From SAR202 cluster bacterium (GTDB lineage: Bacteria; Chloroflexota; Dehalococcoidia; Lucifugimonadales; VGZY01), in contig VGZY01000004.1 of the NCBI GenBank assembly GCA_016872355.1, positions 15,688 to 79,687 of the forward strand: DNA of 64,000 nucleotides, given 5' to 3'. Shown piece after piece: positions 1-64,000 of the stretch (its first letter is position 1; every line of letters begins with the position of its first letter). Under the pieces are notes generated by a model that was not told where the DNA came from, searched no databases, and saw only the letters and a program-made list of their open reading frames with translations. The translations under genes and the position numbers were made by a program.

Positions 1-170
1 GAGATGCGGACTCCGGCGGGCAGTTGAGCGTGCTTCGGCACCCGGTCTGCCGGCGGGAAGAGCGCGGCCTCTTTGTACGGGATGCGCCACGGCTTTACCC
101 AGCCGTCGCCGTGCTCCAGCGATATCGCGCCCTGCCAGGTCAGCCTGGGCGAGTCTGCGGGTATGATCAT
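1..170 (-). CDS. Partial CDS (5' end only, continues past window start); possible SGNH/GDSL-type hydrolase N-terminus
   Basis: Minus-strand ATG at 168-170 opens MIIPADSPRLTWQGAISLEHGDGWVKPWRIPYKEAALFPP..., which runs off the window edge. The family call is from memory of similar N-termini and is weak. Confidence 0.35.
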   Translation of the reverse strand, partial: MIIPADSPRLTWQGAISLEHGDGWVKPWRIPYKEAALFPPADRVPKHAQLPAGVRI

Positions 171-228
171 ATCGGGCTGCTTTCTATTGCTTTCTTATCC
201 GGGACCTGTATGCGTCAGCGCCACAAGC

Positions 229-657
229 TCATCTCACAGTTACCGCACCCTCACGCCCCATCTCCTCACTCGGCCGGTAACGTTTGATGCTGCGGACCAT
301 GTGTATCTTGTCGAAATCTCCATCCAGAGCGTACAAAGGCAAATCGTTCTGGATGGCGAGGGTTGCGATTAACAGGTCTCCCAGAGCGACGCGCAGTCCC
401 CTCCGGTCAAGGGCGTGCGAGATCTCGCCGGCCAGTATCCAGGTCTCTCTATCGGCCTCAACGTACTTGAGAGCGCTCAGGAAGTCCCGGTAGAACCTGT
501 ACGACTTCTCATCCCGGGCGCCGCGAAGAAGTTCTGTCAGAACGGGCGCCACCAGAACAACCTCGTCTGCGGCCAGCAGGGTGTCAAAGGCCATCGCATC
601 CGGCGACTCCGGCAGCCTTTGGAAGTTTATCCATACGGAGGAATCGGCGACGATCAC
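229..657 (-). CDS. vapC: PIN-domain ribonuclease toxin (VapC family)
   Basis: 142-aa ORF with an N-terminal acidic motif (IVADSSVWINF) and PIN-like core (LLIATLAIQNDLPLYALDGDF). Its GTG start directly abuts the TAA of the upstream antitoxin ORF. Confidence 0.85.
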   Translation of the reverse strand: MIVADSSVWINFQRLPESPDAMAFDTLLAADEVVLVAPVLTELLRGARDEKSYRFYRDFLSALKYVEADRETWILAGEISHALDRRGLRVALGDLLIATLAIQNDLPLYALDGDFDKIHMVRSIKRYRPSEEMGREGAVTVR

Positions 658-894
658 TTAACTACCCCTCAGTTTGTCGAGCCGCTTCTGCCTTTCGATG
701 TCCACATCTCGATGCTCTCGCAGATCGTCCTTGAGCGAGTGCTCCTTGGCCAGCCTCCGGAGCGTATCGATCTTTTTGCGCCTCAGATACTCGCGCAGTA
801 TGGCTTCTACGGCTTTGCTCCTGGACTTCTCCCCGGTATCAGCTATGGCTTCATCCAGCAGCTTCTCATCAATATTCAGCGTGGTGCGCATCAA
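658..894 (-). CDS. vapB: VapB-type antitoxin (DUF2191-like, 'TTLNIDEKLLDEA' class)
   Basis: 78-aa ORF MMRTTLNIDEKLLDEAIADTGEKSRSKAVEAILREYL, immediately upstream of and abutting the PIN toxin. Confidence 0.8.
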   Translation of the reverse strand: MMRTTLNIDEKLLDEAIADTGEKSRSKAVEAILREYLRRKKIDTLRRLAKEHSLKDDLREHRDVDIERQKRLDKLRGS

Positions 895-929
895 GTCACC
901 TCATCACAAGTGTGCATCATTATTATACA

Positions 930-2074
<1,145 letters not shown>

Positions 2075-2078
<4 letters not shown>

Positions 2079-2266
2079 CTGTGCGCGGGCGTTTTTCTCT
2101 TTTGACGTTTGGCGATTGCTTCCTCGTGCTCACGCCTGAACTTCTCGTTAAGGTCTTTCCAGTACTTCAGTACTTCGTCCTCCGACAGACCTTCCAGATC
2201 CTTGCGGATGCTTTCGCCGCCTTTGTGCTGGAGTTCTACGGCCTCTATACGCTTAGTCCTTGCCAT
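2075..2266 (-). CDS. Small charged protein downstream of a PIN gene (candidate antitoxin/partner)
   Basis: 63 aa from ATG 2264-2266 (MARTKRIEAVELQHKGGESIRKDLEGLSEDEVLKYWKDL...), preceded by GGAGGTGG. It overlaps the PIN gene's 3' end by 14 nt, and its stop overlaps the carA ATG. Confidence 0.55.
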
Positions 2267-2714
2267 ATACCACCTCCAACGGGGAGAAAATCCCGATATT
2301 GCCATAGCCTTGCAATGTGTTGACTGCGTTATACAGCGGTATTTTGTCGTACTGAACGATATGTTTGAAGTTCCAGCTTACTATCATTCCACATCTTGAA
2401 ACCGTCGCTGCTGCAACATGAATTGCATCTTCCGCCCATTTCGTAGATACGACCCCGGCCCGAATATATGCTTCAGCTAACGCATTAACGCTCGGAGTAA
2501 TCTCGGCGAGCTCGAGCAGCTCACGCACTTCATCGAGTACCCCCTGAACATTCGGAGGGGCCGGCTCAAGTTCTTTGAGAACCAGAGTTGAAATGACTAG
2601 CTGAAACCGGCCGTCCGCTATTTGGGAGAAGAAACGGCTGCTTGCCTCATCAAAGCCCCTATCGTACGCTCCACCGAAGACGGATGTGTCTGCGTACACC
2701 CTTTTCTTCTCCAA
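2253..2714 (-). CDS. PIN-domain protein (VapC-like), toxin-first arrangement
   Basis: 153 aa. N-terminal VYADTSVFGG and C-terminal DAIHVAAATVSRCGMIVSWNFKH are typical of PIN nucleases. There is no antitoxin-sized ORF upstream; only 34 nt separate it from the next gene. Confidence 0.75.
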   Translation of the reverse strand: MEKKRVYADTSVFGGAYDRGFDEASSRFFSQIADGRFQLVISTLVLKELEPAPPNVQGVLDEVRELLELAEITPSVNALAEAYIRAGVVSTKWAEDAIHVAAATVSRCGMIVSWNFKHIVQYDKIPLYNAVNTLQGYGNIGIFSPLEVVYGKD

Positions 2715-2748
2715 AGACCACCTGCACTTTCTTTTAGCCCGGTTAACA

Positions 2749-3462
2749 TCACACCTCGCCCAGTATCTTCGCCAGCTCGGCCGGCGCTGACAGGAACGGC
2801 GAGTGGCCGGTGTTCATTGTATAGACCTTCTTGCACGGAGTGGCGGTGTACATGTTTTTCTGGAAGGACGGCATGATCGCGAAGTCCTGGAGGCATTCTA
2901 TGTACACGCGCGGAACGCGGCCGAAGTTCTGGTCGGTGACGCGCACCCTGTCGCCGCGCGGGCCGGTCGGCTCCGGCTGGAGCAGCTTCTGCGCCCTCGC
3001 GACGTCCTCGTCCGCGCAGTCCTGGTAGAAGACGCCCTTCACCTTCGAGACGTCGATGTTAATCGTCACGCCGTCCGGGTTGGGGGAGACGATCGGCCGC
3101 AGCCTCGAGGGCTCATTCTTCGCCGTGACCTCTGGGACCGACTCGCCGTCCCTGAGCAGGTGCGCGGTCAGGTAGACCAGCGTCTTGATCCTGTCCGGCC
3201 TGGCCTCCGCGACGCCGGAGATCGTGATTCCCGCCAGGCTGTGGCCCACAAGCACTACCTTCTCGGGCAGCGAGTCCAGGGCCTGCACTACCTTGTCGAC
3301 GTTATGCTTGATCAGCAACCCGGCCGGCGGCGTCCTGTCCTTCCCGTGCGCCGGCAGGTCCACGGCGATGGCCTTGTGGCCCGCCTTCTCCAGGTAGGGT
3401 ATGAACTTGTCCCAGCACCACGCGCCGTGAAACGCGCCGTGCACCAGCACGTAAGTAGCCAT
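2749..3462 (-). CDS. Alpha/beta-fold hydrolase (SABP2/esterase-like)
   Basis: 237 aa. YVLVHGAFHGAWCWDK N-terminus and nucleophile elbow VLVGHSLAG. Confidence 0.8.
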   Translation of the reverse strand: MATYVLVHGAFHGAWCWDKFIPYLEKAGHKAIAVDLPAHGKDRTPPAGLLIKHNVDKVVQALDSLPEKVVLVGHSLAGITISGVAEARPDRIKTLVYLTAHLLRDGESVPEVTAKNEPSRLRPIVSPNPDGVTINIDVSKVKGVFYQDCADEDVARAQKLLQPEPTGPRGDRVRVTDQNFGRVPRVYIECLQDFAIMPSFQKNMYTATPCKKVYTMNTGHSPFLSAPAELAKILGEV

Positions 3463-3488
3463 TCAAACGCTCCGCCTTCTAGTCTTCC

Positions 3489-3613
3489 TTCTCTCCCCGA
3501 GGGAGAGGCCTTTGCTGCTCTGAGCAAAGGGTGAGGGCTCAGGCTGTCTGCCCCCTTCTTACCTCTCCCTTGACGGGAGAGGTCTTCGGCGCCCTGGCCG
3601 AAGGGTGAGGGTG
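3489..3613. repeat. Two tandem copies of the double-hairpin repeat module
   Basis: Copy 1 (3489-3539): CTCTCCCC-GA-GGGAGAGG, CCTTTGCTGCTCTGAGCAAAGG, GTGAGGG. Copy 2 (3562-3613): CCTCTCCC-TTGAC-GGGAGAGG, TCTTCGGCGCCCTGGCCGAAGG, GTGAGGGTG. Confidence 0.9.
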
Positions 3614-3631
3614 ACGGCTGCTGCGCCTGTT

Positions 3632-3647
3632 CCCCAGTCCCCAGTCC
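3632..3647. repeat. Heptamer tandem repeat CCCCAGT x2 (+ degenerate unit) abutting the pyrC stop codon
   Basis: tCCCCAGTCCCCAGTCCCTAg; the TAG stop of pyrC (3648-3650, minus strand) is the next triplet. Confidence 0.8.
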
Positions 3648-4970
3648 CTAGCCCCCAAAGACCACCTGCCCGCTGTAAACCGTTGCGGCCACCTTGCCCT
3701 TGAGCGTCGCGCCGTCAAGTGGCGTGTTCTTGCCCTTGGATGCGAACTGCTTTGCGTCCACCTTCCACTCGGCGTCCGGGTCGAAGATGGTCACGTCCGC
3801 GGGCGCCCCTGCCTTCAGCGTGCCGAGGTTCCTGCCCAGGAACTTCGCCGGCGCGACAGTCAGCTTCTCGATAAGCAGCGGCAGCGGCATGCCGCCGGAG
3901 TGCACCAGCGTCATGAGCAGTCCGAGCGTCGTCTCCAGGTTGCTGATGCCGTTAGCGGCCTCGTCGAACGTGCACTGCTTGTCCGTGCGGCTGTGCGGCG
4001 CGTGGTCGGTCGCGATGAAGTCCACAACGCCGTCCTTGAGCGCCTTTACCATCGCGGCAACATCCTCGCGTCCCCGCAGCGGCGGCGAGACGCGCGCGCT
4101 GGTGTCGTACGACGCCGTCGTGAGCGGGTCGAACCGCTTGCCTATGTTCGCGTAGCCCAGCACCGTCTCGTCCGGCAGCGTGAGGTGGTGCGGCGTTACC
4201 TCGCACGTCACGCTCAGGCCGCGCTCCTTCGCGCGCTTCACTATCTCCACGGTGCCCGACGTGCTTGCGTGGGCGACGTGCAGCCTGCCGCCGGTGATTT
4301 CCGCCAGCGAGACGTCGCGCGCCGCCATCGCCTCCTCTGACGAGCGGGGTATTCCGCGCAGGCCGAGGCGCGTGGCCACCCACCCTTCGTTCATGACGCC
4401 CGCGCCTGACAGCTCCTTCACTTCGCAGTGGTTGATGATCGGCAGCCCCAGGCCGGAGGCGTAGCTGAGCGCCTGGCGCATCACGTTGGCGTCGCCCACA
4501 GGGTGGCCGTCGTCGCTGAAGCCGATGACGCCGGACTTCGCCATCTCGCCCATCTCGGCCAGCTCGGCGCCCTTGCTACCCTTCGTCACCGCGCCGATGG
4601 GCAGGACGCGCACGACGCCCTCTTCCTTCGCGCGGCGGTTGACGAAGTCCACTATCGAGCTGTTGTCCATGACCGGGTTGGTGTTCGGCATCGCGCAAAG
4701 GGTGGTGAAGCCGCCGCGTGCCGCCGCCAGCGTGCCGCTCGCGATCGTCTCCTTGTACTCCAGCCCCGGCTCGCGGAGATGGCAGTGGAGGTCAATGAAG
4801 CCCGGGCACACGATCAGCCTCTGCGCGTCGATTACCTTTGCGCCCGCAGGCGGGTTGATCCGCGCGTCGATGCCGGTGATGACGCCGTTCTCGATGAGCA
4901 GGTCCGCGATCTTGTCGATGTTCTGCGACGGGTCGACGATGCGCCCGCCGGAGATGAGAATGGGGGTCAT
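3648..4970 (-). CDS. pyrC: Dihydroorotase
   Basis: 440 aa. Cyclic amidohydrolase motifs PGFIDLHCHLREPG and IATDHAPH. Located in the pyr operon context. Confidence 0.92.
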   Translation of the reverse strand: MTPILISGGRIVDPSQNIDKIADLLIENGVITGIDARINPPAGAKVIDAQRLIVCPGFIDLHCHLREPGLEYKETIASGTLAAARGGFTTLCAMPNTNPVMDNSSIVDFVNRRAKEEGVVRVLPIGAVTKGSKGAELAEMGEMAKSGVIGFSDDGHPVGDANVMRQALSYASGLGLPIINHCEVKELSGAGVMNEGWVATRLGLRGIPRSSEEAMAARDVSLAEITGGRLHVAHASTSGTVEIVKRAKERGLSVTCEVTPHHLTLPDETVLGYANIGKRFDPLTTASYDTSARVSPPLRGREDVAAMVKALKDGVVDFIATDHAPHSRTDKQCTFDEAANGISNLETTLGLLMTLVHSGGMPLPLLIEKLTVAPAKFLGRNLGTLKAGAPADVTIFDPDAEWKVDAKQFASKGKNTPLDGATLKGKVAATVYSGQVVFGG

Positions 4971-4974
4971 GTGG

Positions 4975-6024
4975 CTACTTTCCTCCGTGGGCCGGGGTGA
5001 CCAGCGTGTAGAGTATCGCCATGCGCACGGCGACGCCGTTCGTGACCTGCTCCTCGATCACCGAGGCCGCGCCGTGCGCTACCTCCGGGTCGATCTCCAC
5101 GCCCTCGTTTATGGGGCCCGGGTGCATGACAAGCGCATTCGGCTTTGCCAGCTTCATCCGGCGCGGGTTGATGCCCCAGATCCGCGAGTACTCGCGCAGC
5201 GTGGGCAGGTGGCCGGCCTTCATGCGCTCAAGCTGCAGGCGCAGCGCCATGACCACGTCCGCGCCCTCCAGCGCCTTTTCGACGTTGTTCTCGATCTTCA
5301 CGCCGGCGAAGGGGTGCCCCTTCTGCCTTTTGGCGCCGTTCAGGAAGTCCGGCGGCAGGAGCGTCGGCGGCGCGCACAGCGTCACGTCCGCGCCCATCTT
5401 CGTCAGCCCCCACAGGTTGGACCGCGCCACCCTGCTGTACAGGATATCGCCGACGATGACCACCTTCACGCCCTTGATCTTGCCCAGGTGCTGCTGGATG
5501 GTGAACATGTCCAGCAGCGCCTGCGTGGGGTGCGCGTGCGCGCCGTCGCCGGCGTTGATGACGCTGGCGTCCAGGTGCCTGGCCAGGAAGTGCGGCGCGC
5601 CCGAGTGCGGGTGGCGGATGACGATCATGTCCGCGTTCATCGCCTGCAGCGTCAGCGCCGTATCGTAGAGCGTCTCGCCCTTCTCCACGCTGCTCCCGCT
5701 GGAGGAGACGTTGATGACGTCCGCGCTGAGAATCTTCCCCGCTTGCTCGAACGATGCGCGGGTGCGTGTGCTGGCCTCGTAGAAGAGCGTGAAGATGCTC
5801 TTGCCGCGCAGCGTGGGCACCTTGCGGATGGCCCGCTGCTGAACCTCGCGCATTGCGACGGCGTTCTGAAGAACGTCGTCGACCTCCTGCGGCGTAAAGT
5901 CGTCCAGGTCCAGCACGTGGCGCCTGCCCGCCTGGGGCCGCGCGTTCGGGTTGATCGTCTGCACGCCGGCCACCCGGCTTGCTGCGGCTTGCGATGATGT
6001 CCCTTGAAGGGTCATGCCTCTCAT
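4975..6024 (-). CDS. pyrB: Aspartate carbamoyltransferase catalytic subunit
   Basis: 349 aa. Motifs [13 protein letters not shown] and [10 protein letters not shown]. Its ATG overlaps the pyrR TGA (ATGA), which supports the long N-terminus, but a later start cannot be excluded. Confidence 0.9.
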
Positions 6025-6566
6025 CTCCTTTGGATCAGGACCTCGTCCACGCCGTCGAGCTCCTGCACGCGGACCTTCACTTCCTCTTCCATCGAGGTCG
6101 GCACGTTCTTGCCCACGTAGTCCGCCCTTATGGGCAGCTCCCGGTGGCCGCGGTCTATCAGCACCGCTAGCTGGATACGGCGTGGCCTGCCGAAGTCGTT
6201 CAGCGCGTCCATCGCGGCGCGGATGGAGCGGCCGGTGAACAGCACGTCGTCCACCAGCACCACCAGCCTTCCCTCGATGGCCACCGGTATGTGCGTGGGC
6301 CGCATGATGGGCCTGCCGCCGGTGGAAAGGTCGTCGCGGTAAAGGCCGATATCCAGCGACCCCACCGGCGGGTCCGCGTCCTCGAACTCGCTGATCAGAG
6401 TCGCCAGCCTGCGCGCGATGGGCACGCCGCGCGAGTGCAGCCCCACCAGGACGATATCCTTCGCCCCGCCGGTGCGCTCCAGCACCTCGTGCGCGATGCG
6501 CGTCATCGCCCGCCGCACCTGGTCGGCGTCCATAATCTGCCGTGTTTCAACCGCCTGCTCGGTCAT
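6021..6566 (-). CDS. pyrR: Bifunctional pyr operon regulator / uracil phosphoribosyltransferase PyrR
   Basis: 181 aa from ATG 6564-6566 ([28 protein letters not shown]...), with PRTase motif [17 protein letters not shown]. The longer 249-aa ORF in the track would read through a terminator and a repeat, so it is rejected. Confidence 0.9.
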
Positions 6567-6570
6567 AACC

Positions 6571-6616
6571 TCTCTCCCTAACCCTCTCCCCTGAGAGGGG
6601 AGAGGGGATAAGAGGG
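6571..6616. repeat. Short-form hairpin repeat (CTCTCCCC-TGAG-AGGGGAGAG flanked by CCCTAACC)
   Basis: Lies between the pyr attenuator terminator and the pyrR start codon. Same subfamily as 32296-32345; both translate as [10 protein letters not shown] in one frame. Confidence 0.8.
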
Positions 6617-6619
6617 CAC

Positions 6620-6745
6620 AAAAAAACCTCTCGCCGTTGAGGTTGTGGCAAGAGGCTACTGCGGCCCGCGCCGCGCATGGCAACGCCGGTAAGTACCCGC
6701 GCGCCCGCTTCGTATTAGCCTTGCCAGCCTCTCGGGACTGACTTA
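6620..6745 (-). promoter_or_regulatory. PyrR-dependent transcription attenuator (binding loop + intrinsic terminator)
   Basis: The minus-strand RNA contains CAGUCCCGAGAGGCUGG (6726-6739 region), matching the PyrR binding-loop consensus remembered as AGUCCAGAGAGGCU. Downstream is the hairpin CCUCUUGCC-N11-GGCGAGAGG followed by U7 (6620-6657). Confidence 0.8.
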
Positions 6746-6773
6746 AAGGACCGTTGTCAGAGTCACTCACTCA

Positions 6774-6803
6774 AGTATACGCGGTCCCACCCCCACCCTT
6801 CAA
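6774..6803 (-). promoter_or_regulatory. Sigma70-like promoter of the pyr operon
   Basis: Minus strand: TTGAAG (6798-6803), 18-nt spacer, TATACT (6774-6779), about 30 nt upstream of the PyrR binding loop. Confidence 0.6.
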
Positions 6804-6829
6804 GGCGGGCGGGCGGCCGATTCGCCCGA

Positions 6830-6870
6830 GAACAGACATAGCGGACCAACCGGTCCGCCCTGTCTGTTCT
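6830..6870 (-). terminator. Long hairpin downstream of the DUF1761 gene (possible terminator, no U-tract)
   Basis: GAACAGACAGGGCGGACC-GGTT-GGTCCGCTATGTCTGTTC on the minus strand, preceded by a CAACTAC-type heptamer array (6878-6905). Confidence 0.4.
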
Positions 6871-6905
6871 TGCCAACTACCAACTTCTAACTACCAACTG
6901 CCCTC

Positions 6906-7328
6906 TTATTGCCAGAGCGTCAGCAGCACCGTCACGATGATTATCATCACGACGGAGTAGCCGGCCGTTATCACCCAGTGGGGCGGAGTCTTGTACTCGA
7001 ACGCGTAGTTCGTCGCGATGCTCGTCGCCACCAGGCCGATGCCGGTCACCGCGCCGATCTTGATGCCGCCCATTAGTTTGGAGGCGTCCAGGGCCTCCAC
7101 CAGCGAGGCCAGCGACAGCGTGATAACGGTCGCGCACACCACCGCGACCACGTAGGGCATCCACGACTTCGTCGTCCCTTTGTACGTGCCGATCTGCTCC
7201 TTCGTAATCCCCGTCTCCGCCATCCAGGGCTTTGCCCACACGCCGTACCAGGCCATGCCGCCCACCATGAACAAAACAATTCCCGCCGCTATTGCCAGAA
7301 AGTTCAGGTCCGAGATCTCAAACGGCAT
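6906..7328 (-). CDS. DUF1761-like small membrane protein
   Basis: 140 aa from MPFEISDLNFLAIAAGIVLFMVGGMAWYG..., with four hydrophobic segments. The start is chosen at the second ATG. Confidence 0.6.
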   Translation of the reverse strand: MPFEISDLNFLAIAAGIVLFMVGGMAWYGVWAKPWMAETGITKEQIGTYKGTTKSWMPYVVAVVCATVITLSLASLVEALDASKLMGGIKIGAVTGIGLVATSIATNYAFEYKTPPHWVITAGYSVVMIIIVTVLLTLWQ

Positions 7329-7448
7329 ACAGAGCTCCTTTGCTTCACTTCCTTTGACATCCACGCCGAGCGTCGACACCGATAACGGAAGTGGATTCTA
7401 CAGTCGAATCGCTGCAAAATCTAGGGGGCCTGCGGCGTATCGGGGAAT

Positions 7449-8114
7449 CTATAGGGGGCCGAACAGTGTATTCAGTAAAGAACTGTCGACGATCTCCATC
7501 GACTCGATCCGGAGGTCGGCGCGGGAGAGGTCCATGTACGCCGTCGACTGGCTCGGCACGGCGATGCAGTACATCCCCGCCCGCTTCGCGGACCGCGCCC
7601 CCGTGGGCGAGTCCTCCAGCGCCAGGCACAGCGACGGCGCCACGCCAAGGGCGGCTGCCGCCTTCAGGTACGGCTCGGGGTCCGGCTTGTGGCGCGCAAC
7701 GTCCTCCGCGGCAACCACCGCCGCAAAGTACCCCCGCAGGCCAAGCTGCGCCGAGGCTGTCTCAACGTACGACCGCGTGCCGGATGTGACCAGCGCGCAA
7801 GGCACGCGCCGCTCCGCCAGCCTGTCCAAAAGGCGGCGGACGCCTGGGCGTGGCTGGAGCTGCGTCCGGACAAGCTCGTCGAAATACCGGTCCCGGGCGG
7901 AGAGCAGCGCACGCCCGTCGGGTATGCCGTAGTCCCGTGCGATGGCCAGCATCGTCGCCTCCACCGTCCCCCCGATATACCGCTCGCCGTCCGCCTGCGT
8001 GTACGCGATGCCGTGGCCAGCCATTGCAAGCCGCGTCGACTCGAAGTGCAGCGGCTCGGAGTCAACCGTTAGCCCGTCGAAGTCGAAGCACGCCGCGCGA
8101 AGATAGTTGGCCAT
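7449..8114 (-). CDS. HAD-IA family hydrolase (beta-phosphoglucomutase/phosphatase-like)
   Basis: 221 aa from MANYLRAACFDFDGLTVDSE (DxDG motif I), with later VTSG and EDSPTGARSAKRAGM motifs. Confidence 0.8.
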   Translation of the reverse strand: MANYLRAACFDFDGLTVDSEPLHFESTRLAMAGHGIAYTQADGERYIGGTVEATMLAIARDYGIPDGRALLSARDRYFDELVRTQLQPRPGVRRLLDRLAERRVPCALVTSGTRSYVETASAQLGLRGYFAAVVAAEDVARHKPDPEPYLKAAAALGVAPSLCLALEDSPTGARSAKRAGMYCIAVPSQSTAYMDLSRADLRIESMEIVDSSLLNTLFGPL

Positions 8115-8196
8115 TGGTTCTCGCAATTGCAGGGATCTCGATGACAGGAAGCGGTGGACGCTTCTTTCGACGCGCAAATGTCTCAGCCCACCGATG

Positions 8197-8535
8197 TCAC
8201 ACCAGTCCGAGACTTCTGCGCAGAGCCTCGTCAACCTCCAGCATCTTCTCAAAAGGAAGATTGCCGATCTGTGCGCCTAATTCTGTCTGGTTTACTGTTT
8301 GTATTTGTTCGCACAAGACGAGGCCGTCCAATCGCAACCCGCTTTCAAGTGCGGTAAACGGCACATGAAATGGGTATGGCCGAGATTTCGACTGAGACGT
8401 TATGGCGGCGACGATAGTAGTTCTACTTGTCCTGTTGCCAGCATCGTTTTGAATAATGAGCACCGGCCGTCTACCGCCTTGCACAGTGCCGCTCGTCCGG
8501 CGTTCGAGCCAGTTAATGTCACCGCGTCTTATCAA
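8197..8535 (-). CDS. mazF: MazF/PemK-family endoribonuclease toxin
   Basis: 112 aa. RRGDINWL..GRRPVLIIQND...AAITSQ is typical of PemK/MazF. It overlaps the upstream RHH antitoxin by 17 nt. Confidence 0.85.
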   Translation of the reverse strand: MIRRGDINWLERRTSGTVQGGRRPVLIIQNDAGNRTSRTTIVAAITSQSKSRPYPFHVPFTALESGLRLDGLVLCEQIQTVNQTELGAQIGNLPFEKMLEVDEALRRSLGLV

Positions 8536-8800
8536 CTGGCCCTTCTTCCCACACAGTATTGTTGAAGATCATGTCCTGGGCGTAAGGGAACGATTCCGCA
8601 GCCAAACGCTGATTTTCCTCCGCCATTTCTTTATAGCCTTCCTCCATCAGCGCATAGATACGGGCCTTCTCCTCCTTCTCCAACAGGTCTGCGATAACCC
8701 CGCTGCGTGTAGTGTCTCGCTCCCTGGCAAGCCTATCAGCTACCTCCAACAGCTCTTTCCGAAGACTGATAGTAACCTTTGCCGTTGTGCTTTGCGCCAT
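8519..8800 (-). CDS. Ribbon-helix-helix (CopG/MazE-like) antitoxin
   Basis: 93 aa. AKVTISLRKELLEVADRLARERDTTRSGVIADLL is an RHH N-terminus. Positioned upstream of mazF. Confidence 0.75.
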   Translation of the reverse strand: MAQSTTAKVTISLRKELLEVADRLARERDTTRSGVIADLLEKEEKARIYALMEEGYKEMAEENQRLAAESFPYAQDMIFNNTVWEEGPVDKTR

Positions 8801-8867
8801 TTCACACCTCCACCGTAAATCTTGTCATACCAATAGTATGAACGCAAGTATGGCCAAGCAGGAATAC

Positions 8868-9335
8868 TCAGACAAGAATGAGTTCAGGAAAGTACGTGCG
8901 GTAGTACCCGCGATCCCTGGTGAGTAAACGGTCGGCGTGGACAATAGCGTGGGCGCCTATCTGGAAATCGGCCAGCACGTGTTGCCGCTGGGCCAGCGGC
9001 GAATTGCAGCTGACGCAACTGACGGCGGCCATTGCTCCGCAGGAGGCACAAATCATCCTGGAAGGCCGGCGCTGCCTGTAGGACTGCCACGCCTTGCCGG
9101 CCAGGAAGAGTGCTTCCGCGCCCGATCGATGTACCCGTATGCTGGCCTCTGAAAGGAACTCCTCCAGGTCGTTCACCTGAGAAAAGTTCGCGGCGAGCTC
9201 TGAATAGACCGGTTCGGAAATAATCGTCGCGCCAGAGCGCGCGGCATCTTCGAGAAGTTGCTCGGAGGAGTCTCCGTGAGGTGCGCCGGAAATCAGTACA
9301 TCCAGCACGATATTGGTGTCGATCGCGGTGATCAT
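8868..9335 (-). CDS. vapC: PIN-domain toxin with an inserted CxxC...CxxC zinc-ribbon-like segment
   Basis: 155 aa. PIN N-terminus ITAIDTNIVLDVL and C-terminus DFQIGAHAIVHADRLLTRD. The internal MICASCGAMAAVSCVSCNS carries four Cys. Its start overlaps the antitoxin stop (TAATG). Confidence 0.8.
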   Translation of the reverse strand: MITAIDTNIVLDVLISGAPHGDSSEQLLEDAARSGATIISEPVYSELAANFSQVNDLEEFLSEASIRVHRSGAEALFLAGKAWQSYRQRRPSRMICASCGAMAAVSCVSCNSPLAQRQHVLADFQIGAHAIVHADRLLTRDRGYYRTYFPELILV

Positions 9336-9559
9336 TACCCGCGCATCTCCCTGACAAGCTCATCCGGGTCCTGCCCGGCCAGGTGCTTCAGGTAACCACG
9401 GTACTTCTTGAGGTGCCCGGGTGGCACTTTCTTCCGGACCATCATATTGCCGCGCTCAGAAATGAACTCGAGCTCATCGCCCTCACGCAGGCCCAAAGCC
9501 TCACGGACTTCCTTGGGAACGGTAATCTGCCCCTTCGTGGTAAGTTTTGCGCTTGTCAC
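9335..9559 (-). CDS. AbrB/MazE/SpoVT-type antitoxin
   Basis: 74 aa. KLTTKGQITVPKEVREALGLREGDELEF is the swapped-hairpin AbrB fold signature. Confidence 0.85.
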   Translation of the reverse strand: MTSAKLTTKGQITVPKEVREALGLREGDELEFISERGNMMVRKKVPPGHLKKYRGYLKHLAGQDPDELVREMRG

Positions 9560-9645
9560 GTCTGCTTCTCCGGAAGGAATATGCTCCGTGACACATTGTA
9601 AGGCAAATATGTAAGGAAATCCATTCCGTCAATTCGTGCGATCCC

Positions 9646-10980
9646 CTACTCCCCGTAGAACCACCGCGGGTCCAGCACCCGGACCCTGTTTCCGCGGTCG
9701 TGCGGCGCAAGGCCCAGCTTCTCCATGAGGGCGGTGTACTCGATCCCAAACTGCTCCCTGATCGCCGCCTTGTCGCCGAAGACGCAAATGCCATAGGTGA
9801 TCACCGCCTTGCCGTCCACGAACGTCAGCGCGGGCTCGTTCTGGCGGAGCGGGCCGGGCGCGCGGTGGTAGCGCTTGCGGTCGGTGGGCTGGCGGAACTT
9901 GCCGATGAGGAGGCGCTCGATCGGCGGCGTCTCGATGTACGCGACGTCGTCCAGGGACTCCAGGTTGCGGTGGTGCTGCCACGTCTCGCCATCGTCCTTG
10001 CTGATGGCGCAGGTGAGGCGGTGGCGGTAGTAGCCTTGCATAAGCTCCCACGGCGATGTCTGGTTCCAGATGACGAGCAGGTCCGTGTCGGCGTGATCCC
10101 TACCGTGTTCTCCTCTCCCGGCTCCGCGGGAGAGGACGTCCGGCTCCGCGGACAGGTGAGGGCGCGGTATCCTCTTGATGTTGCACGGCGCAGCCCCGGA
10201 CGCGAGGCCGGTCGGCACAGCCTCCGACCACGTCTCGCAGCCGTCGTCCGAGTACGCCTTGAAGTACTGGCCGAGCTGCGTGCGGCCGACCATCATCACG
10301 CGGCCGTCCTTCATCTCCACGACGGCGGGCTCCTCGATCGAGAACGAGCCGCCCACGCCGTTGCCCAGGATGACCCACGACTCATTCTTGCTCCGTTGCC
10401 ACGTCCGGCCTTCGTCGTCGGAGTAGTACGCGAAGCCGAACGCGAGCACGCCGCCCGCGCCGCCTGCGAAGTCCTCTCCGAAGCGCCGGAGCTTCTTCGG
10501 GTCGCCGCCCAGGTACTTTGTCCTGAGGGTCGCAAAGGAGGGCATCACAACGCGACCCGTCCGCAGAACGATGAGGTTGTCGTGGTTCGTGTGGATGTCC
10601 GTCCCCGGCGGGCTCACGTCCACGCCGTCCGACCACGTCGCCCCCTCGTCCGTCGACCTGTGGAATGTGTTGACGCTGGAGCCGTCCGCCGGTCGGTAAC
10701 GGGTCACGGAGAGCCCGATAGCGCCGCTGGTCAAACGCACGAGCTGCGTCTCGAAGGAGCCCGTGAGGGCGCCGCCGCCCGCCAGCTTCATAGACACGGG
10801 CGCGGTCCACATCTTTCCCATGTCCGACGAGTAGTTGACCTTGATCGGCCTGTCGTCCTTCGCGCCCTCGCCCCATACCCACATCAGCCGCCCGTCCTTC
10901 AGCCCAATGATGCTCGAATACGACGGGCTGAGCCCGACGGTATCCATCTTGATCGTAACGTTGGTAATTTCAGTGGACAC
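9646..10980 (-). CDS. BNR/sialidase-fold beta-propeller protein, paralogue 1 (no signal peptide)
   Basis: 444 aa with repeated SxDxGxTW (Asp-box) motifs: SSDMGKMWT, STDEGATWS, SDDEGRTWQ, SDDGCETWS, SKDDGETWQ. Contains a repeat-derived insert at 10095-10170. Confidence 0.8.
   Translation of the reverse strand: MSTEITNVTIKMDTVGLSPSYSSIIGLKDGRLMWVWGEGAKDDRPIKVNYSSDMGKMWTAPVSMKLAGGGALTGSFETQLVRLTSGAIGLSVTRYRPADGSSVNTFHRSTDEGATWSDGVDVSPPGTDIHTNHDNLIVLRTGRVVMPSFATLRTKYLGGDPKKLRRFGEDFAGGAGGVLAFGFAYYSDDEGRTWQRSKNESWVILGNGVGGSFSIEEPAVVEMKDGRVMMVGRTQLGQYFKAYSDDGCETWSEAVPTGLASGAAPCNIKRIPRPHLSAEPDVLSRGAGRGEHGRDHADTDLLVIWNQTSPWELMQGYYRHRLTCAISKDDGETWQHHRNLESLDDVAYIETPPIERLLIGKFRQPTDRKRYHRAPGPLRQNEPALTFVDGKAVITYGICVFGDKAAIREQFGIEYTALMEKLGLAPHDRGNRVRVLDPRWFYGE
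10095..10170. repeat. Hairpin repeat module embedded in frame in BNR paralogue 1
   Basis: CCTCTCCCGGCTCCGCGGGAGAGG ... GTCCGGCTCCGCGGAC AGGTGAGGG. It encodes RPHLSAEPDVLSRGAGRGEHGRDHAD, which is absent from paralogue 3. Confidence 0.8.
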
Positions 10981-11006
10981 TGGATTCTCCCGGCTCTTTG
11001 TATTGT

Positions 11007-11098
11007 CCCTCTCCCGGTTCGCGCGGCGGAACGGGAGAAGGAGGCTGTTAGCTCACTGCCGACTGCCGACTGCCGACTGCTCACTGCCCACTGCCATT
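11007..11098. repeat. Intergenic composite: hairpin (CCCTCTCCCG-N14-CGGGAGAAGG) + CTGCCGA-type heptamer array
   Basis: Hairpin at 11007-11043; heptamers CTGCCGA x3, CTGCTCA, CTGCCCA, CTGCCAT at 11050-11098. Fills the gap between BNR paralogues 2 and 1. Confidence 0.9.
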
Positions 11099-11102
11099 CC
11101 CC

Positions 11103-12461
11103 CTACTCCCCATAAAACCAGGCCGTCTTCAGCACGCGGACCCGGTTGCCGCTGTCGAAGGGGGCGAGCCCCAGCTTCTCCATAAGCGCCTGGTAGGACA
11201 CTCCGAAGCGCTGCGGGTTCTCCGCCTTGTCGCCGAAGGCGCGCACGCCGTAGGTGATAATGGCGGTGTCGCCAACGAAGGTGATCGATGGCTGGTTGCA
11301 CCTGAGCGGCCCCGGAGCGCGGTGTTAGCGCTTGCGGTCCACCGGCTGGGCCGTCTTGCCGATCAGGTCCGCCTCTACCGGCCCAGGTTCGATATACGCA
11401 ACGTCGTCCAGCGACTCCAGGTTGCGGTGGCGTTGCCACGTCTTGCCCTCGTCTTTGCTGACGGCGCAGGTCAGCCGGTGCCGGAAGAGGCCGTTCATCG
11501 TCTCCCACTGCGACGCCTGGTTCCAGATAACGAGGAGGTCGGCATCGGCGAGGTCGCTACCGTTTTCTCTTCTCCCGGCCCCGCGGGAGAGGATGTCGCG
11601 CTCCGGCGACAGGTGAGGGAGGTGAGGGCGCGGGATGCGAGTGACCGTCGCGGGTGAGGGGTAGCAGGCTAGGCCGGTAGGCTCGGGCATCGACCATGTC
11701 TCGCCGAGGTCGTCGGAATAGCACTGGAAGTGGCGGCCCAGGTTCGTTCGGCCGAGCATCATCACCCGCCCGTCAACGAGCTCCACCACAGCCGGCTCCC
11801 CCATCGAATAGCAGCCCAGCGCGCCGGTGTCCAGGACGACGAATGCCTCGTTGTTGCTGCGCTTCCAGGTGGCGCCCTCGTCGTCGGAGTAGTACGCGCT
11901 GGAGTACGCAAGCGCGCAGCGAGAGGCGCCGTCGAACGACTCTCCCAGTCGCTTGATGGCCCTTACGTCGCCCGTCGGCATCGGCCCCATCATGTCGTAG
12001 AAGGGGACAACTATCCGTCCATCCCTCAGGACTATCGAGCTCTCATTGGCGCATACGGCGTCCGCCCCCGGAGGGTTGATGCGCACCGGCGGCGACCACG
12101 TCGCGCCCTCGTCCTTCGAGGAGGTGAATATCAGCCCGGCGTGGTAGTCCGCCTCGTACGCGCCCGTGTGGGCATAGGCCCGCATCACGAGGCCGATGCC
12201 GCCGGACTTGAGCCTGAAGATGTTCGTTTCCATGATGGCCGGCAGCGGCCCGCCGGTCGTCAGCTTGAGGTGCACCGGCGCGGACCACGTCGCGCCACCG
12301 TCCTCGGAGAAGTTCGCCCGCACGGGCTTCACGGGGTCCGCGCTGCCGGAGCCGTACACCCACATGAGCCGGCCGTCGCGCAGCGGCAGCACAGCGCCGT
12401 AGGATGGGCTGAGGTCTACCGTGTCCAGCTTGATCGTCGCATTAACGAGATCCGACGCCAT
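11103..12461 (-). pseudogene. BNR/sialidase-fold paralogue 2, interrupted by one in-frame TAA
   Basis: The frame from MASDLVNATIKLDTVDLSPSYG (ATG 12459-12461) reads to ...QPVDRKR, then TAA at 11325-11327. It then continues in the same frame as HRAPGPLRCNQPSITFVGDTAIITYG...KTAWFYGE to TAG at 11103-11105. Paralogues 1 and 3 have Tyr at the stop position (RKRYHRAPGPL / LKRYHRSPGPL). Confidence 0.85.
11545..11640. repeat. Hairpin repeat module embedded in frame in BNR paralogue 2
   Basis: CTTCTCCCGGCCCCGCGGGAGAGG ... CAGGTGAGGGAGGTGAGGG. It encodes RPHLPHLSPERDILSRGAGRRENGSDLAD at the same site as in paralogue 1. Confidence 0.8.
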
Positions 12462-12480
12462 AGGCCTCCCTCCGGCTGTT

Positions 12481-12528
12481 ACCGACAGCTCACTGTTGCT
12501 CCGAACCCCGATTCCATCGGGGCCTACC
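12481..12528. repeat. Degenerate heptamers + CCCCGAT-TCC-ATCGGGG hairpin
   Basis: Intergenic between BNR paralogues 3 and 2. The hairpin core is shared with the 33089-33174 element. Confidence 0.6.
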
Positions 12529-13803
12529 CTACTCACCGTAGAACCAGCTCGACGACACTACCCGGACTTTGTTCCCCCGGTCGTACGGGGCGAGGCCCAG
12601 CTTCTCCATGAGCGCCTCGTACGATAAGCCGAACCGCTCCGGGATCTCCGCCTTGTCGCCGAAGACGCACATTCCGTAGGTAATGACCGCCTTGTCGCCA
12701 ACGAAGACACACGAGGGCTGGTTGAAGCGCAGCGGGCCGGGAGATCGGTGGTAGCGCTTGAGGTCCGCCGGCTGTTTGAACTTGCCTACGAGGTCGATCT
12801 GGATCGGCCCCGGCTCGATGTAGGACACGTCGTCCATCGATTCCAGGTTGCGGTGGTGCTGCCACGTCTTCCCCTCGTCCTTGCTCACAGCAGTGCTAAG
12901 GCGGTGGCGGTAGAGGCCGTTCATAGTTTCCCACTGTGATATCTGGTTCCAGATGACGACCAGATCGCCGGTGGTCGTGATGCGCTTGATCGTCGCCGGA
13001 GAGGGGTAGCATGCGAGCTGCGTCGGCTCCGGCTGCATCCACGTCTCGCCCGCGTCGTCGGATACGCTCTGGAAGAAGCGGCCAACGTTTGTGCGCGCCA
13101 GCATCAGCACCTTGCCGCCCTTCAGCTCCACCACGGCCGGCTCGCCCATGGAGTAGCTGCCTCCCGCGCCGTGTTCAAGGTTCACGAAGGCCTCATTGTT
13201 GCTCCGCCTCCACGTCGCGCCCTCGTCGTCGGAAAGGAACGCGCTGCAGTAGTAGAGCGTCGCGCGCTCGGGATTGCTGAAGCTCGCGCCGTACCTCTGC
13301 ACCGCCCGCACTTCGCCATACGGCTTCGCGCCGATGCCGATGTAGTACGGCACGATGATGCGGCCGCTGCTGTGGACGATCGACTTCTCGTTCGTAATGA
13401 CGGCGTTCGTTCCGGGCGGGTTGATAGTCACTGGCGGCGACCACGTCGCGCCCTCGTCTTGCGAGGCTGAGAAGATGATGCTCGCCTGGTAGTCGGCCTC
13501 GTATGCTCCGGCCTTCGCGGACCCCCGCAGCACAAGGCCGATGCCGCCGGACTTCAGTCTGAAGAGGTTCGTATCGAGGACGGCAACGAAGGGCTCGCCG
13601 GTCGTGAGTTTGAGGTGCACGGGCGCGGACCACGTCGCGCCTCCATCGCTGGAAAAGTTCGCCCGAACGGGGAGTGCGGGGTTGGCCCTGCCGGAGGTGT
13701 ATATCCACATCAGCCGCCCGTCGTTGAGCGGGATCACCGCCCCATAAGACGGGCTCTGGTCTACCTTGCCCATCTTCACGATGGTGTTTACGTATTCAGG
13801 CAT
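12529..13803 (-). CDS. BNR/sialidase-fold beta-propeller protein, paralogue 3
   Basis: 424 aa from MPEYVNTIVKMGKVDQSPSYG, with Asp-boxes SSDGGATWS, SQDEGATWS, SDDEGATWR, SDDAGETWM, SKDEGKTWQ. Lacks the repeat-derived insert (..IKRITTTGDLVVIWNQ..). Confidence 0.8.
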   Translation of the reverse strand: MPEYVNTIVKMGKVDQSPSYGAVIPLNDGRLMWIYTSGRANPALPVRANFSSDGGATWSAPVHLKLTTGEPFVAVLDTNLFRLKSGGIGLVLRGSAKAGAYEADYQASIIFSASQDEGATWSPPVTINPPGTNAVITNEKSIVHSSGRIIVPYYIGIGAKPYGEVRAVQRYGASFSNPERATLYYCSAFLSDDEGATWRRSNNEAFVNLEHGAGGSYSMGEPAVVELKGGKVLMLARTNVGRFFQSVSDDAGETWMQPEPTQLACYPSPATIKRITTTGDLVVIWNQISQWETMNGLYRHRLSTAVSKDEGKTWQHHRNLESMDDVSYIEPGPIQIDLVGKFKQPADLKRYHRSPGPLRFNQPSCVFVGDKAVITYGMCVFGDKAEIPERFGLSYEALMEKLGLAPYDRGNKVRVVSSSWFYGE

Positions 13804-13882
13804 GGCATGCTCCCGCGAGTTTAGCCGGTGGCGGCTCCGGTGTAGCGGAGCCGTCCGTGGGGAGCATAGTAGAGTCACAGGC

Positions 13883-14209
13883 CTATTCTGGCAATAGCCT
13901 CAGGGCGTCAACGTGCCGGGGGCGGAGAATGCGAAAATGCCGCTGGTCAAGAGTGGCAAGCTTTGGCTCGCGAAGGCGTTCGACTATAGCAAGGACGGAA
14001 GCATCTACGAAGCCGATGTCGGAGTCCGCGTACCGTACGCAGAGCTCATGGACACGGAGATAGTCAGCTGGCGTAAGGTCTTCAACCAAGTACGCGCCGG
14101 AGAGGACGTCCTCAAGTAAAACAAGAAAAGCCTGAGTCTGGCCACGGCTAGTGAGAAGGTACTCAGTTTCTGCACTAGCGCCATGACCTGGGCACCGTCT
14201 TAATATCAC
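13883..14209 (-). CDS. VapC-family PIN toxin, apparently lacking the N-terminal catalytic segment (remnant?)
   Basis: The C-terminal two thirds (GAYLVEDLTPADYLRVHELCVRYADSDIGFVDASVLAIVERLREPKLATLDQRHFRILRP) look like a VapC. No N-terminal ..LDTS.. acidic motif can be found, and the longer ORF runs out of frame across the antitoxin gene. The start is uncertain (GTG 14207-14209 is possible). Confidence 0.5.
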   Translation of the reverse strand: MILRRCPGHGASAETEYLLTSRGQTQAFLVLLEDVLSGAYLVEDLTPADYLRVHELCVRYADSDIGFVDASVLAIVERLREPKLATLDQRHFRILRPRHVDALRLLPE

Positions 14210-14399
14210 CTGCGCTCCTGGCGGTGTCCGAATGGCCGGAGGCAAACATCCCGATGCTCTTGGGCCGAGGTCTATGGCTTTTCGTTTTTTCTTCGAGTGC
14301 TTCACGCACAATAGCAGCTACGGATGTGCCTCGCTCGGAGGCAATTGTCCGAAGTCGTTCCAGCAATTCCTCAGGTATAGATATCGTTGTGCGTTCCAT
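14175..14399 (-). CDS. Ribbon-helix-helix (CopG-type) antitoxin
   Basis: 74 aa. MERTTISIPEELLERLRTIASERGTSVAAIVREALEE. Confidence 0.8.
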   Translation of the reverse strand: MERTTISIPEELLERLRTIASERGTSVAAIVREALEEKTKSHRPRPKSIGMFASGHSDTARSAGDIKTVPRSWR

Positions 14400-14567
14400 G
14401 TCATGATCATACCATCGCAGGCCCTTACGTACAATTCAGCTATACATTTCCCTCCGGCGGCTTCCGCCACCCGAGCGCCTCGCGCACTTTCTTGCTCTCT
14501 TCCCGCGGGTTTCCTCCAGCTTTTCGCAATGTTACACTCAGTTTGGAAATGCTGCCTTCCCGGTTTT

Positions 14568-14618
14568 CCTAACACCTAACACCTAACACCTAACACCCAA
14601 TCCCTGACACCTAACACC
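14568..14618. repeat. Heptamer tandem array (CCTAACA)4-CCCAATC-CCTGACA-CCTAACA
   Basis: Seven consecutive 7-nt units end 2 nt before the ATG at 14619. They lie in the divergent region between 14399 (-) and 14619 (+). Confidence 0.9.
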
Positions 14619-14987
14619 ATGCCTGACACCAACGTCAAAATTCACGACTATGCCGACGAGCTGATATCCACGCCGCGCGCGCACCTGGCGCTTGATCTGT
14701 CGCAGGACGAGCAGGGGCTGAAGCTCAGCCACGACGGGAAGATGCTCGTGGAGTGCTACATCACGCGGGATGGGATGGCTGCGGGCGGGTTCATGGCGAA
14801 GGCGCTGGGGGTAAAACTTCCACCGCTGGGAAAGGCCGTGAAGGCGCGCGTCTCCACAGGGGTCCTCTTCCGAGCGGTATCTATAGCGTCGCTGGACTTC
14901 AACGTCGAGGAGTCGTTCGAGCTTCTGGAGCGGTGGCTGGAGGAGGCAGAGCTTCAGCGCGGCGGTGAGGATGTGTCGGCGTCGTAG
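14619..14987 (+). CDS. Hypothetical protein (no family recognised)
   Basis: 122-aa ORF MPDTNVKIHDYADELISTPRAHLALDLSQDEQ.... No Shine-Dalgarno is visible because the heptamer array reaches the start codon. Confidence 0.45.
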   Translation: MPDTNVKIHDYADELISTPRAHLALDLSQDEQGLKLSHDGKMLVECYITRDGMAAGGFMAKALGVKLPPLGKAVKARVSTGVLFRAVSIASLDFNVEESFELLERWLEEAELQRGGEDVSAS

Positions 14988-15004
14988 CCCCAGGCAATAG
15001 CAGA

Positions 15005-15406
15005 TTAGTTCGGCGTGCCGCCTGGACCCAGGTACTTGTCTGCGGCCGTGCGAAGTTTGTCGTCGAAGGTTACCAGGGGCGCGCCTAGCTTTTTCGAAAG
15101 GTATAGATAAGACGCATCGTAAATTGAGAGCTTCGTCTGAAGGGCTATATCCAGAACTTCAGAATGGTCTACCGGCACCCAATGGATCTTCATTGCCAAA
15201 GCGAAGCTCAGTTGCGATGCAATTGATTGGTATCGGTATATATCGGCCAGAATCTTCTTTTTCGCTACGTTACACAACTCATAGGCAAGCAAATGAGGCT
15301 CGAAAAACTCATCAACCCCCTCAAGTAGGGTCTTGGCTTGGACCGCGGAAGGCTCCTCGAAGGCAATGGCGGCGAAGATAGAGGCGTCCACCACCTTACC
15401 TGGCAT
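15005..15406 (-). CDS. vapC: PIN-domain toxin (VapC family)
   Basis: 133 aa. KVVDASIFAAIAF... and IYDASYLYLSKKLGAPLVTFDDKL motifs. Overlaps the upstream antitoxin by 11 nt. Lower GC than the flanks. Confidence 0.85.
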   Translation of the reverse strand: MPGKVVDASIFAAIAFEEPSAVQAKTLLEGVDEFFEPHLLAYELCNVAKKKILADIYRYQSIASQLSFALAMKIHWVPVDHSEVLDIALQTKLSIYDASYLYLSKKLGAPLVTFDDKLRTAADKYLGPGGTPN

Positions 15407-15629
15407 CCCGGTCCTCTCTTATCCATCGCGTTGATTCGTTGGGCGTTTGTACGCCCAGCGCTTTAGCTCGTTCGCTTAACTCACGGACTGTCACGTATTG
15501 AGGCTTGACCGCGGCTTCAAGGATCGCCAAGAGTTCACCATTGACTGATCGATGGTTCTGTTTAGCTCGTTCGCGAAGCAGCTCGGCAATATCGTCAGGT
15601 ACATTCTTTAAGGTCCAGCTGACTGACAT
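15396..15629 (-). CDS. Arc/FitA-type RHH antitoxin
   Basis: 77 aa. WTLKNVPDDIAELLRERAKQNHRSVNGELLAILE. Confidence 0.75.
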   Translation of the reverse strand: MSVSWTLKNVPDDIAELLRERAKQNHRSVNGELLAILEAAVKPQYVTVRELSERAKALGVQTPNESTRWIREDRDAR

Positions 15630-15693
15630 AGCGGTGCTCCTTGGTTGTATATAGGAACCATTCTACCTTCAAAACAGCACCATTGCAACCTCT

Positions 15694-16944
15694 TTACTCC
15701 ACGAACCGCCGTATCACGAGGCAGGCGTTCTGGCCGCCGAAGCCGAAGCTGTTGGAGAGGACCGTGTCCACCTTCTTCTGCCGCGCGACGTTCGGGACGT
15801 AGTCCAGGTCGCACTCCGGGTCCGGCGTCTCGTAGTTGATCGTCGGGTGTATGGTGCCCGTCTGTATCGTCTTAACGGAAACGACCGCCTCGATCGCGCC
15901 CGCGCCGCCGAGGGCGTGGCCGATCATCGATTTCGTGGAGCTCATTGGCACCTTGTACGCCTGCTCGCCGAACGCCTTCTTCACCGCCAGCGTCTCCGCG
16001 TGGTCGTTCTTCGGTGTGGACGTGCCGTGAGCGTTGATGTAGTCCACGTCCCGCGGGCCGATGCCGGCGTCCTCCAGCGCCCACCGGATAGCGCGCGCCG
16101 CGCCCAGGCCCTCGTCGTCCGGCTGCACCTGGTGGAACGCGTCCGACGAGACGCCCTGCCCAATGACCTCCGCCAGGATATTCGCGCCGCGCTTCACTGC
16201 GTGCTCCAGGCGCTCGAGAACGAGTATGGCCGCCCCCTCCGACGGCACAAAGCCGTCGCGCCCCGCCTCGAACGGCCGGCTCGCCTTCGTGGGGTCGCCC
16301 TCCCGGCGGGACAGCGCCTTGATCACGTTGAAGCCGCCCAGGCCGAGCTGGCTGATGCCCGCCTCGCAGCCGCCCGCCAGGATCAGGTCCGCCGCGCCGC
16401 GCCTTATCGCCTCCGTTGCCTCGCCAACGCCCTGCGTGCCGGCAGCGCAGGCGGTGATGATCGTCGAGGTGTAGCCCTTCAGGCCGAACAGGCGGCTCAC
16501 GTTGGACGCGGCCATGTTCGGGAGGATCATCGTGATGAAGAAAGGGCTCATCCGCATGCCGCCCTTGTCCACCAGCACGCGGGCGTTCTCCTCGGTCGTC
16601 GGGAAGCCGCCGTTGCCGTTGCCCATTACGACTCCCAGGCGCTCGCTGTCCAGCTTGCTGAAGTCCAGGCCCGCGTCCTTCACGGCCATCGCCGCCGCCG
16701 CCACCGAGAGCTGCGAGAAGCGCGCCTGCCGCTTCGCCTCCTTCCCGTCGAAGTAGCTCGCGGGGTCGAAGTTCTTCACCTCTCCCGCAATCTTGCACGG
16801 GAACGGCGATGCGTCGCACAGCGTGATCGGCGCGATGCCGGAGACGCCCTTCACCAGGTTGCCCCAGAACTCATCGACGGTCTGGCCCAGCGGCGTCATC
16901 GCCCCCATGCCGGTGATTACGACGCGCTTCCTGTTTTCTCTCAT
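15694..16944 (-). CDS. fabF: 3-oxoacyl-ACP synthase II
   Basis: 416 aa. Active-site ITACAAG (Cys), NAHGTSTP and GHALGGAG His motifs, C-terminal NSFGFGGQNA. Confidence 0.95.
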   Translation of the reverse strand: MRENRKRVVITGMGAMTPLGQTVDEFWGNLVKGVSGIAPITLCDASPFPCKIAGEVKNFDPASYFDGKEAKRQARFSQLSVAAAAMAVKDAGLDFSKLDSERLGVVMGNGNGGFPTTEENARVLVDKGGMRMSPFFITMILPNMAASNVSRLFGLKGYTSTIITACAAGTQGVGEATEAIRRGAADLILAGGCEAGISQLGLGGFNVIKALSRREGDPTKASRPFEAGRDGFVPSEGAAILVLERLEHAVKRGANILAEVIGQGVSSDAFHQVQPDDEGLGAARAIRWALEDAGIGPRDVDYINAHGTSTPKNDHAETLAVKKAFGEQAYKVPMSSTKSMIGHALGGAGAIEAVVSVKTIQTGTIHPTINYETPDPECDLDYVPNVARQKKVDTVLSNSFGFGGQNACLVIRRFVE

Positions 16945-16977
16945 ATAGACCTCACGAATTCGACCGATATTCCCAAT

Positions 16978-17062
16978 GTAGAGACGCCCCGCTGGGGCGT
17001 CTCATGCGTTGCCGCAACACGTTTGCCCAAACCACCGAGACGACCCGGAGGGTCGTCTCTAC
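16978..17062. repeat. 85-bp nested-palindrome element (two inverted GTAGAGACG-hairpins around a 33-nt core)
   Basis: + strand: GTAGAGACGCCCC-GCT-GGGGCGTCTC (16978-17003). - strand: GTAGAGACGACCC-TCC-GGGTCGTCTC (17062-17037). The right arm overlaps the folC stop codon. Confidence 0.8.
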
Positions 17063-18462
17063 GGGGGGCCCGCCGGCCCCTTCAGCGTCGGGTACAGCTC
17101 CGGCGGTATCCCCTGTATCTCCTCGATCACCTCTGCAACGACCGATAGTGACCCCGTGGCCAGCACCAGGTCGCCCTTCGATGCGGCCGCCATCGCCAGC
17201 CGCACTCCCGCGCCAACATCGCCCGTCTCCCGCGCCACCGGCAGCCCTGCACCGGCCGCCGCCGCGGCGATGCTGTCCGCCGCGCCCGCCTTCGGGTGCC
17301 GCGAGCGCACAGCGTACACCTGCGCGGGCTCAAGCGCCGCCAGCTCAGCCAGCATGCCATCAAGGCTGTGCCCGGAGATAGCGCCGAAGACGACGTGCAC
17401 CTGCCTGTACTTGAACAGGCCCTTCACCGCCCTGACGAGACGGGCGATCGAGTCCGGGTTGTGCGCGCCGTCCACGACTATCTGGACGGGTCCTTTGGAT
17501 AGAATCTGAAGTCGGCCCGGCCAGTTTACTGTCCGCAATCCCTCCAGGATTGCATCCTTGCTGATGGCATAGCCCTTGTCCGCCAGCGTCTCGGCCACCG
17601 CAATCGCCGTCGCGGCGTTCTCCATCTGGTGCTCGCCCAGGAGCGGCGTGCGCACCTGATAAGTCTCGCGAGCGCTCCTCACTTCGAAGTGCTGGCCGCC
17701 CGCGTCCGATCCTCGCGGCGTCCACGACATCCCGCGCGATACGCTCACCAGCGGCGCGCCGCGCCCGGCCGCCACCTCTTCGAACACGGCCATCGCCTCA
17801 TCAACCTGAGGCGCTACGACCGCCGGCGAGCCCGGCTTGATGATCCCGGCCTTCTCCCGAGCGATCTTCGCAAACGTGTCGCCAAGCACCTGCACGTGGT
17901 CCAGGCTTATCCGCGTTATCGCGCTCACCTCCGGCGACACCACGTTAGTCGCGTCCAGCCGTCCGCCGAGCCCGACCTCTATGACCTGGAAGCCGCAGCC
18001 GGCCTGCTTGAAGTGGAGGAACGACATCAGCGTAAGGATCTCAAAAAAGGATACCCCGCCATAGCCTTGCCGGCCCGCCCATTCGATGTCCGGCCATATC
18101 GCAGCGACCAGGTCGGCGAAGTCCTGCTTCGCGATACTATCGTTGCCGATGCGGATGCGCTCGGTGACGCTGTGCAGGTGGGGTGACGTGTACAGCCCCG
18201 TTTTGTACCCGGCCGCGGTCAGGATGGCCGTCACCATCGCCGACGTGCTGCCCTTCCCTTTCGTCCCCGCGACGTGAACGGTTGGAATTCCCTGGTGAGG
18301 GTTGCCGAGCCTCTCCAGGAGCAGACCCATCCTCTCCAGGTGGAACGTCGAATGGCCCGGGCTGTGCTTCGCCCGCTCAAAGTCCGGCAGGCCCATTATC
18401 AGCCTGAGGGCGCCTTCGTAGTCCAGCAGCGGCCCCGCTCCCGGGGTGTCGGCCGGCATCAA
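17059..18462 (-). CDS. folC: Bifunctional folylpolyglutamate synthase / dihydrofolate synthase
   Basis: 467 aa. Mur-ligase P-loop HVAGTKGKGST and the IVVDGAHNPDS motif. Confidence 0.9.
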   Translation of the reverse strand: MMPADTPGAGPLLDYEGALRLIMGLPDFERAKHSPGHSTFHLERMGLLLERLGNPHQGIPTVHVAGTKGKGSTSAMVTAILTAAGYKTGLYTSPHLHSVTERIRIGNDSIAKQDFADLVAAIWPDIEWAGRQGYGGVSFFEILTLMSFLHFKQAGCGFQVIEVGLGGRLDATNVVSPEVSAITRISLDHVQVLGDTFAKIAREKAGIIKPGSPAVVAPQVDEAMAVFEEVAAGRGAPLVSVSRGMSWTPRGSDAGGQHFEVRSARETYQVRTPLLGEHQMENAATAIAVAETLADKGYAISKDAILEGLRTVNWPGRLQILSKGPVQIVVDGAHNPDSIARLVRAVKGLFKYRQVHVVFGAISGHSLDGMLAELAALEPAQVYAVRSRHPKAGAADSIAAAAAGAGLPVARETGDVGAGVRLAMAAASKGDLVLATGSLSVVAEVIEEIQGIPPELYPTLKGPAGPP

Positions 18463-18540
18463 ATCGTCACCGTCCTGTGTGATAGGCAGGCCTCACGCAA
18501 CCGTACCTTGAAAAGACAAAACATTATCGCACAAGCCGCG

Positions 18541-19494
18541 CTAGTGGTCTCGAATGTGCGCCGGCATGAACCCAAGGTTGATCGAGAGGGCGTCTATTAT
18601 GCCTATCTTGCGGAGGTAGTCGATGTTCCCCTGTATGGGCCGGGGCGTGAATCCGAAGGCCTTTTGCACGGAATCGGGCTCCGCGATGCTGTCCAGATGC
18701 AGCATTTTGAGCTGCTCCGGCGTGACCGGCGGGCTGGGCGTCAGCGCCTCCATCACCGCGGCCGCCGGCTTCATCGCGGCGACGGGCACCCTGACCTTCG
18801 CGTACTTTGCGCCCAGCGTGCGGGCTATGACGTCGACAAGCTCGGCGTACGTGTACCGCTCAGGCCCGCCGATATCGTAGGTCTTCCCTTCGTGGCCCTC
18901 CTGCCGGTATGCCTCCACGAGGCACCTCGCCGCGTCATCCACCGCGATAGGCTGGAATTTCGACTGTCCGTCTCCCACGATCGGCACCACCGGCATCAGC
19001 TTCACCAGCGCCGCGAGCACGTTGAAGAACTCATCGCCCTCCCCGAAGCCGACGGAAAATCTGACAATTGTGTAAGGGACGCCGGAGCGCGCTATCTCCT
19101 GCTCCGCCATCCAGCGGGAATACAGGTACGGGATGGAGGCGTCGGACGTCGCCCCGATTGTGCTTGCATAGATGAACCGCTTCACGCCCGCCGCCTTCGC
19201 GGCCGCCAGCAGGTTGCGGGCACCGCCGTAGTTGACAGACTGGAAGCTCAGCTTCCCCTTCTGCCTGATCACCGCCGCCAGGTGGATCACCGCGTCCGCG
19301 CCCACGCACGCTTTGGCAAGCGACTCCGCGTCTAGCACGTCGCCCTGCGCAAGCTCGATGCCCTCCCGGGGCAGCGCCGCCGTCCTGGATGTGGACCGCA
19401 CCAGCGCGCGCGTAGGAATCCCCAGGGCGTGCAGCTGGCCCACAACGCGCCGCCCCACAAAGCCGGTTGGGCCTGTGACGAGAATCATTTGCAC
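18541..19494 (-). CDS. NAD(P)H-binding atypical SDR (NmrA/NDUFA9-like)
   Basis: 317 aa. ILVTGPTGFVGRRVV Rossmann motif; no classical YxxxK assignment attempted. Confidence 0.7.
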   Translation of the reverse strand: MQMILVTGPTGFVGRRVVGQLHALGIPTRALVRSTSRTAALPREGIELAQGDVLDAESLAKACVGADAVIHLAAVIRQKGKLSFQSVNYGGARNLLAAAKAAGVKRFIYASTIGATSDASIPYLYSRWMAEQEIARSGVPYTIVRFSVGFGEGDEFFNVLAALVKLMPVVPIVGDGQSKFQPIAVDDAARCLVEAYRQEGHEGKTYDIGGPERYTYAELVDVIARTLGAKYAKVRVPVAAMKPAAAVMEALTPSPPVTPEQLKMLHLDSIAEPDSVQKAFGFTPRPIQGNIDYLRKIGIIDALSINLGFMPAHIRDH

Positions 19495-19624
19495 CCTCCG
19501 TTGACCCGCCTGCGATTGAGCGTAACAACACGCGAATATGGTGTCAATTCAGCCCGCGGTTGCGCCACGGGAAACCTGGTGCTACCTTATCGCTCAACCG
19601 CGAGTTATCGGAGGCGAGGTCAAA

Positions 19625-20489
19625 ATGCGCAACGTGCTGGCGCTACTTGTGATTCTGGTCTTGCTCACCGGGTGCGAGCCCAAAGACAAGACGCTGGTCC
19701 TCGCCACGACCACGAGCACCGCCGATTCGGGACTGCTGGACGCCATCATTCCGGCGTTTGAGAAGGCGGAGTGCGTCACTGTCCAGGTGCTGGCCGTCGG
19801 CACAGGGGAGGCCATATCCATTGGCGAGCGCGGCGACGCCGATGTCCTTCTGGTCCACGACCGCGCCCGCGAGGACAAGTTCATGGCGGATGGCTTCGGC
19901 TCGGAGCGGCGCGATGTGATGTACAACGACTTTGTGCTGGTGGGCCCGCTGGACGACCCCGCCGGCGTGGCTTCCCTGGCGAGCGCGCCGGAGGCGTTTG
20001 CGCAGCTTACCCGCTCTGCCCGGCCGAGTATCAGGTTCGTTTCCAGGGGAGACCGCTCCGGCACCCACAGCAAGGACGCTGCGCATCTGGGCGGCCGCGG
20101 GCGTCAAGCCTGAGGACCTGCCCGGCAGCCTGTACCAGACAAGCGGCCAGGGCATGGGCGAAACGCTGATCATGGCGGGAGAGATGCAGGCCTACACCCT
20201 CGCGGACCGCGGCACCTTTCTCTCAATGTCCGAGCGCTTGCCCCTGAAGGTCCTCTCCCAGGGCGACCCTTCGCTGCTCAACCCGTACGGCGTCATCACT
20301 GTCAGCAAGGAGCGCCACCCGCACGTGAATGCCGACCTCGCGAAACCGTTCGTTGAATACCTCACCCGCTACGACACCCAGCATGTCATCGGCGGGTTCG
20401 GCGTGGACAGGTTCGGGGAGCCGCTGTTCTTCCCGGACAGCGAGGCATGGAGGGTCCGCAATCCGGCGCCGTCGGGCGCATCGAGATGA
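19625..20489 (+). pseudogene. tupA: TupA-like tungstate/oxyanion ABC substrate-binding lipoprotein, frameshifted
   Basis: From ATG 19625 (GGAGG upstream): MRNVLALLVILVLLTGC lipobox, LATTTSTADSGLLD, ..RFVSRGDRSGTHSKDAA. The frame then breaks near 20081-20087 (gct gcg C atc tgg). The rest (IWAAAGVKPE..QTSGQGMGETL..NPYGVITV..) continues in the +1 frame to 20489. Confidence 0.8.
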
Positions 20490-21148
20490 GCGATATCGAC
20501 GGCGCCGAGCTGGCGCGCATTGTCGCCCTCTCGCTCACGGTGTCCGGCTTCGCGCTCGCCATCAGCAGCCTGATCGGCATCCCCCTGGGCGTATGGCTCG
20601 CCATGCGGCGCTTCTGGGGCAAGCGGCTCATAGTCGCCAGCCTGTACGCCGGTATGGGCTTCCCGCCGGTGGTCATCGGCCTCCTCGTCTACCTCCTCCT
20701 CTCGCGCCAAGGGCCGCTCGGCGGCCTAGGCTGGCTCTACGCTCCTAAAGCGATGGTCGCGGCCCAGGTGATCATCTCCCTCCCCGTCGTTGCCAGCTTT
20801 ACGATGGTCGCCGTCTCTGGGGTCAGCGCCGGGGTACGCAGGCAGGCGCTCACGCTGGGCGCAACCGAGATGCAAGCCGCGCTGGCTGTCCTCCGGGAGG
20901 CCAGGCTGGGGGTGGTTGTGGCGGTCGTCGGCGGCTTCGGCAGCATCATCTCGGAGGTCGGGGCGGTCATGATCGTCGGCGGCAACCTGAAGGGCTCCAC
21001 GCAGGTGCTCACGACGGCCATCGTCCAGTTCACCCGCATGGGCCTGTTCGCCGAGGCGCTCCTGCTGGGCGGAGTCCTTCTCGGGATGGCCTTTCTCATT
21101 AACGTCGCCTGGCTCTTCCTCCAGGGCAGGAGACTGGCGGGCGAATGA
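20486..21148 (+). CDS. tupB: ABC transporter permease (TupB-like)
   Basis: 220 aa from MSDIDGAELARIVALSLTVSG.... Its ATG overlaps the tupA stop (ATGA). Motifs MGFPPVVIGLLVYLLLSRQGPLG. Confidence 0.8.
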   Translation: MSDIDGAELARIVALSLTVSGFALAISSLIGIPLGVWLAMRRFWGKRLIVASLYAGMGFPPVVIGLLVYLLLSRQGPLGGLGWLYAPKAMVAAQVIISLPVVASFTMVAVSGVSAGVRRQALTLGATEMQAALAVLREARLGVVVAVVGGFGSIISEVGAVMIVGGNLKGSTQVLTTAIVQFTRMGLFAEALLLGGVLLGMAFLINVAWLFLQGRRLAGE

Positions 21149-21876
21149 GTGAGCCGGCGTACGTCCTCCAGGGTATTTCAAAACAGTTCCATGGCAGGGA
21201 GGTCTGCCGGGTGCCGGAGCTGGTCGTGCCCTCCGGCTCTCTCACTGTAATCATGGGACACAACGGCGCCGGCAAGAGCACCTTGCTGCGGATGCTGGGC
21301 TTCCTGGAAAGGCCTGACGAAGGGGCGCTGAGCTTCTGCGGCAGCCCGGTGGACTATCGACGAAGCGTGGACATCCATCACCGCCGCGCAGTCACGATGG
21401 TCTTCCAGAGCCCGATCTTCTTCTCCGGGACTGCGCTTTCCAACGTGGAGTACGGGCTGAAGCTGCGCGGGCAGAACGCTGCTTCAGCCGAGGCAATGCG
21501 CGCGCTGGAGGCGGCTGGACTGGCGGGCATGGCTTCCGCCCGCGCCGCAACAATGTCCGCCGGTGAGCAGCAGCGGGTGGCTCTCGCCAGGGCGCTGGCC
21601 ATACTGCCTGCCGTGCTTCTGCTGGACGAGCCCACGGCAAACCTGGACCCGCAAAACACCGCCATGGTCGAGCGCATTGTGGCGCGGCTGAACCGGGAGG
21701 ACGGCACGACGGTGGTGCTGGTCACGCAGAACGTCTTCCAGGCGCGGCGGCTGGCGACTCACGCCGGCGTGATGCTATACGGCGCGCTGGCCGAGTCCGG
21801 GCCGGCCCAGGAGGTGCTGAACGCCCCTCGCGACGGCAGGGTACGGGCGTTCCTCGCCGGCGAGGCGGAGTTCTAG
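21145..21876 (+). CDS. tupC: ABC transporter ATP-binding protein (TupC-like)
   Basis: 243 aa. Walker A GHNGAGKST, signature MSAGEQQRVALARAL, Walker B LLLDEPT. The start overlaps the tupB stop. Confidence 0.9.
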   Translation: MSEPAYVLQGISKQFHGREVCRVPELVVPSGSLTVIMGHNGAGKSTLLRMLGFLERPDEGALSFCGSPVDYRRSVDIHHRRAVTMVFQSPIFFSGTALSNVEYGLKLRGQNAASAEAMRALEAAGLAGMASARAATMSAGEQQRVALARALAILPAVLLLDEPTANLDPQNTAMVERIVARLNREDGTTVVLVTQNVFQARRLATHAGVMLYGALAESGPAQEVLNAPRDGRVRAFLAGEAEF

Positions 21877-21878
21877 CC

Positions 21879-23339
21879 TCACTCCCACCACATTGAGAAG
21901 ATCTCGGCGTTCGTCATCTTGATGCGTACCTCCACCGGCGTGCCCGCCAGCCCCGCCAGCGGCCACCCGCCCTCCCACACCACCGTGTGGTCCAGCGAGC
22001 TCTGCCTCAGCGGCACGCAGTGCCCGGCCTCGAAGCCGCCTATCGGAGCGCCGCGCTCGCCCGCGAGCTCCACCACAACCTCGCCCCCCGTTGCGTCCGC
22101 ATTGATGTGAAAGGTCTTCCCCTGGATGGGCTGCCGGACGACGACCTCCCCGCCCGGGTTGCCGGCGCGTAGCCCCACCATGCGGTCGCGCGGCCACGTC
22201 GCCATGCCGATCGCCTGCCACGTTTCGTTATTGCGCTTCCCCTTGTCGCCGTGCCGGTATCGCGAGTCGGTGAAGTAGATGCGGACCACGTCGCCGTCCA
22301 CCACCAGCGAGTTGCCGGTCTGGATAATGCCGCCGTCCCAATCGCCCTCTTTGCCAAGCTGGATAGCCGCCGTGCGGTCCCCCACGCGCTGCCATTTGCC
22401 GCCTTCTCGCATCACCGCAAGCTGCACGTCCAGGAAGCCGTCCGTGGACTTTGCACCGTCGTAGCACCGGAATATCTCCAGCAGGCCGAGCACAACGGAC
22501 TCGTACCTAACCATCGGCATGCCTTAGAACTGCGTGAACCGGTCCGGGTGGCCCTCCGTCCACGCGGCGTCTTCAGCATCGTGAAGGAACGGCGGCCTGG
22601 GCAGGGTCCAGTTGTAGAGGTCGGCGCCGACGGTGTACATCGGCGTCCGGCGCGACCTGCCTCTCACGTGGAGGAAGGTCTTGACCGTGCCGCGGAACTT
22701 GTTGGCAACGTCGTCGTACATGAACCACGTGACGTCTCCCCATCCGGGGATGACCGGCTCATCAGGGCCGTCCACCCAGTCGGTGCCGTCGCGGGAGAAT
22801 GCGACGCTCGATCCCTCGCAAGTGTTCACGCCGCGGCCGTAGGTGCGGGACATCATCGTGAACCGGCGGTCTTCGCCCAGGAGCGGCGTGTACATCACGC
22901 TCTGGTTGTGGTCCCAGCGCCCGCCCATCGGCCCCCGAAAGCCGGACCGCCGGGCGAACATGTTGGCGTACAGGTTGTTCGCCGCGCTGCCATTGAACTC
23001 CCACTGCCCCAGCTCAGGGCGCGTCCAGTGAACGCCGTCCTTGCTCTCCGCGTACAGGTTCACAATTCCGCCGGTGTCGCGCGCGCCTTCGGGCGCCTTG
23101 ATCTGCCCCTGGTACCACATCCGCAGCCCCTCCGGCCCCTTGAGAACGGAGCCGCCCAGCAGCACGCGCTGGTCCTCCCACGGCATCTCAGCGCTCAGCA
23201 CAGGGTTCCCCTCGTGCTTCGTCGCCGGGTGTATCGCGCGGATGATCCCGAGACTGGAGGAGATATCTCCGTCATCGACAAAAAGCGTGGGGATAGGGAG
23301 GTCGAAGCGGTCGTAGTTGTTGGACGTGGCGGACGGCAC
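21879..23339 (-). pseudogene. Beta-propeller glycoside-hydrolase-like protein with C-terminal beta-sandwich, split by one in-frame TAA
   Basis: The 271-aa ORF (..HEGNPVLSAEMPWEDQRVLLGGSVLKGPEGLRMWYQG..) ends ..HPDRFTQF with TAA at 22524-22526. One codon later the 213-aa ORF (GMPMVRYESVVLGLLEIF...) continues in the same frame. The family assignment (GH43/32/130-clan-like) is approximate. Confidence 0.65.
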
Positions 23340-23421
23340 GGCGCGCCTCCTGGGGTCCGGATGCGCCTATGATACTACCGGGGTTGCACAGGGGCGAGTG
23401 GTGGATGGAGCGTCCCGGCCG

Positions 23422-24090
23422 CTAGGTGCCCACCTTCGGTCCCGCCGGCGCGCCGTTCTGCGCCGAGGAGCTTCCCTGCCCGGCCTGCCCGTCCCGCAGC
23501 TTCTCCCACTCCCAGCGGAAAATCTCCATCTTGATGAAGTCGAACCCGCTCCGGTGTACCGCCTGTATCTCCTTGAAGCCGGACTTGGCGAAGGAGCGCC
23601 GCGCCCTGTGGTTCCACTCCAGCGTGTGAAGGTAGACGCGGTTCAGCGGCGTGGTGGTGAAGATGTAGTCCAGGAGCAGGTCGACCGCCTCCGTTCCGTA
23701 GCCCCGGCCCTGGTAATCGCGGTCCCCGATCATGATCCCGAGCTCAACTTCGCCACGCTTGAGGCTGATGTCGTAGTACATGCAGTTGCCGATGTGCTTG
23801 CCTTCCACCGTGTCGATCGCAAACCGGCGCGAGGACTGGCTGGCATACATCATCTCTTCCTTCGTGTAACGAAGGAAGGCGGCGTACGACATACTTATCG
23901 GCTGCGTGGCGTCCAGCCGGGAGATCTCCTCGTCGGTGCGCCAGGCGTAGTCCTCCACGGCGTCCCTGAGCGCCTTCTCCCTGAGAAGCACCCGCTCGCC
24001 CCTTATAGCCAAAGCGCCATTGGCCTCTCCGGGCTCATCGGACCTATTTCGCAACCATGGAAAGGCCTTTTTCAGCAATCCGGGCCTCAT
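23422..24090 (-). CDS. GNAT-family N-acetyltransferase (RimJ/RimL-like)
   Basis: 222-aa ORF with the acetyl-CoA binding region [16 protein letters not shown] and [13 protein letters not shown]. The 5' end overlaps the NUDIX gene by 47 nt, so the true start may be later. Confidence 0.7.
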
Positions 24091-24481
24091 TTCCGTAAGT
24101 CAACAGCTTGAGCGCCTCGTCGACGGGGAACCAGCGGACATCATCGAACTCGTGGTCGTGCAGGGACACGTCGCCCCCGGTCGGCGACATCAGGTAAAAG
24201 AGCACGGTCTTGTGGCAACGGGCCTTGTCGAAGGGGCGGACGAACCAGTACTCCACCTTATCGATAAAGCATTCCAGGTGGACGTCCAGCCCGGTCTCCT
24301 CCCGGACCTCGCGCACCGCCGTCTGCTCGCGGGTCTCACCCGCATCCGGCGTGCCCTTCGGCAGCGCCCACAGCACCGGCGATTTTCGCCCGCAAAGTAC
24401 TATTTCCCTTTCATTGCCTCCATCTCTGTATACAACTCCACCGGCAGACAAAAGGTGTTCAACGGGTTGGTCTTGGCTCAT
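24044..24481 (-). CDS. NUDIX hydrolase
   Basis: 145 aa. Nudix box [23 protein letters not shown]. Confidence 0.85.
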
Positions 24482-24604
24482 TTTTCAGTTCGTTAGGGTA
24501 TTAGCCCCATTCTATTTCCAGCAACGAAGAGCGTCAACCGGAGAGCATGCGCTGTTGCCGGCTGTTCCGGGCCCCCCCGCCGGCGAAATTGCACAAATCG
24601 AGAA

Positions 24605-24632
24605 TTGACGCGCCCGCGGCGATCGTTATGAT
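24605..24632 (+). promoter_or_regulatory. Sigma70-like promoter
   Basis: TTGACG (24605-24610), 16-nt spacer, TATGAT (24627-24632). AGGAGGAG precedes the GTG start at 24675. Confidence 0.5.
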
Positions 24633-24674
24633 TGGCAGTGACAGAAGTCAGAGAACGACCCCCAGGAGGAGACC

Positions 24675-25007
24675 GTGTACGGCACAATCTTCAAGATGAA
24701 GGTCAAGAAGGGCCACGAGCAGCAGGTCATGGATATTACGAAGCAATGGGACGAGCAGAGGACCCCGAAGGCGAAGGGCGTCATTGGCGAGTACGTTATG
24801 AAGCCCGATAGCGGCCCGGCCAACGAGTATATTGTCGTAGTCATATTCTCGGACCAGGCAGCCTACCGCGCGCTCGCCGCGGATCCGGAGCAGGACCGCT
24901 GGTACCGCAAGCTCCGCGAGCACCTGGAAACCGACCCGGAGTGGCAGGACGGCGAGTACATCGCCGCCAGCCTGCCGAAGCAGGCCGCGGGAGCGAAGGG
25001 CAAGTAG
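24675..25007 (+). CDS. Small ABM/Dabb-like (ferredoxin-fold monooxygenase-like) protein
   Basis: 110 aa with a GTG start and strong RBS. The pattern ..YIVVVIFSDQAAYRALAADPEQDRWY.. resembles ABM domains; weak call. Confidence 0.45.
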   Translation: MYGTIFKMKVKKGHEQQVMDITKQWDEQRTPKAKGVIGEYVMKPDSGPANEYIVVVIFSDQAAYRALAADPEQDRWYRKLREHLETDPEWQDGEYIAASLPKQAAGAKGK

Positions 25008-25058
25008 CTGCGTTTGGCCGGGCCGGATGCCATGTCATTCATCCGGCCCGGCCGGCAT

Positions 25059-26063
25059 CTACTTCCCTCGCCAGATCCTGTCCCCCTCCTCCGCAATCGC
25101 CGCGCCCTTTGCGCGCTCCTCCGCCGTCAGCGGTGGAACACTCGCCGCGCCCGCGTTCTCCTCAAGCTCGGCCACTCGGAGCGCGCCGGGGATAACCGCC
25201 GTCACGCCCGGCGTATCGATGATGAACCGCAGCGCGGCCTGCGCCACGGTACGCTTGCCGCCGGTAGCCAGGAAGTGCAGCTCGCTGAACTTCCTGAACG
25301 CCGTCTCGGTCCTGGCGCGGTCGCCGTAGAAGGCGCGGTAGCGCGTGTCCAGGGGGTCCAGCTCCGGCAGCTTGTCGAACCAGTGGCCGGAGAGCACGCC
25401 GGAGGCGAGCGGCGACGCTATCATCGTGCCGATGTTGTTATCCCTGGCGAACTGCAGCATCGCCTCCGAGCCCCGGTGCACCATGTTGTAGCCAACCACC
25501 ATGCCGGCCACCTCGCCGAAGTTCATCGCCTTCTTGAGGCCTTCAATGCCGTCGATGGCTGTGGTGGAGACCCCTGACCAGCGTATCTTCCCCTCGCGCT
25601 TGAGCTGGGTGAGGGTCTCCATCGCCGCCTGCAGCGTCTCCGGGTGCGGCCGCGAGTGGAGCATGTAAAGGTCGATGTAGTCGGACTGCAGCCGCCGCAG
25701 TGAGCCTTCGCACGCCTCAATGATGCGCTTGCGGGTGTGGGGGATGTCGGCCTCATCCGTATAGAACCCGCGCACCTTCGTTGAGATCACCCATTTATCG
25801 CGTCGGCCCCGCGTCGCCAGGCCGACTATCGACTCCGCATGGCCGCCGCCGTAGATTTTCGAGCTATGCAGCAGGTTGACTCCCAGCTCCTCGGCGCGGC
25901 GTATCGTCCTGATCGACTCCTCGTCCACCGCCCCCGCCCACCCCTTGGGGATGCGCTTCACACTCTCGCCGATCACCCCGCCGATTAGCTCCCCGATGGG
26001 CCAGCTCCCTAGCCCTATCGCCGAGACCTTGATGCCGGTCTTGCCCAGTATTCGGTACTCCAT
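25059..26063 (-). CDS. Aldo/keto reductase
   Basis: 334 aa from MEYRILGKTGIKVSAIGLGSW, with later YIDLYMLHSRP and GVSTT motifs. Confidence 0.85.
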   Translation of the reverse strand: MEYRILGKTGIKVSAIGLGSWPIGELIGGVIGESVKRIPKGWAGAVDEESIRTIRRAEELGVNLLHSSKIYGGGHAESIVGLATRGRRDKWVISTKVRGFYTDEADIPHTRKRIIEACEGSLRRLQSDYIDLYMLHSRPHPETLQAAMETLTQLKREGKIRWSGVSTTAIDGIEGLKKAMNFGEVAGMVVGYNMVHRGSEAMLQFARDNNIGTMIASPLASGVLSGHWFDKLPELDPLDTRYRAFYGDRARTETAFRKFSELHFLATGGKRTVAQAALRFIIDTPGVTAVIPGALRVAELEENAGAASVPPLTAEERAKGAAIAEEGDRIWRGK

Positions 26064-26146
26064 GCGGCCTCCGTAACGACTTCCGAATCGCATCCCCTCC
26101 CGACCGGCTGCAATCATGGCACAGTCGGCACCGATTGTGAAGTCGC

Positions 26147-26614
26147 ATGTGTGTAGTTCCGGGCATCCTCGACCACTACGTCCAAAATGGTCGCTTTGTG
26201 CAACGTGGCACGTCGGACCGGCACGATACGCTCTACGTAAACATCGCAGCCAGATTAGCGCGGACGGTAGAGGGGGTGGAAGTAATTTCCCCAGGGGCCA
26301 GGGTGACCCCAGGCTCGCTCGGCTTCAACGACAGGTTCGCCGTGCATGACCCGATGATCGTCGGCAACTACCTGTACAGCATCTGGACGAACGGCCTGCA
26401 GGTGTTCGAGATATCCGACCCGTCCAGACCGGTGCTCGCAGGCTCTCACGTCACAGACCTGTCGGTAACTGACTATAAGCTCATGGGCGGCTGGGGCGTC
26501 TACGTCCTGGACGGCCCCGACAAGGCGGTGGTGAGCGACTGGAATAAGGGCCTCTTCGTATTCGACACCACGCCCTCCAGCGCGCGCAGCAGCAAGAGCA
26601 CGGTAGCGCCGTAA
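26147..26614 (+). CDS. LVIVD-repeat-like fragment (possible remnant of a larger beta-propeller gene)
   Basis: 155-aa ORF. GNYLYSIWTNGLQVFEISDPSRPVLAG and WNKGLFVFDTTP resemble LVIVD repeats. Only about 2 blades are present, and there is no room upstream for the rest. Confidence 0.35.
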   Translation: MCVVPGILDHYVQNGRFVQRGTSDRHDTLYVNIAARLARTVEGVEVISPGARVTPGSLGFNDRFAVHDPMIVGNYLYSIWTNGLQVFEISDPSRPVLAGSHVTDLSVTDYKLMGGWGVYVLDGPDKAVVSDWNKGLFVFDTTPSSARSSKSTVAP

Positions 26615-26691
26615 AGTGGTATACGGGCGCATGCGCCGGCTCGTAGTTTGAGAAGGCAGTTGCGGTGGTATTGTCACGCGTGGGCGAGGCC

Positions 26692-26743
26692 CACCCTCAC
26701 CCTTTGCCCAGAGCGGCAAAGGCCTCTCCCTCAATGGAGAGGA
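26692..26743. repeat. Double-hairpin repeat module, reverse orientation
   Basis: CCCTCAC, CCTTTGCCCAGAGCGGCAAAGG, CCTCTCCC-TCAAT-GGAGAGG is the reverse complement of the module at 3489-3613 and 54572-54623. Confidence 0.9.
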
Positions 26744-26917
26744 GGTATGCGGCGCCATCCCGTAACCATTGTGCCCGGTTTGCACCCTCTTGTTTTCTCC
26801 CCCTCGACTCGGGAGATGTCGCAGCTCCGGGCGACAGAGAGGGTGGCCGGGGTGGCGCGGCGCCGGGATCCTCGCCCTGTGCCCTCGTAGTGGCGGGCTC
26901 TGCCCGCCTCCGATGGT

Positions 26918-27781
26918 CTAGAAAAACTCGTCCATCAAAATGTAAAACTCCACTTTCTCCGTCTCCGGCTTGCCGATGCCGTACTCCTCGCAAAACGCCA
27001 GCTCCGTCGCTTCACGATGGCCGAGATTATCCCGCAGGCTCCGTATCGCCAGCGCGATGTCCTGGTAGCGGTCCGCCACGCCGGCGCGGCCCAGGTCTAT
27101 GAAGCCGGACACGGACTCACCTTCCAGAATCACGTTAGGGAGGCAATAGTCGCCATGCGTGAATACAAGGTCCTCGGTCGGCGGGCGCTTCGCCATGAGC
27201 TCATCGAATAGCGCAGATGCGCTCCTCCCAAGATACTCAGCCTCGAAATTGCTCTCATCCACCCTGCCCGCCATCACGTTGGCCCGGGCCGCCTCCATCC
27301 TGACGGCCAGCGTCATATCGAAGGGGCATGCGGCTATCGGCACCGAATGCACCTGCCGCAGCCCGGCCGCGAGCAGCCGCGCCAGTCGCACAGCATCCCC
27401 TTCTGACGACACGTGTACCGACGATGCTGCGACTCCCGGGATGGCCGAAGTGAGGAGATACGCGCCCTCCGGCGTCTCCACGTATGCTTCCACGCGCGGG
27501 GCCGCCAGCCTGCCCTCCAGCCACATTATCCGCTCCTTCTCGGCGCAAAGCTCTTCCGGGTCATCGCCCTTCACAAGCTTCAAAAACAGGCTCGGCCTGT
27601 GCTTGCCCTCGAAACGGAAGACGTCCGCCGTTGACCACCCGCCGGTGAAGTCCGAGCGCCTGTCATATCCGGACAGTCGCGACTTGATAGCCTCAGGCAG
27701 GGATGTTAGGTCAAAGGGCGATGCTCTTCTTCTGGCCAAAGCGGCAACCTTTTCCGGGGAATATGCCATTATGGCGGACAA
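26918..27781 (-). CDS. Aminoglycoside 3'-phosphotransferase-like kinase, APH(3') family
   Basis: 287 aa. GGWSTADVFRF, Brenner motif FTHGDYCLPNV, IDLGRAGVADRYQDIA, and C-terminal FYILMDEFF typical of APH(3'). Confidence 0.85.
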   Translation of the reverse strand: MSAIMAYSPEKVAALARRRASPFDLTSLPEAIKSRLSGYDRRSDFTGGWSTADVFRFEGKHRPSLFLKLVKGDDPEELCAEKERIMWLEGRLAAPRVEAYVETPEGAYLLTSAIPGVAASSVHVSSEGDAVRLARLLAAGLRQVHSVPIAACPFDMTLAVRMEAARANVMAGRVDESNFEAEYLGRSASALFDELMAKRPPTEDLVFTHGDYCLPNVILEGESVSGFIDLGRAGVADRYQDIALAIRSLRDNLGHREATELAFCEEYGIGKPETEKVEFYILMDEFF

Positions 27782-27838
27782 GCCGCTCCCGGGTCAACTG
27801 GGGAGGTTGTTGCACAGTCGAACCTCTCGAACATTCCT

Positions 27839-29164
27839 TTACAGCAGCGCCCCCTGCGCCGCGAGCCGCCGCCGCAGGTCACTGCGGTCGATGTCCGCAG
27901 GCGCGACCGCCCCCGCGGCCGCCATGGCCGCGCCCACGCCAGCGCCCTCGCCGAGCGCCATCGCGGTCATGTTCACGCGGCTGGAGGCGAGCGCCTCCTG
28001 GTCCGCCGAGTGGCACCGTCCGGCCACTAGCAGGTTCTCCACCTTGCGGGGCAGCAGAGTGCCATACGAGATGTCGTACGCAGGCACGATCGTGTGCTTG
28101 TGGAAGCCGGAGGTGTCCGACGGGTGCCTATCCATGTACCACGAGCCCTTGGCCACGGCGTCCTCGTAGCGACGGGTGTGGAACACATCGTCCGCCGTCA
28201 GCGTGCGCTCGCCGACGATGCGCCGCGACTCCCGCGCGCCGATCACCGGGCCGCTCGTGACGAAGTAAGCGTTCGCGAACTCCGGAAGCCGCTCCTTCCA
28301 GATCGAGTACATCGTCCAGGCGTCCTCGCGCCCCTTGATCTCCGCGTCGCTCGTCTGCTGCGCTGAGGTGCTGTCGAACGCGACGCGCACCGCGTTGAAC
28401 ATTACCTCGCCCGGCCCCATCGGCGCGATCCCCGGCCCGGCGTACACACCCATCTCCCCGGCACGGTGCGCCTCTTCGATGACCTCGGCGCATCTCTTCG
28501 TCAGCGCGTACAGTTTGTCGGACGTGTTCGCGTTGTCGACGTTTCCCACCCGGAAGTGCAGGCTCCCCGGCTGGCGGACCGCCGCCATCTCGTACGGTGC
28601 GCCCGCCCAGGCTGCCACGTCTGCGTCGCCGGTGCAGTCTACAACCACCTTCGGGCGCACGGCCGTCAGCCCGTCTTTGTTCCCAAGGACGACGTGGTGA
28701 ATGCGGCCGCCTCGCGAGACCACATCCACGACCTTTGTGTGGTAGAGCACGCGCGCGCCGGACTCCCTGATGAGCCTGTCTGCGACCAGCTTGAACCGGT
28801 CCACGTTCCCGGTGCGTATCGGCAGCTTGCCGGGGTGCTTGTCCAGCTTCTCCTGGTCGGTCAGCGGCTCAAAGATTTTGCGCGACTTCAGCGGCAGTGT
28901 GATTTTCCCCAGGCGCTCCAGTATCTCAAGCACAACGCCGCCAACAACCACCTCGCCCGTCGTCATGTCGCACAGGCCGTCGGTCGCGTTGGAGGTGATC
29001 GCCGTCATGAACCCGCCGGCGAATCCGCATTGCTCGACCGCCAGCACGCTCGCGCCCAGGCGCGCCGCACCCACCGCCGCACCGGTCCCTGCGCACCCCA
29101 CCCCGCAGACAAGCACGTCCACATCGGCAATGACGTTGAGTGAGCGGGAGTAGGAGATTTGCAT
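27839..29164 (-). CDS. FAD-dependent oxidoreductase (FAD_oxidored/pfam12831-like)
   Basis: 441 aa. N-terminal dinucleotide-binding DVLVCGVGCAGTGAAVGAARLGASVLAVE. Confidence 0.65.
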   Translation of the reverse strand: MQISYSRSLNVIADVDVLVCGVGCAGTGAAVGAARLGASVLAVEQCGFAGGFMTAITSNATDGLCDMTTGEVVVGGVVLEILERLGKITLPLKSRKIFEPLTDQEKLDKHPGKLPIRTGNVDRFKLVADRLIRESGARVLYHTKVVDVVSRGGRIHHVVLGNKDGLTAVRPKVVVDCTGDADVAAWAGAPYEMAAVRQPGSLHFRVGNVDNANTSDKLYALTKRCAEVIEEAHRAGEMGVYAGPGIAPMGPGEVMFNAVRVAFDSTSAQQTSDAEIKGREDAWTMYSIWKERLPEFANAYFVTSGPVIGARESRRIVGERTLTADDVFHTRRYEDAVAKGSWYMDRHPSDTSGFHKHTIVPAYDISYGTLLPRKVENLLVAGRCHSADQEALASSRVNMTAMALGEGAGVGAAMAAAGAVAPADIDRSDLRRRLAAQGALL

Positions 29165-29320
29165 GGGTATGGCACCAGCATGAGTTTGTGGCGAATGATA
29201 TCAGGCGCGCGGCGAGGCGACGAGCATCGGGGTCCCCAGGAGGCGACTTCTCGCGCTCTATGCGTCTCATGCCCGCCTTCTGCTACGATGGCGCCCAGAC
29301 CTGCCCCAGGAGTGGCCACC

Positions 29321-32300
29321 ATGGTCTCCGTGAACATCGGCCGCATAGAAGAGCGCACGCAGGAGATCGGGCGGCGGCTGTACGGGCTCCTCCGGGAGCA
29401 AAGGTCCGCGCCGAGCGACCGCGTGCAGGACTGGCTCATGGTGCGTCTTATGGAGCAGCCCGAGCTGCGAACGCGTATGCTCCGTTTCGTGGACGTGATG
29501 GCCGGCCTGCCGGAGGGGGCACGGCGCGCCAGGTGGCCGCCCTGCTGCGGGAGTACTTCGCGGACGAGGCGGACCGGCTACCGGAGCTCTTGAAGCTCCC
29601 CATCGCCGCGGTAAGGTCGGACTTCCTGCCCGAAGAGGTCCGCGCGACCCTTGTGCGCCGCTCGATGCTGATGATCGCATACCGCTTCATCGTTGACCCG
29701 AGCGAGCGCAGCATCGATAACGTCCTCCGCAGACTGGAGCACTTCAACCGCTACCCCAGCTTCGACCTCCTTGGCGAGGCGGTCCTGAGCGCGCCGGAGG
29801 CGGACGCTTACCGCAAGGGATCCCTGGAGCTGCTGGACCGGCTTGGCCGCCACCGCATGGCGCGGCAGCGCACGCCCGGCGGCAGGCCCGCGCTCGAGGT
29901 ATCCATCAAGCTCACCGCGCTGACCGCACAGTTCAACCCGGAGGCGCCGGAAGCCACAATAGACCGCGTTCGCGGCCCGTTCGCCCAGATCTGTGACGCT
30001 GCCCGCTCGCGGGGCATCGGCGTAACCGTGGACGCCGAGCAATTCATGTACCGTGAGCTCATCTGGGAGATCATCCGGGACGCGGCCGGTCCCGGCGGGC
30101 CCTTCGCTGAATGGCCGGACCTGGGGATGGTTGTGCAGGCGTACCTCCGCCACTCCGAGGCCCACGCGCAGGACATCATCGAGTTCGGCCGCCGGCGCGG
30201 GACGCCGCTGCGAGTGCGGCTCGTGAAGGGCGCGTACTGGGACTACGAGTACATAGTCGCCGAGCAGCACTCATGGCCCGTGCCGGTCTACCTGGACAAA
30301 GCGGAGACGGACAGGAGCTTCGAGCGGATTGTCCGTCGCGTTCTCGAGGCCCACACCGCCGTTTCGCTCGCCGCGGGCAGCCACAACGTCCGCAGTCACG
30401 CGTACGCGGAGGCCGTCCGTGAAGCCCTCGGCCTGCCGGAACACACCGTGGAGCACCAGACGCTCTACCGCACGCTCGAGCACCTGAGCCGCGCCCTGCC
30501 CCTGATGGGCTGGAGCGCGCGCGACTACATCCCTTCCGGCGAGCGTATCCCCGGTATGGCGTACCTGGTGCGCCGCATCCTGGAGAACACGTCGCAGGCC
30601 GGCTTCCTGACTCAGCAGCGGCGCAGCGAAGACCCGGCGAAGCTCCTCAGCCCGCCGGCGCCTGCCGGGGAAGACGAGACCTACCGCCGCCCGCAGTACG
30701 CGACCGGTTTCCTTAACGACCCCGAGCCCCGCCTCTTCGACCACGACGAGCGGGCGCAGATGGACGAGGCGCTGGAGAGTACACGTGAACGGTGGGGGGC
30801 CGAGTATCCCCTGGTCTTCGGCGGCGAGTCCGTATCCGGGCATGAGTCGGTTGCCTCGCATAGCCCGTCGCACCCGGCGGAAGTGGTTGGACGGGTCCAC
30901 TTCGCCGGCGCGCAGCAGGCCGACGCGGCGATAGCGATGGCAAACAAGGGCGCGCGTAAGTGGGCGGAGACCGCCCCATCCGAGCGCGCGAGCATCGGCC
31001 TGCGCGCCGCCGCCATCCTGCGTGAGCGCAGGCACGAGATCGCCGCCTGGGTCGTGCACGAGGGCGGCAGGACGCGATCGGAGGCGCTGGCGGATGTGGG
31101 CGAGGCGATCGACCATATCGAATGGAATGCGCGGGAGCTGTTACGCCAGGAAAAGACCGTTCGTGACGACTACCGCCCGCGCGGGGTCGTGGGCGTAATA
31201 TCGCCCTGGAACTTCCCGATCGCCCTCCCGGCCAGGATGGTAAGCGCGGCGCTGATGGCCGGCAACGCCGTCATCCTCAAGCCATCCGAGCAGACGCCCA
31301 TTGTCACGCAGAAGCTCGTGGAGGCGCTCCACCAGGCGGGGGCGCCCCGTGACGCCCTCATCCACCTGCCGGGCCGAGGGGAGACGGTGGGCAGGCGACT
31401 CGTGGACAGCCCGGACGTGGACATGATCGCTTTCACCGGCTCGAAAGCGGTGGGGGTGTCCATCTACAAGTCCGAGTCGGAGGTAAGCCTCGCCAGGGGC
31501 GGCATCAAGCGCACGATCACTGAGATGGGCGGCAAGAACCCGATCATCGTTTTCCCGGATGCGGACATGGACGAGGCGGTGGCGAGCATTTTGACATCCG
31601 CCTTCGGCCACGCCGGCCAGAAGTGCTCAGCCTGCTCGCGCGTAATCGTCCACCACACCGCCTACGGCAGGCTGGTCCTGCGCCTCATCCAGGCCGCGCG
31701 CAGCCTCGTGGTCGGCCCGGCGGACGACCCGGACACGTTCATTAACCCAATGATAGACGAGGAGGCGAAGGCCCGCGTCCTGCGCTACGGCGATATCGCG
31801 CGGCAGGAAGGCAATGTCCTTCTGGACATGCAGGCTGCGGGCCCCTCGGGGTCGCTGTGCGTCGGCCCGATGATCGTCCACATCGCCCCGGAGAAGGCGA
31901 GCACGTCGCGCATCATGCAGGAGGAGATCTTCGGGCCGGTGCTGGCCGTAACGCAGTTCAGCACAGAGCGCGACGCCACAGACCTTGCCAACAGCGTCCC
32001 GTATTCCCTCACGGCAGGCATCTTCTCCCGCAGCCCGGCCACGGTGAGACGGGTGACGCAGGAGCTTAACGCGGGCAACATCTACGTCAACCGGAAGATA
32101 ACCGGCGCCAGGGTTGGCATAGAGCCATTCGGCGGCTTCAACTTCTCCGGCACCGGCCCCAAAGCCGGCGGCGAGGACTACCTGCTCGCCTTCATGACGC
32201 GCTCCGAATCCCTCAGGACCGGAGCTTCAACGTCTATCGACAGCTCCCACTCAGGCCAGGTGGGAAGCTCCGAAAACCGCCGGAACGGCGATTCCGCCTC

Positions 32301-32343
32301 TCTCTCCCCCCTTCCCTCTCAGGGAAGGGGGCCAGGGGGTTAG
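29321..32343 (+). pseudogene. putA: Bifunctional proline dehydrogenase / P5C dehydrogenase (PutA), frame broken at a G5 run
   Basis: The N-terminus MVSVNIGRIEERTQEIGRRLYGLL...RMLRFVDVMAGLPEG is read from ATG 29321 in one frame. The remainder, from (G)TARQVAALLREYFADE... through the PRODH and ALDH domains (..EMGGKNP.., FGHAGQKCSA, EEIFGPV, PFGGFNFSGTGPKAGGEDYL), is in the -1 frame. The switch is at GAGGGGGC (29513-29520), and one extra G would restore a single frame. The 3' end runs into a repeat (32296-32345). Confidence 0.85.
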
Positions 32344-32345
32344 GT
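32296..32345. repeat. Short-form hairpin repeat (CCCCCTTCCC-TCTCA-GGGAAGGGGG..GGTTAGG) at the putA ALDH/CTD junction
   Basis: Same subfamily as 6571-6616. It supplies the last 13 codons ([13 protein letters not shown]) and the TAG of the putA main frame. Confidence 0.8.
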
Positions 32346-32501
32346 CTCTCCGCACCCTGGTCTCCCATAGGGCCGCAGGAGCGGGTCCGCGTCCTTCGAG
32401 AGGCCCTGGAACTGCTCAAGCGCCGTGAAGAAGACCTCAATGGCGCCATAAGTGCATGGCATCCCGGGAGACTGATCGACAGGCGCCGGACCAGGGAGGC
32501 C

Positions 32502-33056
32502 ATGGAAGCCCTCGCCGCTAGCGTTACCGGCCAGTGGAAAGAGGTCGGCGAGGCCCGGCCCACCGTTAACGTACCCGGCCAGGACAACTTCATTGTCTGG
32601 ACGCCGCGCGGGGGCGGGATAGTGATGGTCGACGAGGGGGCTTCCCCCGAGGCCCTTGCCGGTATGCTGTTCGGCACAATCGTCGCCGGCAATGGGGCCG
32701 TCGTTTGCGTCCCATCGCATCTACGCGCGCTCGCCGGGCTCCTGGTTGACGCCCTCCATGAGGCAGGCGTGTCGCAGTACGCCCTTTTCCTTGCGGAGGC
32801 CGACGCCACGCCGGATTCCCTCGCCGCCCTGCCCGTGCACTTCGCGGTCGCCGACCTGGGCGCGGAGGGCACGGCATCCCTTCACCGCGCCCTGAGCGTT
32901 ACATCTGAAGACGGCGGCCAGCGCTGGCTCAAGGCGCTGGTCTCGATGTCCGACGGCACCCGCCCCGGCGAGCCCTGCTTCCTGTGGCGGCTGTGCCATG
33001 CGAAGACCGTCGCCGTCAGCACCCTCCGCCACGGCGCTGACCTGGATTTACTGTAG
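32502..33056 (+). CDS. PutA C-terminal (ALDH-superfamily-like) domain, encoded in a different frame from the upstream putA body
   Basis: 184-aa ORF. VNVPGQDNFIVWTPRGGGIVMV...GTIVAGNGAVVCVP resembles the CTD of long PutAs. The frame is open from 32070 but has no ATG/GTG/TTG before 32502. Confidence 0.5.
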   Translation: MEALAASVTGQWKEVGEARPTVNVPGQDNFIVWTPRGGGIVMVDEGASPEALAGMLFGTIVAGNGAVVCVPSHLRALAGLLVDALHEAGVSQYALFLAEADATPDSLAALPVHFAVADLGAEGTASLHRALSVTSEDGGQRWLKALVSMSDGTRPGEPCFLWRLCHAKTVAVSTLRHGADLDLL

Positions 33057-33088
33057 TCGGCTACCGGCTTTTTTGGAACGCCTTCCCG

Positions 33089-33174
33089 GTAGCCCGCCCC
33101 GATGCATCGGGGCCTGTCTTGCTCGCCGGTGATGCCTGCATGCAACGCGGGCCCCGATGCATCGGGGCGGCTAC
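33089..33174. repeat. 86-bp nested-palindrome element (two GTAGCC-GCCCCGATGCATCGGGGC arms around a 36-nt core)
   Basis: Left arm: GTAGCCCGCCCCGATGCATCGGGGC (33089-33113). Right arm: GCCCCGATGCATCGGGGCGGCTAC (33151-33174). Same architecture and length as 16978-17062. Confidence 0.8.
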
Positions 33175-33225
33175 GTGAAGTCAAATCGCCCCGATACAAC
33201 CGGGCCGCTGTCTTGCCGACGGCTC

Positions 33226-33270
33226 TCTGCTCACTGCCGACTGCCATCTGCTGACTGCCATCTGCCATCC
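33226..33270. repeat. Heptamer array (..CTG-ending units: CTCACTG CCGACTG CCATCTG CTGACTG CCATCTG CCATCCT)
   Basis: Reverse complement is GGATGGCAGATGGCAGTCAGCAGATGGCAGTCGGCAGTGAG, the same GGCAGTC family as in ileS and 11050-11098. Confidence 0.8.
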
Positions 33271-33302
33271 TGCTATAATCGTCCGATAGAACTTCAAGCC
33301 GC

Positions 33303-33716
33303 GTGGAAGCCATGGCCGTCGACTACGCTGCCCTCAAAGTGGGCGACAGGATATCCGACCGCACGTACAGAATGGATGCCGCGTCCGTGGCGAAGTACGT
33401 GGATGCGGTCATGGACCGCTCGGGCATATTCGACCCGGGCGCGCAGGGCGCCGTTGTGCCTGCCATGGCTATCGCGGCGCTCAGCATGCGGGGCGTCGTG
33501 AACGACCTGGGCATCCCGGGCGGCACCGTGCACGTGGCGCAGGAGCTGGAGTTCCACATAGTCGCGCGCGTCGGCGAGACACTGGAGTGCAAGGCCAAGA
33601 TCTTCCAGAACTCCACGCGCGTCGGCTGGCGCTTCCTCGTCGTTCGCCTCAGCGTGGAGGACGGCAGTGGCGAGCCGGTGATGACCGGCAAGAGCACGAT
33701 AATGCTGCCGGTGTGA
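33303..33716 (+). CDS. Hotdog-fold protein, MaoC-like, non-catalytic type (HadA-like)
   Basis: 137 aa. Hotdog-like length and pattern, but no hydratase-2 D-x4-H motif. Paired with the catalytic MaoC gene downstream. Confidence 0.6.
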   Translation: MEAMAVDYAALKVGDRISDRTYRMDAASVAKYVDAVMDRSGIFDPGAQGAVVPAMAIAALSMRGVVNDLGIPGGTVHVAQELEFHIVARVGETLECKAKIFQNSTRVGWRFLVVRLSVEDGSGEPVMTGKSTIMLPV

Positions 33717-33810
33717 CGGTCAACGGCCGCAGTGAGCAGCGGGTCCCGATTCACTAAGTTCATGCGGGGTCTTCGACAGTGAGCAGTCGGCCAGGCAAAC
33801 AATCGAGTCC

Positions 33811-34224
33811 ATGAACGAAGGCGATTCCCTCCCTACAATCGAAAAGCTGATTACCCAGGCGCAAATTCAGAAGTACGCCGAGGCTTCCGGCGACTTCAAT
33901 CCCGTGCACATTGACATGGAGTTCGCGAAGACGACGCAGTTCGGCGGGACTATCGCGCACGGGATGATGATCGCTGCCGGCGTCTCCGAGATGATGTCTG
34001 TCGCCTTTGCGAAGAGCTGGCTGGAGAATGGCAGGCTCAAGCTCCGCTTCAAGGCCCCCGTGAGGCCCGGCGATAGCATCGCTACCTTCGGGACGGTAAA
34101 GGGCGTTAAGGTTAAGGTTACGGAGGGCGCGCGGGAGCTCACCTGTGCGGTCGGGATTCGCAAGCAGGACGGCGAGGAAGTAATAACCGGCGACGCGGTT
34201 GTGACGCTGCCGCAGGGCCGGTAA
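33811..34224 (+). CDS. MaoC-family (R)-specific dehydratase (HadB-like)
   Basis: 137 aa. Hydratase-2 motif YAEASGDFNPVHIDMEFA. Confidence 0.8.
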   Translation: MNEGDSLPTIEKLITQAQIQKYAEASGDFNPVHIDMEFAKTTQFGGTIAHGMMIAAGVSEMMSVAFAKSWLENGRLKLRFKAPVRPGDSIATFGTVKGVKVKVTEGARELTCAVGIRKQDGEEVITGDAVVTLPQGR

Positions 34225-34236
34225 CAGGAGTATTTC

Positions 34237-35250
34237 ATGACGACGCCTCCAGGCATGGTGCGCATAGCTGTAGACGCGATGGGCGGCGACCACGGCCCCG
34301 CGGAGATCATCAAAGGTGCCGCACTGGCCGCCAAACAGGGCGGCGTGGCGGTCCTGCTAGTCGGCGACCCCGATAAGGTGCAGCCCGAGCTGCCCAAGTA
34401 CGGCAAGCTGCCTATTATGCCGGTGCCTTCGGAGGGGATGATCGTCGAGGGCGAGCACCCTGCCCTTGCGCTGCGGCAGAAGCCGAAGGCGTCCATCCTT
34501 GTCGCCACCGGCGCCGTCAAGAAGGGCATGGCCGACGCCTGCGTCACGATGGGCTCCACGGGAGGCGCCATGGCCGCCGCGGCGGTCGTGCTCGGCATGT
34601 TCGAAGGCATAGAGCGGCCCGCCCTCGGCGGCCCGGTCATCGGCTTCGCGAACAAACAGGTGATCATAGACCTCGGCACCAACGTTGACTGCAAGCCCCA
34701 GCAGCTCCTCAGCTTCGCAGTCATCGGCAATGTCTTCGCCCGCACCTTCTGGGGCGTGGAGAAGCCTCGCATCGCCCTCCTTACGGTCGGCTCGGAGTCC
34801 GGCAAGGGCAACAAGCAGGTCAAGGAGACGGCAGAGCTCTTCCAGAAGAGCGGCCTGAACTTCACCGGCAACGTGGAGGGCAACGACCTCCCGTTCGGCA
34901 GGGCCGACGTTGTGGTCTGCGACGGCTTCGTCGGCAACATCGTCATGAAGTTGACCGAGGGCCTCGGCGAGGCTACCTCACACCTGCTCAAGGAGCGGCT
35001 GAAGGGCAAGATGGCGGAGGCGGACGCTGAGGCGATTGCCAAGGAGGTCTTCGACCTCCACAACGTTGTCGAGGTCAATGGCGGCGGCCCCCTGCTGGGC
35101 GTCAACGGCGTCAGCGTCGTCGGCCACGGCCGGGGCCGCGCAGACGCGGTCGCACGCGCCATCGGCATGGCGAAGAAGGCTGTGGATGTCGGCTTCGTCG
35201 CCAAGCTCAACACGGAGCTCGCCCAGGTGCGGGCGAACGTAGGGGTGTAA
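34237..35250 (+). CDS. plsX: Phosphate acyltransferase PlsX
   Basis: 337 aa. RIAVDAMGGDHGP N-terminus and DGFVGNIVMKLTEG. Confidence 0.95.
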   Translation: MTTPPGMVRIAVDAMGGDHGPAEIIKGAALAAKQGGVAVLLVGDPDKVQPELPKYGKLPIMPVPSEGMIVEGEHPALALRQKPKASILVATGAVKKGMADACVTMGSTGGAMAAAAVVLGMFEGIERPALGGPVIGFANKQVIIDLGTNVDCKPQQLLSFAVIGNVFARTFWGVEKPRIALLTVGSESGKGNKQVKETAELFQKSGLNFTGNVEGNDLPFGRADVVVCDGFVGNIVMKLTEGLGEATSHLLKERLKGKMAEADAEAIAKEVFDLHNVVEVNGGGPLLGVNGVSVVGHGRGRADAVARAIGMAKKAVDVGFVAKLNTELAQVRANVGV

Positions 35251-35252
35251 TC

Positions 35253-36005
35253 TTGGTCAAGTCTGCTATCGAAGGAAAGGTAGCCCTTGTCACCGGGGCG
35301 TCCAAGGGCATCGGCCGCGGCTGCGCCATCCGGCTGGCGGAGATGGGCGTGAAGGTCGCCGTGAACTACAACTCCTCGCCGAAAGCGGCCGAAGAGGCAG
35401 TGGAGACGATCAAGGGCATCGGCGGCGAGGCATTCGCCGTCCAGGCCGACGTTTCGAAGGTCGAGCAGGTCAACGCAATGGTGGACCGCGTGCAGAAGGA
35501 CTGGGGCGCTGTCGATATCCTCGTAAACAACGCGGGCATCATCGACGACGGCCTCCTCATCCGCATGACGGACGAGCAGTGGCGGCGCGTCATTGGCACC
35601 AACCTGGACGGCACCTTCTACTGCTCCCGCGCAGTCATCCGCAAGATGCTCAGCAAGCGCTGGGGCCGCATAATCAACATCGCCTCTGTGGTGGGCCTCC
35701 GCGGCAACCCGGGCCAGACTAACTACACCGCCTCCAAGGCAGGTATCATCGGCTTCACGAAGGCGCTCGCCAAAGAGGTCGCCACCCGCAACATCACGGT
35801 CAACTGCGTTACCCCCGGTTACCTTGAGACCGAGACCACCTCTGTGCTTACGGAGGCCCAGCGAAGCCACTGGCTTAGCGTCATCCCTCAGTGCCACTTC
35901 GGCGAGATCGACGATATAGCCTACCTGGTGTGCTACCTGGCCGATGAGAAGGCCAAGTATATGACCGGGCAGATCATCAGCGTCGACGGCGGCATGGCGG
36001 TATAG
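35253..36005 (+). CDS. fabG: 3-oxoacyl-ACP reductase
   Basis: 250 aa. TGASKGIG, NNAG and YTASKAG catalytic motifs. Confidence 0.9.
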   Translation: MVKSAIEGKVALVTGASKGIGRGCAIRLAEMGVKVAVNYNSSPKAAEEAVETIKGIGGEAFAVQADVSKVEQVNAMVDRVQKDWGAVDILVNNAGIIDDGLLIRMTDEQWRRVIGTNLDGTFYCSRAVIRKMLSKRWGRIINIASVVGLRGNPGQTNYTASKAGIIGFTKALAKEVATRNITVNCVTPGYLETETTSVLTEAQRSHWLSVIPQCHFGEIDDIAYLVCYLADEKAKYMTGQIISVDGGMAV

Positions 36006-36010
36006 CTGTC

Positions 36011-36745
36011 GTGACGACCGACAAGAGCCTCCAGATTATCGATTCCTTCTGGGCCGAGACCTTTGGCTGCTCGATTGAGGTCCTGCGCCGCAGCGGCGTG
36101 GATGTTGTGCCCCGCACGAAAATCAGGGACCGTCGCGACGTCTTTGTCCTGGGGGCGGGCCAGGCGTACGTGGTAACTGCGCGCGAGGATGTGTTTGATG
36201 ACGTGCGCAGCGCGGTGACTGCCCCTGGCCTTGCGCAGGCAACCCTGCTGGAGGTCTCCTTCTGGGAAGGGGTGCTTGGTAGCAGGATCGACCAGGCGGT
36301 AGGTCCCACGTGGCTTGCCTATGCGGACACCAGCGACTTTTACCCGGCAGACACGTCGTCAGTGGCGCAGCTCCGCCCGTCGGACGGCTACGCGCTTGGG
36401 GCCCTCAAAAACGCGTGCTCGAAAGTGGACTGGGAGAGCGGCAACATCGATCTTGTGAAGCAGCCGACGTTCGGCTACTACCTGGGCGACAGCCTCGTCG
36501 CCGTGGCGGGCTACGAGGTGTGGGCCGGCAAGATTGGCCACATCGGCGTAGTCACCCATCCGCAGCTCCGTGGGAAGGGCTTTGGGAAGACGACCGTCAG
36601 CGCGGCCGCGGAGCACGGCCTCAAGGCCGGCCTTGTGATGCAGTACCAGACGATGGGCTCCAACCAGCCGTCGAAGGGCATCGCCCGGTCCCTCGGGTTC
36701 CGCAGGTACGGCCGGACCGTCTCGGTGAGGCTCAAGGGGCGGTAA
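36011..36745 (+). CDS. GNAT-family acetyltransferase
   Basis: 244 aa. C-terminal IGVVTHPQLRGKGFGKTTV acetyl-CoA pocket. Confidence 0.7.
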   Translation: MTTDKSLQIIDSFWAETFGCSIEVLRRSGVDVVPRTKIRDRRDVFVLGAGQAYVVTAREDVFDDVRSAVTAPGLAQATLLEVSFWEGVLGSRIDQAVGPTWLAYADTSDFYPADTSSVAQLRPSDGYALGALKNACSKVDWESGNIDLVKQPTFGYYLGDSLVAVAGYEVWAGKIGHIGVVTHPQLRGKGFGKTTVSAAAEHGLKAGLVMQYQTMGSNQPSKGIARSLGFRRYGRTVSVRLKGR

Positions 36746-37576
36746 GGTTACCCCTATCAACAGGCGGCAACTCTCTGTGTTCGAGCGTCTTTTCTTAGCC
36801 GCTATCTTCTTGACAGACTCTTCGGCGGGTAGGTTCTCCGGCATGGTTCCGCCGAGCTTGCCAATAGTTTTCCGGACCTCTTCTCCAACTCTGCGATGGG
36901 TTTCGCGGGCCTCAATCTCACCCTGCACATTCTTCCTTGCGATCTGTGCTTCGGCCTGGGTTATCCGGAACTCGTTTGCTGCTAACTCCGCTCGTCCCGC
37001 GCGGTCTAGCAAGTCCTCCTTGGGCGCAATTCCCTTCTTAGCCTTAATGTCGCCGAGCCCCATTCCGTACAACCCGCGATATCCGGCGTCATGGAACATG
37101 GCATAATTCTGCACTCCGGCTTTCTTCGCTGCGCTGTTTAGATACTTGTTCGCGTCTTTGACACGGTCTCTCAAAGCCATGCGGCGGTCCTCGTCGGACT
37201 GCTGGTCAGCAATTTCCTGTCTCCGGGTTTGCACAGCAAAATAGGTCTGGGCTATGGAAATCTGAGGCTTACTGGGGTCTCCATTCATTGCAATCAAGTA
37301 ACATGCATAGCGCGAAAGGAAGACGTCACGAAGAGGCCTTTTCGCTCCGCTGCCTATCTCGACCATTTTGGTAGTGTCAACAAAATGGTGTTTGGCATCC
37401 ACGCCCGAGCTTTCGCACGCCATGCGCGCCTTCGCGAGAACGTCTTCAAAGTTACGCCACTCGCCATAGCCGAGCAGAAGCTGAAGATCGCGAGCTCTCC
37501 AGAACTCCGCACCGCCCTCAGAAACTTGCCTGGTCTCTTCGATCCTCGCTATTGTGTGTGGCGCATCCATTAGCAT
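36359..37576 (-). CDS. dinD: DNA-damage-inducible protein D (DinD-like); 3' end uncertain
   Basis: The first ~268 aa (..FWRARDLQLLLGYGEWRNFEDVLAKA..ACYLIAMNGDPSKPQI..AQTYFAVQTRRQE..) match DinD. The ORF then continues ~130 codons antisense through the GNAT gene with no stop. Lower GC than the flanks. Confidence 0.7.
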   Translation of the reverse strand: MLMDAPHTIARIEETRQVSEGGAEFWRARDLQLLLGYGEWRNFEDVLAKARMACESSGVDAKHHFVDTTKMVEIGSGAKRPLRDVFLSRYACYLIAMNGDPSKPQISIAQTYFAVQTRRQEIADQQSDEDRRMALRDRVKDANKYLNSAAKKAGVQNYAMFHDAGYRGLYGMGLGDIKAKKGIAPKEDLLDRAGRAELAANEFRITQAEAQIARKNVQGEIEARETHRRVGEEVRKTIGKLGGTMPENLPAEESVKKIAAKKRRSNTESCRLLIGVTLPPLEPHRDGPAVPAEPEGPGDALRRLVGAHRLVLHHKAGLEAVLRGRADGRLPKALPTELRMGDYADVANLAGPHLVARHGDEAVAQVVAERRLLHKIDVAALPVHFRARVFEGPKRVAVRRAELRH

Positions 37577-37603
37577 GCTCCTCGTGCGGCAGAGGCTTAT
37601 CTC

Positions 37604-38773
37604 CTACGTCTCGTCGATGAAGCCCGGAGGCGCGTCTACCTGGTGGGTCATCGTCGGCTTGGGCTGGTACTTGGGGCCCTCGTACACCTTGCCGGCGTAG
37701 ATGATCACCTGCGGCAGGATGCGCTCCTTGCCTACCCTCTTCTCGTGCAGCACGTCCAGGTACGTGAACTTGCCCTTTGCCACTTCGCTGATAGTCACGT
37801 CCGCTATGGTGCCGGGATTGAGGGTGCCGAAGACGCCCTCCTTGCGGATTGCCCTCGCGGGTGTGGAGGTGGACATCTCGATCACCTCTTCCAGCGAGAG
37901 GCCGAGGGCCAGGAACTTGGACATGGTGGTCGGCATGTCGAAGGTGGGGCCGTCCAGGTTGCGGGCGTGGATGTCCGTGCTGATCGTGGAGGGCTTGAGG
38001 CCGGCCTCAAGGCACTTCTCCATAGCCCTGAATGCGAAGCCGCGCGCGCCGTGGCCGACGTCCAGGTACACTCCCCGCTCAACTGCGTCCCAGACGGCGG
38101 GCCATATCTCGCCCTTGTGGTTCCACAGCGGATACCGGAACGACGCGTGGAAGGTGTGGGTCAGGATGTCGCCGGGATTCATGTAGTCCAGCAGGTGCGG
38201 GATCGGCGCGCCGTACGCCTCCGCCATCAGGATGCCGCCGCCGAAGTCCGCCGACTCGCGGGCGAGGGGAAGGGTCAAAAGGTGCTGCGAGTGGTGGTAC
38301 TTCATGCCGATGAGCACGTCGCTGTACCTCTTGATCATCGCGGAGGCCTCGGCTACCGTGGACGGGTTCGGGCCGTGCGGGTCCGGCATACGCGTCAGGG
38401 CGAAAATGCGCGTCTTGGCGGACGCCATATCCGTCTCCCAGTACTGCGGGAACTCCTTCGGCGTGGCGGTGCCGGCGTCCAGCACCGTCGTGCAGCCGTA
38501 GGCCATGCTGGTGGCGTCGGCGGGCACGCTCAGCTTGATTGCCTGGTTCTCGGTGTCCTTCGGACCGGTGGTGTAGTTGTGGGTGTGAAGGTCGATAAAG
38601 CCGGCCGTAACGATCTTCGTCGCGGCGCCTATGACGGTCTTTGCCTCAAGTACAGGCAGGTTGGGCCCGACCGCCGCGATCTTATCGCCCACGATCGCCA
38701 CGTCCGTGATGCCGTTGATATTCTGGGTGGAGTCTATGACTCTACCGCCCTTGATGAGCAGGTCCCACTTCAT
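37604..38773 (-). CDS. Metal-dependent amidohydrolase/deacetylase-family protein
   Basis: 389 aa from MKWDLLIKGGRVIDS...GFIDLHTHNY (HxH metal site), with later DVGHG and STDIH motifs. Confidence 0.75.
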   Translation of the reverse strand: MKWDLLIKGGRVIDSTQNINGITDVAIVGDKIAAVGPNLPVLEAKTVIGAATKIVTAGFIDLHTHNYTTGPKDTENQAIKLSVPADATSMAYGCTTVLDAGTATPKEFPQYWETDMASAKTRIFALTRMPDPHGPNPSTVAEASAMIKRYSDVLIGMKYHHSQHLLTLPLARESADFGGGILMAEAYGAPIPHLLDYMNPGDILTHTFHASFRYPLWNHKGEIWPAVWDAVERGVYLDVGHGARGFAFRAMEKCLEAGLKPSTISTDIHARNLDGPTFDMPTTMSKFLALGLSLEEVIEMSTSTPARAIRKEGVFGTLNPGTIADVTISEVAKGKFTYLDVLHEKRVGKERILPQVIIYAGKVYEGPKYQPKPTMTHQVDAPPGFIDET

Positions 38774-38835
38774 GTAAAGCTCTCCAAATGGTAGTTCTAG
38801 TAGGCAGCATTTTAGCATAAATCATGCGACTATTA

Positions 38836-39246
38836 TTATGTCACCTTCTTGCGGTAAAACGGCAGAAGTGACATTGAATTTACGCCCCTCGCGTAGGTAA
38901 GCCACAATTCGCAAGCGTCCACCGATACTATACGCAGCCCGGAGTTGTGCCTATCGGGATATCCGTTGGGGTGTTCATAGACTTGCCGTAGAGTTGCTAT
39001 CGGTATTAGAAAGTAGTCTTCGGGGTCGCCGCAAATCCACAACTCGAAGTCCGCGGATAGGCTGTTACTGTTGATATTGGATTTAAGCCGACAACTATTT
39101 TTGTATGGTGAACAAAATCGAACATGCACTCTGTAAGTCCCAACTTGATAGTTGGATCTTCCTGCGGGACTGAAGTCTCTGCCATCCGCAATCCACTCGA
39201 TGACACTTTCTTTTGCGCCTATGTTGTTAAGCTGAAAGGCAGACAT
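38836..39246 (-). CDS. Orphan low-GC hypothetical protein (possible small PD-(D/E)XK/AHJR-like nuclease fold)
   Basis: 136-aa ORF in a clearly AT-richer ~430-bp islet. The pattern YRVHVRF...ADFELWICGDPEDYFLIPIATL recalls AHJR-like endonuclease folds; the functional call is weak. Confidence 0.5.
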   Translation of the reverse strand: MSAFQLNNIGAKESVIEWIADGRDFSPAGRSNYQVGTYRVHVRFCSPYKNSCRLKSNINSNSLSADFELWICGDPEDYFLIPIATLRQVYEHPNGYPDRHNSGLRIVSVDACELWLTYARGVNSMSLLPFYRKKVT

Positions 39247-39267
39247 GACAATCTCCCTCCTTAGTAT

Positions 39268-39969
39268 TCAATCCAGCGCATCCGCCAATGTGATGAAGTC
39301 CGTGGTCTCTATGTCCGGCTGGTACGGCGACTCCTCGTACGGCAGTCTGTACCGGTTGACGTACGCCCATCGATAGCCGCAAGCCCGCGCGCCTATGATA
39401 TCGAAAGCGTGCGCGGCGACCATCATGATCTCATGCGGCTCCTTGCCAATCACCATCGCGCCGGTGCGGTAGACGGCCGGGTGCGGCTTGAACACTCCCG
39501 CTTTCTGCACAGAGATGAGCGCGTCCAGCTCACACGGAATCCTGTTCGCCGCGAGGTGCTCCAGGTACGCTTGCTCCCCATTGGACAGCGCGACGAGCTT
39601 GTAGCGCTTCTTGAGCCGCCGCATCCCCTCGGAAACGTCCTTATAAGGCGATAGCCGCTGCCATGCCTGCATAAGCTCTCGTACCTCGTCGTCCGTGAAA
39701 GCGATGCCGTTCAGCCGCAGGGTATAAACCAGCGCTTTCCGGCACGTCTCTAAATAGCCGCTGTGGCCGAGCTGCATCATAGAGTCCTGGTACTGCTCAA
39801 TGCGTTGCCGCCCGCGCCACTGGTCGAAGAAGGTCTCCGCGCTCACGGCGGCCTTCTTCGCCTATAGGAACTGCCGCGTAGGCGGCGTCATGCTGCCGGT
39901 AAGGTCCAGCACTGTGCCGAAAATGTCAAAGGCGAGCGTGTTAACGCGGGACAGATCGGATGTTGTCAT
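39268..39969 (-). pseudogene. HAD-family haloacid-dehalogenase-type II hydrolase, interrupted by one in-frame TAG
   Basis: ATG 39967-39969: MTTSDLSRVNTLAFDIFGTVLDL (DxxGT motif) ...RQFL, then TAG at 39862-39864. It continues in the same frame: AKKAAVSAETFFDQWRGRQRIEQ...LVALSNG...VFKPHPAVY...AAHAFDIIGA. Confidence 0.75.
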
Positions 39970-40013
39970 GCGGTTACCTGAGAGGATCGTGAATTGTTAT
40001 GTCCATTTTACGG

Positions 40014-40883
40014 TCACAATCCCCGCACCCACTCGATCTGCCTTTCCAATCCCTCCACCGGCCCGAACGTCTCCAGCAATATCGTTGCGTCCATGCCACG
40101 GATTGAGCGGTGGAATGGGCGGGGCAATGTGCCGGTGCCGAGGTCTCCGTGGGTGTCTGCACGGCCGCGGGGGTCGTACAGGAAGTTGTCGCTCCAGTGG
40201 ACGTGGCGGACTTTGGGGGCGAGGTCTAGGAATTTCATCAGCTCCCGTTCGCGGTGCTCTGTCGGGAAGCGCTGAACGTATGTGCAGGCGTGGCTGGCGT
40301 CCAGCGTGAGGCCAACGTTGGATTTCCCGATGTCGTCGTACGCCTGCGAGAGATCGTCAGGTGTGACGCCGAAGAACTGGTACGCCTGCTTTGACCAGTC
40401 TACCTGGTCGCCGGTGGTCTCCGGCGCGATGCCGGTCCACTCCAGCCCCTGATTTTCGATCACTATCTCCACGGCGTACTTCGCCGCGTAGTCTGCGATC
40501 TGCCGGTAGCCGTCTATCATGCGGGCGTAGTCGCCGTAGGTGACGCGCGGCGGGTCCGCGTCGCGCCACACCATCGCGTTGAAGTGGATGCTTACCTGTT
40601 TCAGCTTCGGGAAGTCGCGCACCATGTCTATGTAGTCCATGACCGCCCGGATGCATAGCTTCCGGTAGGCGTCGTCCGTTGCGCCGACGTTGAGGCCCAG
40701 GCCATCGATGGACGTAGGGCCGTGGGCGCTGATCATGATGTCGCGATACGGGAGCATCCGGTCGCGGGTGCTGTGTATCTCGCCCTCGACAGCTAGGCCG
40801 AGGCGCTGGAGTGCTTCGAGGGGGTAGTGCATCATGCCGGAGAGCGGCGGACGGCGGAGATTCTGAAAGGTTGCCTGGCGCAT
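40014..40883 (-). CDS. Xylose-isomerase-like TIM-barrel protein (sugar phosphate isomerase/epimerase family), paralogue 1
   Basis: 289 aa. VRHVHWSDNFLYDPRGRADTHGDLGTGTLP and LTLDASHA motifs are shared by all four tandem paralogues. Confidence 0.75.
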   Translation of the reverse strand: MRQATFQNLRRPPLSGMMHYPLEALQRLGLAVEGEIHSTRDRMLPYRDIMISAHGPTSIDGLGLNVGATDDAYRKLCIRAVMDYIDMVRDFPKLKQVSIHFNAMVWRDADPPRVTYGDYARMIDGYRQIADYAAKYAVEIVIENQGLEWTGIAPETTGDQVDWSKQAYQFFGVTPDDLSQAYDDIGKSNVGLTLDASHACTYVQRFPTEHRERELMKFLDLAPKVRHVHWSDNFLYDPRGRADTHGDLGTGTLPRPFHRSIRGMDATILLETFGPVEGLERQIEWVRGL

Positions 40884-40928
40884 CTCACCCTCTCTGTCGC
40901 GACATCTCTCCCATCAAGGGAGAGACAA
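40884..40928. repeat. Degenerate hairpin repeat (CTCACCCTC ... TCTCTCCC-ATCA-AGGGAGAGA)
   Basis: Intergenic between TIM-barrel paralogues 2 and 1, followed by CGACAGC-type heptamer-like units. Confidence 0.6.
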
Positions 40929-40995
40929 AGCAATGAACAGCCGACAGCCGCCCTCACCGGTCCGCAAGCCCGGAGCCGGGAGAGGAACACAGCCG

Positions 40996-41889
40996 CTAAA
41001 GCCCTGCGATGAACTCCATCTGCTTTTCGGTTTCTTCGACGGTGCCGAAGGTCTCCATCAAGACGGTGGCGTCCAGCGCCTTAACGGCTTTGTGGAACGC
41101 GCGGGGCAGCTCGCCTACCCCGAGGAGCTGGTGGGCGTCAGTGAGGCCCGCCGGGCCGGTCAGAGAGCTATCGCTCCAGTGGACGTGGCGGATTAGGTCT
41201 GGCCGCGCAAGGAAGGAGAAGAGGACCTTCTCACGCTCGGCCGCCGGGAAGGTGCGGGCGTAGGTCGTCGCGTGGCTGGTGTCCAGGCAAAGCCCGACGT
41301 TGGGCATGTTGATATCCAGGGCGATCTTGACCCACTCCTCAGGCGATGTGCCGAAGTAGCGGTTCTGCTTGCTCCAGTCCACCTTCATGCCGTCCGTGTT
41401 CGGCGGCAGGAGAGCCCAGTAGCGCGCGTGGTTCTCAAGCGTAAGCTCCAGCTTGCGCTTCGCGGCGTGGGCACCTATTTCCTTGAGCGCGTCGATAAGG
41501 CGGCTATACTCGCCGCGGTTGCCGCGAGTCTGCTCCTTCATCTCTCGCTTACCGATCAGCGAGGGGTGCGGCACGCCGTTCCACTGCTCCGGGCTGAAGT
41601 GGATGTTGACCTTCTTCACATGCGGGAAGTCGCGCATCATATCCAGGTAGTCGGTCGTATCCTTGATCGACATGCGACGCCACTCGTCGTCGGTGGCGGC
41701 GTAGTTCATCCGCAGCTCCTGCATCTCGGTCGGCCCGTGGGCGCTGACCATGACCTCCTTGTACGCGAGCATCTCCTCGCGCGGGCTGTGCATGTAGCCT
41801 TCCACGCCGGCCAGGCCAAGGCGCTTTACGTCTGCAACAGGGAGCTGTTGCATGCCGATTAGAGGGTGCCTTGTAGTTGTCTTGGGCAT
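40996..41889 (-). CDS. Xylose-isomerase-like TIM-barrel protein, paralogue 2
   Basis: 297 aa. IRHVHWSDSSLTGPAGLTDAHQLLGVGELP. Confidence 0.75.
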   Translation of the reverse strand: MPKTTTRHPLIGMQQLPVADVKRLGLAGVEGYMHSPREEMLAYKEVMVSAHGPTEMQELRMNYAATDDEWRRMSIKDTTDYLDMMRDFPHVKKVNIHFSPEQWNGVPHPSLIGKREMKEQTRGNRGEYSRLIDALKEIGAHAAKRKLELTLENHARYWALLPPNTDGMKVDWSKQNRYFGTSPEEWVKIALDINMPNVGLCLDTSHATTYARTFPAAEREKVLFSFLARPDLIRHVHWSDSSLTGPAGLTDAHQLLGVGELPRAFHKAVKALDATVLMETFGTVEETEKQMEFIAGL

Positions 41890-41900
41890 TGGAGATTCCT

Positions 41901-42758
41901 CTACAGTTTGGAAATGTAATCGAGCTCTTCTTCCAGCGACTCCACCGATTCGAAGTGCTCCAGGAGGAGCGTGGCGTTGAGCGACTTAACCTTCTTGTGA
42001 AACTCTCTTGGCAAGCTGCCTTTGCCGAGGAGGACGTGGTGGCCCTTACGGCCGCGCTTATCCATGAGGTAGTTATCGTTCCAGTGCACGTGCGTGATGA
42101 GGTGCGATTGGGCCATGTACGCCATTGCGATCGCGGGGCGCTTCTCGGCGTCGAACAGGGCGGCGTAGGTGCACAGGTGGCTGCCGTCCAGGCACAGGCG
42201 CACGTTGGGGCGGTTGACGTCCTCGCATACCTTGATCCAGGCCTCCGGCGCGACCCCGAATACGTGGTTGCGCTGCGTCCAGTCCACCTCCCACGCCTCC
42301 GTCGTCTCCGGGATGTCCGTCCACTTCAGCGTATCGTTCTCCAGCACCACCTCGATCCCGAACTTCACGGCGAACGCTCCCACCTGCCGGATGCCGTCGA
42401 TAAGCAGCCCGTACTCGCCGACGTGACCGCGCGGCTGCTCGACGTGGAAGTACCGCTGCGTATGGCAGTGGAGGACGACCTGACGGAGGTTAGGGAAATG
42501 CCGCACCTTGTCGATGTAGGCGGTGATTGCGTCGATGGAGAACTGGCGGAACTCGCTGTCCGCTGCGGAGATGTTGTACCGGTACTCGCCGCTGGGCCCG
42601 TTGGGGATGTGGGCGCTGATGATCAGGTCTTGGAAAGCGGTCGTCTTCTCCGGGCTCAGGTCGGTCTTCACCTCGGTCTTGAGGCCGAGGCGGCGGAGGG
42701 TATCGGCTCCGGCCGTCATCGGAGCGGATATGGCGTACTTAGTGCCGACGTTTCTCAC
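41901..42758 (-). CDS. Xylose-isomerase-like TIM-barrel protein, paralogue 3
   Basis: 285 aa. ITHVHWNDNYLMDKRGRKGHHVLLGKGSLP. Confidence 0.75.
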   Translation of the reverse strand: MRNVGTKYAISAPMTAGADTLRRLGLKTEVKTDLSPEKTTAFQDLIISAHIPNGPSGEYRYNISAADSEFRQFSIDAITAYIDKVRHFPNLRQVVLHCHTQRYFHVEQPRGHVGEYGLLIDGIRQVGAFAVKFGIEVVLENDTLKWTDIPETTEAWEVDWTQRNHVFGVAPEAWIKVCEDVNRPNVRLCLDGSHLCTYAALFDAEKRPAIAMAYMAQSHLITHVHWNDNYLMDKRGRKGHHVLLGKGSLPREFHKKVKSLNATLLLEHFESVESLEEELDYISKL

Positions 42759-42768
42759 AGAGGCGCCT

Positions 42769-43629
42769 TTAAAGGCTATTTATGAATTCCAGCTCCCCTT
42801 CGAGCTCTTCAATGGAGTAGAAGTGCTCTATGAGCAGCCACGCGTCCAGGCTCTTGATCGTGCGGTGGAGCTCAATGGGCGTCGTCCCATTGTTGAGGAC
42901 GGTGTGGTTGTCCACCCTGCCCTTCGGGTCGTACAGATAGTTATCGTTCCAGTGGACGTGGCGGATCAGGTCCGGCCGCTTCACGAACTCTAGAATTTTA
43001 TCCTTGCGCTGCTCGGCCGGGAACATGTGCGAGTAGGTGCAGGCGTGGCTGGAGTCCAGGCAGAGCCCCACGTTCGAAAGGTTAATGTCCAGCGCCGCCT
43101 GTATCCACTCGTCCGGCGAGTTGCCGAAACAGGCGTTGCGGTACGTCCAGTCGAACTTGTGCGCCTCCTCTGCGTCGGGGATTCCGACGTAGTACGAGTT
43201 GTTATTCTCCAGCACCATTTCGAGGCCGTGCTTTGCACAGTGGCGGCCGATCTGGCGGAAGCCGTCCACAAGGCGGTCGTATGTCCCTTGCTTGCCGCGC
43301 GTTTGCGTGGCGTCGCTCCACTGGCGGGGCGAGAAGTGGACGTTGATCATCCGCACCTTCGGGAACTGCCGGGCGCGTTCTACGTAGTCGATGATGTGCT
43401 CGATGGACTCCTTGCGGTAATGGTCGTCCACGGCGGCGATGTTCAGGCGCAGGCCGCCCTTCGTGCCGGGCGCGTGGGCGCTGTACATCACCTCGGAGAG
43501 GTGGGCGACGTCCTTGAGATCATCGGACATCGCGGCCTCGGTGATTAGGCCGAGCCGCCTGAGGTTGTCCAGCCCGGCCTTGGTCGTGACGCCGAGCGGG
43601 TGCTTGAGCTGGTTGTATTTCTTCGAAAT
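42769..43629 (-). CDS. Xylose-isomerase-like TIM-barrel protein, paralogue 4 (conserved N-terminus only reachable from an ATT codon)
   Basis: The track ORF starts at ATG 43528-43530. However, 33 upstream in-frame codons (ISKKYNQLKHPLGVTTKAGLDNLRRLGLITEAA) align with the paralogue N-termini (..HPL.G....L.RLGL..). ATT at 43627-43629 lies 8 nt after AGGAG. Confidence 0.65.
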   Translation of the reverse strand: MSKKYNQLKHPLGVTTKAGLDNLRRLGLITEAAMSDDLKDVAHLSEVMYSAHAPGTKGGLRLNIAAVDDHYRKESIEHIIDYVERARQFPKVRMINVHFSPRQWSDATQTRGKQGTYDRLVDGFRQIGRHCAKHGLEMVLENNNSYYVGIPDAEEAHKFDWTYRNACFGNSPDEWIQAALDINLSNVGLCLDSSHACTYSHMFPAEQRKDKILEFVKRPDLIRHVHWNDNYLYDPKGRVDNHTVLNNGTTPIELHRTIKSLDAWLLIEHFYSIEELEGELEFINSL

Positions 43630-43649
43630 GGCTGGTGCTCCTGAAAACG

Positions 43650-44546
43650 TTATCGCTTCGTCGCCTTCCCCAACCCTAACTGCTCCACTGCCTTCTTTAT
43701 GACCTCGCGCTGGCCGGGCCTGAGCGGCGCGAGCGGTGGGCGCGGGTCTCCGCAGTCCATGCCTATGAGATCGCTCACCATCGCCTTCATCCCCGCCAGG
43801 TACTCCACCTGCAAGAGGATGTCAAACGTCTCGGTCGCCTTCTTCTGTGCCGCGACCGCGCGGGCGATGTCGCCTGCCTCGTATGCCCTCTTTATCTCCA
43901 CCCACATCTGCGGCGCGATACCGAGCGGCCCGTCCACACATCCCGTTCCGCCTATCGTGAGCGAGGGGAGGTAGAGGCGGAAGTCGCCGATCAGCGTGGA
44001 GAGGCCCATTTTCGCCTAGTCGACCATCGCGCCGTAGTCCATGGAGGCGTGCTTAAGGCCTACGAGCTGCGGGACCTTCTCCTTTATCTTCGCCATCAGC
44101 GCGGGCGTAATCTCGATGCCCGTCGCGATGGGAAGGTTGTACACGAAGAGCGGCAGGTTTGCGGCCGCGCCGACGACGCGGTAGTACTCGACGACGGCGT
44201 CGTGGCCGGGGTTGAAGAAGTGCGGCGGGAGCGCGCAGATGGCCTCCACGCCCGCCTTCGCGGCGTTCTCCGCGTTCTTCGCCGCGCGCGCCGTCGTGGC
44301 CGCGCCTACCTGCATGATGACCGTGGTGCGGCCCTTGTTCTGGTCCGCGGAAATCTCCGCAATGCGCCTGTTCTCCTCGTCCGTCAGGTATACGCTCTCG
44401 CCGGTGCCGCCGGCCGTCCAGAAGCCGTCGACTCCCGCGCGGATGTTCATCTCCATAACGGCGCGGAAAGCCTCTTCGTTGACCTTGCCGTCCTTCCTGC
44501 TCATCGGCGTGATGGCCGCCGGGAAGACACCCTTGTAATGCTTCAC
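43650..44546 (-). pseudogene. DapA/N-acetylneuraminate-lyase-family (DHDPS-like) lyase, paralogue 1, interrupted by one in-frame TAG
   Basis: GGTGES, YNLP and the catalytic-Lys region VGLKHAS are present. ...MDYGAMVD is followed by TAG at 44016-44018, then AKMGLSTLIGDF... in the same frame. In paralogue 2 the aligned residue is Phe (MIWFSEMGL). The start is uncertain (GTG 44544-44546 proposed). Confidence 0.8.
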
Positions 44547-44682
44547 GTCATGCCTCACATTCCGGCGCGGGTCTCCCGCGCCGCCGACATTGTACCACCG
44601 GGAATTGCCGTTCGCCCTGTCTAAAAACATGTAGCCGCACAGCATTCTGTGCGGCTACATAGTCACGACCTGGCGGTCCAGT

Positions 44683-45627
44683 CTACTTCTTGGCCGCGGC
44701 GGCCGTCTTGAGGGTGCGCTTGAAGTCGTGCTTGCCTGCGCCGGTGATGCCCCACTCCTCGCAGACCTTGTTGATGGCCTTGCGGTTCTCAGCCGACATG
44801 GGGAGGACCGGCCGGCGCGGGTTGCCGCACTCGATGCCGGTGCGCTCGCTGATCATCGCCTTCATCGAGCCCATGTATCCGTACTTGAGGATGAGGTTGA
44901 ACAGGTCGTTGGCCTTACGCTGGGCGGCGACGCCGCGCTTCAGATCGCCGGCCTTCCAGGCGTTCCAGATCTCCATCCACAACTCCGGCGCGACGGACGG
45001 GGGGCCGTCCACGGTGCCGGACGCGCCCACGGTCAGCGCCGGGAAGAGGAGCATGCCGGAGCCGGTCAGGACCTTCAGCCCCATCTCCGAGAACCAGATC
45101 ATGTTGTTGAAGTTCAGGGCTGAGTGCTTGAGGCCGACCATCTGCGGGACCTTGTCCTGCAGCTTCTTCATGAGGTCGACGGTGATCTCGATCTGGGTGG
45201 CCTGAGGCAGGTTGTAGACCATGAGGGGCAGGTTGGTCGCCGCGCCGATCGCGCGGTAGTGCTCGACGACCGCATCGTCGCCCGGGCGGACGAAGAAAGG
45301 CGGTACAGCGCAGAGCGCCTCCACGCCGGCCTTGGCCGCGTTCTCGGCATTCTTGACTGCTCTGTCGGTCGTTATCGCCCCCACGTGCATGATGATGGTG
45401 GAGCGGCCCTTGTTCTGGTCCGCCGCAATCTTCGCGATGCGCGTGTTCTCCTCGTCCGTGAGCATCACGCTCTCGCCGGTGCCGCCTGCAGTCCAGAATC
45501 CGTGGATGCCGCAGCGGATGTTGTCCTCCAGCATCGCGCGGAACGCCTCTTCGTGGACCTCACCCTTCTCCGTCATGGGGGTGATGATCGCCGGATAAAT
45601 GCCTTCAAATGTGGGCTTGTTGGCCAT
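44683..45627 (-). CDS. DapA/N-acetylneuraminate-lyase-family lyase, paralogue 2 (intact)
   Basis: 314 aa. YPAIITPM, GGTGES, VYNLP, VGLKHSA. Confidence 0.85.
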   Translation of the reverse strand: MANKPTFEGIYPAIITPMTEKGEVHEEAFRAMLEDNIRCGIHGFWTAGGTGESVMLTDEENTRIAKIAADQNKGRSTIIMHVGAITTDRAVKNAENAAKAGVEALCAVPPFFVRPGDDAVVEHYRAIGAATNLPLMVYNLPQATQIEITVDLMKKLQDKVPQMVGLKHSALNFNNMIWFSEMGLKVLTGSGMLLFPALTVGASGTVDGPPSVAPELWMEIWNAWKAGDLKRGVAAQRKANDLFNLILKYGYMGSMKAMISERTGIECGNPRRPVLPMSAENRKAINKVCEEWGITGAGKHDFKRTLKTAAAAKK

Positions 45628-45701
45628 CGAGATATCTCCTGAATGTTGAACTATTTGTGTTCGATGGCCATTGTATCACGGAGGGGTAAGGGGCTCGCCC
45701 A

Positions 45702-47269
45702 CTACCGTTTCGAGGGGCCGGAGACTCTTGCGCGGCGTGTCGTCCACACGAACGTCAACACGAGCGCCATTGCCAGAGCGGCCAACGACGGCAGAGTTGC
45801 GGCCGGCACCGACGGCATCGGTGCGAATGTCGCCGTCGCCGTGAGCGGGCCGTCGATTACAAGGTTGCACGGGCCGGTCCCGCTGCCCGCGCACGCGCCC
45901 CCCATCCTACAAAACTGTAGCCTGGCGCAGGAGTGGCGACCAGCGTGACGGGTGTTGTCGTTGCATATTCCTCGTAGCAGTCGCCCAGGCAGAATATCCC
46001 GTCCGGCGTGCTGATAACATCGCCGTAGCCGGTCCCCAGGACCTGAACGGTCAGGCTAAAAACTCGAGACCTCGCAGTCAGAATGCTCTGTACGCCGGGA
46101 ATCGAGGTCTGTACCGGCGGATTCATTGCGGGGCCAAGGGCCGGAACCAGGACTTGCTCAACCTCACGAATTGACGCTTCCGACGGCGCCAGAGCCAACC
46201 CGTAAAGAGTCGGCGTTAACGGCGAATCCGCGTAGTCGATGTTCGCGACGCCCGGCGCAACAGCTCCCTGCGACAGGCGAGCGACGGTTAGCGTGTGCGT
46301 AGGGACAAGGTAACTTCCTGGGCCGGTAGACTGGGATATCGGGCTGGAGGTGATCGACCGGGACCGCAGGACGTTCTCCATCCTGTCGGTGACGCTCACC
46401 AGCGCCGGGGCGGGCTTGGTTTGCGCCAGGCCGGACACACTCCTAGCGGCCAGTTGCTGCGTCAGAATTTCCAGGCTGCCGAGATGCGGGACTGCAGGCC
46501 GGCCGCTATAGCTTACACGCCTTGATACCGATTTCGTGAACGGATGGGCGGCCTGCTGGACAATCGCGGGACGGCCGTCGGCCTCTGTATGCAGGTATCG
46601 CTGCTTGGCCAGCTCGGCCACTGCGGGCTTGATTGGGAGGCCCCTTACGTTGAATGGGAGCAGCGCTCTGCCCTCTACCAGGGCCGCCGTCCGAGGCGTC
46701 ATGCTCTCACCCCGTACAACGTGGGGGACTATTGCCCGGGAGGGCGCTATGTCCGTGATGGCGGTCGCCATTGCGGCAGGGGTGGAAGATGCGACAACCG
46801 TGGAGGCAGGGGTAACGGCGGTCGACGCCGTTGTCGCGCCGGACGATGTCGGTACTGAGCCGCTTGGCTCGACCCTCACCGTATTGTAGTGAGGCCCCAC
46901 TGTGGCTATTGCCGGGGACACGGCGTTCGACTGAGTACCCGTGACGCTTGAGGCCGGAACAGAAGAGGTCCCAAGCCGCCCTACCGTATTCAGGACTCGC
47001 CCGGTCGTTGAACCGGCGGGCGATACATTTACGGAGGCCGCCCCTGTGCTCGACGATGGCGACGCGGACGATACATCGGGCGCAGGCATGGTGAACGCCG
47101 GCCCGCTGATAGGCCCGCTGATAGGGCTCAACACGGTCTTCCACGGGAGGTAGGATGCGAGCACAAGTCCCGCGCCGGAGACCAGCGCTATGAGGGAAAG
47201 CGCACCCGCCGCCGCTCGCGCGAAACGGGACGTTCGCACTCTTTTGTTACCGTCCGAGTATCTGTTCAT
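45702..47269 (-). pseudogene. Ser/Thr/Pro-rich membrane-anchored surface protein with InlB-B-repeat-like C-terminal domain; frameshift in a G6/C6 run (or phase-variable)
   Basis: The 470-aa ORF ends ..PAPGYSFVGWG + ARARAAGPARATL*. The next frame reads (M)GGACAGSGTGPCNLVIDGPLTATATF..LAALAMALVLTFVWTTRRAR, the expected continuation of the domain plus a hydrophobic helix and basic tail. The switch is at CCCCCC 45898-45903. Confidence 0.6.
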
Positions 47270-47341
47270 CGTTCCCCGGCCGCCCTTAATTCAAGCTATA
47301 GCCCAATTACAGAGCCTTCACGGAAGCGCTCAAATTAATGG

Positions 47342-49060
47342 CTAGAAAATCCAGGGCCAGGGTACGTCAATTCGCTGGATCTTGCTCTTGCCGGAGTTGC
47401 CCTGGGCCGAGACCGGTATCCAGATCTCCGTCTCCGAGACTCTCAGGAACCCGGTGGTATAGTTCCCCCCAGTGTCGAACGCGGTCTTGGAGTTCGTCTT
47501 TGTGTTGAAATAAACAATGGTTGGGACGTCTCTAGGCGTCCAGGCGATGGAGCTGATAACGTCTGAGGCGGTGATATCAAGAAGTTTGTATCCGCTGTAA
47601 CTGTACTCAAGGAGCTGGTTGGTGAGGGGGTCCAGGCGCATCAATCTGGTAGCACCATTACTCTCTCCCGGCAGGCCATAGTTCTGTTCACCCGTAGGGT
47701 GGCGCGTCCAAACTGACAGGAACCAGGGCCGCCCGTCGGAGTCAACCACCGCGATCTTTCTGTAATGGCCTTTGGCAACATCGATCTCATGCATTCCGTA
47801 CCCGTACAAATCCTCGTAGTAGCCGATCGGTTGCACCTTGATGTTCGGGTTGGTAGTGGGCGCCACGGTCCAGCGGGTAACCTTATTCGATGTGGTATCG
47901 AGGCTGGCAACGTGCAGTGTCGTGTCTCTCACGTGACCGGAGAACCAGACGGTTGTGCCGTTTACAACAATAACGGCCGCGTTCGCGGTGGTTGCATTGG
48001 GGACAGGCCACAGGGTCAGGTTATTGGTCCAGCGGTTCAGCCTCCCGATCTGAGAGTCCACCCCATCGATAGCGGAGGGCAAGGAGAACCAGATGTTCCC
48101 GTAGCTGTCGCGACCGTAGAACTTGATCAGGTGGGGCTCACCGGCGCAGCACATGGTAGTGGCAAGTGTCCACTCGGTAATGGCGTTCGTATCCGGGTTC
48201 AACCGGCCTACCTTTGCGCCGGCCAGCGTCACATACCAGGGGTTGCCCGAGCCGTCAACCCAGAAGAGATTCGCGTCACCGCCTGCTGTGGGGATCTGCC
48301 ATCGGGTGAAGGTGTCTTTCTCCGGGTCCAGGGCGCCGATTATGTTGAGAAAAGGCTCGGTGAAGTAGAGTTTCCCACCGAAGCCAATGGCCATTGAACC
48401 GCCGAGGGTGTCGTTGGTCGGCCATTCGACGAGGTTGTTTGTCGCCAGGTCAAGCTGCCCTATTCTGCCCCGGTCCACTGACGGGTCCGATATAATTATG
48501 GACTCCGCGAAACACAGCTTCTGATTGGGCGCGTCCTTCACGAGGGCGTATGGGGTGTAGCTGAAGGAGTGAGGCAAGTTCCACTCAGTTGCGGTAGCGG
48601 AGCCTGCCAGGGCCTGGTAAGCGGGAAATGCGGAAAGGGCGACTGCCGAGACAACTGCAAGAGGCAGCAGGGCGTTGCGCCGCCGCGTTGCCAGAGCTAC
48701 CACCATCAGCGCGCCGCCAATGGCGACGATGACTGCAACCGGTAACGCAGGACCATCGGAGCTCTCCGGCAGGCCGAAGGAAATCGGCGCCATGCCCGTG
48801 CTACGGGACGCCGTGGTGACTGCAGGCTCGACATTGAGGTACACAGGGGGCGCCCCGGCATCGATGGGGCTGATTGAAACGTCGATGTGGGCGGCAGTCT
48901 CTGCCGGCTGACCGGAGGCTGCGCCTTGCTGCAGGGCGTCAGCGGGGACGGCGTTCGCCGTCCACGCAAACATGCCGGCCACTGCTATCGCAATCAACGC
49001 CACCGCCGCCCCCAGCCACCCCGCCACCCGCGTGCTCGCCGGGAACCTGACGTACCTCAT
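47342..49060 (-). CDS. Membrane-associated beta-propeller protein with Vgb/streptogramin-lyase-like repeats
   Basis: 572 aa with three N-terminal hydrophobic segments. Repeats include GKLYFTEPFLNIIGALDPEKDTFTRWQIP, GNPWYVTLAGAKVGRLNPDTNAITEWTL and GNIWFSL..QIGRLNRWTNNLTLWPVP. GC is lower than average. Confidence 0.6.
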   Translation of the reverse strand: MRYVRFPASTRVAGWLGAAVALIAIAVAGMFAWTANAVPADALQQGAASGQPAETAAHIDVSISPIDAGAPPVYLNVEPAVTTASRSTGMAPISFGLPESSDGPALPVAVIVAIGGALMVVALATRRRNALLPLAVVSAVALSAFPAYQALAGSATATEWNLPHSFSYTPYALVKDAPNQKLCFAESIIISDPSVDRGRIGQLDLATNNLVEWPTNDTLGGSMAIGFGGKLYFTEPFLNIIGALDPEKDTFTRWQIPTAGGDANLFWVDGSGNPWYVTLAGAKVGRLNPDTNAITEWTLATTMCCAGEPHLIKFYGRDSYGNIWFSLPSAIDGVDSQIGRLNRWTNNLTLWPVPNATTANAAVIVVNGTTVWFSGHVRDTTLHVASLDTTSNKVTRWTVAPTTNPNIKVQPIGYYEDLYGYGMHEIDVAKGHYRKIAVVDSDGRPWFLSVWTRHPTGEQNYGLPGESNGATRLMRLDPLTNQLLEYSYSGYKLLDITASDVISSIAWTPRDVPTIVYFNTKTNSKTAFDTGGNYTTGFLRVSETEIWIPVSAQGNSGKSKIQRIDVPWPWIF

Positions 49061-49097
49061 TTGTCGAACTCCTTCGGAATTTTATCCGCTTGACTAT

Positions 49098-49505
49098 CTA
49101 TTTCCTGGACCTGTGTGAGAATACGAGCAGCGTCAGCGACAGGCCGCCGATGCCTGCCAGAGATGCGCCCAATAGAAACATCGCCCACCGCGACCGGGCG
49201 GAGGCCGTCTCGTCCGACGGAGAAACGGTGGAGGAGACAGGGCGGATGCTGCTCTCTGCCTGGTCAGCGGTCGTCTCGAGCGGGGCCAGCGTGATTGTCT
49301 GGCCCTGGATCGTATTCTGCCCTACCGCAGGTTGCGGGCTGTTAGGCGGCGACTGCGCTGCTGCAGAGCCCGTCATGACGGCCGCGAATATCAAAGCCAA
49401 AAAGGGTGCTGCCAGATTTAGCCGGGCTCTAATGCGGCGAACTGATCGAGCACTCGTCTTTTTAAGGAAATGATTCGGCATGCGGGCTTGGGAAATCGTC
49501 ATCAC
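49098..49505 (-). CDS. Small secreted/anchored protein (signal peptide, Pro/Ser/Thr linker, C-terminal TM + basic tail)
   Basis: 135-aa ORF. ..LNLAAPFLALIFAAVMTGSAAAQ.. at the N-terminus and ..WAMFLLGASLAGIGGLSLTLLVFSHRSRK at the C-terminus. The start may be the MPNHF codon at 49481. Confidence 0.5.
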   Translation of the reverse strand: MMTISQARMPNHFLKKTSARSVRRIRARLNLAAPFLALIFAAVMTGSAAAQSPPNSPQPAVGQNTIQGQTITLAPLETTADQAESSIRPVSSTVSPSDETASARSRWAMFLLGASLAGIGGLSLTLLVFSHRSRK

Positions 49506-49591
49506 AACCGAGATTACGAGGTGTTGTTACCGAATTCGTCAATGCCTGTAGGTGCGCCATGCGCGATCTAGTGAGGGCCGGAGCGCCGTAG

Positions 49592-49783
49592 ATGAAGACG
49601 CCATACAAGATACTTGCGGTGGTGCTGGGCGCGGTTGTGATCTATTTCCTGACGCTCAACCTGTGCGACAGCCAGCGTACGATGCGCGCGTCGGCGTGCC
49701 TTGAGATGGGGCTGTGCGACTACGACCCGAATGCGCCCTGCTGGTCCATCTTCAAGCACAATTTCGACCGGGTGGCGGACTGA
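49592..49783 (+). CDS. Small membrane protein with four Cys (hypothetical)
   Basis: 63 aa with GGAG 8 nt upstream. One TM (ILAVVLGAVVIYFLTL), then C..C..C..C. Confidence 0.4.
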   Translation: MKTPYKILAVVLGAVVIYFLTLNLCDSQRTMRASACLEMGLCDYDPNAPCWSIFKHNFDRVAD

Positions 49784-49804
49784 GAAGTGTAGATCCGACC
49801 CGCC

Positions 49805-50272
49805 CTAGCCGAGGAGAACCCACGCGGCGGCAAGGATGATGGCGCCGATGGCGAAGGCCACGGCGAACTGCCTCTTGAGCGGGCTTCCGACGTGGGGAGG
49901 AAACTCCTCGGCGAACGAGAGGACTGCAAGGACGAGGACAATTGCCGGCACGGCGATAAGGAGCAGGACGCCGGCAACTACCCAGGCGCTCTCAGCGCCT
50001 TCCCCGCCGAACAGCAGCATATAGTGCGCCAGCATCGCGAAGAACATCCAGAGGGCGGCCAGGATTGAGGGCCACCCGGCAACGCGCCAAAGAAGGCCGG
50101 CGATAGCGAGCGCCGGGGCCGCAAAGAACAGGCCGGCAATCCACCCTTCCATGCTGCTTTCGCCCTTGAGCATCGGCAGCACGGCATCCCCGAGGATAAA
50201 CATGGCAGAGAAGAGTGCCAGGCCCGCGACCGTGGCGCGACGAGGGGCGGTGAAAACGGCCACGCGTTGCAT
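49805..50272 (-). CDS. Polytopic membrane protein downstream of the sigma factor (anti-sigma candidate, unproven)
   Basis: 155 aa with 4-5 hydrophobic helices, 80 nt downstream of the sigma gene on the same strand. Confidence 0.5.
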   Translation of the reverse strand: MQRVAVFTAPRRATVAGLALFSAMFILGDAVLPMLKGESSMEGWIAGLFFAAPALAIAGLLWRVAGWPSILAALWMFFAMLAHYMLLFGGEGAESAWVVAGVLLLIAVPAIVLVLAVLSFAEEFPPHVGSPLKRQFAVAFAIGAIILAAAWVLLG

Positions 50273-50352
50273 CCGGGCCTCTTTCTTGCGGGAGAAGTGC
50301 AGGCGAGACGGTCCATCGCACTATACTGCCGGAAGGCAGGCGGAGTCCAGCG

Positions 50353-51174
50353 TCACGCGGCAGCGGTGTCCAGGCTATCGGACCGCACCCCCGGGTGCGT
50401 ACTATGCGCCGGCGCATAGCCCAGCTCCGTCAGCCTTGCCCGCAGCATTTCCAGCGCCTTGCGCTGGAGGCGCGAGACGTGCACCTGCGACATGCCCATC
50501 CGCTCGGCGATCTCCGCCTGCGTCAGGCCGCGGTAGAACTTGAGACGGATGATGGTCTGCTCCCGCGGGCCAAGCGACTTGAGGGTGTTGGCGATGTCTA
50601 TGCGGTCGATAATTCCGTCGTGGACGGGATCTTCGACAGACAGAGGGGCTACAGAAGGCAGGTAGCCGGAATTTTCGAGGAGGGAGAGCACGTTTTCAAG
50701 CGGTACCACTGAGCCGGCCCCGTTTAGCTCCATGGCATCGTTTATGGCGTCTGTATCGAGCCCCGTCCACGCGGCCACCTCCGCCGCTGTCGGCAGGCGG
50801 CCGTGGGCCTGTGCGAGGTATTCGATCGCCTGCCCCACCATCTGCCTGTGCCGCTGCACGTCCCTGGGCACCCGAACGGAAAGGCCGTAGTCGCGCAAGT
50901 AGTTCTTTACCAGCCCCAGCACAACGGGCACGGCGAATGCGAGGAACTTCGTCCCGCGCCCCGGCTCGAAGCGGTCTATCGCATGTAGGAGGCCGATGGC
51001 GCCCACCTGAATAAGGTCTTCCATGGGCACGCCGGCGCGGCGGTACCGCTCGCACAGCCGCCGCACCAGCGGCATGTGCTGCAGCAGCAGGCGGTCCCTC
51101 TCCTCCGTGACCTCGGGAGAGGCAACAGGCCTTACCAGATCGATGTCGTCCCAGACTTCCAGCGCCAGCACCAT
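50353..51174 (-). CDS. Group-3 sigma-70 family factor (SigB/SigF/FliA-like)
   Basis: 273 aa. Region 2 (DLIQVGAIGLLHAIDRFEP..FLAFAVP), region 3, and region 4 HTH (LTQAEIAERMGMSQVHVSRLQRKAL). Confidence 0.85.
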   Translation of the reverse strand: MVLALEVWDDIDLVRPVASPEVTEERDRLLLQHMPLVRRLCERYRRAGVPMEDLIQVGAIGLLHAIDRFEPGRGTKFLAFAVPVVLGLVKNYLRDYGLSVRVPRDVQRHRQMVGQAIEYLAQAHGRLPTAAEVAAWTGLDTDAINDAMELNGAGSVVPLENVLSLLENSGYLPSVAPLSVEDPVHDGIIDRIDIANTLKSLGPREQTIIRLKFYRGLTQAEIAERMGMSQVHVSRLQRKALEMLRARLTELGYAPAHSTHPGVRSDSLDTAAA

Positions 51175-51256
51175 ACACTCACCTTGAACGGTCCCCTTAA
51201 TAGTTAAACGCCACGAGAAGCCCGAAACGTTACAAATTTTCCCCGGACACTCTTTG

Positions 51257-51285
51257 TTGACACCCGTTTCTCCCAGGTTTACACT
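51257..51285 (+). promoter_or_regulatory. Near-consensus sigma70 promoter for the Udh-like array
   Basis: TTGACA (51257-51262), 17-nt spacer, TACACT (51280-51285). AGGAG lies 7 nt before ATG 51315. Confidence 0.65.
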
Positions 51286-51314
51286 CGCACCCTAAATACA
51301 TCAGGAGTACCGAA

Positions 51315-52028
51315 ATGCGCGTGCTCGTAACCGGCGCGGCCGGTCGAATCGGCTCAACTGTCATAAATGGCCTCAAGCACAAGTACGAATTCCGCGGTCT
51401 GGACGTCGCTCCCATGCCCAATCTCAAGGACTCCATCGTCGGCAGCTCCAACGACTGGGCGACGGTCGAAAAGGCTATGCCGGGCGTGGATACGGTCATC
51501 CACCTGAGCAACAACGGCCCCGAGTGGGAGCAGGCGAAGCAGTCGATGATCGCTACGTACAACGTGTACGAGCTTGCCGCGCGCAATGGCGTAAAGCACA
51601 TCGCATTCGCCAGCCGCGCCGGCCTCCTCCCTCGCTCCTACTACCCCCGCACCATGACGCGCACCGCCGACCTGCTCCCCAGGCCGGATAGCTACTACTC
51701 GATCACGAAGTCTTTCGGCGAGGCAATGGGCGACATGTACTCCGCGAAGCACGGGATCAGCATCGTCTCCGTTCGCATCGGCAACTTCAGCCTGGAGCGG
51801 GACAAGCCTGCCGACCCTCACCACCTGAGCCATGGCGACTGCGTACGGCTGTGGGACGCCGCGATCAGCTACAACGGCGGCAAGCACGTCCGCGTCTTCG
51901 GCGTGTCCGACAGCAACTGGCCGGTCTATGACCTGGACCACGGCCGCAAGACGATCGGCTACTACCCGCAGGACAAGTCCATCGTGCCGAAGGAGCTCCA
52001 GGTGGACGACCCGCCGAAGAAGAAGTAG
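51315..52028 (+). CDS. Short NAD-dependent epimerase/dehydratase-family enzyme (uronate-dehydrogenase-like), paralogue 1
   Basis: 237 aa. VLVTGAAGRIGS, PDSYYSITK (YxxxK), VSVRIGN. Confidence 0.7.
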   Translation: MRVLVTGAAGRIGSTVINGLKHKYEFRGLDVAPMPNLKDSIVGSSNDWATVEKAMPGVDTVIHLSNNGPEWEQAKQSMIATYNVYELAARNGVKHIAFASRAGLLPRSYYPRTMTRTADLLPRPDSYYSITKSFGEAMGDMYSAKHGISIVSVRIGNFSLERDKPADPHHLSHGDCVRLWDAAISYNGGKHVRVFGVSDSNWPVYDLDHGRKTIGYYPQDKSIVPKELQVDDPPKKK

Positions 52029-52108
52029 GCGGCGCCGGTCGAGCATTCGCCTTCCGGCGGGAGATAGCGTCTCCGGCGCCGGCAGTAGCAAAAACCTGGG
52101 AGATTCCA

Positions 52109-52807
52109 ATGAAAGTCCTGATCACCGGGGCGGCGGGCAATATCGGCACCGCCCTCATAAAAGCGTTCGACAAGAGCAAGTACCAGATCCGCGGCCTGGA
52201 CATCCGGCCCATGCCCCTGCTGACCGACACGATCGTCGGCGACGTCACTGACTTCGCGACCGTGTCGCGCGCGACGAAAGACATGGACGCGGTGATTCAC
52301 CTTACGAACGTGGGCGGCGAATGGCAGCAGGCCCTGCAGTCGATCACCGGCACCTACAACGTCTTCGAGTCCGCGCACCAGAACGGCGTGAAGACAATCG
52401 CGTTCGCCAGCCGAGGCGGCCTGTTCCCCCAGGCCCGCATACCCCGCAAGGTCCAGCGCACGGCAGACCTGCTCTGGTTCCCGGACTCCTACTACACGAT
52501 CACCAAGGTTGTGGGCGAGGGCTTCGGCGATATGTACTCAGCGCGCTACGGGATGAACGTCGTCTCGGTGCGAATAGGCGGCTACGAGCCGTCCGGCAAT
52601 CCGCTGATCGACCCTCACCAGCTCAGCGAGCGAGACTGCGTGGCGGCGTTCGAGGCGGCGATCAACTACAAGGGCGGCAAGCACGAGCGCGTCTTTGGGG
52701 TGTCCGACAGCAACTGGCAGCTCTACGACGTGGAGCACGGCCGGAAGGCAATCGGCTATTACCCGAAGGACAAGTCGGTAGTCCCCGAAGAAAAAATCCA
52801 GCGGTAG
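52109..52807 (+). CDS. Uronate-dehydrogenase-like NAD enzyme, paralogue 2
   Basis: 232 aa. VLITGAAGNIGT, PDSYYTITK, VSVRIGG. Confidence 0.7.
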   Translation: MKVLITGAAGNIGTALIKAFDKSKYQIRGLDIRPMPLLTDTIVGDVTDFATVSRATKDMDAVIHLTNVGGEWQQALQSITGTYNVFESAHQNGVKTIAFASRGGLFPQARIPRKVQRTADLLWFPDSYYTITKVVGEGFGDMYSARYGMNVVSVRIGGYEPSGNPLIDPHQLSERDCVAAFEAAINYKGGKHERVFGVSDSNWQLYDVEHGRKAIGYYPKDKSVVPEEKIQR

Positions 52808-52817
52808 GAAGTTTTCA

Positions 52818-53519
52818 ATGCGAGTTCTCATTGCCGGCGCGGCCGGCACAATCGGCACCGTACTTACAAAAGGGCTGAAGGACCGGCACCACGTCCGCGG
52901 GCTGGACCTGCGGCCCATGCCCCTGCTGGAAGACACCGTAGTCGGCAGCATCACGGACTGGGACACTGTTTCGAAGGCCACGCAGGGGATGGACGCCGTC
53001 ATCCACCTTACGACCCTCGGCTACGAGTTCGAGCAGGCTATGGGGTCGATCACGGGCTCCTACAACGTGTTTGAGTCCGGGCGCCTGAACGGCGTGAAGG
53101 CGATTGCCTTCGCCAGCCGCGCGGGCCTTTTCCCCGGCAGCCGCATACCCAAGACCATCCAGCGCACCGCCGATACGCTCTGGTCGCCGGACTCCTTCTA
53201 CACTATCTCGAAGGTTGTGGGAGAGGGCTTCGGCGACATGTACGCCTCGCGCTACGGCATCAGCGTGGACTCCGTCCGCATCGGCGGCATCGACCCCGTG
53301 GAGCCGGAGACGCCCAACCATCCGCATCGCCTGACGCACGGCGATTGCGTCCGCGTCTTTGAGGCGGCGATCAACCACCGCAAGGGTACACACGAGCGAT
53401 CCTTCGGCGTGTCGGACGGCGGGAACTGGCAGCTTTACGACATGGAGCATGGGCGGAAGGCCATCGGGTACCATCCTCAGTCTGTGGCGGTTGTCCCGCC
53501 GGACAAGATCGGGAAGTAG
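52818..53519 (+). CDS. Uronate-dehydrogenase-like NAD enzyme, paralogue 3
   Basis: 233 aa. VLIAGAAGTIGT, PDSFYTISK, DSVRIGG. Confidence 0.7.
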   Translation: MRVLIAGAAGTIGTVLTKGLKDRHHVRGLDLRPMPLLEDTVVGSITDWDTVSKATQGMDAVIHLTTLGYEFEQAMGSITGSYNVFESGRLNGVKAIAFASRAGLFPGSRIPKTIQRTADTLWSPDSFYTISKVVGEGFGDMYASRYGISVDSVRIGGIDPVEPETPNHPHRLTHGDCVRVFEAAINHRKGTHERSFGVSDGGNWQLYDMEHGRKAIGYHPQSVAVVPPDKIGK

Positions 53520-53624
53520 GGTTCCGGTCGCTTCGGGCGCGTTGAGAGCCAGGCGTCCTCTTCGTTGCGGCCGGTGCCCGGCCTCTTCCCCGCTTGACTT
53601 GCTGCGTGTGCTAAAATACGCTTA

Positions 53625-53860
53625 TCGAAATCTTAATCGGTATCGGCGACGACGGAGACGAGTAGCGGGAAGCGGCCGCACAGCGAGTCTGGCGGCCCGA
53701 TGCAGATCGGGCCAAGGTGTGAGCAGACGCGACGCGCCCCGGCGAATATCACTCCCGAGCCGAGCTTAACGAAGGTGTCCTGAGGCCCGCCGCTCAGGAA
53801 ACTAGGGTGGTACCGCGGGTAGATCATGCCCGTCCCTTGCGCAGGGACGGGCATTTTTGT
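53625..53860 (+). promoter_or_regulatory. T-box riboswitch leader, Ile specifier (AUC)
   Basis: Canonical T-box sequence AGGGTGGTACCGCG (53803-53816). Specifier-loop-like GAATATCA with ATC at 53748-53750 followed by a purine. Terminator ATGCCCGTCCC-TTGCGCA-GGGACGGGCAT + TTTTT (53826-53858), directly upstream of ileS. TGcTAAAAT extended -10-like box at 53609-53617. Confidence 0.85.
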
Positions 53861-53875
53861 TTGAGGTGGTCTCAT

Positions 53876-56800
53876 ATGTTCAAGCCGGTCAGCTCTAAAG
53901 TGGACTTTGTAGCCGTCGAGCATGCGATGCAGGAGTTCTGGGACAAGAACCAGGTCCGGCAAAAGTACCTCGAGCGCAACGACGGCGCGGAGAAAAGGTA
54001 CTCCTTCATCGATGGCCCCATCACGGCTAATAACCCCATGGGTGTCCACCACGGCTGGGGCCGCACCTATAAGGACCTCTTCCAGCGCTTCAAGGCCATG
54101 CAGGGCTACGACCAGCGCTTTCAAAACGGCTTCGACGGCCAGGGCCTGTGGATTGAGGTCGAGGTGGAGAAGCAGCTCGGACTGAACTCCAAGCGCGACA
54201 TCGAGAAGTACGGAATCGACAAGTTCATCGAGCTCTGCAAAGAGCGCGTCAGGAAGTTCGCCGCTATCCAGACCAACCAGTCGATCCGCCTCGGCTATTG
54301 GATGGACTGGGAGAACTCGTACCACACGATGTCGGACGAGAACAATTACTCGATCTGGCACTTCCTCAAGGTGTGCTTCGAGCGCGGCTGGGTCTACGAG
54401 GGCACGGACGTCATGCCGTGGTGTCCCCGCTGCGGAACCGGCCTGTCGCAGCACGAGATTGTGACCGAGGGCTACAAGGAGATCACCCACCCCGGCCTGT
54501 TCGTCCGCTTCCCGCTGGTGCAGAATGGCAGTCAGCAGTCGGCAGTCGGCAGTCAGCCGGAGGGGTCTGTTCCTCTCCCTCAGGGAGAGGCCTTTGGGCG
54601 CTTTGGCCCAAAGGGTGAGGGTGTTCCCCTGCCCGAGTCTCTCCTCATCTGGACGACCACTCCGTGGACGCTCACCGCCAACGCCGGCGCTGCCGTCCAC
54701 CCGGACCTCACCTACGTGAAGGTGAAGGTAAAGGGCACCGCGCCCGACAAGGGCGACGAGGTGCTGTACCTCCTGAAGGAGCGCCTGTCCGTCCTCAAGG
54801 CGGAGCACGAGATCCTGCGCGAGATGCCGGGCAAGATGCTTGGGGGCCTCGTCTACCGCGCGCCGTTCGAGGAGCTGAAAGCCCAGGAGGGCGTCAAGCA
54901 CCGAGTCGTCGTGTGGGATGAGGTCAGCCAGAGCGAGGGCACCGGCATCGTGCACAACGCGCCCGGCGCGGGCCAGGAGGACTTCGCTCTCGGCAAGAAG
55001 GAGGGGCTGTCCGTAATCGCGCCGCTGGACGAGTTCGGCAGCTTCGTCGAGGGGTTCGGTTCGTTCACCGGCAAGAGCGTCTTCGAGGTCAACAAGCCGA
55101 TCTATGACAGCCTGCGCGAGAAGGGCGTCTTCTACCGGCTGGACCAGTACAAGCACCGCTACCCCGTATGCTGGCGCTGCAACACAGAGCTCGTCTTCAG
55201 GCTCGTGGACGAGTGGTTCATCTCCATGGACGAGCTGCGGCACATGATCGCCAACGTTGCCAAACAGGCGCGGTGGATACCGGAGTTCGGACTCCAGCGC
55301 GAGCTGGACTGGCTCAACAACATGCACGACTGGATGATCTCAAAAAAGCGCTACTGGGGCCTTGCGCTGCCCATCTACAAGTGCTCCTGCGGCCACTTCG
55401 AGGTCATCGGCAGCGAGACCGAGCTGGGCCTGCGGGCGATCGAGGGGTGGGACAAGTTCCAGGGACACTCCCCTCACCGCCCGTGGATAGACCACGTCAA
55501 GATCGAGTGCCCGCGGTGCGGCGGCAAGGTGTCGCGCATCAAGGACGTCGGCAACCCGTGGCTGGACGCCGGCATCGTGCCGTTCTCGACACTCCAGTAC
55601 CGCCACGACAAGGAGTACTGGAAGAAGTGGTTCCCGGCGGACCTCGTCTCCGAGAGCTTCCCGGGCCAGTTCCGCAACTGGTTCTACTCCCTGCTGACCA
55701 TGAGCACGGCTCTCGAGAACGCCACGCCGTTCAAGAACATCTTCACCTACGCCCTCATGCGCGACGAGAAGGGCGAGGAGATGCACAAGAGCAAGGGCAA
55801 CGCAATCTGGTTCGAGGACGCCGCCGAGAAGATGGGCGCGGACTCCATGCGCTGGCTCTACAGCCGCCAGAACCCGCCGCAGAACCTGAACTTCGGCTTC
55901 AACGTCGCGGACGAGGTGCGCCGCCAGTTCATAATCCCGCTGCGGAACGTTTACAGCTTCTTCGTCACCTACGCGAATATCGACAACTTCGACCCCACGT
56001 CGCCCGCGCCCGCGTTGAAGGACCGTGCCGAGCTCGACCGCTGGATCATCTCGGAGCTCAACAAGCTCGTCGCGGACGTTACGAACGCCCTCGAGAACTA
56101 CAGCCCGGACGGCGCGGCCAAGGCGTGCGAAGAGTTCGTGGAGTACCTGTCGAACTGGTACGTCCGCCGCAGTCGCCGCCGCTTCTGGAAGAGCGACGTC
56201 GACCAGGACAAGCAGTCCGCGTACTTGACGCTGTACGAGTGCCTGACGACGCTCACGAGGCTGCTCGCCCCGTTCATGCCGTTCCTGATGGAGGAGATGT
56301 ACCAGAATCTGGTAGTCGGCAGTCAGCAGTCAGCAGTCGGCAAAGCCAAAGAGAGCGTCCACCTGGACGACTTCCCCGTCTCAGACCCATCGAAGATCGA
56401 CACACGCCTGTCGGACGCTACCCGACTGGCGATGAAGCTCTCCAGCCTGGGCCGCTCCGCGCGCGCCAGGACCTCCATCAAGGTGCGCCAGCCGGTCGAG
56501 AAGCTCCTCGTGAAGCTGCGTGCGACGGAGGAGGCGGCCCTGCTGGAGCAGGTGGCCCCACAGGTGCGCGATGAGCTGAACGTCAAGCAGGTAGAAGTGC
56601 TCAAGGACGAGACGCAGGTCATGACCATCGACATCAAGCCGAACCTGGCGCTCCTGGGTCCCGAGTACGGCGCAAACATGCGCAAGGTCGTCGCCGCGCT
56701 CCAGGCGCTGCCGCCGATGGAGGTCTACGCGCAGGCGTCGTCCGGCAAGCAGGTCAAGGCGGGCGAGTTCACGCTGGAGCCTCAGGAAGTCCTCGTGAAC

Positions 56801-57142
56801 ATGTCCGACAAGCCGGGCTACTCGTTTGTCACAGAGGGCGGCTATGGCGCGGCGGTCACGACGGCCATCTCCCCGGAGCTGGCCCTTGAGGGCCACGCGC
56901 GGGAGCTGGTCCACCTCATCCAGAACATGCGCCGCACCGCGGACTTCGACATCGCCGACTACATAGTCACCTACTACCAGGGCGACGCCGAGCTGGACAG
57001 GGTGGTCGCCACCCACGGCGACTACATCCGCCAGGAGACGCTGTCGCGCGACATCGTCAAGGGCGCGGCCCCGTCCGGCGCCCACGCCGAGCAGCACAAG
57101 GTCAACGGCATGGCCGCGACCATCGGGGTGAAGCGGGCGTAG
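53876..57142 (+). CDS. ileS: Isoleucine--tRNA ligase (type 2), carrying two repeat-derived in-frame inserts
   Basis: 1088 aa from ATG 53876 (GAGGTGG upstream). Motifs PITANNPMGVHHGWGRTYKD (HIGH-class), WTTTPWTL (CP1), KMHKSKGN (KMSKS). Confidence 0.95.
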   Translation: MFKPVSSKVDFVAVEHAMQEFWDKNQVRQKYLERNDGAEKRYSFIDGPITANNPMGVHHGWGRTYKDLFQRFKAMQGYDQRFQNGFDGQGLWIEVEVEKQLGLNSKRDIEKYGIDKFIELCKERVRKFAAIQTNQSIRLGYWMDWENSYHTMSDENNYSIWHFLKVCFERGWVYEGTDVMPWCPRCGTGLSQHEIVTEGYKEITHPGLFVRFPLVQNGSQQSAVGSQPEGSVPLPQGEAFGRFGPKGEGVPLPESLLIWTTTPWTLTANAGAAVHPDLTYVKVKVKGTAPDKGDEVLYLLKERLSVLKAEHEILREMPGKMLGGLVYRAPFEELKAQEGVKHRVVVWDEVSQSEGTGIVHNAPGAGQEDFALGKKEGLSVIAPLDEFGSFVEGFGSFTGKSVFEVNKPIYDSLREKGVFYRLDQYKHRYPVCWRCNTELVFRLVDEWFISMDELRHMIANVAKQARWIPEFGLQRELDWLNNMHDWMISKKRYWGLALPIYKCSCGHFEVIGSETELGLRAIEGWDKFQGHSPHRPWIDHVKIECPRCGGKVSRIKDVGNPWLDAGIVPFSTLQYRHDKEYWKKWFPADLVSESFPGQFRNWFYSLLTMSTALENATPFKNIFTYALMRDEKGEEMHKSKGNAIWFEDAAEKMGADSMRWLYSRQNPPQNLNFGFNVADEVRRQFIIPLRNVYSFFVTYANIDNFDPTSPAPALKDRAELDRWIISELNKLVADVTNALENYSPDGAAKACEEFVEYLSNWYVRRSRRRFWKSDVDQDKQSAYLTLYECLTTLTRLLAPFMPFLMEEMYQNLVVGSQQSAVGKAKESVHLDDFPVSDPSKIDTRLSDATRLAMKLSSLGRSARARTSIKVRQPVEKLLVKLRATEEAALLEQVAPQVRDELNVKQVEVLKDETQVMTIDIKPNLALLGPEYGANMRKVVAALQALPPMEVYAQASSGKQVKAGEFTLEPQEVLVNMSDKPGYSFVTEGGYGAAVTTAISPELALEGHARELVHLIQNMRRTADFDIADYIVTYYQGDAELDRVVATHGDYIRQETLSRDIVKGAAPSGAHAEQHKVNGMAATIGVKRA
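54521..54636. repeat. Heptamer array + full double-hairpin module embedded in frame in ileS
   Basis: AATGGCAGTCAGCAGTCGGCAGTCGGCAGTCAG, then CCTCTCCC-TCA-GGGAGAGG, CCTTTGGGCGCTTTGGCCCAAAGG, GTGAGGGTG. Encodes QNGSQQSAVGSQPEGSVPLPQGEAFGRFGPKGEGVPLPE. Confidence 0.9.
56312..56343. repeat. Heptamer array embedded in frame in ileS
   Basis: GTAGTCGGCAGTCAGCAGTCAGCAGTCGGCAA encodes VVGSQQSAVGK between ..EEMYQNL and AKESVHLDDFP. Confidence 0.85.
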
Positions 57143-57185
57143 CAGAAACTATTGCACAGGTGCTATAGTATTTCGAGCGGACTGT

Positions 57186-57476
57186 ATGATGGTCCAGTAC
57201 ATCGATCACACCGGCTCCGTTATTGTCCTCACCAACGAGGCGACGGCCCACATCTTGACCAGGCATCGAGAGATGGCCGGGGAGATGCATAAGATCGCAT
57301 CGGTGCTGCTGGAGCCTGATAGAGTCCTGCCCGACAGCCGGTTTGCGGGCACCTACAGGTATTACCGGGCGTTTGACAGCATGGCGATGGGCCGGAAGTT
57401 CATCTGCGTGGTAGTGAAGAAGCTGCCGAACGAAGCGTTCGTGAAGACGGCGTTTCTTACTGGCAGGATCAGGTAG
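57186..57476 (+). CDS. Small conserved-looking protein, candidate toxin of a two-gene module (family not firmly recognised)
   Basis: 96 aa. ..VLTNEATAHILTRHREM... and ..FICVVVKKLPNEAFVKTAFLT.. Lies 9 nt upstream of a DUF2283-like gene. Confidence 0.5.
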   Translation: MMVQYIDHTGSVIVLTNEATAHILTRHREMAGEMHKIASVLLEPDRVLPDSRFAGTYRYYRAFDSMAMGRKFICVVVKKLPNEAFVKTAFLTGRIR

Positions 57477-57485
57477 AGGTGGCAA

Positions 57486-57956
57486 TTGGACAAGAAGATC
57501 AGCCTGTGGTACGACCCGGATGTGGACATACTTGAGGTCCTTTGGGATGAAGCCCCAGGTACTTTTGAGCCCATCGAGTCCGATGAGCGCATCCTCGAAC
57601 GAATTGACGAAAACGGTGAAGCCCTCGGTTTCATGATCCAGGAATTCAGTACGCTCAAGGCGGAATCCTGGATCGACTTTCATGTCGGGGGGCGTCCTCG
57701 ACCCGGCCTGGAGAACATGACCGTTGAAATGGCCGCCCGGGAGATCGGTGTTTCGGGCAGTCGCATGCGCCAGTTGCTGGCCGCCGGGAGAATTCAGGGC
57801 GCCCGAAAGCTCGGACGTGATTGGATAGTGCCGACGCCCGTGCGGATGGTCCCAGGCGAGCGTGGGCCGATCGGTGTTGCAGGCTCAAGGCCGGCGAAGT
57901 CCGCCCGTTCGTCAAAAAAGCCCTCTCCCGCCCCATCTGCAACATCGCAAATCTAA
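57486..57956 (+). CDS. DUF2283-like domain fused to a helix-turn-helix domain (candidate antitoxin/regulator)
   Basis: 156 aa. N-terminus ISLWYDPDVDILEVLWDE...DENGEALGFMIQEFS (DUF2283 pattern). C-terminus MTVEMAAREIGVSGSRMRQLLAAGRIQGARKLGRDWIVP (excisionase/MerR-type HTH). Confidence 0.6.
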   Translation: MDKKISLWYDPDVDILEVLWDEAPGTFEPIESDERILERIDENGEALGFMIQEFSTLKAESWIDFHVGGRPRPGLENMTVEMAAREIGVSGSRMRQLLAAGRIQGARKLGRDWIVPTPVRMVPGERGPIGVAGSRPAKSARSSKKPSPAPSATSQI

Positions 57957-58082
57957 AACGCTTCCGCACCATAGGGGCGGCCCAGTGTGGCCGCCCTTAA
58001 CCTTTCTGCGAAGATTGACGCCCGGAGCGTATTATCGGCCAATATGGTATACTTCCTGCCCCGCACACCAGGAAGGAGTACC

Positions 58083-58638
58083 ATGAATCGCATCGTCGTC
58101 CTGGGCTCGACCGGCTCCGGCAAGACCACAATGGCGAAGCAGCTTTCACAGCGGCTCGGCATCCCGCACATCGAGCTCGACGCCTTTCGCTGGGACCCGA
58201 ACTGGACAGAGACGACCAACGAGGTCTTCCGCCCCCGCGTCGCCGAGGCGGTGAAGGCCGACGCGTGGATCATGGACGGCAACTACGGGTTCGCGCGCGA
58301 CCTTAGCTGGCCGATCGCGGATACGGCAGTGTGGCTGGACTACTCCTTCCCCCTGGTATTTATGCGACTCACTCGCCGCATCTTCAGGCGCAGCATCTTC
58401 CGCGAGAAGCTGTGGAACGGAAACGTGGAGAGCGGCTGGAAGCACTTCGTGACGAAGGACTCGCTTTACCTGTGGCTCGTCCGCAGCCACTGGCGCAGGC
58501 GCCGTCAATTGGCCCAGCTCATGGTTGATCCCCGCTACGCCCACATCCACTTTAACCCGCCTCAAGTCTGCCCGCCAGGCGCGCAAGTGGCTGTCTTCCG
58601 TTTCACCCCAGCCCGGCCCCCGGCCTACTCCACCGTGA
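58083..58638 (+). pseudogene. P-loop kinase (adenylate-kinase/FlaR-like), frameshifted near its 3' end
   Basis: ATG 58083 (GGAAGGAG upstream): MNRIVVLGSTGSGKTTMAKQLSQRLGIPHIELD.... After ..DPRYAHIHF (TTTAACCC, 58551-58558) the expected tail TRLKSARQARKWLSSV...* is in the +1 frame, ending at TGA 58636-58638. The track's 449-aa ORF is an artefact of the shift. Confidence 0.7.
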
Positions 58639-59089
58639 ACGGCAAGTTTCTAACCAGCTTGTCCCCTACCCATACGCGGATAACATATGTCCCCCCGCTG
58701 TCAATCGCGCCGAGATCGGTCCTGTTGACGCCGGCCACCAGAGTAGCGGAGTTGTTTGACTTCACCGTCCCCGACCTGCCGCGCTCCTGCAGGCAGAACC
58801 GCGTCACGACCTCCGACTTTGCGTCCGTCTCCACTACAACCGCGTCAGTCTTCCCAAACCTCTGCCCGTTCTCACCAATCGGAGGCGAGCCGCTCCCGAA
58901 CTCCATGCTGGTGAAGAATTGGTCGAAGGCGGCGGTATCCGCGCTACCGGGCCCGCTGCACTCCTGTCTGGTAGGCAGCGGTGTGCCGTTAACGGATTGC
59001 GGTGCGCTCTCGCCACACGCGGCTATGGCAAGAAGGGCCAGAAACGTCAGTACCATCGTGGCAGCCGACGGCCGGAGCGACGCGATCAT
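58625..59089 (-). CDS. Lipoprotein (hypothetical)
   Basis: 154 aa from MIASLRPSAATMVLTFLALLAIAAC (lipobox LAIAAC). Confidence 0.6.
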   Translation of the reverse strand: MIASLRPSAATMVLTFLALLAIAACGESAPQSVNGTPLPTRQECSGPGSADTAAFDQFFTSMEFGSGSPPIGENGQRFGKTDAVVVETDAKSEVVTRFCLQERGRSGTVKSNNSATLVAGVNRTDLGAIDSGGTYVIRVWVGDKLVRNLPFTVE

Positions 59090-59268
59090 CTTGACCTCCA
59101 TCGGGCGATATTTGGCCGGAGGGACGCCCAAGTCCCGCGTATCATGCGCCCGGGCGACTCTGGGGTGTAAAGGCGGAACGGCAGCAAGAAACTCGCACAT
59201 CGCACAAATCCGACCGGATGTCGTATCATCCACTCGCGCGCATTCTGAGACACCGCACGGAGGGACTC

Positions 59269-60231
59269 ATGGCTACTATCGGCAGCGGGAAGTATACCTA
59301 CGAGATTACCGGCCAGGACTGGGGCAAGCTTCTTGAGGGGTGGTCCTACAAGGAGGCGACGGCCGTAGCCGTGGACGCGAAGGACAATGTATTCGTGTTT
59401 GGCCGCGGCAAGCCGTCAGTCATCGTCATGAACAGGGACGGCGAAGTCCTCCGCTCATGGGGCGACGGCCTCTTCACTAACCCCCACGGAATAACCATCG
59501 GCCCGGACGGCGCCGTCTACTGCGTGGATGTCGGCGACCATACCGTGCGCAAGTTCACGCCCGAGGGCAAGCTGCTGATGACCCTCGGCACGCCGGGCAA
59601 GGCGACGATGGACAAACCCTTCAACCGCCCTTCCCACGCGGCCGTAGACCCGCGCGATGGCAGCCTCTACGTATCGGACGGCTACAACAACGCCCGTGTC
59701 CACAAGTTCTCGCCGGACGGCAAGCTGCTGCACTCCTGGGGCCGGTCCGGTACCGACCCCGGCGAGTTCAACATTGTCCACAACGTTGCGGTGGACAGGG
59801 AAGGCTGGGTCTACGTCGCGGACCGGGAGAACCATCGCGTACAGGTCTTCGACTCAAAGGGCAAGTTCGAGTCCCAGTGGGTGAATCTTGCGCCAGCGTC
59901 GTGTATCTACGTGGATACGCGCGCCGAGCCGGTAGTATACGTGGGCGAGTTCTATGCCGGCCTGCCGGAGTCACCGAGCGGCTACGGCAACTGGACGCAA
60001 TCTCGCCTTGGCCCGCGCCTTACGGTCCTGGACCGCAAGGGCAAGGTTCTGGCGCGCGTGGGCGACCGGCCCATGGGCCTGGAGACGGGCCAGTTCGTCG
60101 CGCCTCACGGCATCGCCGTGGACTCGAAGGGGGACGTGTACGTCGCGGAGGTATCGTTCTCGATCTACGGCTCAAAACAGACGCCGCCGCGCACCGTTCG
60201 GTCATTCCAGAAGCTCGTGAGGAAGGGATAG
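59269..60231 (+). CDS. NHL-repeat six-bladed beta-propeller protein (peptidylamidoglycolate-lyase-like)
   Basis: 320 aa from MATIGSGKYTYE. Repeats include PHGITIGPDGAVYCVDVGDHTVRKF, PSHAAVDPRDGSLYVSDGYNNARVHKF, VHNVAVDREGWVYVADRENHRVQVF and PHGIAVDSKGDVYVAE. Confidence 0.7.
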   Translation: MATIGSGKYTYEITGQDWGKLLEGWSYKEATAVAVDAKDNVFVFGRGKPSVIVMNRDGEVLRSWGDGLFTNPHGITIGPDGAVYCVDVGDHTVRKFTPEGKLLMTLGTPGKATMDKPFNRPSHAAVDPRDGSLYVSDGYNNARVHKFSPDGKLLHSWGRSGTDPGEFNIVHNVAVDREGWVYVADRENHRVQVFDSKGKFESQWVNLAPASCIYVDTRAEPVVYVGEFYAGLPESPSGYGNWTQSRLGPRLTVLDRKGKVLARVGDRPMGLETGQFVAPHGIAVDSKGDVYVAEVSFSIYGSKQTPPRTVRSFQKLVRKG

Positions 60232-62055
60232 GGTCACCTGCCCCCATGGCTCAAAGAGCAGCGTTGCCCCGGGCTCGGGCAGGTCCACAACCGCCACCTC
60301 GCTCCCATCCGCTATGGTGTGCAGGTAACCTGTGATCCGCGGGTCCAGCCTGTCGTAGACCTCAAAATCGGGGATTATCACGCGCGTCACGCGGCTCCCG
60401 AGTTGCAGCTCTCCGGAACCGCGTTCCAGGTTCTGCAGGTTGTAGTCCGTGCGCCCGCCGGAGGCCGCGTAAAGGTGGCCCCACTGCCCTTGCAGGTCCC
60501 ATCCCACGCCATAGACGCCGTACCGCGGCAGGTAGTAGGACGCCTGCCTGAAGCTCCCGCTGAGGGTCGGCATCGTCAGGACTACCGTCGACTCGGCGGG
60601 GTACCGACCGATGAACTCGGTCATCGATTTCCAGTGGAGATCGCTGGCGCGCGCGTTGTACTGGCGGAGCCGCCAGTCCTCCACAAACCCGTCCCCCGCG
60701 GCGACGTAGACGGCCTCTTTTATCGCCTCGTCGTTCCCGGGAAGAGACATTGCCTGGAGCCTGCCGAAGCTGACGATGTTCGCAACGACAAGCAGGGCGA
60801 TCGCCCCGGCGCCCGCGTTCGATAGCCTGGGGATGGGGGCGAGAACGCCGAGTGTGGCGCTATTGGGGATGAGCCGGCGCGCGGCGACAGGCTGGAGCCG
60901 TTCGCCCGCCAGCATTCGGCCGAGCCAGATGAAGCCGATCGGTAGCACCATGAGCACGTAACCAACCTGCCCTGTATGCACGAGCAGGTACGTGGCCAGG
61001 CTGGGGATCGCCCAGAGCAGGAAGAAGCGACTGTCTTCCCGGGACAGCGGCGCAGGCCTCACCCCCGCGATCAGGCAGATCACCCAAACGACCAGCCCAA
61101 CATTCATCCCGATCGCCAGGCCCACAGCCACCAGGCCCATGTTCTGTATGAGACCTGTCGGGTCCATGGTGAAGATGTATGTCCTGAACCCGACCAGAGA
61201 CGCGAGGGCCATCGACTCCCTCACATACGCGTCGAGGCCGCCCGACGATACCAGCAGCGGGACCAGCCACGCAGTGTTCAGTGCGACAAACGCCGCGAAG
61301 ATGCGCGCCCTCGTCTGCCACGGGAAGGCCCAGAGCGTGTACAGCCAGATGGGGACCAGCAGCACCAGACCGCTCTGCCTCAGCGCGCCCAGTAGCGCCA
61401 GCAGGAACGTCGCCACAGCCAGGTGTCCCAGTGAAACGCGCTTGCGGGCCACGTAGCACGCCCACAGCGCCGGGATGGCCACCGCGGCTTCGACGGCATA
61501 CGTCAGCGCCACGGATGAGTAGTACCAGAGCACGGGCGACGTGCCGAAGAGCACGGCCACGGCGAGGGCGTGCCACCGGGGAAGGAAGCTCCTCGCGAGC
61601 CCGTAGAGCGCCGCCGTCGCTATGCCCCCGCTGAGGGTGCTCAGGAGCGTGAGCGCTGCATTTGCGTCGCCGGTAAAGGCCATCAGGGCCCGGCCCAGTC
61701 CAACATAGCCGATGTATCCGGGCGGGTGCGGCTGGTGGTGGAGAACGTCGAAGTGCTGCAACGCAAGCGCGAAGTTGACCGAGTCCCAGTTGATCAGGTA
61801 CCCGGCCCGGAAGGGCGCCCTGAGTGCCACAAACGCCAGAGCTATGAGCGCCGCGATCTGCCAGTCCCGTATCTCTGCCCGGCCTGCGAGGCGACGCAAC
61901 CTGCCCTGGGTGGCTGGTATCTCTGTCTTCTCCGGCGCGGGGGCAATCTCCAGGGTTTTGGCAGTCCATTGCTGAGGTTGGTCCATCAAACGTGACTCAT
62001 ACTCCAGGAAACGGGTTGAGGTGGGCGCGAGCGCGCCATATTTGAACCGTAACAT
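60202..62055 (-). CDS. Polytopic membrane glycosyltransferase-like protein (GT39/ArnT/PMT-type, DUF2723-like)
   Basis: 617-aa ORF with more than 10 TM helices. The loop motif NWDSVNFALALQHFDVLHHQPHPPGYIGY recalls PMT/DUF2723 families. The true start may be MDQPQQW at 61986. Confidence 0.55.
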   Translation of the reverse strand: MLRFKYGALAPTSTRFLEYESRLMDQPQQWTAKTLEIAPAPEKTEIPATQGRLRRLAGRAEIRDWQIAALIALAFVALRAPFRAGYLINWDSVNFALALQHFDVLHHQPHPPGYIGYVGLGRALMAFTGDANAALTLLSTLSGGIATAALYGLARSFLPRWHALAVAVLFGTSPVLWYYSSVALTYAVEAAVAIPALWACYVARKRVSLGHLAVATFLLALLGALRQSGLVLLVPIWLYTLWAFPWQTRARIFAAFVALNTAWLVPLLVSSGGLDAYVRESMALASLVGFRTYIFTMDPTGLIQNMGLVAVGLAIGMNVGLVVWVICLIAGVRPAPLSREDSRFFLLWAIPSLATYLLVHTGQVGYVLMVLPIGFIWLGRMLAGERLQPVAARRLIPNSATLGVLAPIPRLSNAGAGAIALLVVANIVSFGRLQAMSLPGNDEAIKEAVYVAAGDGFVEDWRLRQYNARASDLHWKSMTEFIGRYPAESTVVLTMPTLSGSFRQASYYLPRYGVYGVGWDLQGQWGHLYAASGGRTDYNLQNLERGSGELQLGSRVTRVIIPDFEVYDRLDPRITGYLHTIADGSEVAVVDLPEPGATLLFEPWGQVTLSLPHELLE

Positions 62056-62142
62056 ATATGTTAACTACGACTAATCACACGAATCGGCGATTGAGCGCCG
62101 GGCAAGGTGTTACCGTTCAATAAGCCGTTGGTGGTATCGACT

Positions 62143-63579
62143 TCACGGAACAGTTGTGGTGGCGGGTTCAAGCGTTAGCTTCATGATGAAGACGTTATAG
62201 TCGCCATAGAATGTGGACATGGCAAAATACACGTCGGACCCTTCGATATGGGGAAGCATGAGCGGGCCGTACAGGGAATGGTAGTCATCGGAGTGAACGA
62301 CAGGGCGCTCGTCGCCCCACGGTCCGGTGAGCGAGTCCGCAGTCCGCAGAACAATGTTGTGCGTAACCTCGTTCAGGTACATCATCAGCCACTTTTCGTG
62401 GTATTCGCTCCAGCGGACCGAGAGCTCCCCGACCGGCCAACCGACCACCTCCGCGGCTTCAGCCGGCTCGCGCGTCCAGGCGGCGCCGTTCCAGTACTCA
62501 TACCGGTCATACTCCAGGAGCTGCTCCCCGGGCACGCGAAACAGCTTCAGCGGCCCGAAACGGCTTGCGCCGGTGCCGAAGACGTAGATGTTCCCCTCAT
62601 GCTCCACCATTGAGACCATGGCGTAGGGCGAGTTCCCTATCCACCTGGCAGTCTCGTGCTTGGTCCACGTGTTGCCCATGTCATCAGAGAACGCAAAGCC
62701 CGACCCGTTCACGACGGGTATCTTGTATCCCCACCATTGCTCTTCCCAGTCCTTTACCAACATGTAGTGGATGTACATCCGGCCCCCGAACGCGATGGCC
62801 GAAGTGGGCACGGCCGTGTACTCTTCCTTTGGCTTTTTGAGCGCTGAGATAAGCTCCTTCGCGTTGCCGTCCGCCCCTTTCAGCATGTCGGTCACGATGT
62901 AGCCTGCTTCCGGGTGGCGCTCCACTATCCCCAGCGTGCTGGTGCGCCATTGCGCGCCTTCTACGCCGTCCCGCCCCCACGTATCCCCGAAGACCATATT
63001 AATGCGGCCGTCCATCTCAAAACTGATGCCGAGGTCCGTTCCGACAACGTTCCACCGCTCGTCGGTCTTCCCGGCCGAGCCGCGGCCCGTAAGTTTCGAC
63101 ACTAGCCTCGGATTCTTTACCACGAGGCCGGGAGTAAGCAGGGCAAGAGTGCTGGTTGTGCTGGTGGAGGCAGTGGCGGGCGCCATTGGAGCGGGGCTCG
63201 GAGTCGGGGGAGCGGCGGTCGGGCCGGCTGAGGGAATGAGGGGCCCCGGCGTTGCGGCATCAACCGGCGCGGGCCCAGGTGTGGCTGTCGGAGGGGGCTC
63301 TGTTGGAGTCGGGACAGTCTGCGTTGCCTCGGGCGATGGGCGTGACGACACCGGAATAAAGGCGGGATATCGGGTCGGTGTGATGGGGATGGGCGCGGAG
63401 ACGGAGCTCCTGCCCATGGGGGCGTGCGAAGGTATAGTCTTGGCTGTCAGGCCTATCTCGTTGCTGACGGCTATCGCTGCCCCCACCCCGATAGAAAGCA
63501 TCCCCGCCGCAAGCAGACCCAGCCGCCTCCGCATCAACCGCCACCTCACAACAAAGCGATCACATATCCACTTTAGCAA
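62143..63579 (-). CDS. Membrane-anchored DUF4185-like (glycoside-hydrolase-like) protein with Pro/Thr-rich linker
   Basis: 478-aa ORF with an N-terminal TM and a PT-rich region. The rest (GTDLGISFE...MVFGDTWG...WRTSTL...FSDDMGNTW) is typical of DUF4185. Confidence 0.6.
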   Translation of the reverse strand: MLKWICDRFVVRWRLMRRRLGLLAAGMLSIGVGAAIAVSNEIGLTAKTIPSHAPMGRSSVSAPIPITPTRYPAFIPVSSRPSPEATQTVPTPTEPPPTATPGPAPVDAATPGPLIPSAGPTAAPPTPSPAPMAPATASTSTTSTLALLTPGLVVKNPRLVSKLTGRGSAGKTDERWNVVGTDLGISFEMDGRINMVFGDTWGRDGVEGAQWRTSTLGIVERHPEAGYIVTDMLKGADGNAKELISALKKPKEEYTAVPTSAIAFGGRMYIHYMLVKDWEEQWWGYKIPVVNGSGFAFSDDMGNTWTKHETARWIGNSPYAMVSMVEHEGNIYVFGTGASRFGPLKLFRVPGEQLLEYDRYEYWNGAAWTREPAEAAEVVGWPVGELSVRWSEYHEKWLMMYLNEVTHNIVLRTADSLTGPWGDERPVVHSDDYHSLYGPLMLPHIEGSDVYFAMSTFYGDYNVFIMKLTLEPATTTVP

Positions 63580-63627
63580 AGAAATGGGCGCACTGGGTTA
63601 GACTACAAGGGCAGGCCATGGGGGTGT

Positions 63628-64000
63628 TTACCCGGTGCGTTCAGCGAGGGTGACTACGGCGGTGTTGATCTGGCCGGCGCGGATGTACTCCACCTGCACA
63701 TGGTCTCCTACCTTGTAAGACCAGAGCACGTGCAGCCACGTCTCCACGTCCGGCGTCTGGAAGCCGTCTATCCGCGTGATGACGTCGCCTATGCGGATAC
63801 CGGCAGTGTAGGCCGGCCCCGTGCGGGAGATCTGCGTCACAATCACGCCCTCGCGCACAGGCAGCCGCAGCTCATTTGCGATGGCGCTCGTGACGTCCTG
63901 GCCGTCGAAGCCTATCGACGGGCGCACCACGCGCCCGAAGTTGATGAGGCTCTCTATCACGGGCACGGCGGTATCCGCGCTGACTGCAAAGCCCAGACCG
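63628..64000 (-). CDS. HtrA/DegP-family serine protease, C-terminal PDZ part only (5' end beyond window)
   Basis: PDZ-like ..RPSIGFDGQDVTSAIANELRLPVREGVIVTQISRTGPAYTAGIRIGDVITRIDG... The frame stays open to the window edge. Confidence 0.7.
   Translation of the reverse strand, partial: GLGFAVSADTAVPVIESLINFGRVVRPSIGFDGQDVTSAIANELRLPVREGVIVTQISRTGPAYTAGIRIGDVITRIDGFQTPDVETWLHVLWSYKVGDHVQVEYIRAGQINTAVVTLAERTG

Follow-up and report, generated by a model that had tools for sequence, protein, structure and literature searches.

A heptanucleotide array in frame in the isoleucyl-tRNA synthetase gene of a SAR202 bacterium, probably a tolerated passenger

The ileS gene studied here lies in a 64-kb stretch of a metagenome-assembled genome (MAG) contig of the SAR202 Chloroflexota, hereafter the window. 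Its neighborhood is that of its relatives, with a methyltransferase gene upstream and trypsin-PDZ and BrkB genes downstream, and no second ileS is found within the window. In a full-length protein search the nearest other IleS was 70% identical, and a 181-residue query around the array described below returned no match above 65% identity and no near-identical fragment. Two inserts interrupt the conserved protein, at positions that we call site 1 and site 2. The site-2 array consists of 4.6 tandem GCAGTCR units (Table 1). Codon 813 begins at base 56312, and codons 813-823 are read as VVGSQQSAVGK between MYQNL on the N-terminal side and AKESVHL on the C-terminal side. This places the array in a short variable loop that joins a helix with MYQNL at its end to the ESVHL segment. 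Tandem Repeats Finder reported positions 56314-56342 as a repeat of period 7 with 4.1 copies and 90% matches, and both this result and direct reading of the units give at least three head-to-tail 7-nt copies, as in heptanucleotide simple-sequence repeats (SSRs). In the orientation read in ileS, GCAGTCR is free of stop codons in all frames. An independent Logan assembly (SRR7990526), 100% identical to the window over 8.2 kb (55774-64000), contains exactly the same array, which is thus not an assembly artefact; the JGI assembly 3300020193 is also 100% identical and covers window positions 1-4713 only.

Table 1. Repeats and flanking sequences in the window, and heptamer units at site 1 of ileS in SAR202 relatives
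Feature	Position	Strand	Sequence or description
ileS	53876..57142	+	1088-codon ORF; type 2 isoleucyl-tRNA synthetase, 1088 aa
Site-1 array in ileS	54527..54559	+	GCAGTCA GCAGTCG GCAGTCG GCAGTCA; GCAGTCR family, same codon phase as site 2
Two-hairpin dispersed element	54573..54621	+	CTCTCCC..GGGAGAGG, variable stem, GGGTGAGGG
5' flank of site 2	56303..56311	+	CAGAAT CTG; codons of conserved Gln-Asn-Leu (MYQNL), abutting the array
Site-2 array in ileS	56312..56343	+	GTAGTCG GCAGTCA GCAGTCA GCAGTCG GCAA
3' edge of site 2	56344..56350	+	last A of the Lys823 codon (56344), then GCC AAA (Ala-Lys)
GCAGTCR-family array	11051..11098	-	GCAGTGG GCAGTGA GCAGTCG x3 GCAGTGA; intergenic
GCAGTCR-family array	33214..33274	-	intergenic; includes GCAGATG variant units
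CCCCAGT array	3630..3655	+	between two minus-strand genes
CCAACTA array	6873..6899	+	intergenic
CCTAACA array	14566..14630	+	7.3 copies; lies upstream of ORF 14619-14987 and overlaps its ATG
Site-1 unit, L077			CCCCAAC
Site-1 units, L078			GGGGCTA + CCCCAAC/CCCCAGT
Site-1 unit, L079			CCCGTAC
Site-1 units, L202			CAGGGKT + CCGAACC
Site-1 unit, L204			CCCCCAA
Site-1 units, L205			GGGKHCR + CCCCCAA
Site-1 units, L206			ATCAGGC + CTGACAC

These observations bear out the first-pass annotation in its claim of a second in-frame heptamer array in ileS, which shares its unit family with the first and with the array at 11051-11098. Over a 25-nt stretch the site-1 and site-2 arrays are identical at 24 positions, and both encode GSQQSAVG. 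At site 1, the insert of 38 residues also includes the translated product of a two-hairpin dispersed element, which is found in frame in carB as well.

Heptamers are strongly enriched in the window. The sequence GCAGTSRGCAGT occurs 17 times with at most one mismatch against 1.78 expected, a count that none of 100 shuffles reached, and five period-7 arrays of three or more copies were counted against 0.05 in shuffles, with none for periods of 8 to 12. In total, the heptamer arrays of the window number at least seven and use four types of unit; four of the arrays belong to the GCAGTCR family. The 11051-11098 array sits between two minus-strand genes and beside a hairpin, while the 33214-33274 array adjoins three copies of the palindrome GCCCCGATGCATCGGGGC (33096-33205). 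A gap of 16 nt separates the CCCCAGT array, whose unit we take to be that of STRR1, from two copies of the two-hairpin element (3491-3537 and 3563-3611). A hairpin accompanies five of the seven window arrays. As a general rule this association was rejected, since the flanks of 86 metagenome arrays fold no better than controls taken 330-400 nt away (means of -20.5 and -22.0 kcal/mol, respectively, computed without GC correction). Rfam at gathering thresholds gave no match anywhere in the window.

We compared the site-2 loop with that of other isoleucyl-tRNA synthetases. Between NL and SVHL there are 9 residues in 91 homologous proteins and 10 in 89, against 14 in the window IleS, so the 11 residues that the array had been said to add amount to a net gain of only 4-5. 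The closest relatives have VGSVNGGK or VGSVNGGKE at this place, and the solved IleRS 8c8w has only NLTGKSVHL. A Ser/Gln/Gly stretch like that of site 2 was found in none of 240 homologous proteins and none of 66 genomic loci; the first of the two refuting results named in the first-pass annotation, an equivalent stretch encoded by non-repetitive DNA in orthologues, was therefore not obtained. At the DNA level, the relatives L078 and L202 read CTG GTC GGT TCG GTG AAC GGT GGT AAG and CTG GTC GGG AGC GTC GAC GGC GGC AGC, respectively, and the window reads CTG GTA GTC GGC AGT ... GTC GGC AAA GCC, the two ends of the array coinciding with the ancestral V-G-S and G-K codons. On its 3' side, the end of the array (GGC AA, 56339-56343) together with positions 56344..56350 gives GGC AAA GCC, which resembles the loop end of another relative (L203: GGC AAC GCC), and this region is probably the ancestral 3' edge of the loop. 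In these alignments the array takes the place of the ancestral loop, which is replaced and not merely extended, being lengthened by just 4-5 residues.

The codon usage of the site-2 array is foreign to ileS. G or C occupies the third codon position in 8 of 13 codons of the site-2 insert and 23 of 38 of the site-1 insert, compared with 958 of 1037 in the rest of the gene (61-62% vs 92%; Fisher p = 0.002 when only site 2 is counted and 2e-9 when the two inserts are pooled). In an AlphaFold2 model of IleS, pLDDT falls below 50 at residues 817-822 and 218-250, which correspond to the two inserts, and the site-2 insert is predicted to be a disordered surface loop, a coil of Ser, Gln, Gly, Ala and Val.

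The site-2 array belongs to a long-known class, the heptanucleotide simple-sequence arrays of cyanobacteria and many GC-rich bacteria. According to PMC4679880 and PMC4692102, heptamers are the most abundant class of long SSRs (Mrazek et al. 2007, as cited there), and those of seven nucleotides are reported as under-represented in coding DNA. Compared with these repeats and with the cyanobacterial STRR of Calothrix and Nostoc, the arrays of the window are alike in their head-to-tail 7-nt units in a few to ~10 copies, in having several unit families per genome that are dispersed and mostly placed in spacers between co-directional genes, and in their GC-rich free-living host; they differ in that the host is a SAR202 Chloroflexota and in that the site-2 copy is in frame in an essential gene. 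Our literature search found no description of heptamer arrays in SAR202 Chloroflexota. Rehm et al. (2015, PMC4692102) described GGGAATC and GGGGAYT heptamers in Xanthomonas and Nostoc, which likewise show a marked preference for about four units, a location between aligned ORFs and much variation among related genomes. However, those are G-tract repeats that form G-quadruplexes, whereas GCAGTCR lacks G-tracts and has no predicted structure. The TAACTGA repeats of Beggiatoaceae and cyanobacteria (MacGregor 2015, PMC4679880) are similar in being a favored heptamer found at many loci and in distant taxa with its dispersal unexplained, and in having their orientation limited by stop codons, since on the opposite strand GCAGTCA reads TGACTGC, which includes TGA. 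Moreover, TCAGTTA (the reverse complement of TAACTGA) and GCAGTCR share a CAGT core. In contrast, the TAACTGA repeats are concentrated just upstream of start codons, where a role in translational regulation has been proposed, and the site-2 array is in mid-gene and translated.

Taken together, we favor, with a probability of roughly 70%, the reading of the site-2 feature as a GCAGTCR heptanucleotide simple-sequence array that arose in place and is now a functionless, tolerated and effectively frozen passenger. Either slipped-strand duplication or a copy made from another array would have produced it, and its seed may have been the ancestral V-G-S codons (GTC GGC AGY), in which one unit (GTCGGCAG) was already matched. 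This seeding idea rests on the coincidence of three plus two codons, and it is only suggestive because the Ser codon is TCG in two relatives and AGC in one. As the gene is essential and a 7-nt unit is not divisible by 3, adding or dropping one or two units would presumably be lethal and purged. The array is therefore most likely frozen, and "passenger" is likewise the most likely description of it. Two observations, the AAT codon at site 2 and the 24/25 identity with site 1, are left unaccounted for by the passenger reading. In addition, it gives no reason for the preference for period 7, or for the recurrence of the same unit at dispersed loci and in many unrelated metagenomes, a pattern that could point to a sequence-specific process other than plain slippage.

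Those same two observations, and the composite that the site-1 array forms with the dispersed two-hairpin element, lend some weight to a mobile element or targeted insertion, in which a GCAGTCR array that is, or is carried by, a small mobile element with a defined 5' terminus (..CAGAATG or RATG/GCAG, the slash marking the boundary) or with a CAGAAT-like target would have entered ileS twice. We consider this unlikely. The first-pass annotation had proposed CAGAAT as a preferred target or a conserved element terminus after noting that both inserts start right after it, and the junctions that it quoted are present (gtgCAGAATggcagtcag at 54518-54535, tacCAGAATctggtagtcggcagtcag at 56300-56326, and GGAATGGCAGT on the reverse complement of 11088-11098). 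CAGAAT is indeed found at site 2, but there the conserved Leu codon CTG stands between it and the array; since the hexamer consists of two host codons, those of the conserved Gln and Asn in MYQNL, with the Leu codon next, the junction lies inside host sequence and is mostly not an element end. CAGAAT is rare, occurring 20 times on both strands of the 64 kb, and the probability that one copy falls within 0-3 nt upstream of any particular array is ~6e-4 unconditionally but ~0.1 given the conserved residues. The choice of Asn codon is nevertheless unusual, with AAC used 36 times and AAT four times in ileS outside the inserts and AAT in none of 18 GC-rich relatives at the site-2 Asn.

The RATG/GCAG start shared by three of the four GCAGTCR arrays of the window (GCAGAATG, GGGGAATG and GCAGGATG) leaves some doubt on our rejection of a terminus. 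Yet GCAGATG also occurs as an internal unit at 33214-33274, so the ATG may be a mere unit variant. Singleton GAATGGCAG sites in the window (34026 and 52319) turned out to be ordinary Glu-Trp-Gln codons. We compiled at least 143 GCAGTSR arrays from at least 120 metagenome stretches (at least 146 with the window arrays). Among the matches listed, none of the metagenome arrays has a CAGAAT or AATG junction, and their ends decay gradually through degenerate units; the heptamer arrays in the ileS genes of relatives have junctions unrelated to CAGAAT.

The structure of site 2 also argues against insertion of an element. No target-site duplication was found in the sequence flanking the array, the GCAGTCR unit is not self-complementary and forms no palindromic fold or terminal inverted repeat there, and the RNA fold of 56285-56370 is not special (z = -0.46). 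A 32-nt insertion would break the frame unless 17 nt were lost simultaneously. The comparison with Rickettsia palindromic elements and other in-frame MITEs (PMC10969869) is instructive on both sides. As with those, a repeat family lies in frame in unrelated housekeeping genes at fold-compatible positions where orthologues are without it, and the site-2 array sits in frame within a conserved gene whose orthologues lack it. The good fit, however, is the two-hairpin element at 54573-54621, with which the site-1 array forms a composite and which recurs in carB. Unlike the Rickettsia elements, the site-2 array is a tandem of ~32 nt with no palindrome, conserved peptide domain or evidence of transposition.

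Site 1 opens a wider view than the passenger reading of site 2. Inserts of at least six residues are present at site 1 in 24 of 120 IleS homologues, and 7 of the 8 SAR202 relatives whose DNA was read have period-7 arrays in this loop, built from at least eight different units (Table 1). Often in these fills a G-rich array precedes a C-rich one that is approximately its reverse complement. In L079, the unit family of the ileS array is also found in intergenic DNA. By comparison of these sequences, the site-1 loop has been filled independently by different heptamer units in related SAR202 genomes, and in our reading the process behind the site-2 array is at work throughout the clade. In-frame heptamer arrays are present in the Pol I 5'-3' exonuclease of another genome (L137) too. 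GCAGTSR units recur, among the matches listed, at dispersed loci and in many unrelated metagenomes. We also noted an in-frame GCAGTGG array in a putative coiled-coil, possibly SMC-like, protein (L127), for which Pfam gave no confirmation.

The independent filling of the site-1 loop in at least eight lineages with at least eight units, the paired G-rich and C-rich fills and the recurrence of CAGT-core units in unrelated phyla led us to consider an active process of 7-nt repeat writing in SAR202. It would go beyond plain slippage, nucleating on unit-like host DNA and writing disordered loops into essential proteins; at site 2, the nucleation site would be the unit-like GTCGGCAG. We regard this as a speculative idea with a low probability of being correct.

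An improbable alternative to the tolerated passenger is that selection keeps the Ser/Gln/Gly-rich loop for protein function (flexibility, binding or regulation), with the periodicity of the DNA as a by-product of recent duplication. The intact reading frame and the GSQQSAVG peptide common to both inserts would suit such a linker, and repeat-made disordered regions can be selected, as in Borgs (PMC9879509). The Borg tandem repeats resemble the arrays described here in being lineage-specific, recent and, when in ORFs, disordered and of low complexity, and homologous proteins gain them independently at the same place. However, Borg repeat units inside ORFs are all divisible by three, the opposite of the 7-nt GCAGTCR, for which the frame is kept by total length; an amino-acid repeat of the Borg type would have a period of 7 residues (21 nt) here, and fewer than two periods are present. 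Against a selected linker, the repeat has a period of 7 nt instead of 3 or 21 nt, its sequence equals that of non-coding arrays on the same contig, the codon usage is unadapted and, as said above, the homologues have no such stretch at site 2.

A contingency switch, in which 7-nt slippage would toggle ileS or a C-terminally truncated form within the population, is very improbable. The frame argument behind this suggestion of the first-pass annotation is sound, as the unit is not a multiple of three and copy number cannot change by one or two without a frameshift. In some pathogens, moreover, phase variation is driven by heptamer SSRs (PMC8262952, PMC12721329). The gene, on the other hand, is a syntenic housekeeping ileS, not a dispensable one, with no second copy in the window to stand in for it. 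The array starts at codon 813 of 1088, where a frameshift would cost the protein the last part of its anticodon-binding domain and all of its C-terminal domain. It has four imperfect units only and keeps the same length in the one other assembly that covers it, so the copy-number switch found no support. Neither does the array act as a frameshift signal by its sequence, as its units are not slippery X XXY YYZ heptamers. Finally, an assembly or sequencing error is hardly credible: short repeats are a known source of such errors and the contig comes from a MAG, but the Logan assembly agrees with it, the frame is intact and the other heptamer arrays of the window have a consistent structure.

By itself, the tolerated site-2 array is a small, neutral-looking loop insertion. 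It is a clean example of a non-multiple-of-three SSR surviving in an essential gene, a survival that depends on three things together: an orientation without stop codons, a total length that is a multiple of three, and a loop that is disordered. We find the clade-wide pattern at site 1 more interesting than the site-2 array alone. In SAR202, heptamer arrays together with small hairpin repeats seem to be a main source of new loops in housekeeping proteins, here IleRS and CarB and elsewhere Pol I. Inserts of this kind lengthen marker proteins and upset their alignment in phylogenomics and in MAG quality control, and the SAR202 arrays make the old question of the 7-nt preference approachable in an abundant uncultured lineage of oceans and lakes.

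The 1088-codon ORF at 53876-57142 (+) encodes isoleucyl-tRNA synthetase, and its reading frame is not in doubt because its third-position G+C is ~91% (the window has ~62% G+C). Within this gene, nucleotides 56312-56343 (site 2) read as the units GTAGTCG, GCAGTCA, GCAGTCA and GCAGTCG followed by GCAA, for which Tandem Repeats Finder returned period 7, 4.1 copies and 90% matches. Codon 813 starts at base 56312, and the array is translated as VVGSQQSAVGK between MYQNL and AKESVHL. The second in-frame heptamer array that the first-pass annotation had reported in ileS is thus confirmed by sequence, repeat detection and translation. The Logan assembly of SRR7990526 is 100% identical to the window over 55774-64000, array included; therefore, the array is no assembly artefact. 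It also far exceeds what chance would give: GCAGTSRGCAGT, the two-unit pattern, is present 17 times in the window with one mismatch or none, against 1.78 expected, and five period-7 arrays reach three copies against 0.05 in shuffles; period 6 is represented by two such arrays and periods 8-12 by none.

We placed the arrays with a GC3-based gene map. All five located outside ileS are intergenic, and the genes flanking three of these arrays are co-directional. The longest overlaps the ATG of the ORF 14619-14987 and may lie in a 5' leader. An 18-nt palindrome, GCCCCGATGCATCGGGGC, occurs three times (two exact, one 83%) at 33096-33205, directly beside a GCAGTCR array; within 6820-6899 a long hairpin, GAACAGACAGGGCGGACC..GGTCCGCTATGTCTGTTC, abuts the CCAACTA array, and another, CCCTCTCCCC..GGGGAGAGGGG, lies at 6566-6608. 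The other ileS insert (site 1) is composed of a GCAGTCR array and a 49-nt two-hairpin element (54573-54621). This element reads CTCTCCC-loop-GGGAGAGG, a variable stem with its pairing kept, and then GGGTGAGGG; its five copies show compensatory changes in 5 of 16 predicted pairs, two of them (in ileS and carB) are translated in frame, and the element had no match in Rfam.

Heptamer arrays and two-hairpin elements in the window, in related ileS genes and in metagenome contigs
Feature	Position	Strand	Context
GCAGTCR array	54527-54559		ileS site 1
GCAGTCR array	11051-11098	opposite to ileS arrays	spacer
GCAGTCR array	33214-33274	opposite to ileS arrays	spacer
CCCCAGT array	3630-3655		spacer
CCAACTA array	6873		spacer
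CCTAACA array, 7.3 copies, decaying into CCCAATC/CCTGACA	14566-14630		spacer; longest in window
Two-hairpin element	3491-3537
Two-hairpin element	3563-3611
Two-hairpin element	26694-26741	-
Two-hairpin element	L201 (JGI 3300020193 assembly):8434-8487		in frame in carB (Pfam CPSase_L domains), just beyond window start
GCAGTCG array of metagenome contig L137	971-996 (locus + strand coordinates)	-	between N-terminal PF02739 and SAM-fold PF01367
CCCCAAC	L077:1940-2056		ileS site 1 of relative
GGGGCTA, then CCCCAAC/CCCCAGT	L078:4870-4986		ileS site 1 of relative
CCCGTAC/CCCAAAC x7	L079:8059-8196		ileS site 1 of relative
CAGGGKT x4.9, then CCGAACC x4.1	L202:1212-1334		ileS site 1 of relative
CCCCCAA x3	L204:3625-3723		ileS site 1 of relative
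GGGKHCR, then CCCCCAA-type	L205:3625-3735		ileS site 1 of relative
ATCAGGC, then CTGACAC	L206:3625-3735		ileS site 1 of relative

To compare the loop, we aligned 66 genomic IleS loci together with 120 close homologues. In relatives, the MYQNL-SVHL segment is a short variable loop with the consensus V-[GR]-S-[VA]-[ND]-G-G-[KR]-E; 91 proteins have 9 residues there and 89 have 10. With 14 residues, the window protein has therefore a net gain of just 4-5 residues and not the addition of 11 first attributed to the array. The array edges are those of the ancestral loop, and relatives share its opening V-G-S and closing G-K. The window loop reads CTG GTA GTC GGC AGT CAG CAG TCA GCA GTC GGC AAA GCC, the relatives L078 and L202 have CTG GTC GGT TCG GTG AAC GGT GGT AAG and CTG GTC GGG AGC GTC GAC GGC GGC AGC, and that of L203 ends in GGA GGC AAC GCC. 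The stretch GTCGGCAG, a heptamer unit extended by a single base, equals the ancestral V-G-S codons if the serine is AGY. From such a pre-existing near-unit the array may have grown in place, or it may have been copied in by homology, a suggestion we make tentatively because two relatives have TCG for that serine. No Ser/Gln/Gly stretch occurs at site 2 in any of 240 homologues, close and distant, so the reading of this segment as repeat-derived withstood the comparison with orthologues. Other inserts were seen there: SAPLK[ATV]GL directly after (Y/H)(Q/R)NL in P0061, P0063, P0075, P0090 and P0099, 8 residues likewise in P0026, P0031 and P0088 (as SASLKAGL in P0026 and P0088), and ARPELVEGR in P0060; such inserts could represent further small dispersed repeats.

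IleRS 8c8w, the best relative with a solved structure, reads NLTGKSVHL at site 2, and has five residues at site 1 versus 39 in the window protein. AlphaFold2, run on an alignment of 62 sequences, gave a model with a mean pLDDT of 80.4; both inserts, at 218-250 and 817-822, are among the segments where pLDDT falls under 50. For the site-2 insert GC3 amounts to 8/13 and for that of site 1 to 23/38, versus 958/1037 in the rest of ileS (Fisher p = 0.002 for site 2, 2e-9 for both combined); insert codon usage is therefore foreign to the gene. RNA folding around the site-2 array is not stronger than in shuffled sequence (z = -0.46). The GCAGTCR orientation has no stop in any frame and TGACTGC, the reverse complement of GCAGTCA, contains TGA; the A-containing site-2 array is translatable only in the observed orientation.

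The CAGAAT preceding both ileS inserts had been taken as a sign of a preferred target or a conserved element terminus. Within this genome the compiled arrays speak only in part against a shared junction. CAGAAT is rare in the window (20 occurrences on both strands), two arrays lie just downstream of one, and GCAGAATG at site 1 resembles the first units of both intergenic arrays, GGGGAATG and GCAGGATG. The 'ATG' is perhaps a mere unit variant, since GCAGATG is also an internal unit within 33214-33274. Gln-Asn is not ancestral at site 1, where relatives have D/G-R-x-G. At site 2, CAGAAT is not an element end: it represents the codons of the conserved Gln-Asn in MYQNL, and the conserved Leu codon CTG stands between it and the array. 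With these residues given, the Asn codon is the sole free choice and AAT is the less used one (4 of 40 Asn codons in ileS, inserts excluded), which makes the conditional chance ~0.1; none of 18 GC-rich relatives has AAT at this position. Across genomes the shared junction did not hold. A JGI metagenome scan for GCAGTSR x3.7 returned at least 120 stretches from soils, sediments, and fresh and sea water, and none of the 143 arrays among the matches listed has a CAGAAT or AATG junction, their ends fading through degenerate units. The heptamer arrays in relatives' ileS also have junctions unrelated to CAGAAT. We consider it quite unlikely that GCAGTCR arrays have a defined terminus or target.

Among the matches listed, arrays of GCAGTGG, GCAGTGA, GCAGTCG and GCAGTCA are common and reach 20 units; their contigs differ widely in G+C and come from samples of soil, sediment, freshwater and marine origin, and some loci carry inverted array pairs (e.g., L148, L153, L177, L191). 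Of 101 interior metagenome arrays among the matches listed, no more than 16 lie in long open frames, so intragenic arrays are a minority, in agreement with the literature. In L137 (contig Ga0335077_10029476), which belongs to an unrelated organism, a Pol I 5'-3' exonuclease contains in frame a GCAGTCG array and, after it, CCCGACT units.

A copy-number switch, also proposed for the site-2 array, finds little room in this gene. A one-unit slip at codon 813 of 1088 would shift the frame, so that the protein would lose its C-terminal domain along with the last part of the anticodon-binding domain, and isoleucyl-tRNA synthetase is normally essential. The array has only four, imperfect units, and the one independent assembly covering it agrees with the window. 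Relatives have a methyltransferase gene upstream of ileS and trypsin-PDZ and BrkB genes downstream; the latter two also lie downstream on this contig, a few kilobases further away, and by gene order the window ileS is the syntenic housekeeping copy. Among 5.8 billion proteins the nearest IleS, after the identical SAR202 cluster bacterium MAG protein encoded on an 84.7-kb contig, has 70% identity, and the nearest GTDB genomes are Dehalococcoidia/Chloroflexota MAGs (66%); searches with the full protein and with the segment around the array found no further IleS above 70%. On these grounds we regard a switch as very unlikely and infer that the site-2 array is probably a tolerated, frozen passenger.

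The array has the defining features of a heptanucleotide simple-sequence repeat (SSR), and not those of a contingency locus, a MITE or a Borg-type amino-acid repeat. The first interpretation is partly supported, its observation fully. According to Mrazek et al. (2007), as reported in PMC4679880 and PMC4692102, heptanucleotides are the most abundant long SSR class in many genomes, particularly in large, GC-rich genomes of free-living organisms; the authors noted that the repeats seen in genes are those with units divisible by three, and as an origin they proposed polymerase slippage with a footprint of 7 nt. Arrays of heptamers were preferentially located between aligned ORFs and under-represented in coding DNA according to Rehm et al. 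(PMC4692102), who also saw four units preferred. MacGregor (PMC4679880) reported a single favoured heptamer that occurs across phyla, with no mechanism evident, its orientation constrained by stop codons. Rickettsia palindromic elements are small repeats that colonise housekeeping genes in frame (PMC10969869), and Borg repeats, whose units inside ORFs are all divisible by three, make disordered segments at homologous positions (PMC9879509). A literature search, itself incomplete, found no paper linking heptamer repeats to SAR202. By itself the site-2 array is of modest interest, being of a kind already known. We take CCCCAGT to match the unit that makes up the STRR1 repeat of cyanobacteria, and units with a CAGT core presumably recur across phyla.

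Site 1 is the loop that precedes LLxWTTTPW, a motif of the editing domain, and 24 of 120 homologues carry inserts of at least 6 residues there. We read the DNA of eight SAR202 relatives with such inserts, and seven contain period-7 arrays built from differing units, at least eight in all; the remaining one, L203, has a 15-nt repeat in place of the heptamer array. In L079 the site-1 unit family is present in a spacer too. Several inserts consist of a G-rich array and then a C-rich array that are roughly reverse complements, as in L202, where GGGKTCA precedes an array whose reverse complement is GGGTTCG. CCCCAGT units occur in the inserts of L077 and L078, as in a window spacer. The repeated filling of one IleRS loop by differing heptamer arrays across SAR202 is the more interesting result and merits a genome-scale follow-up.
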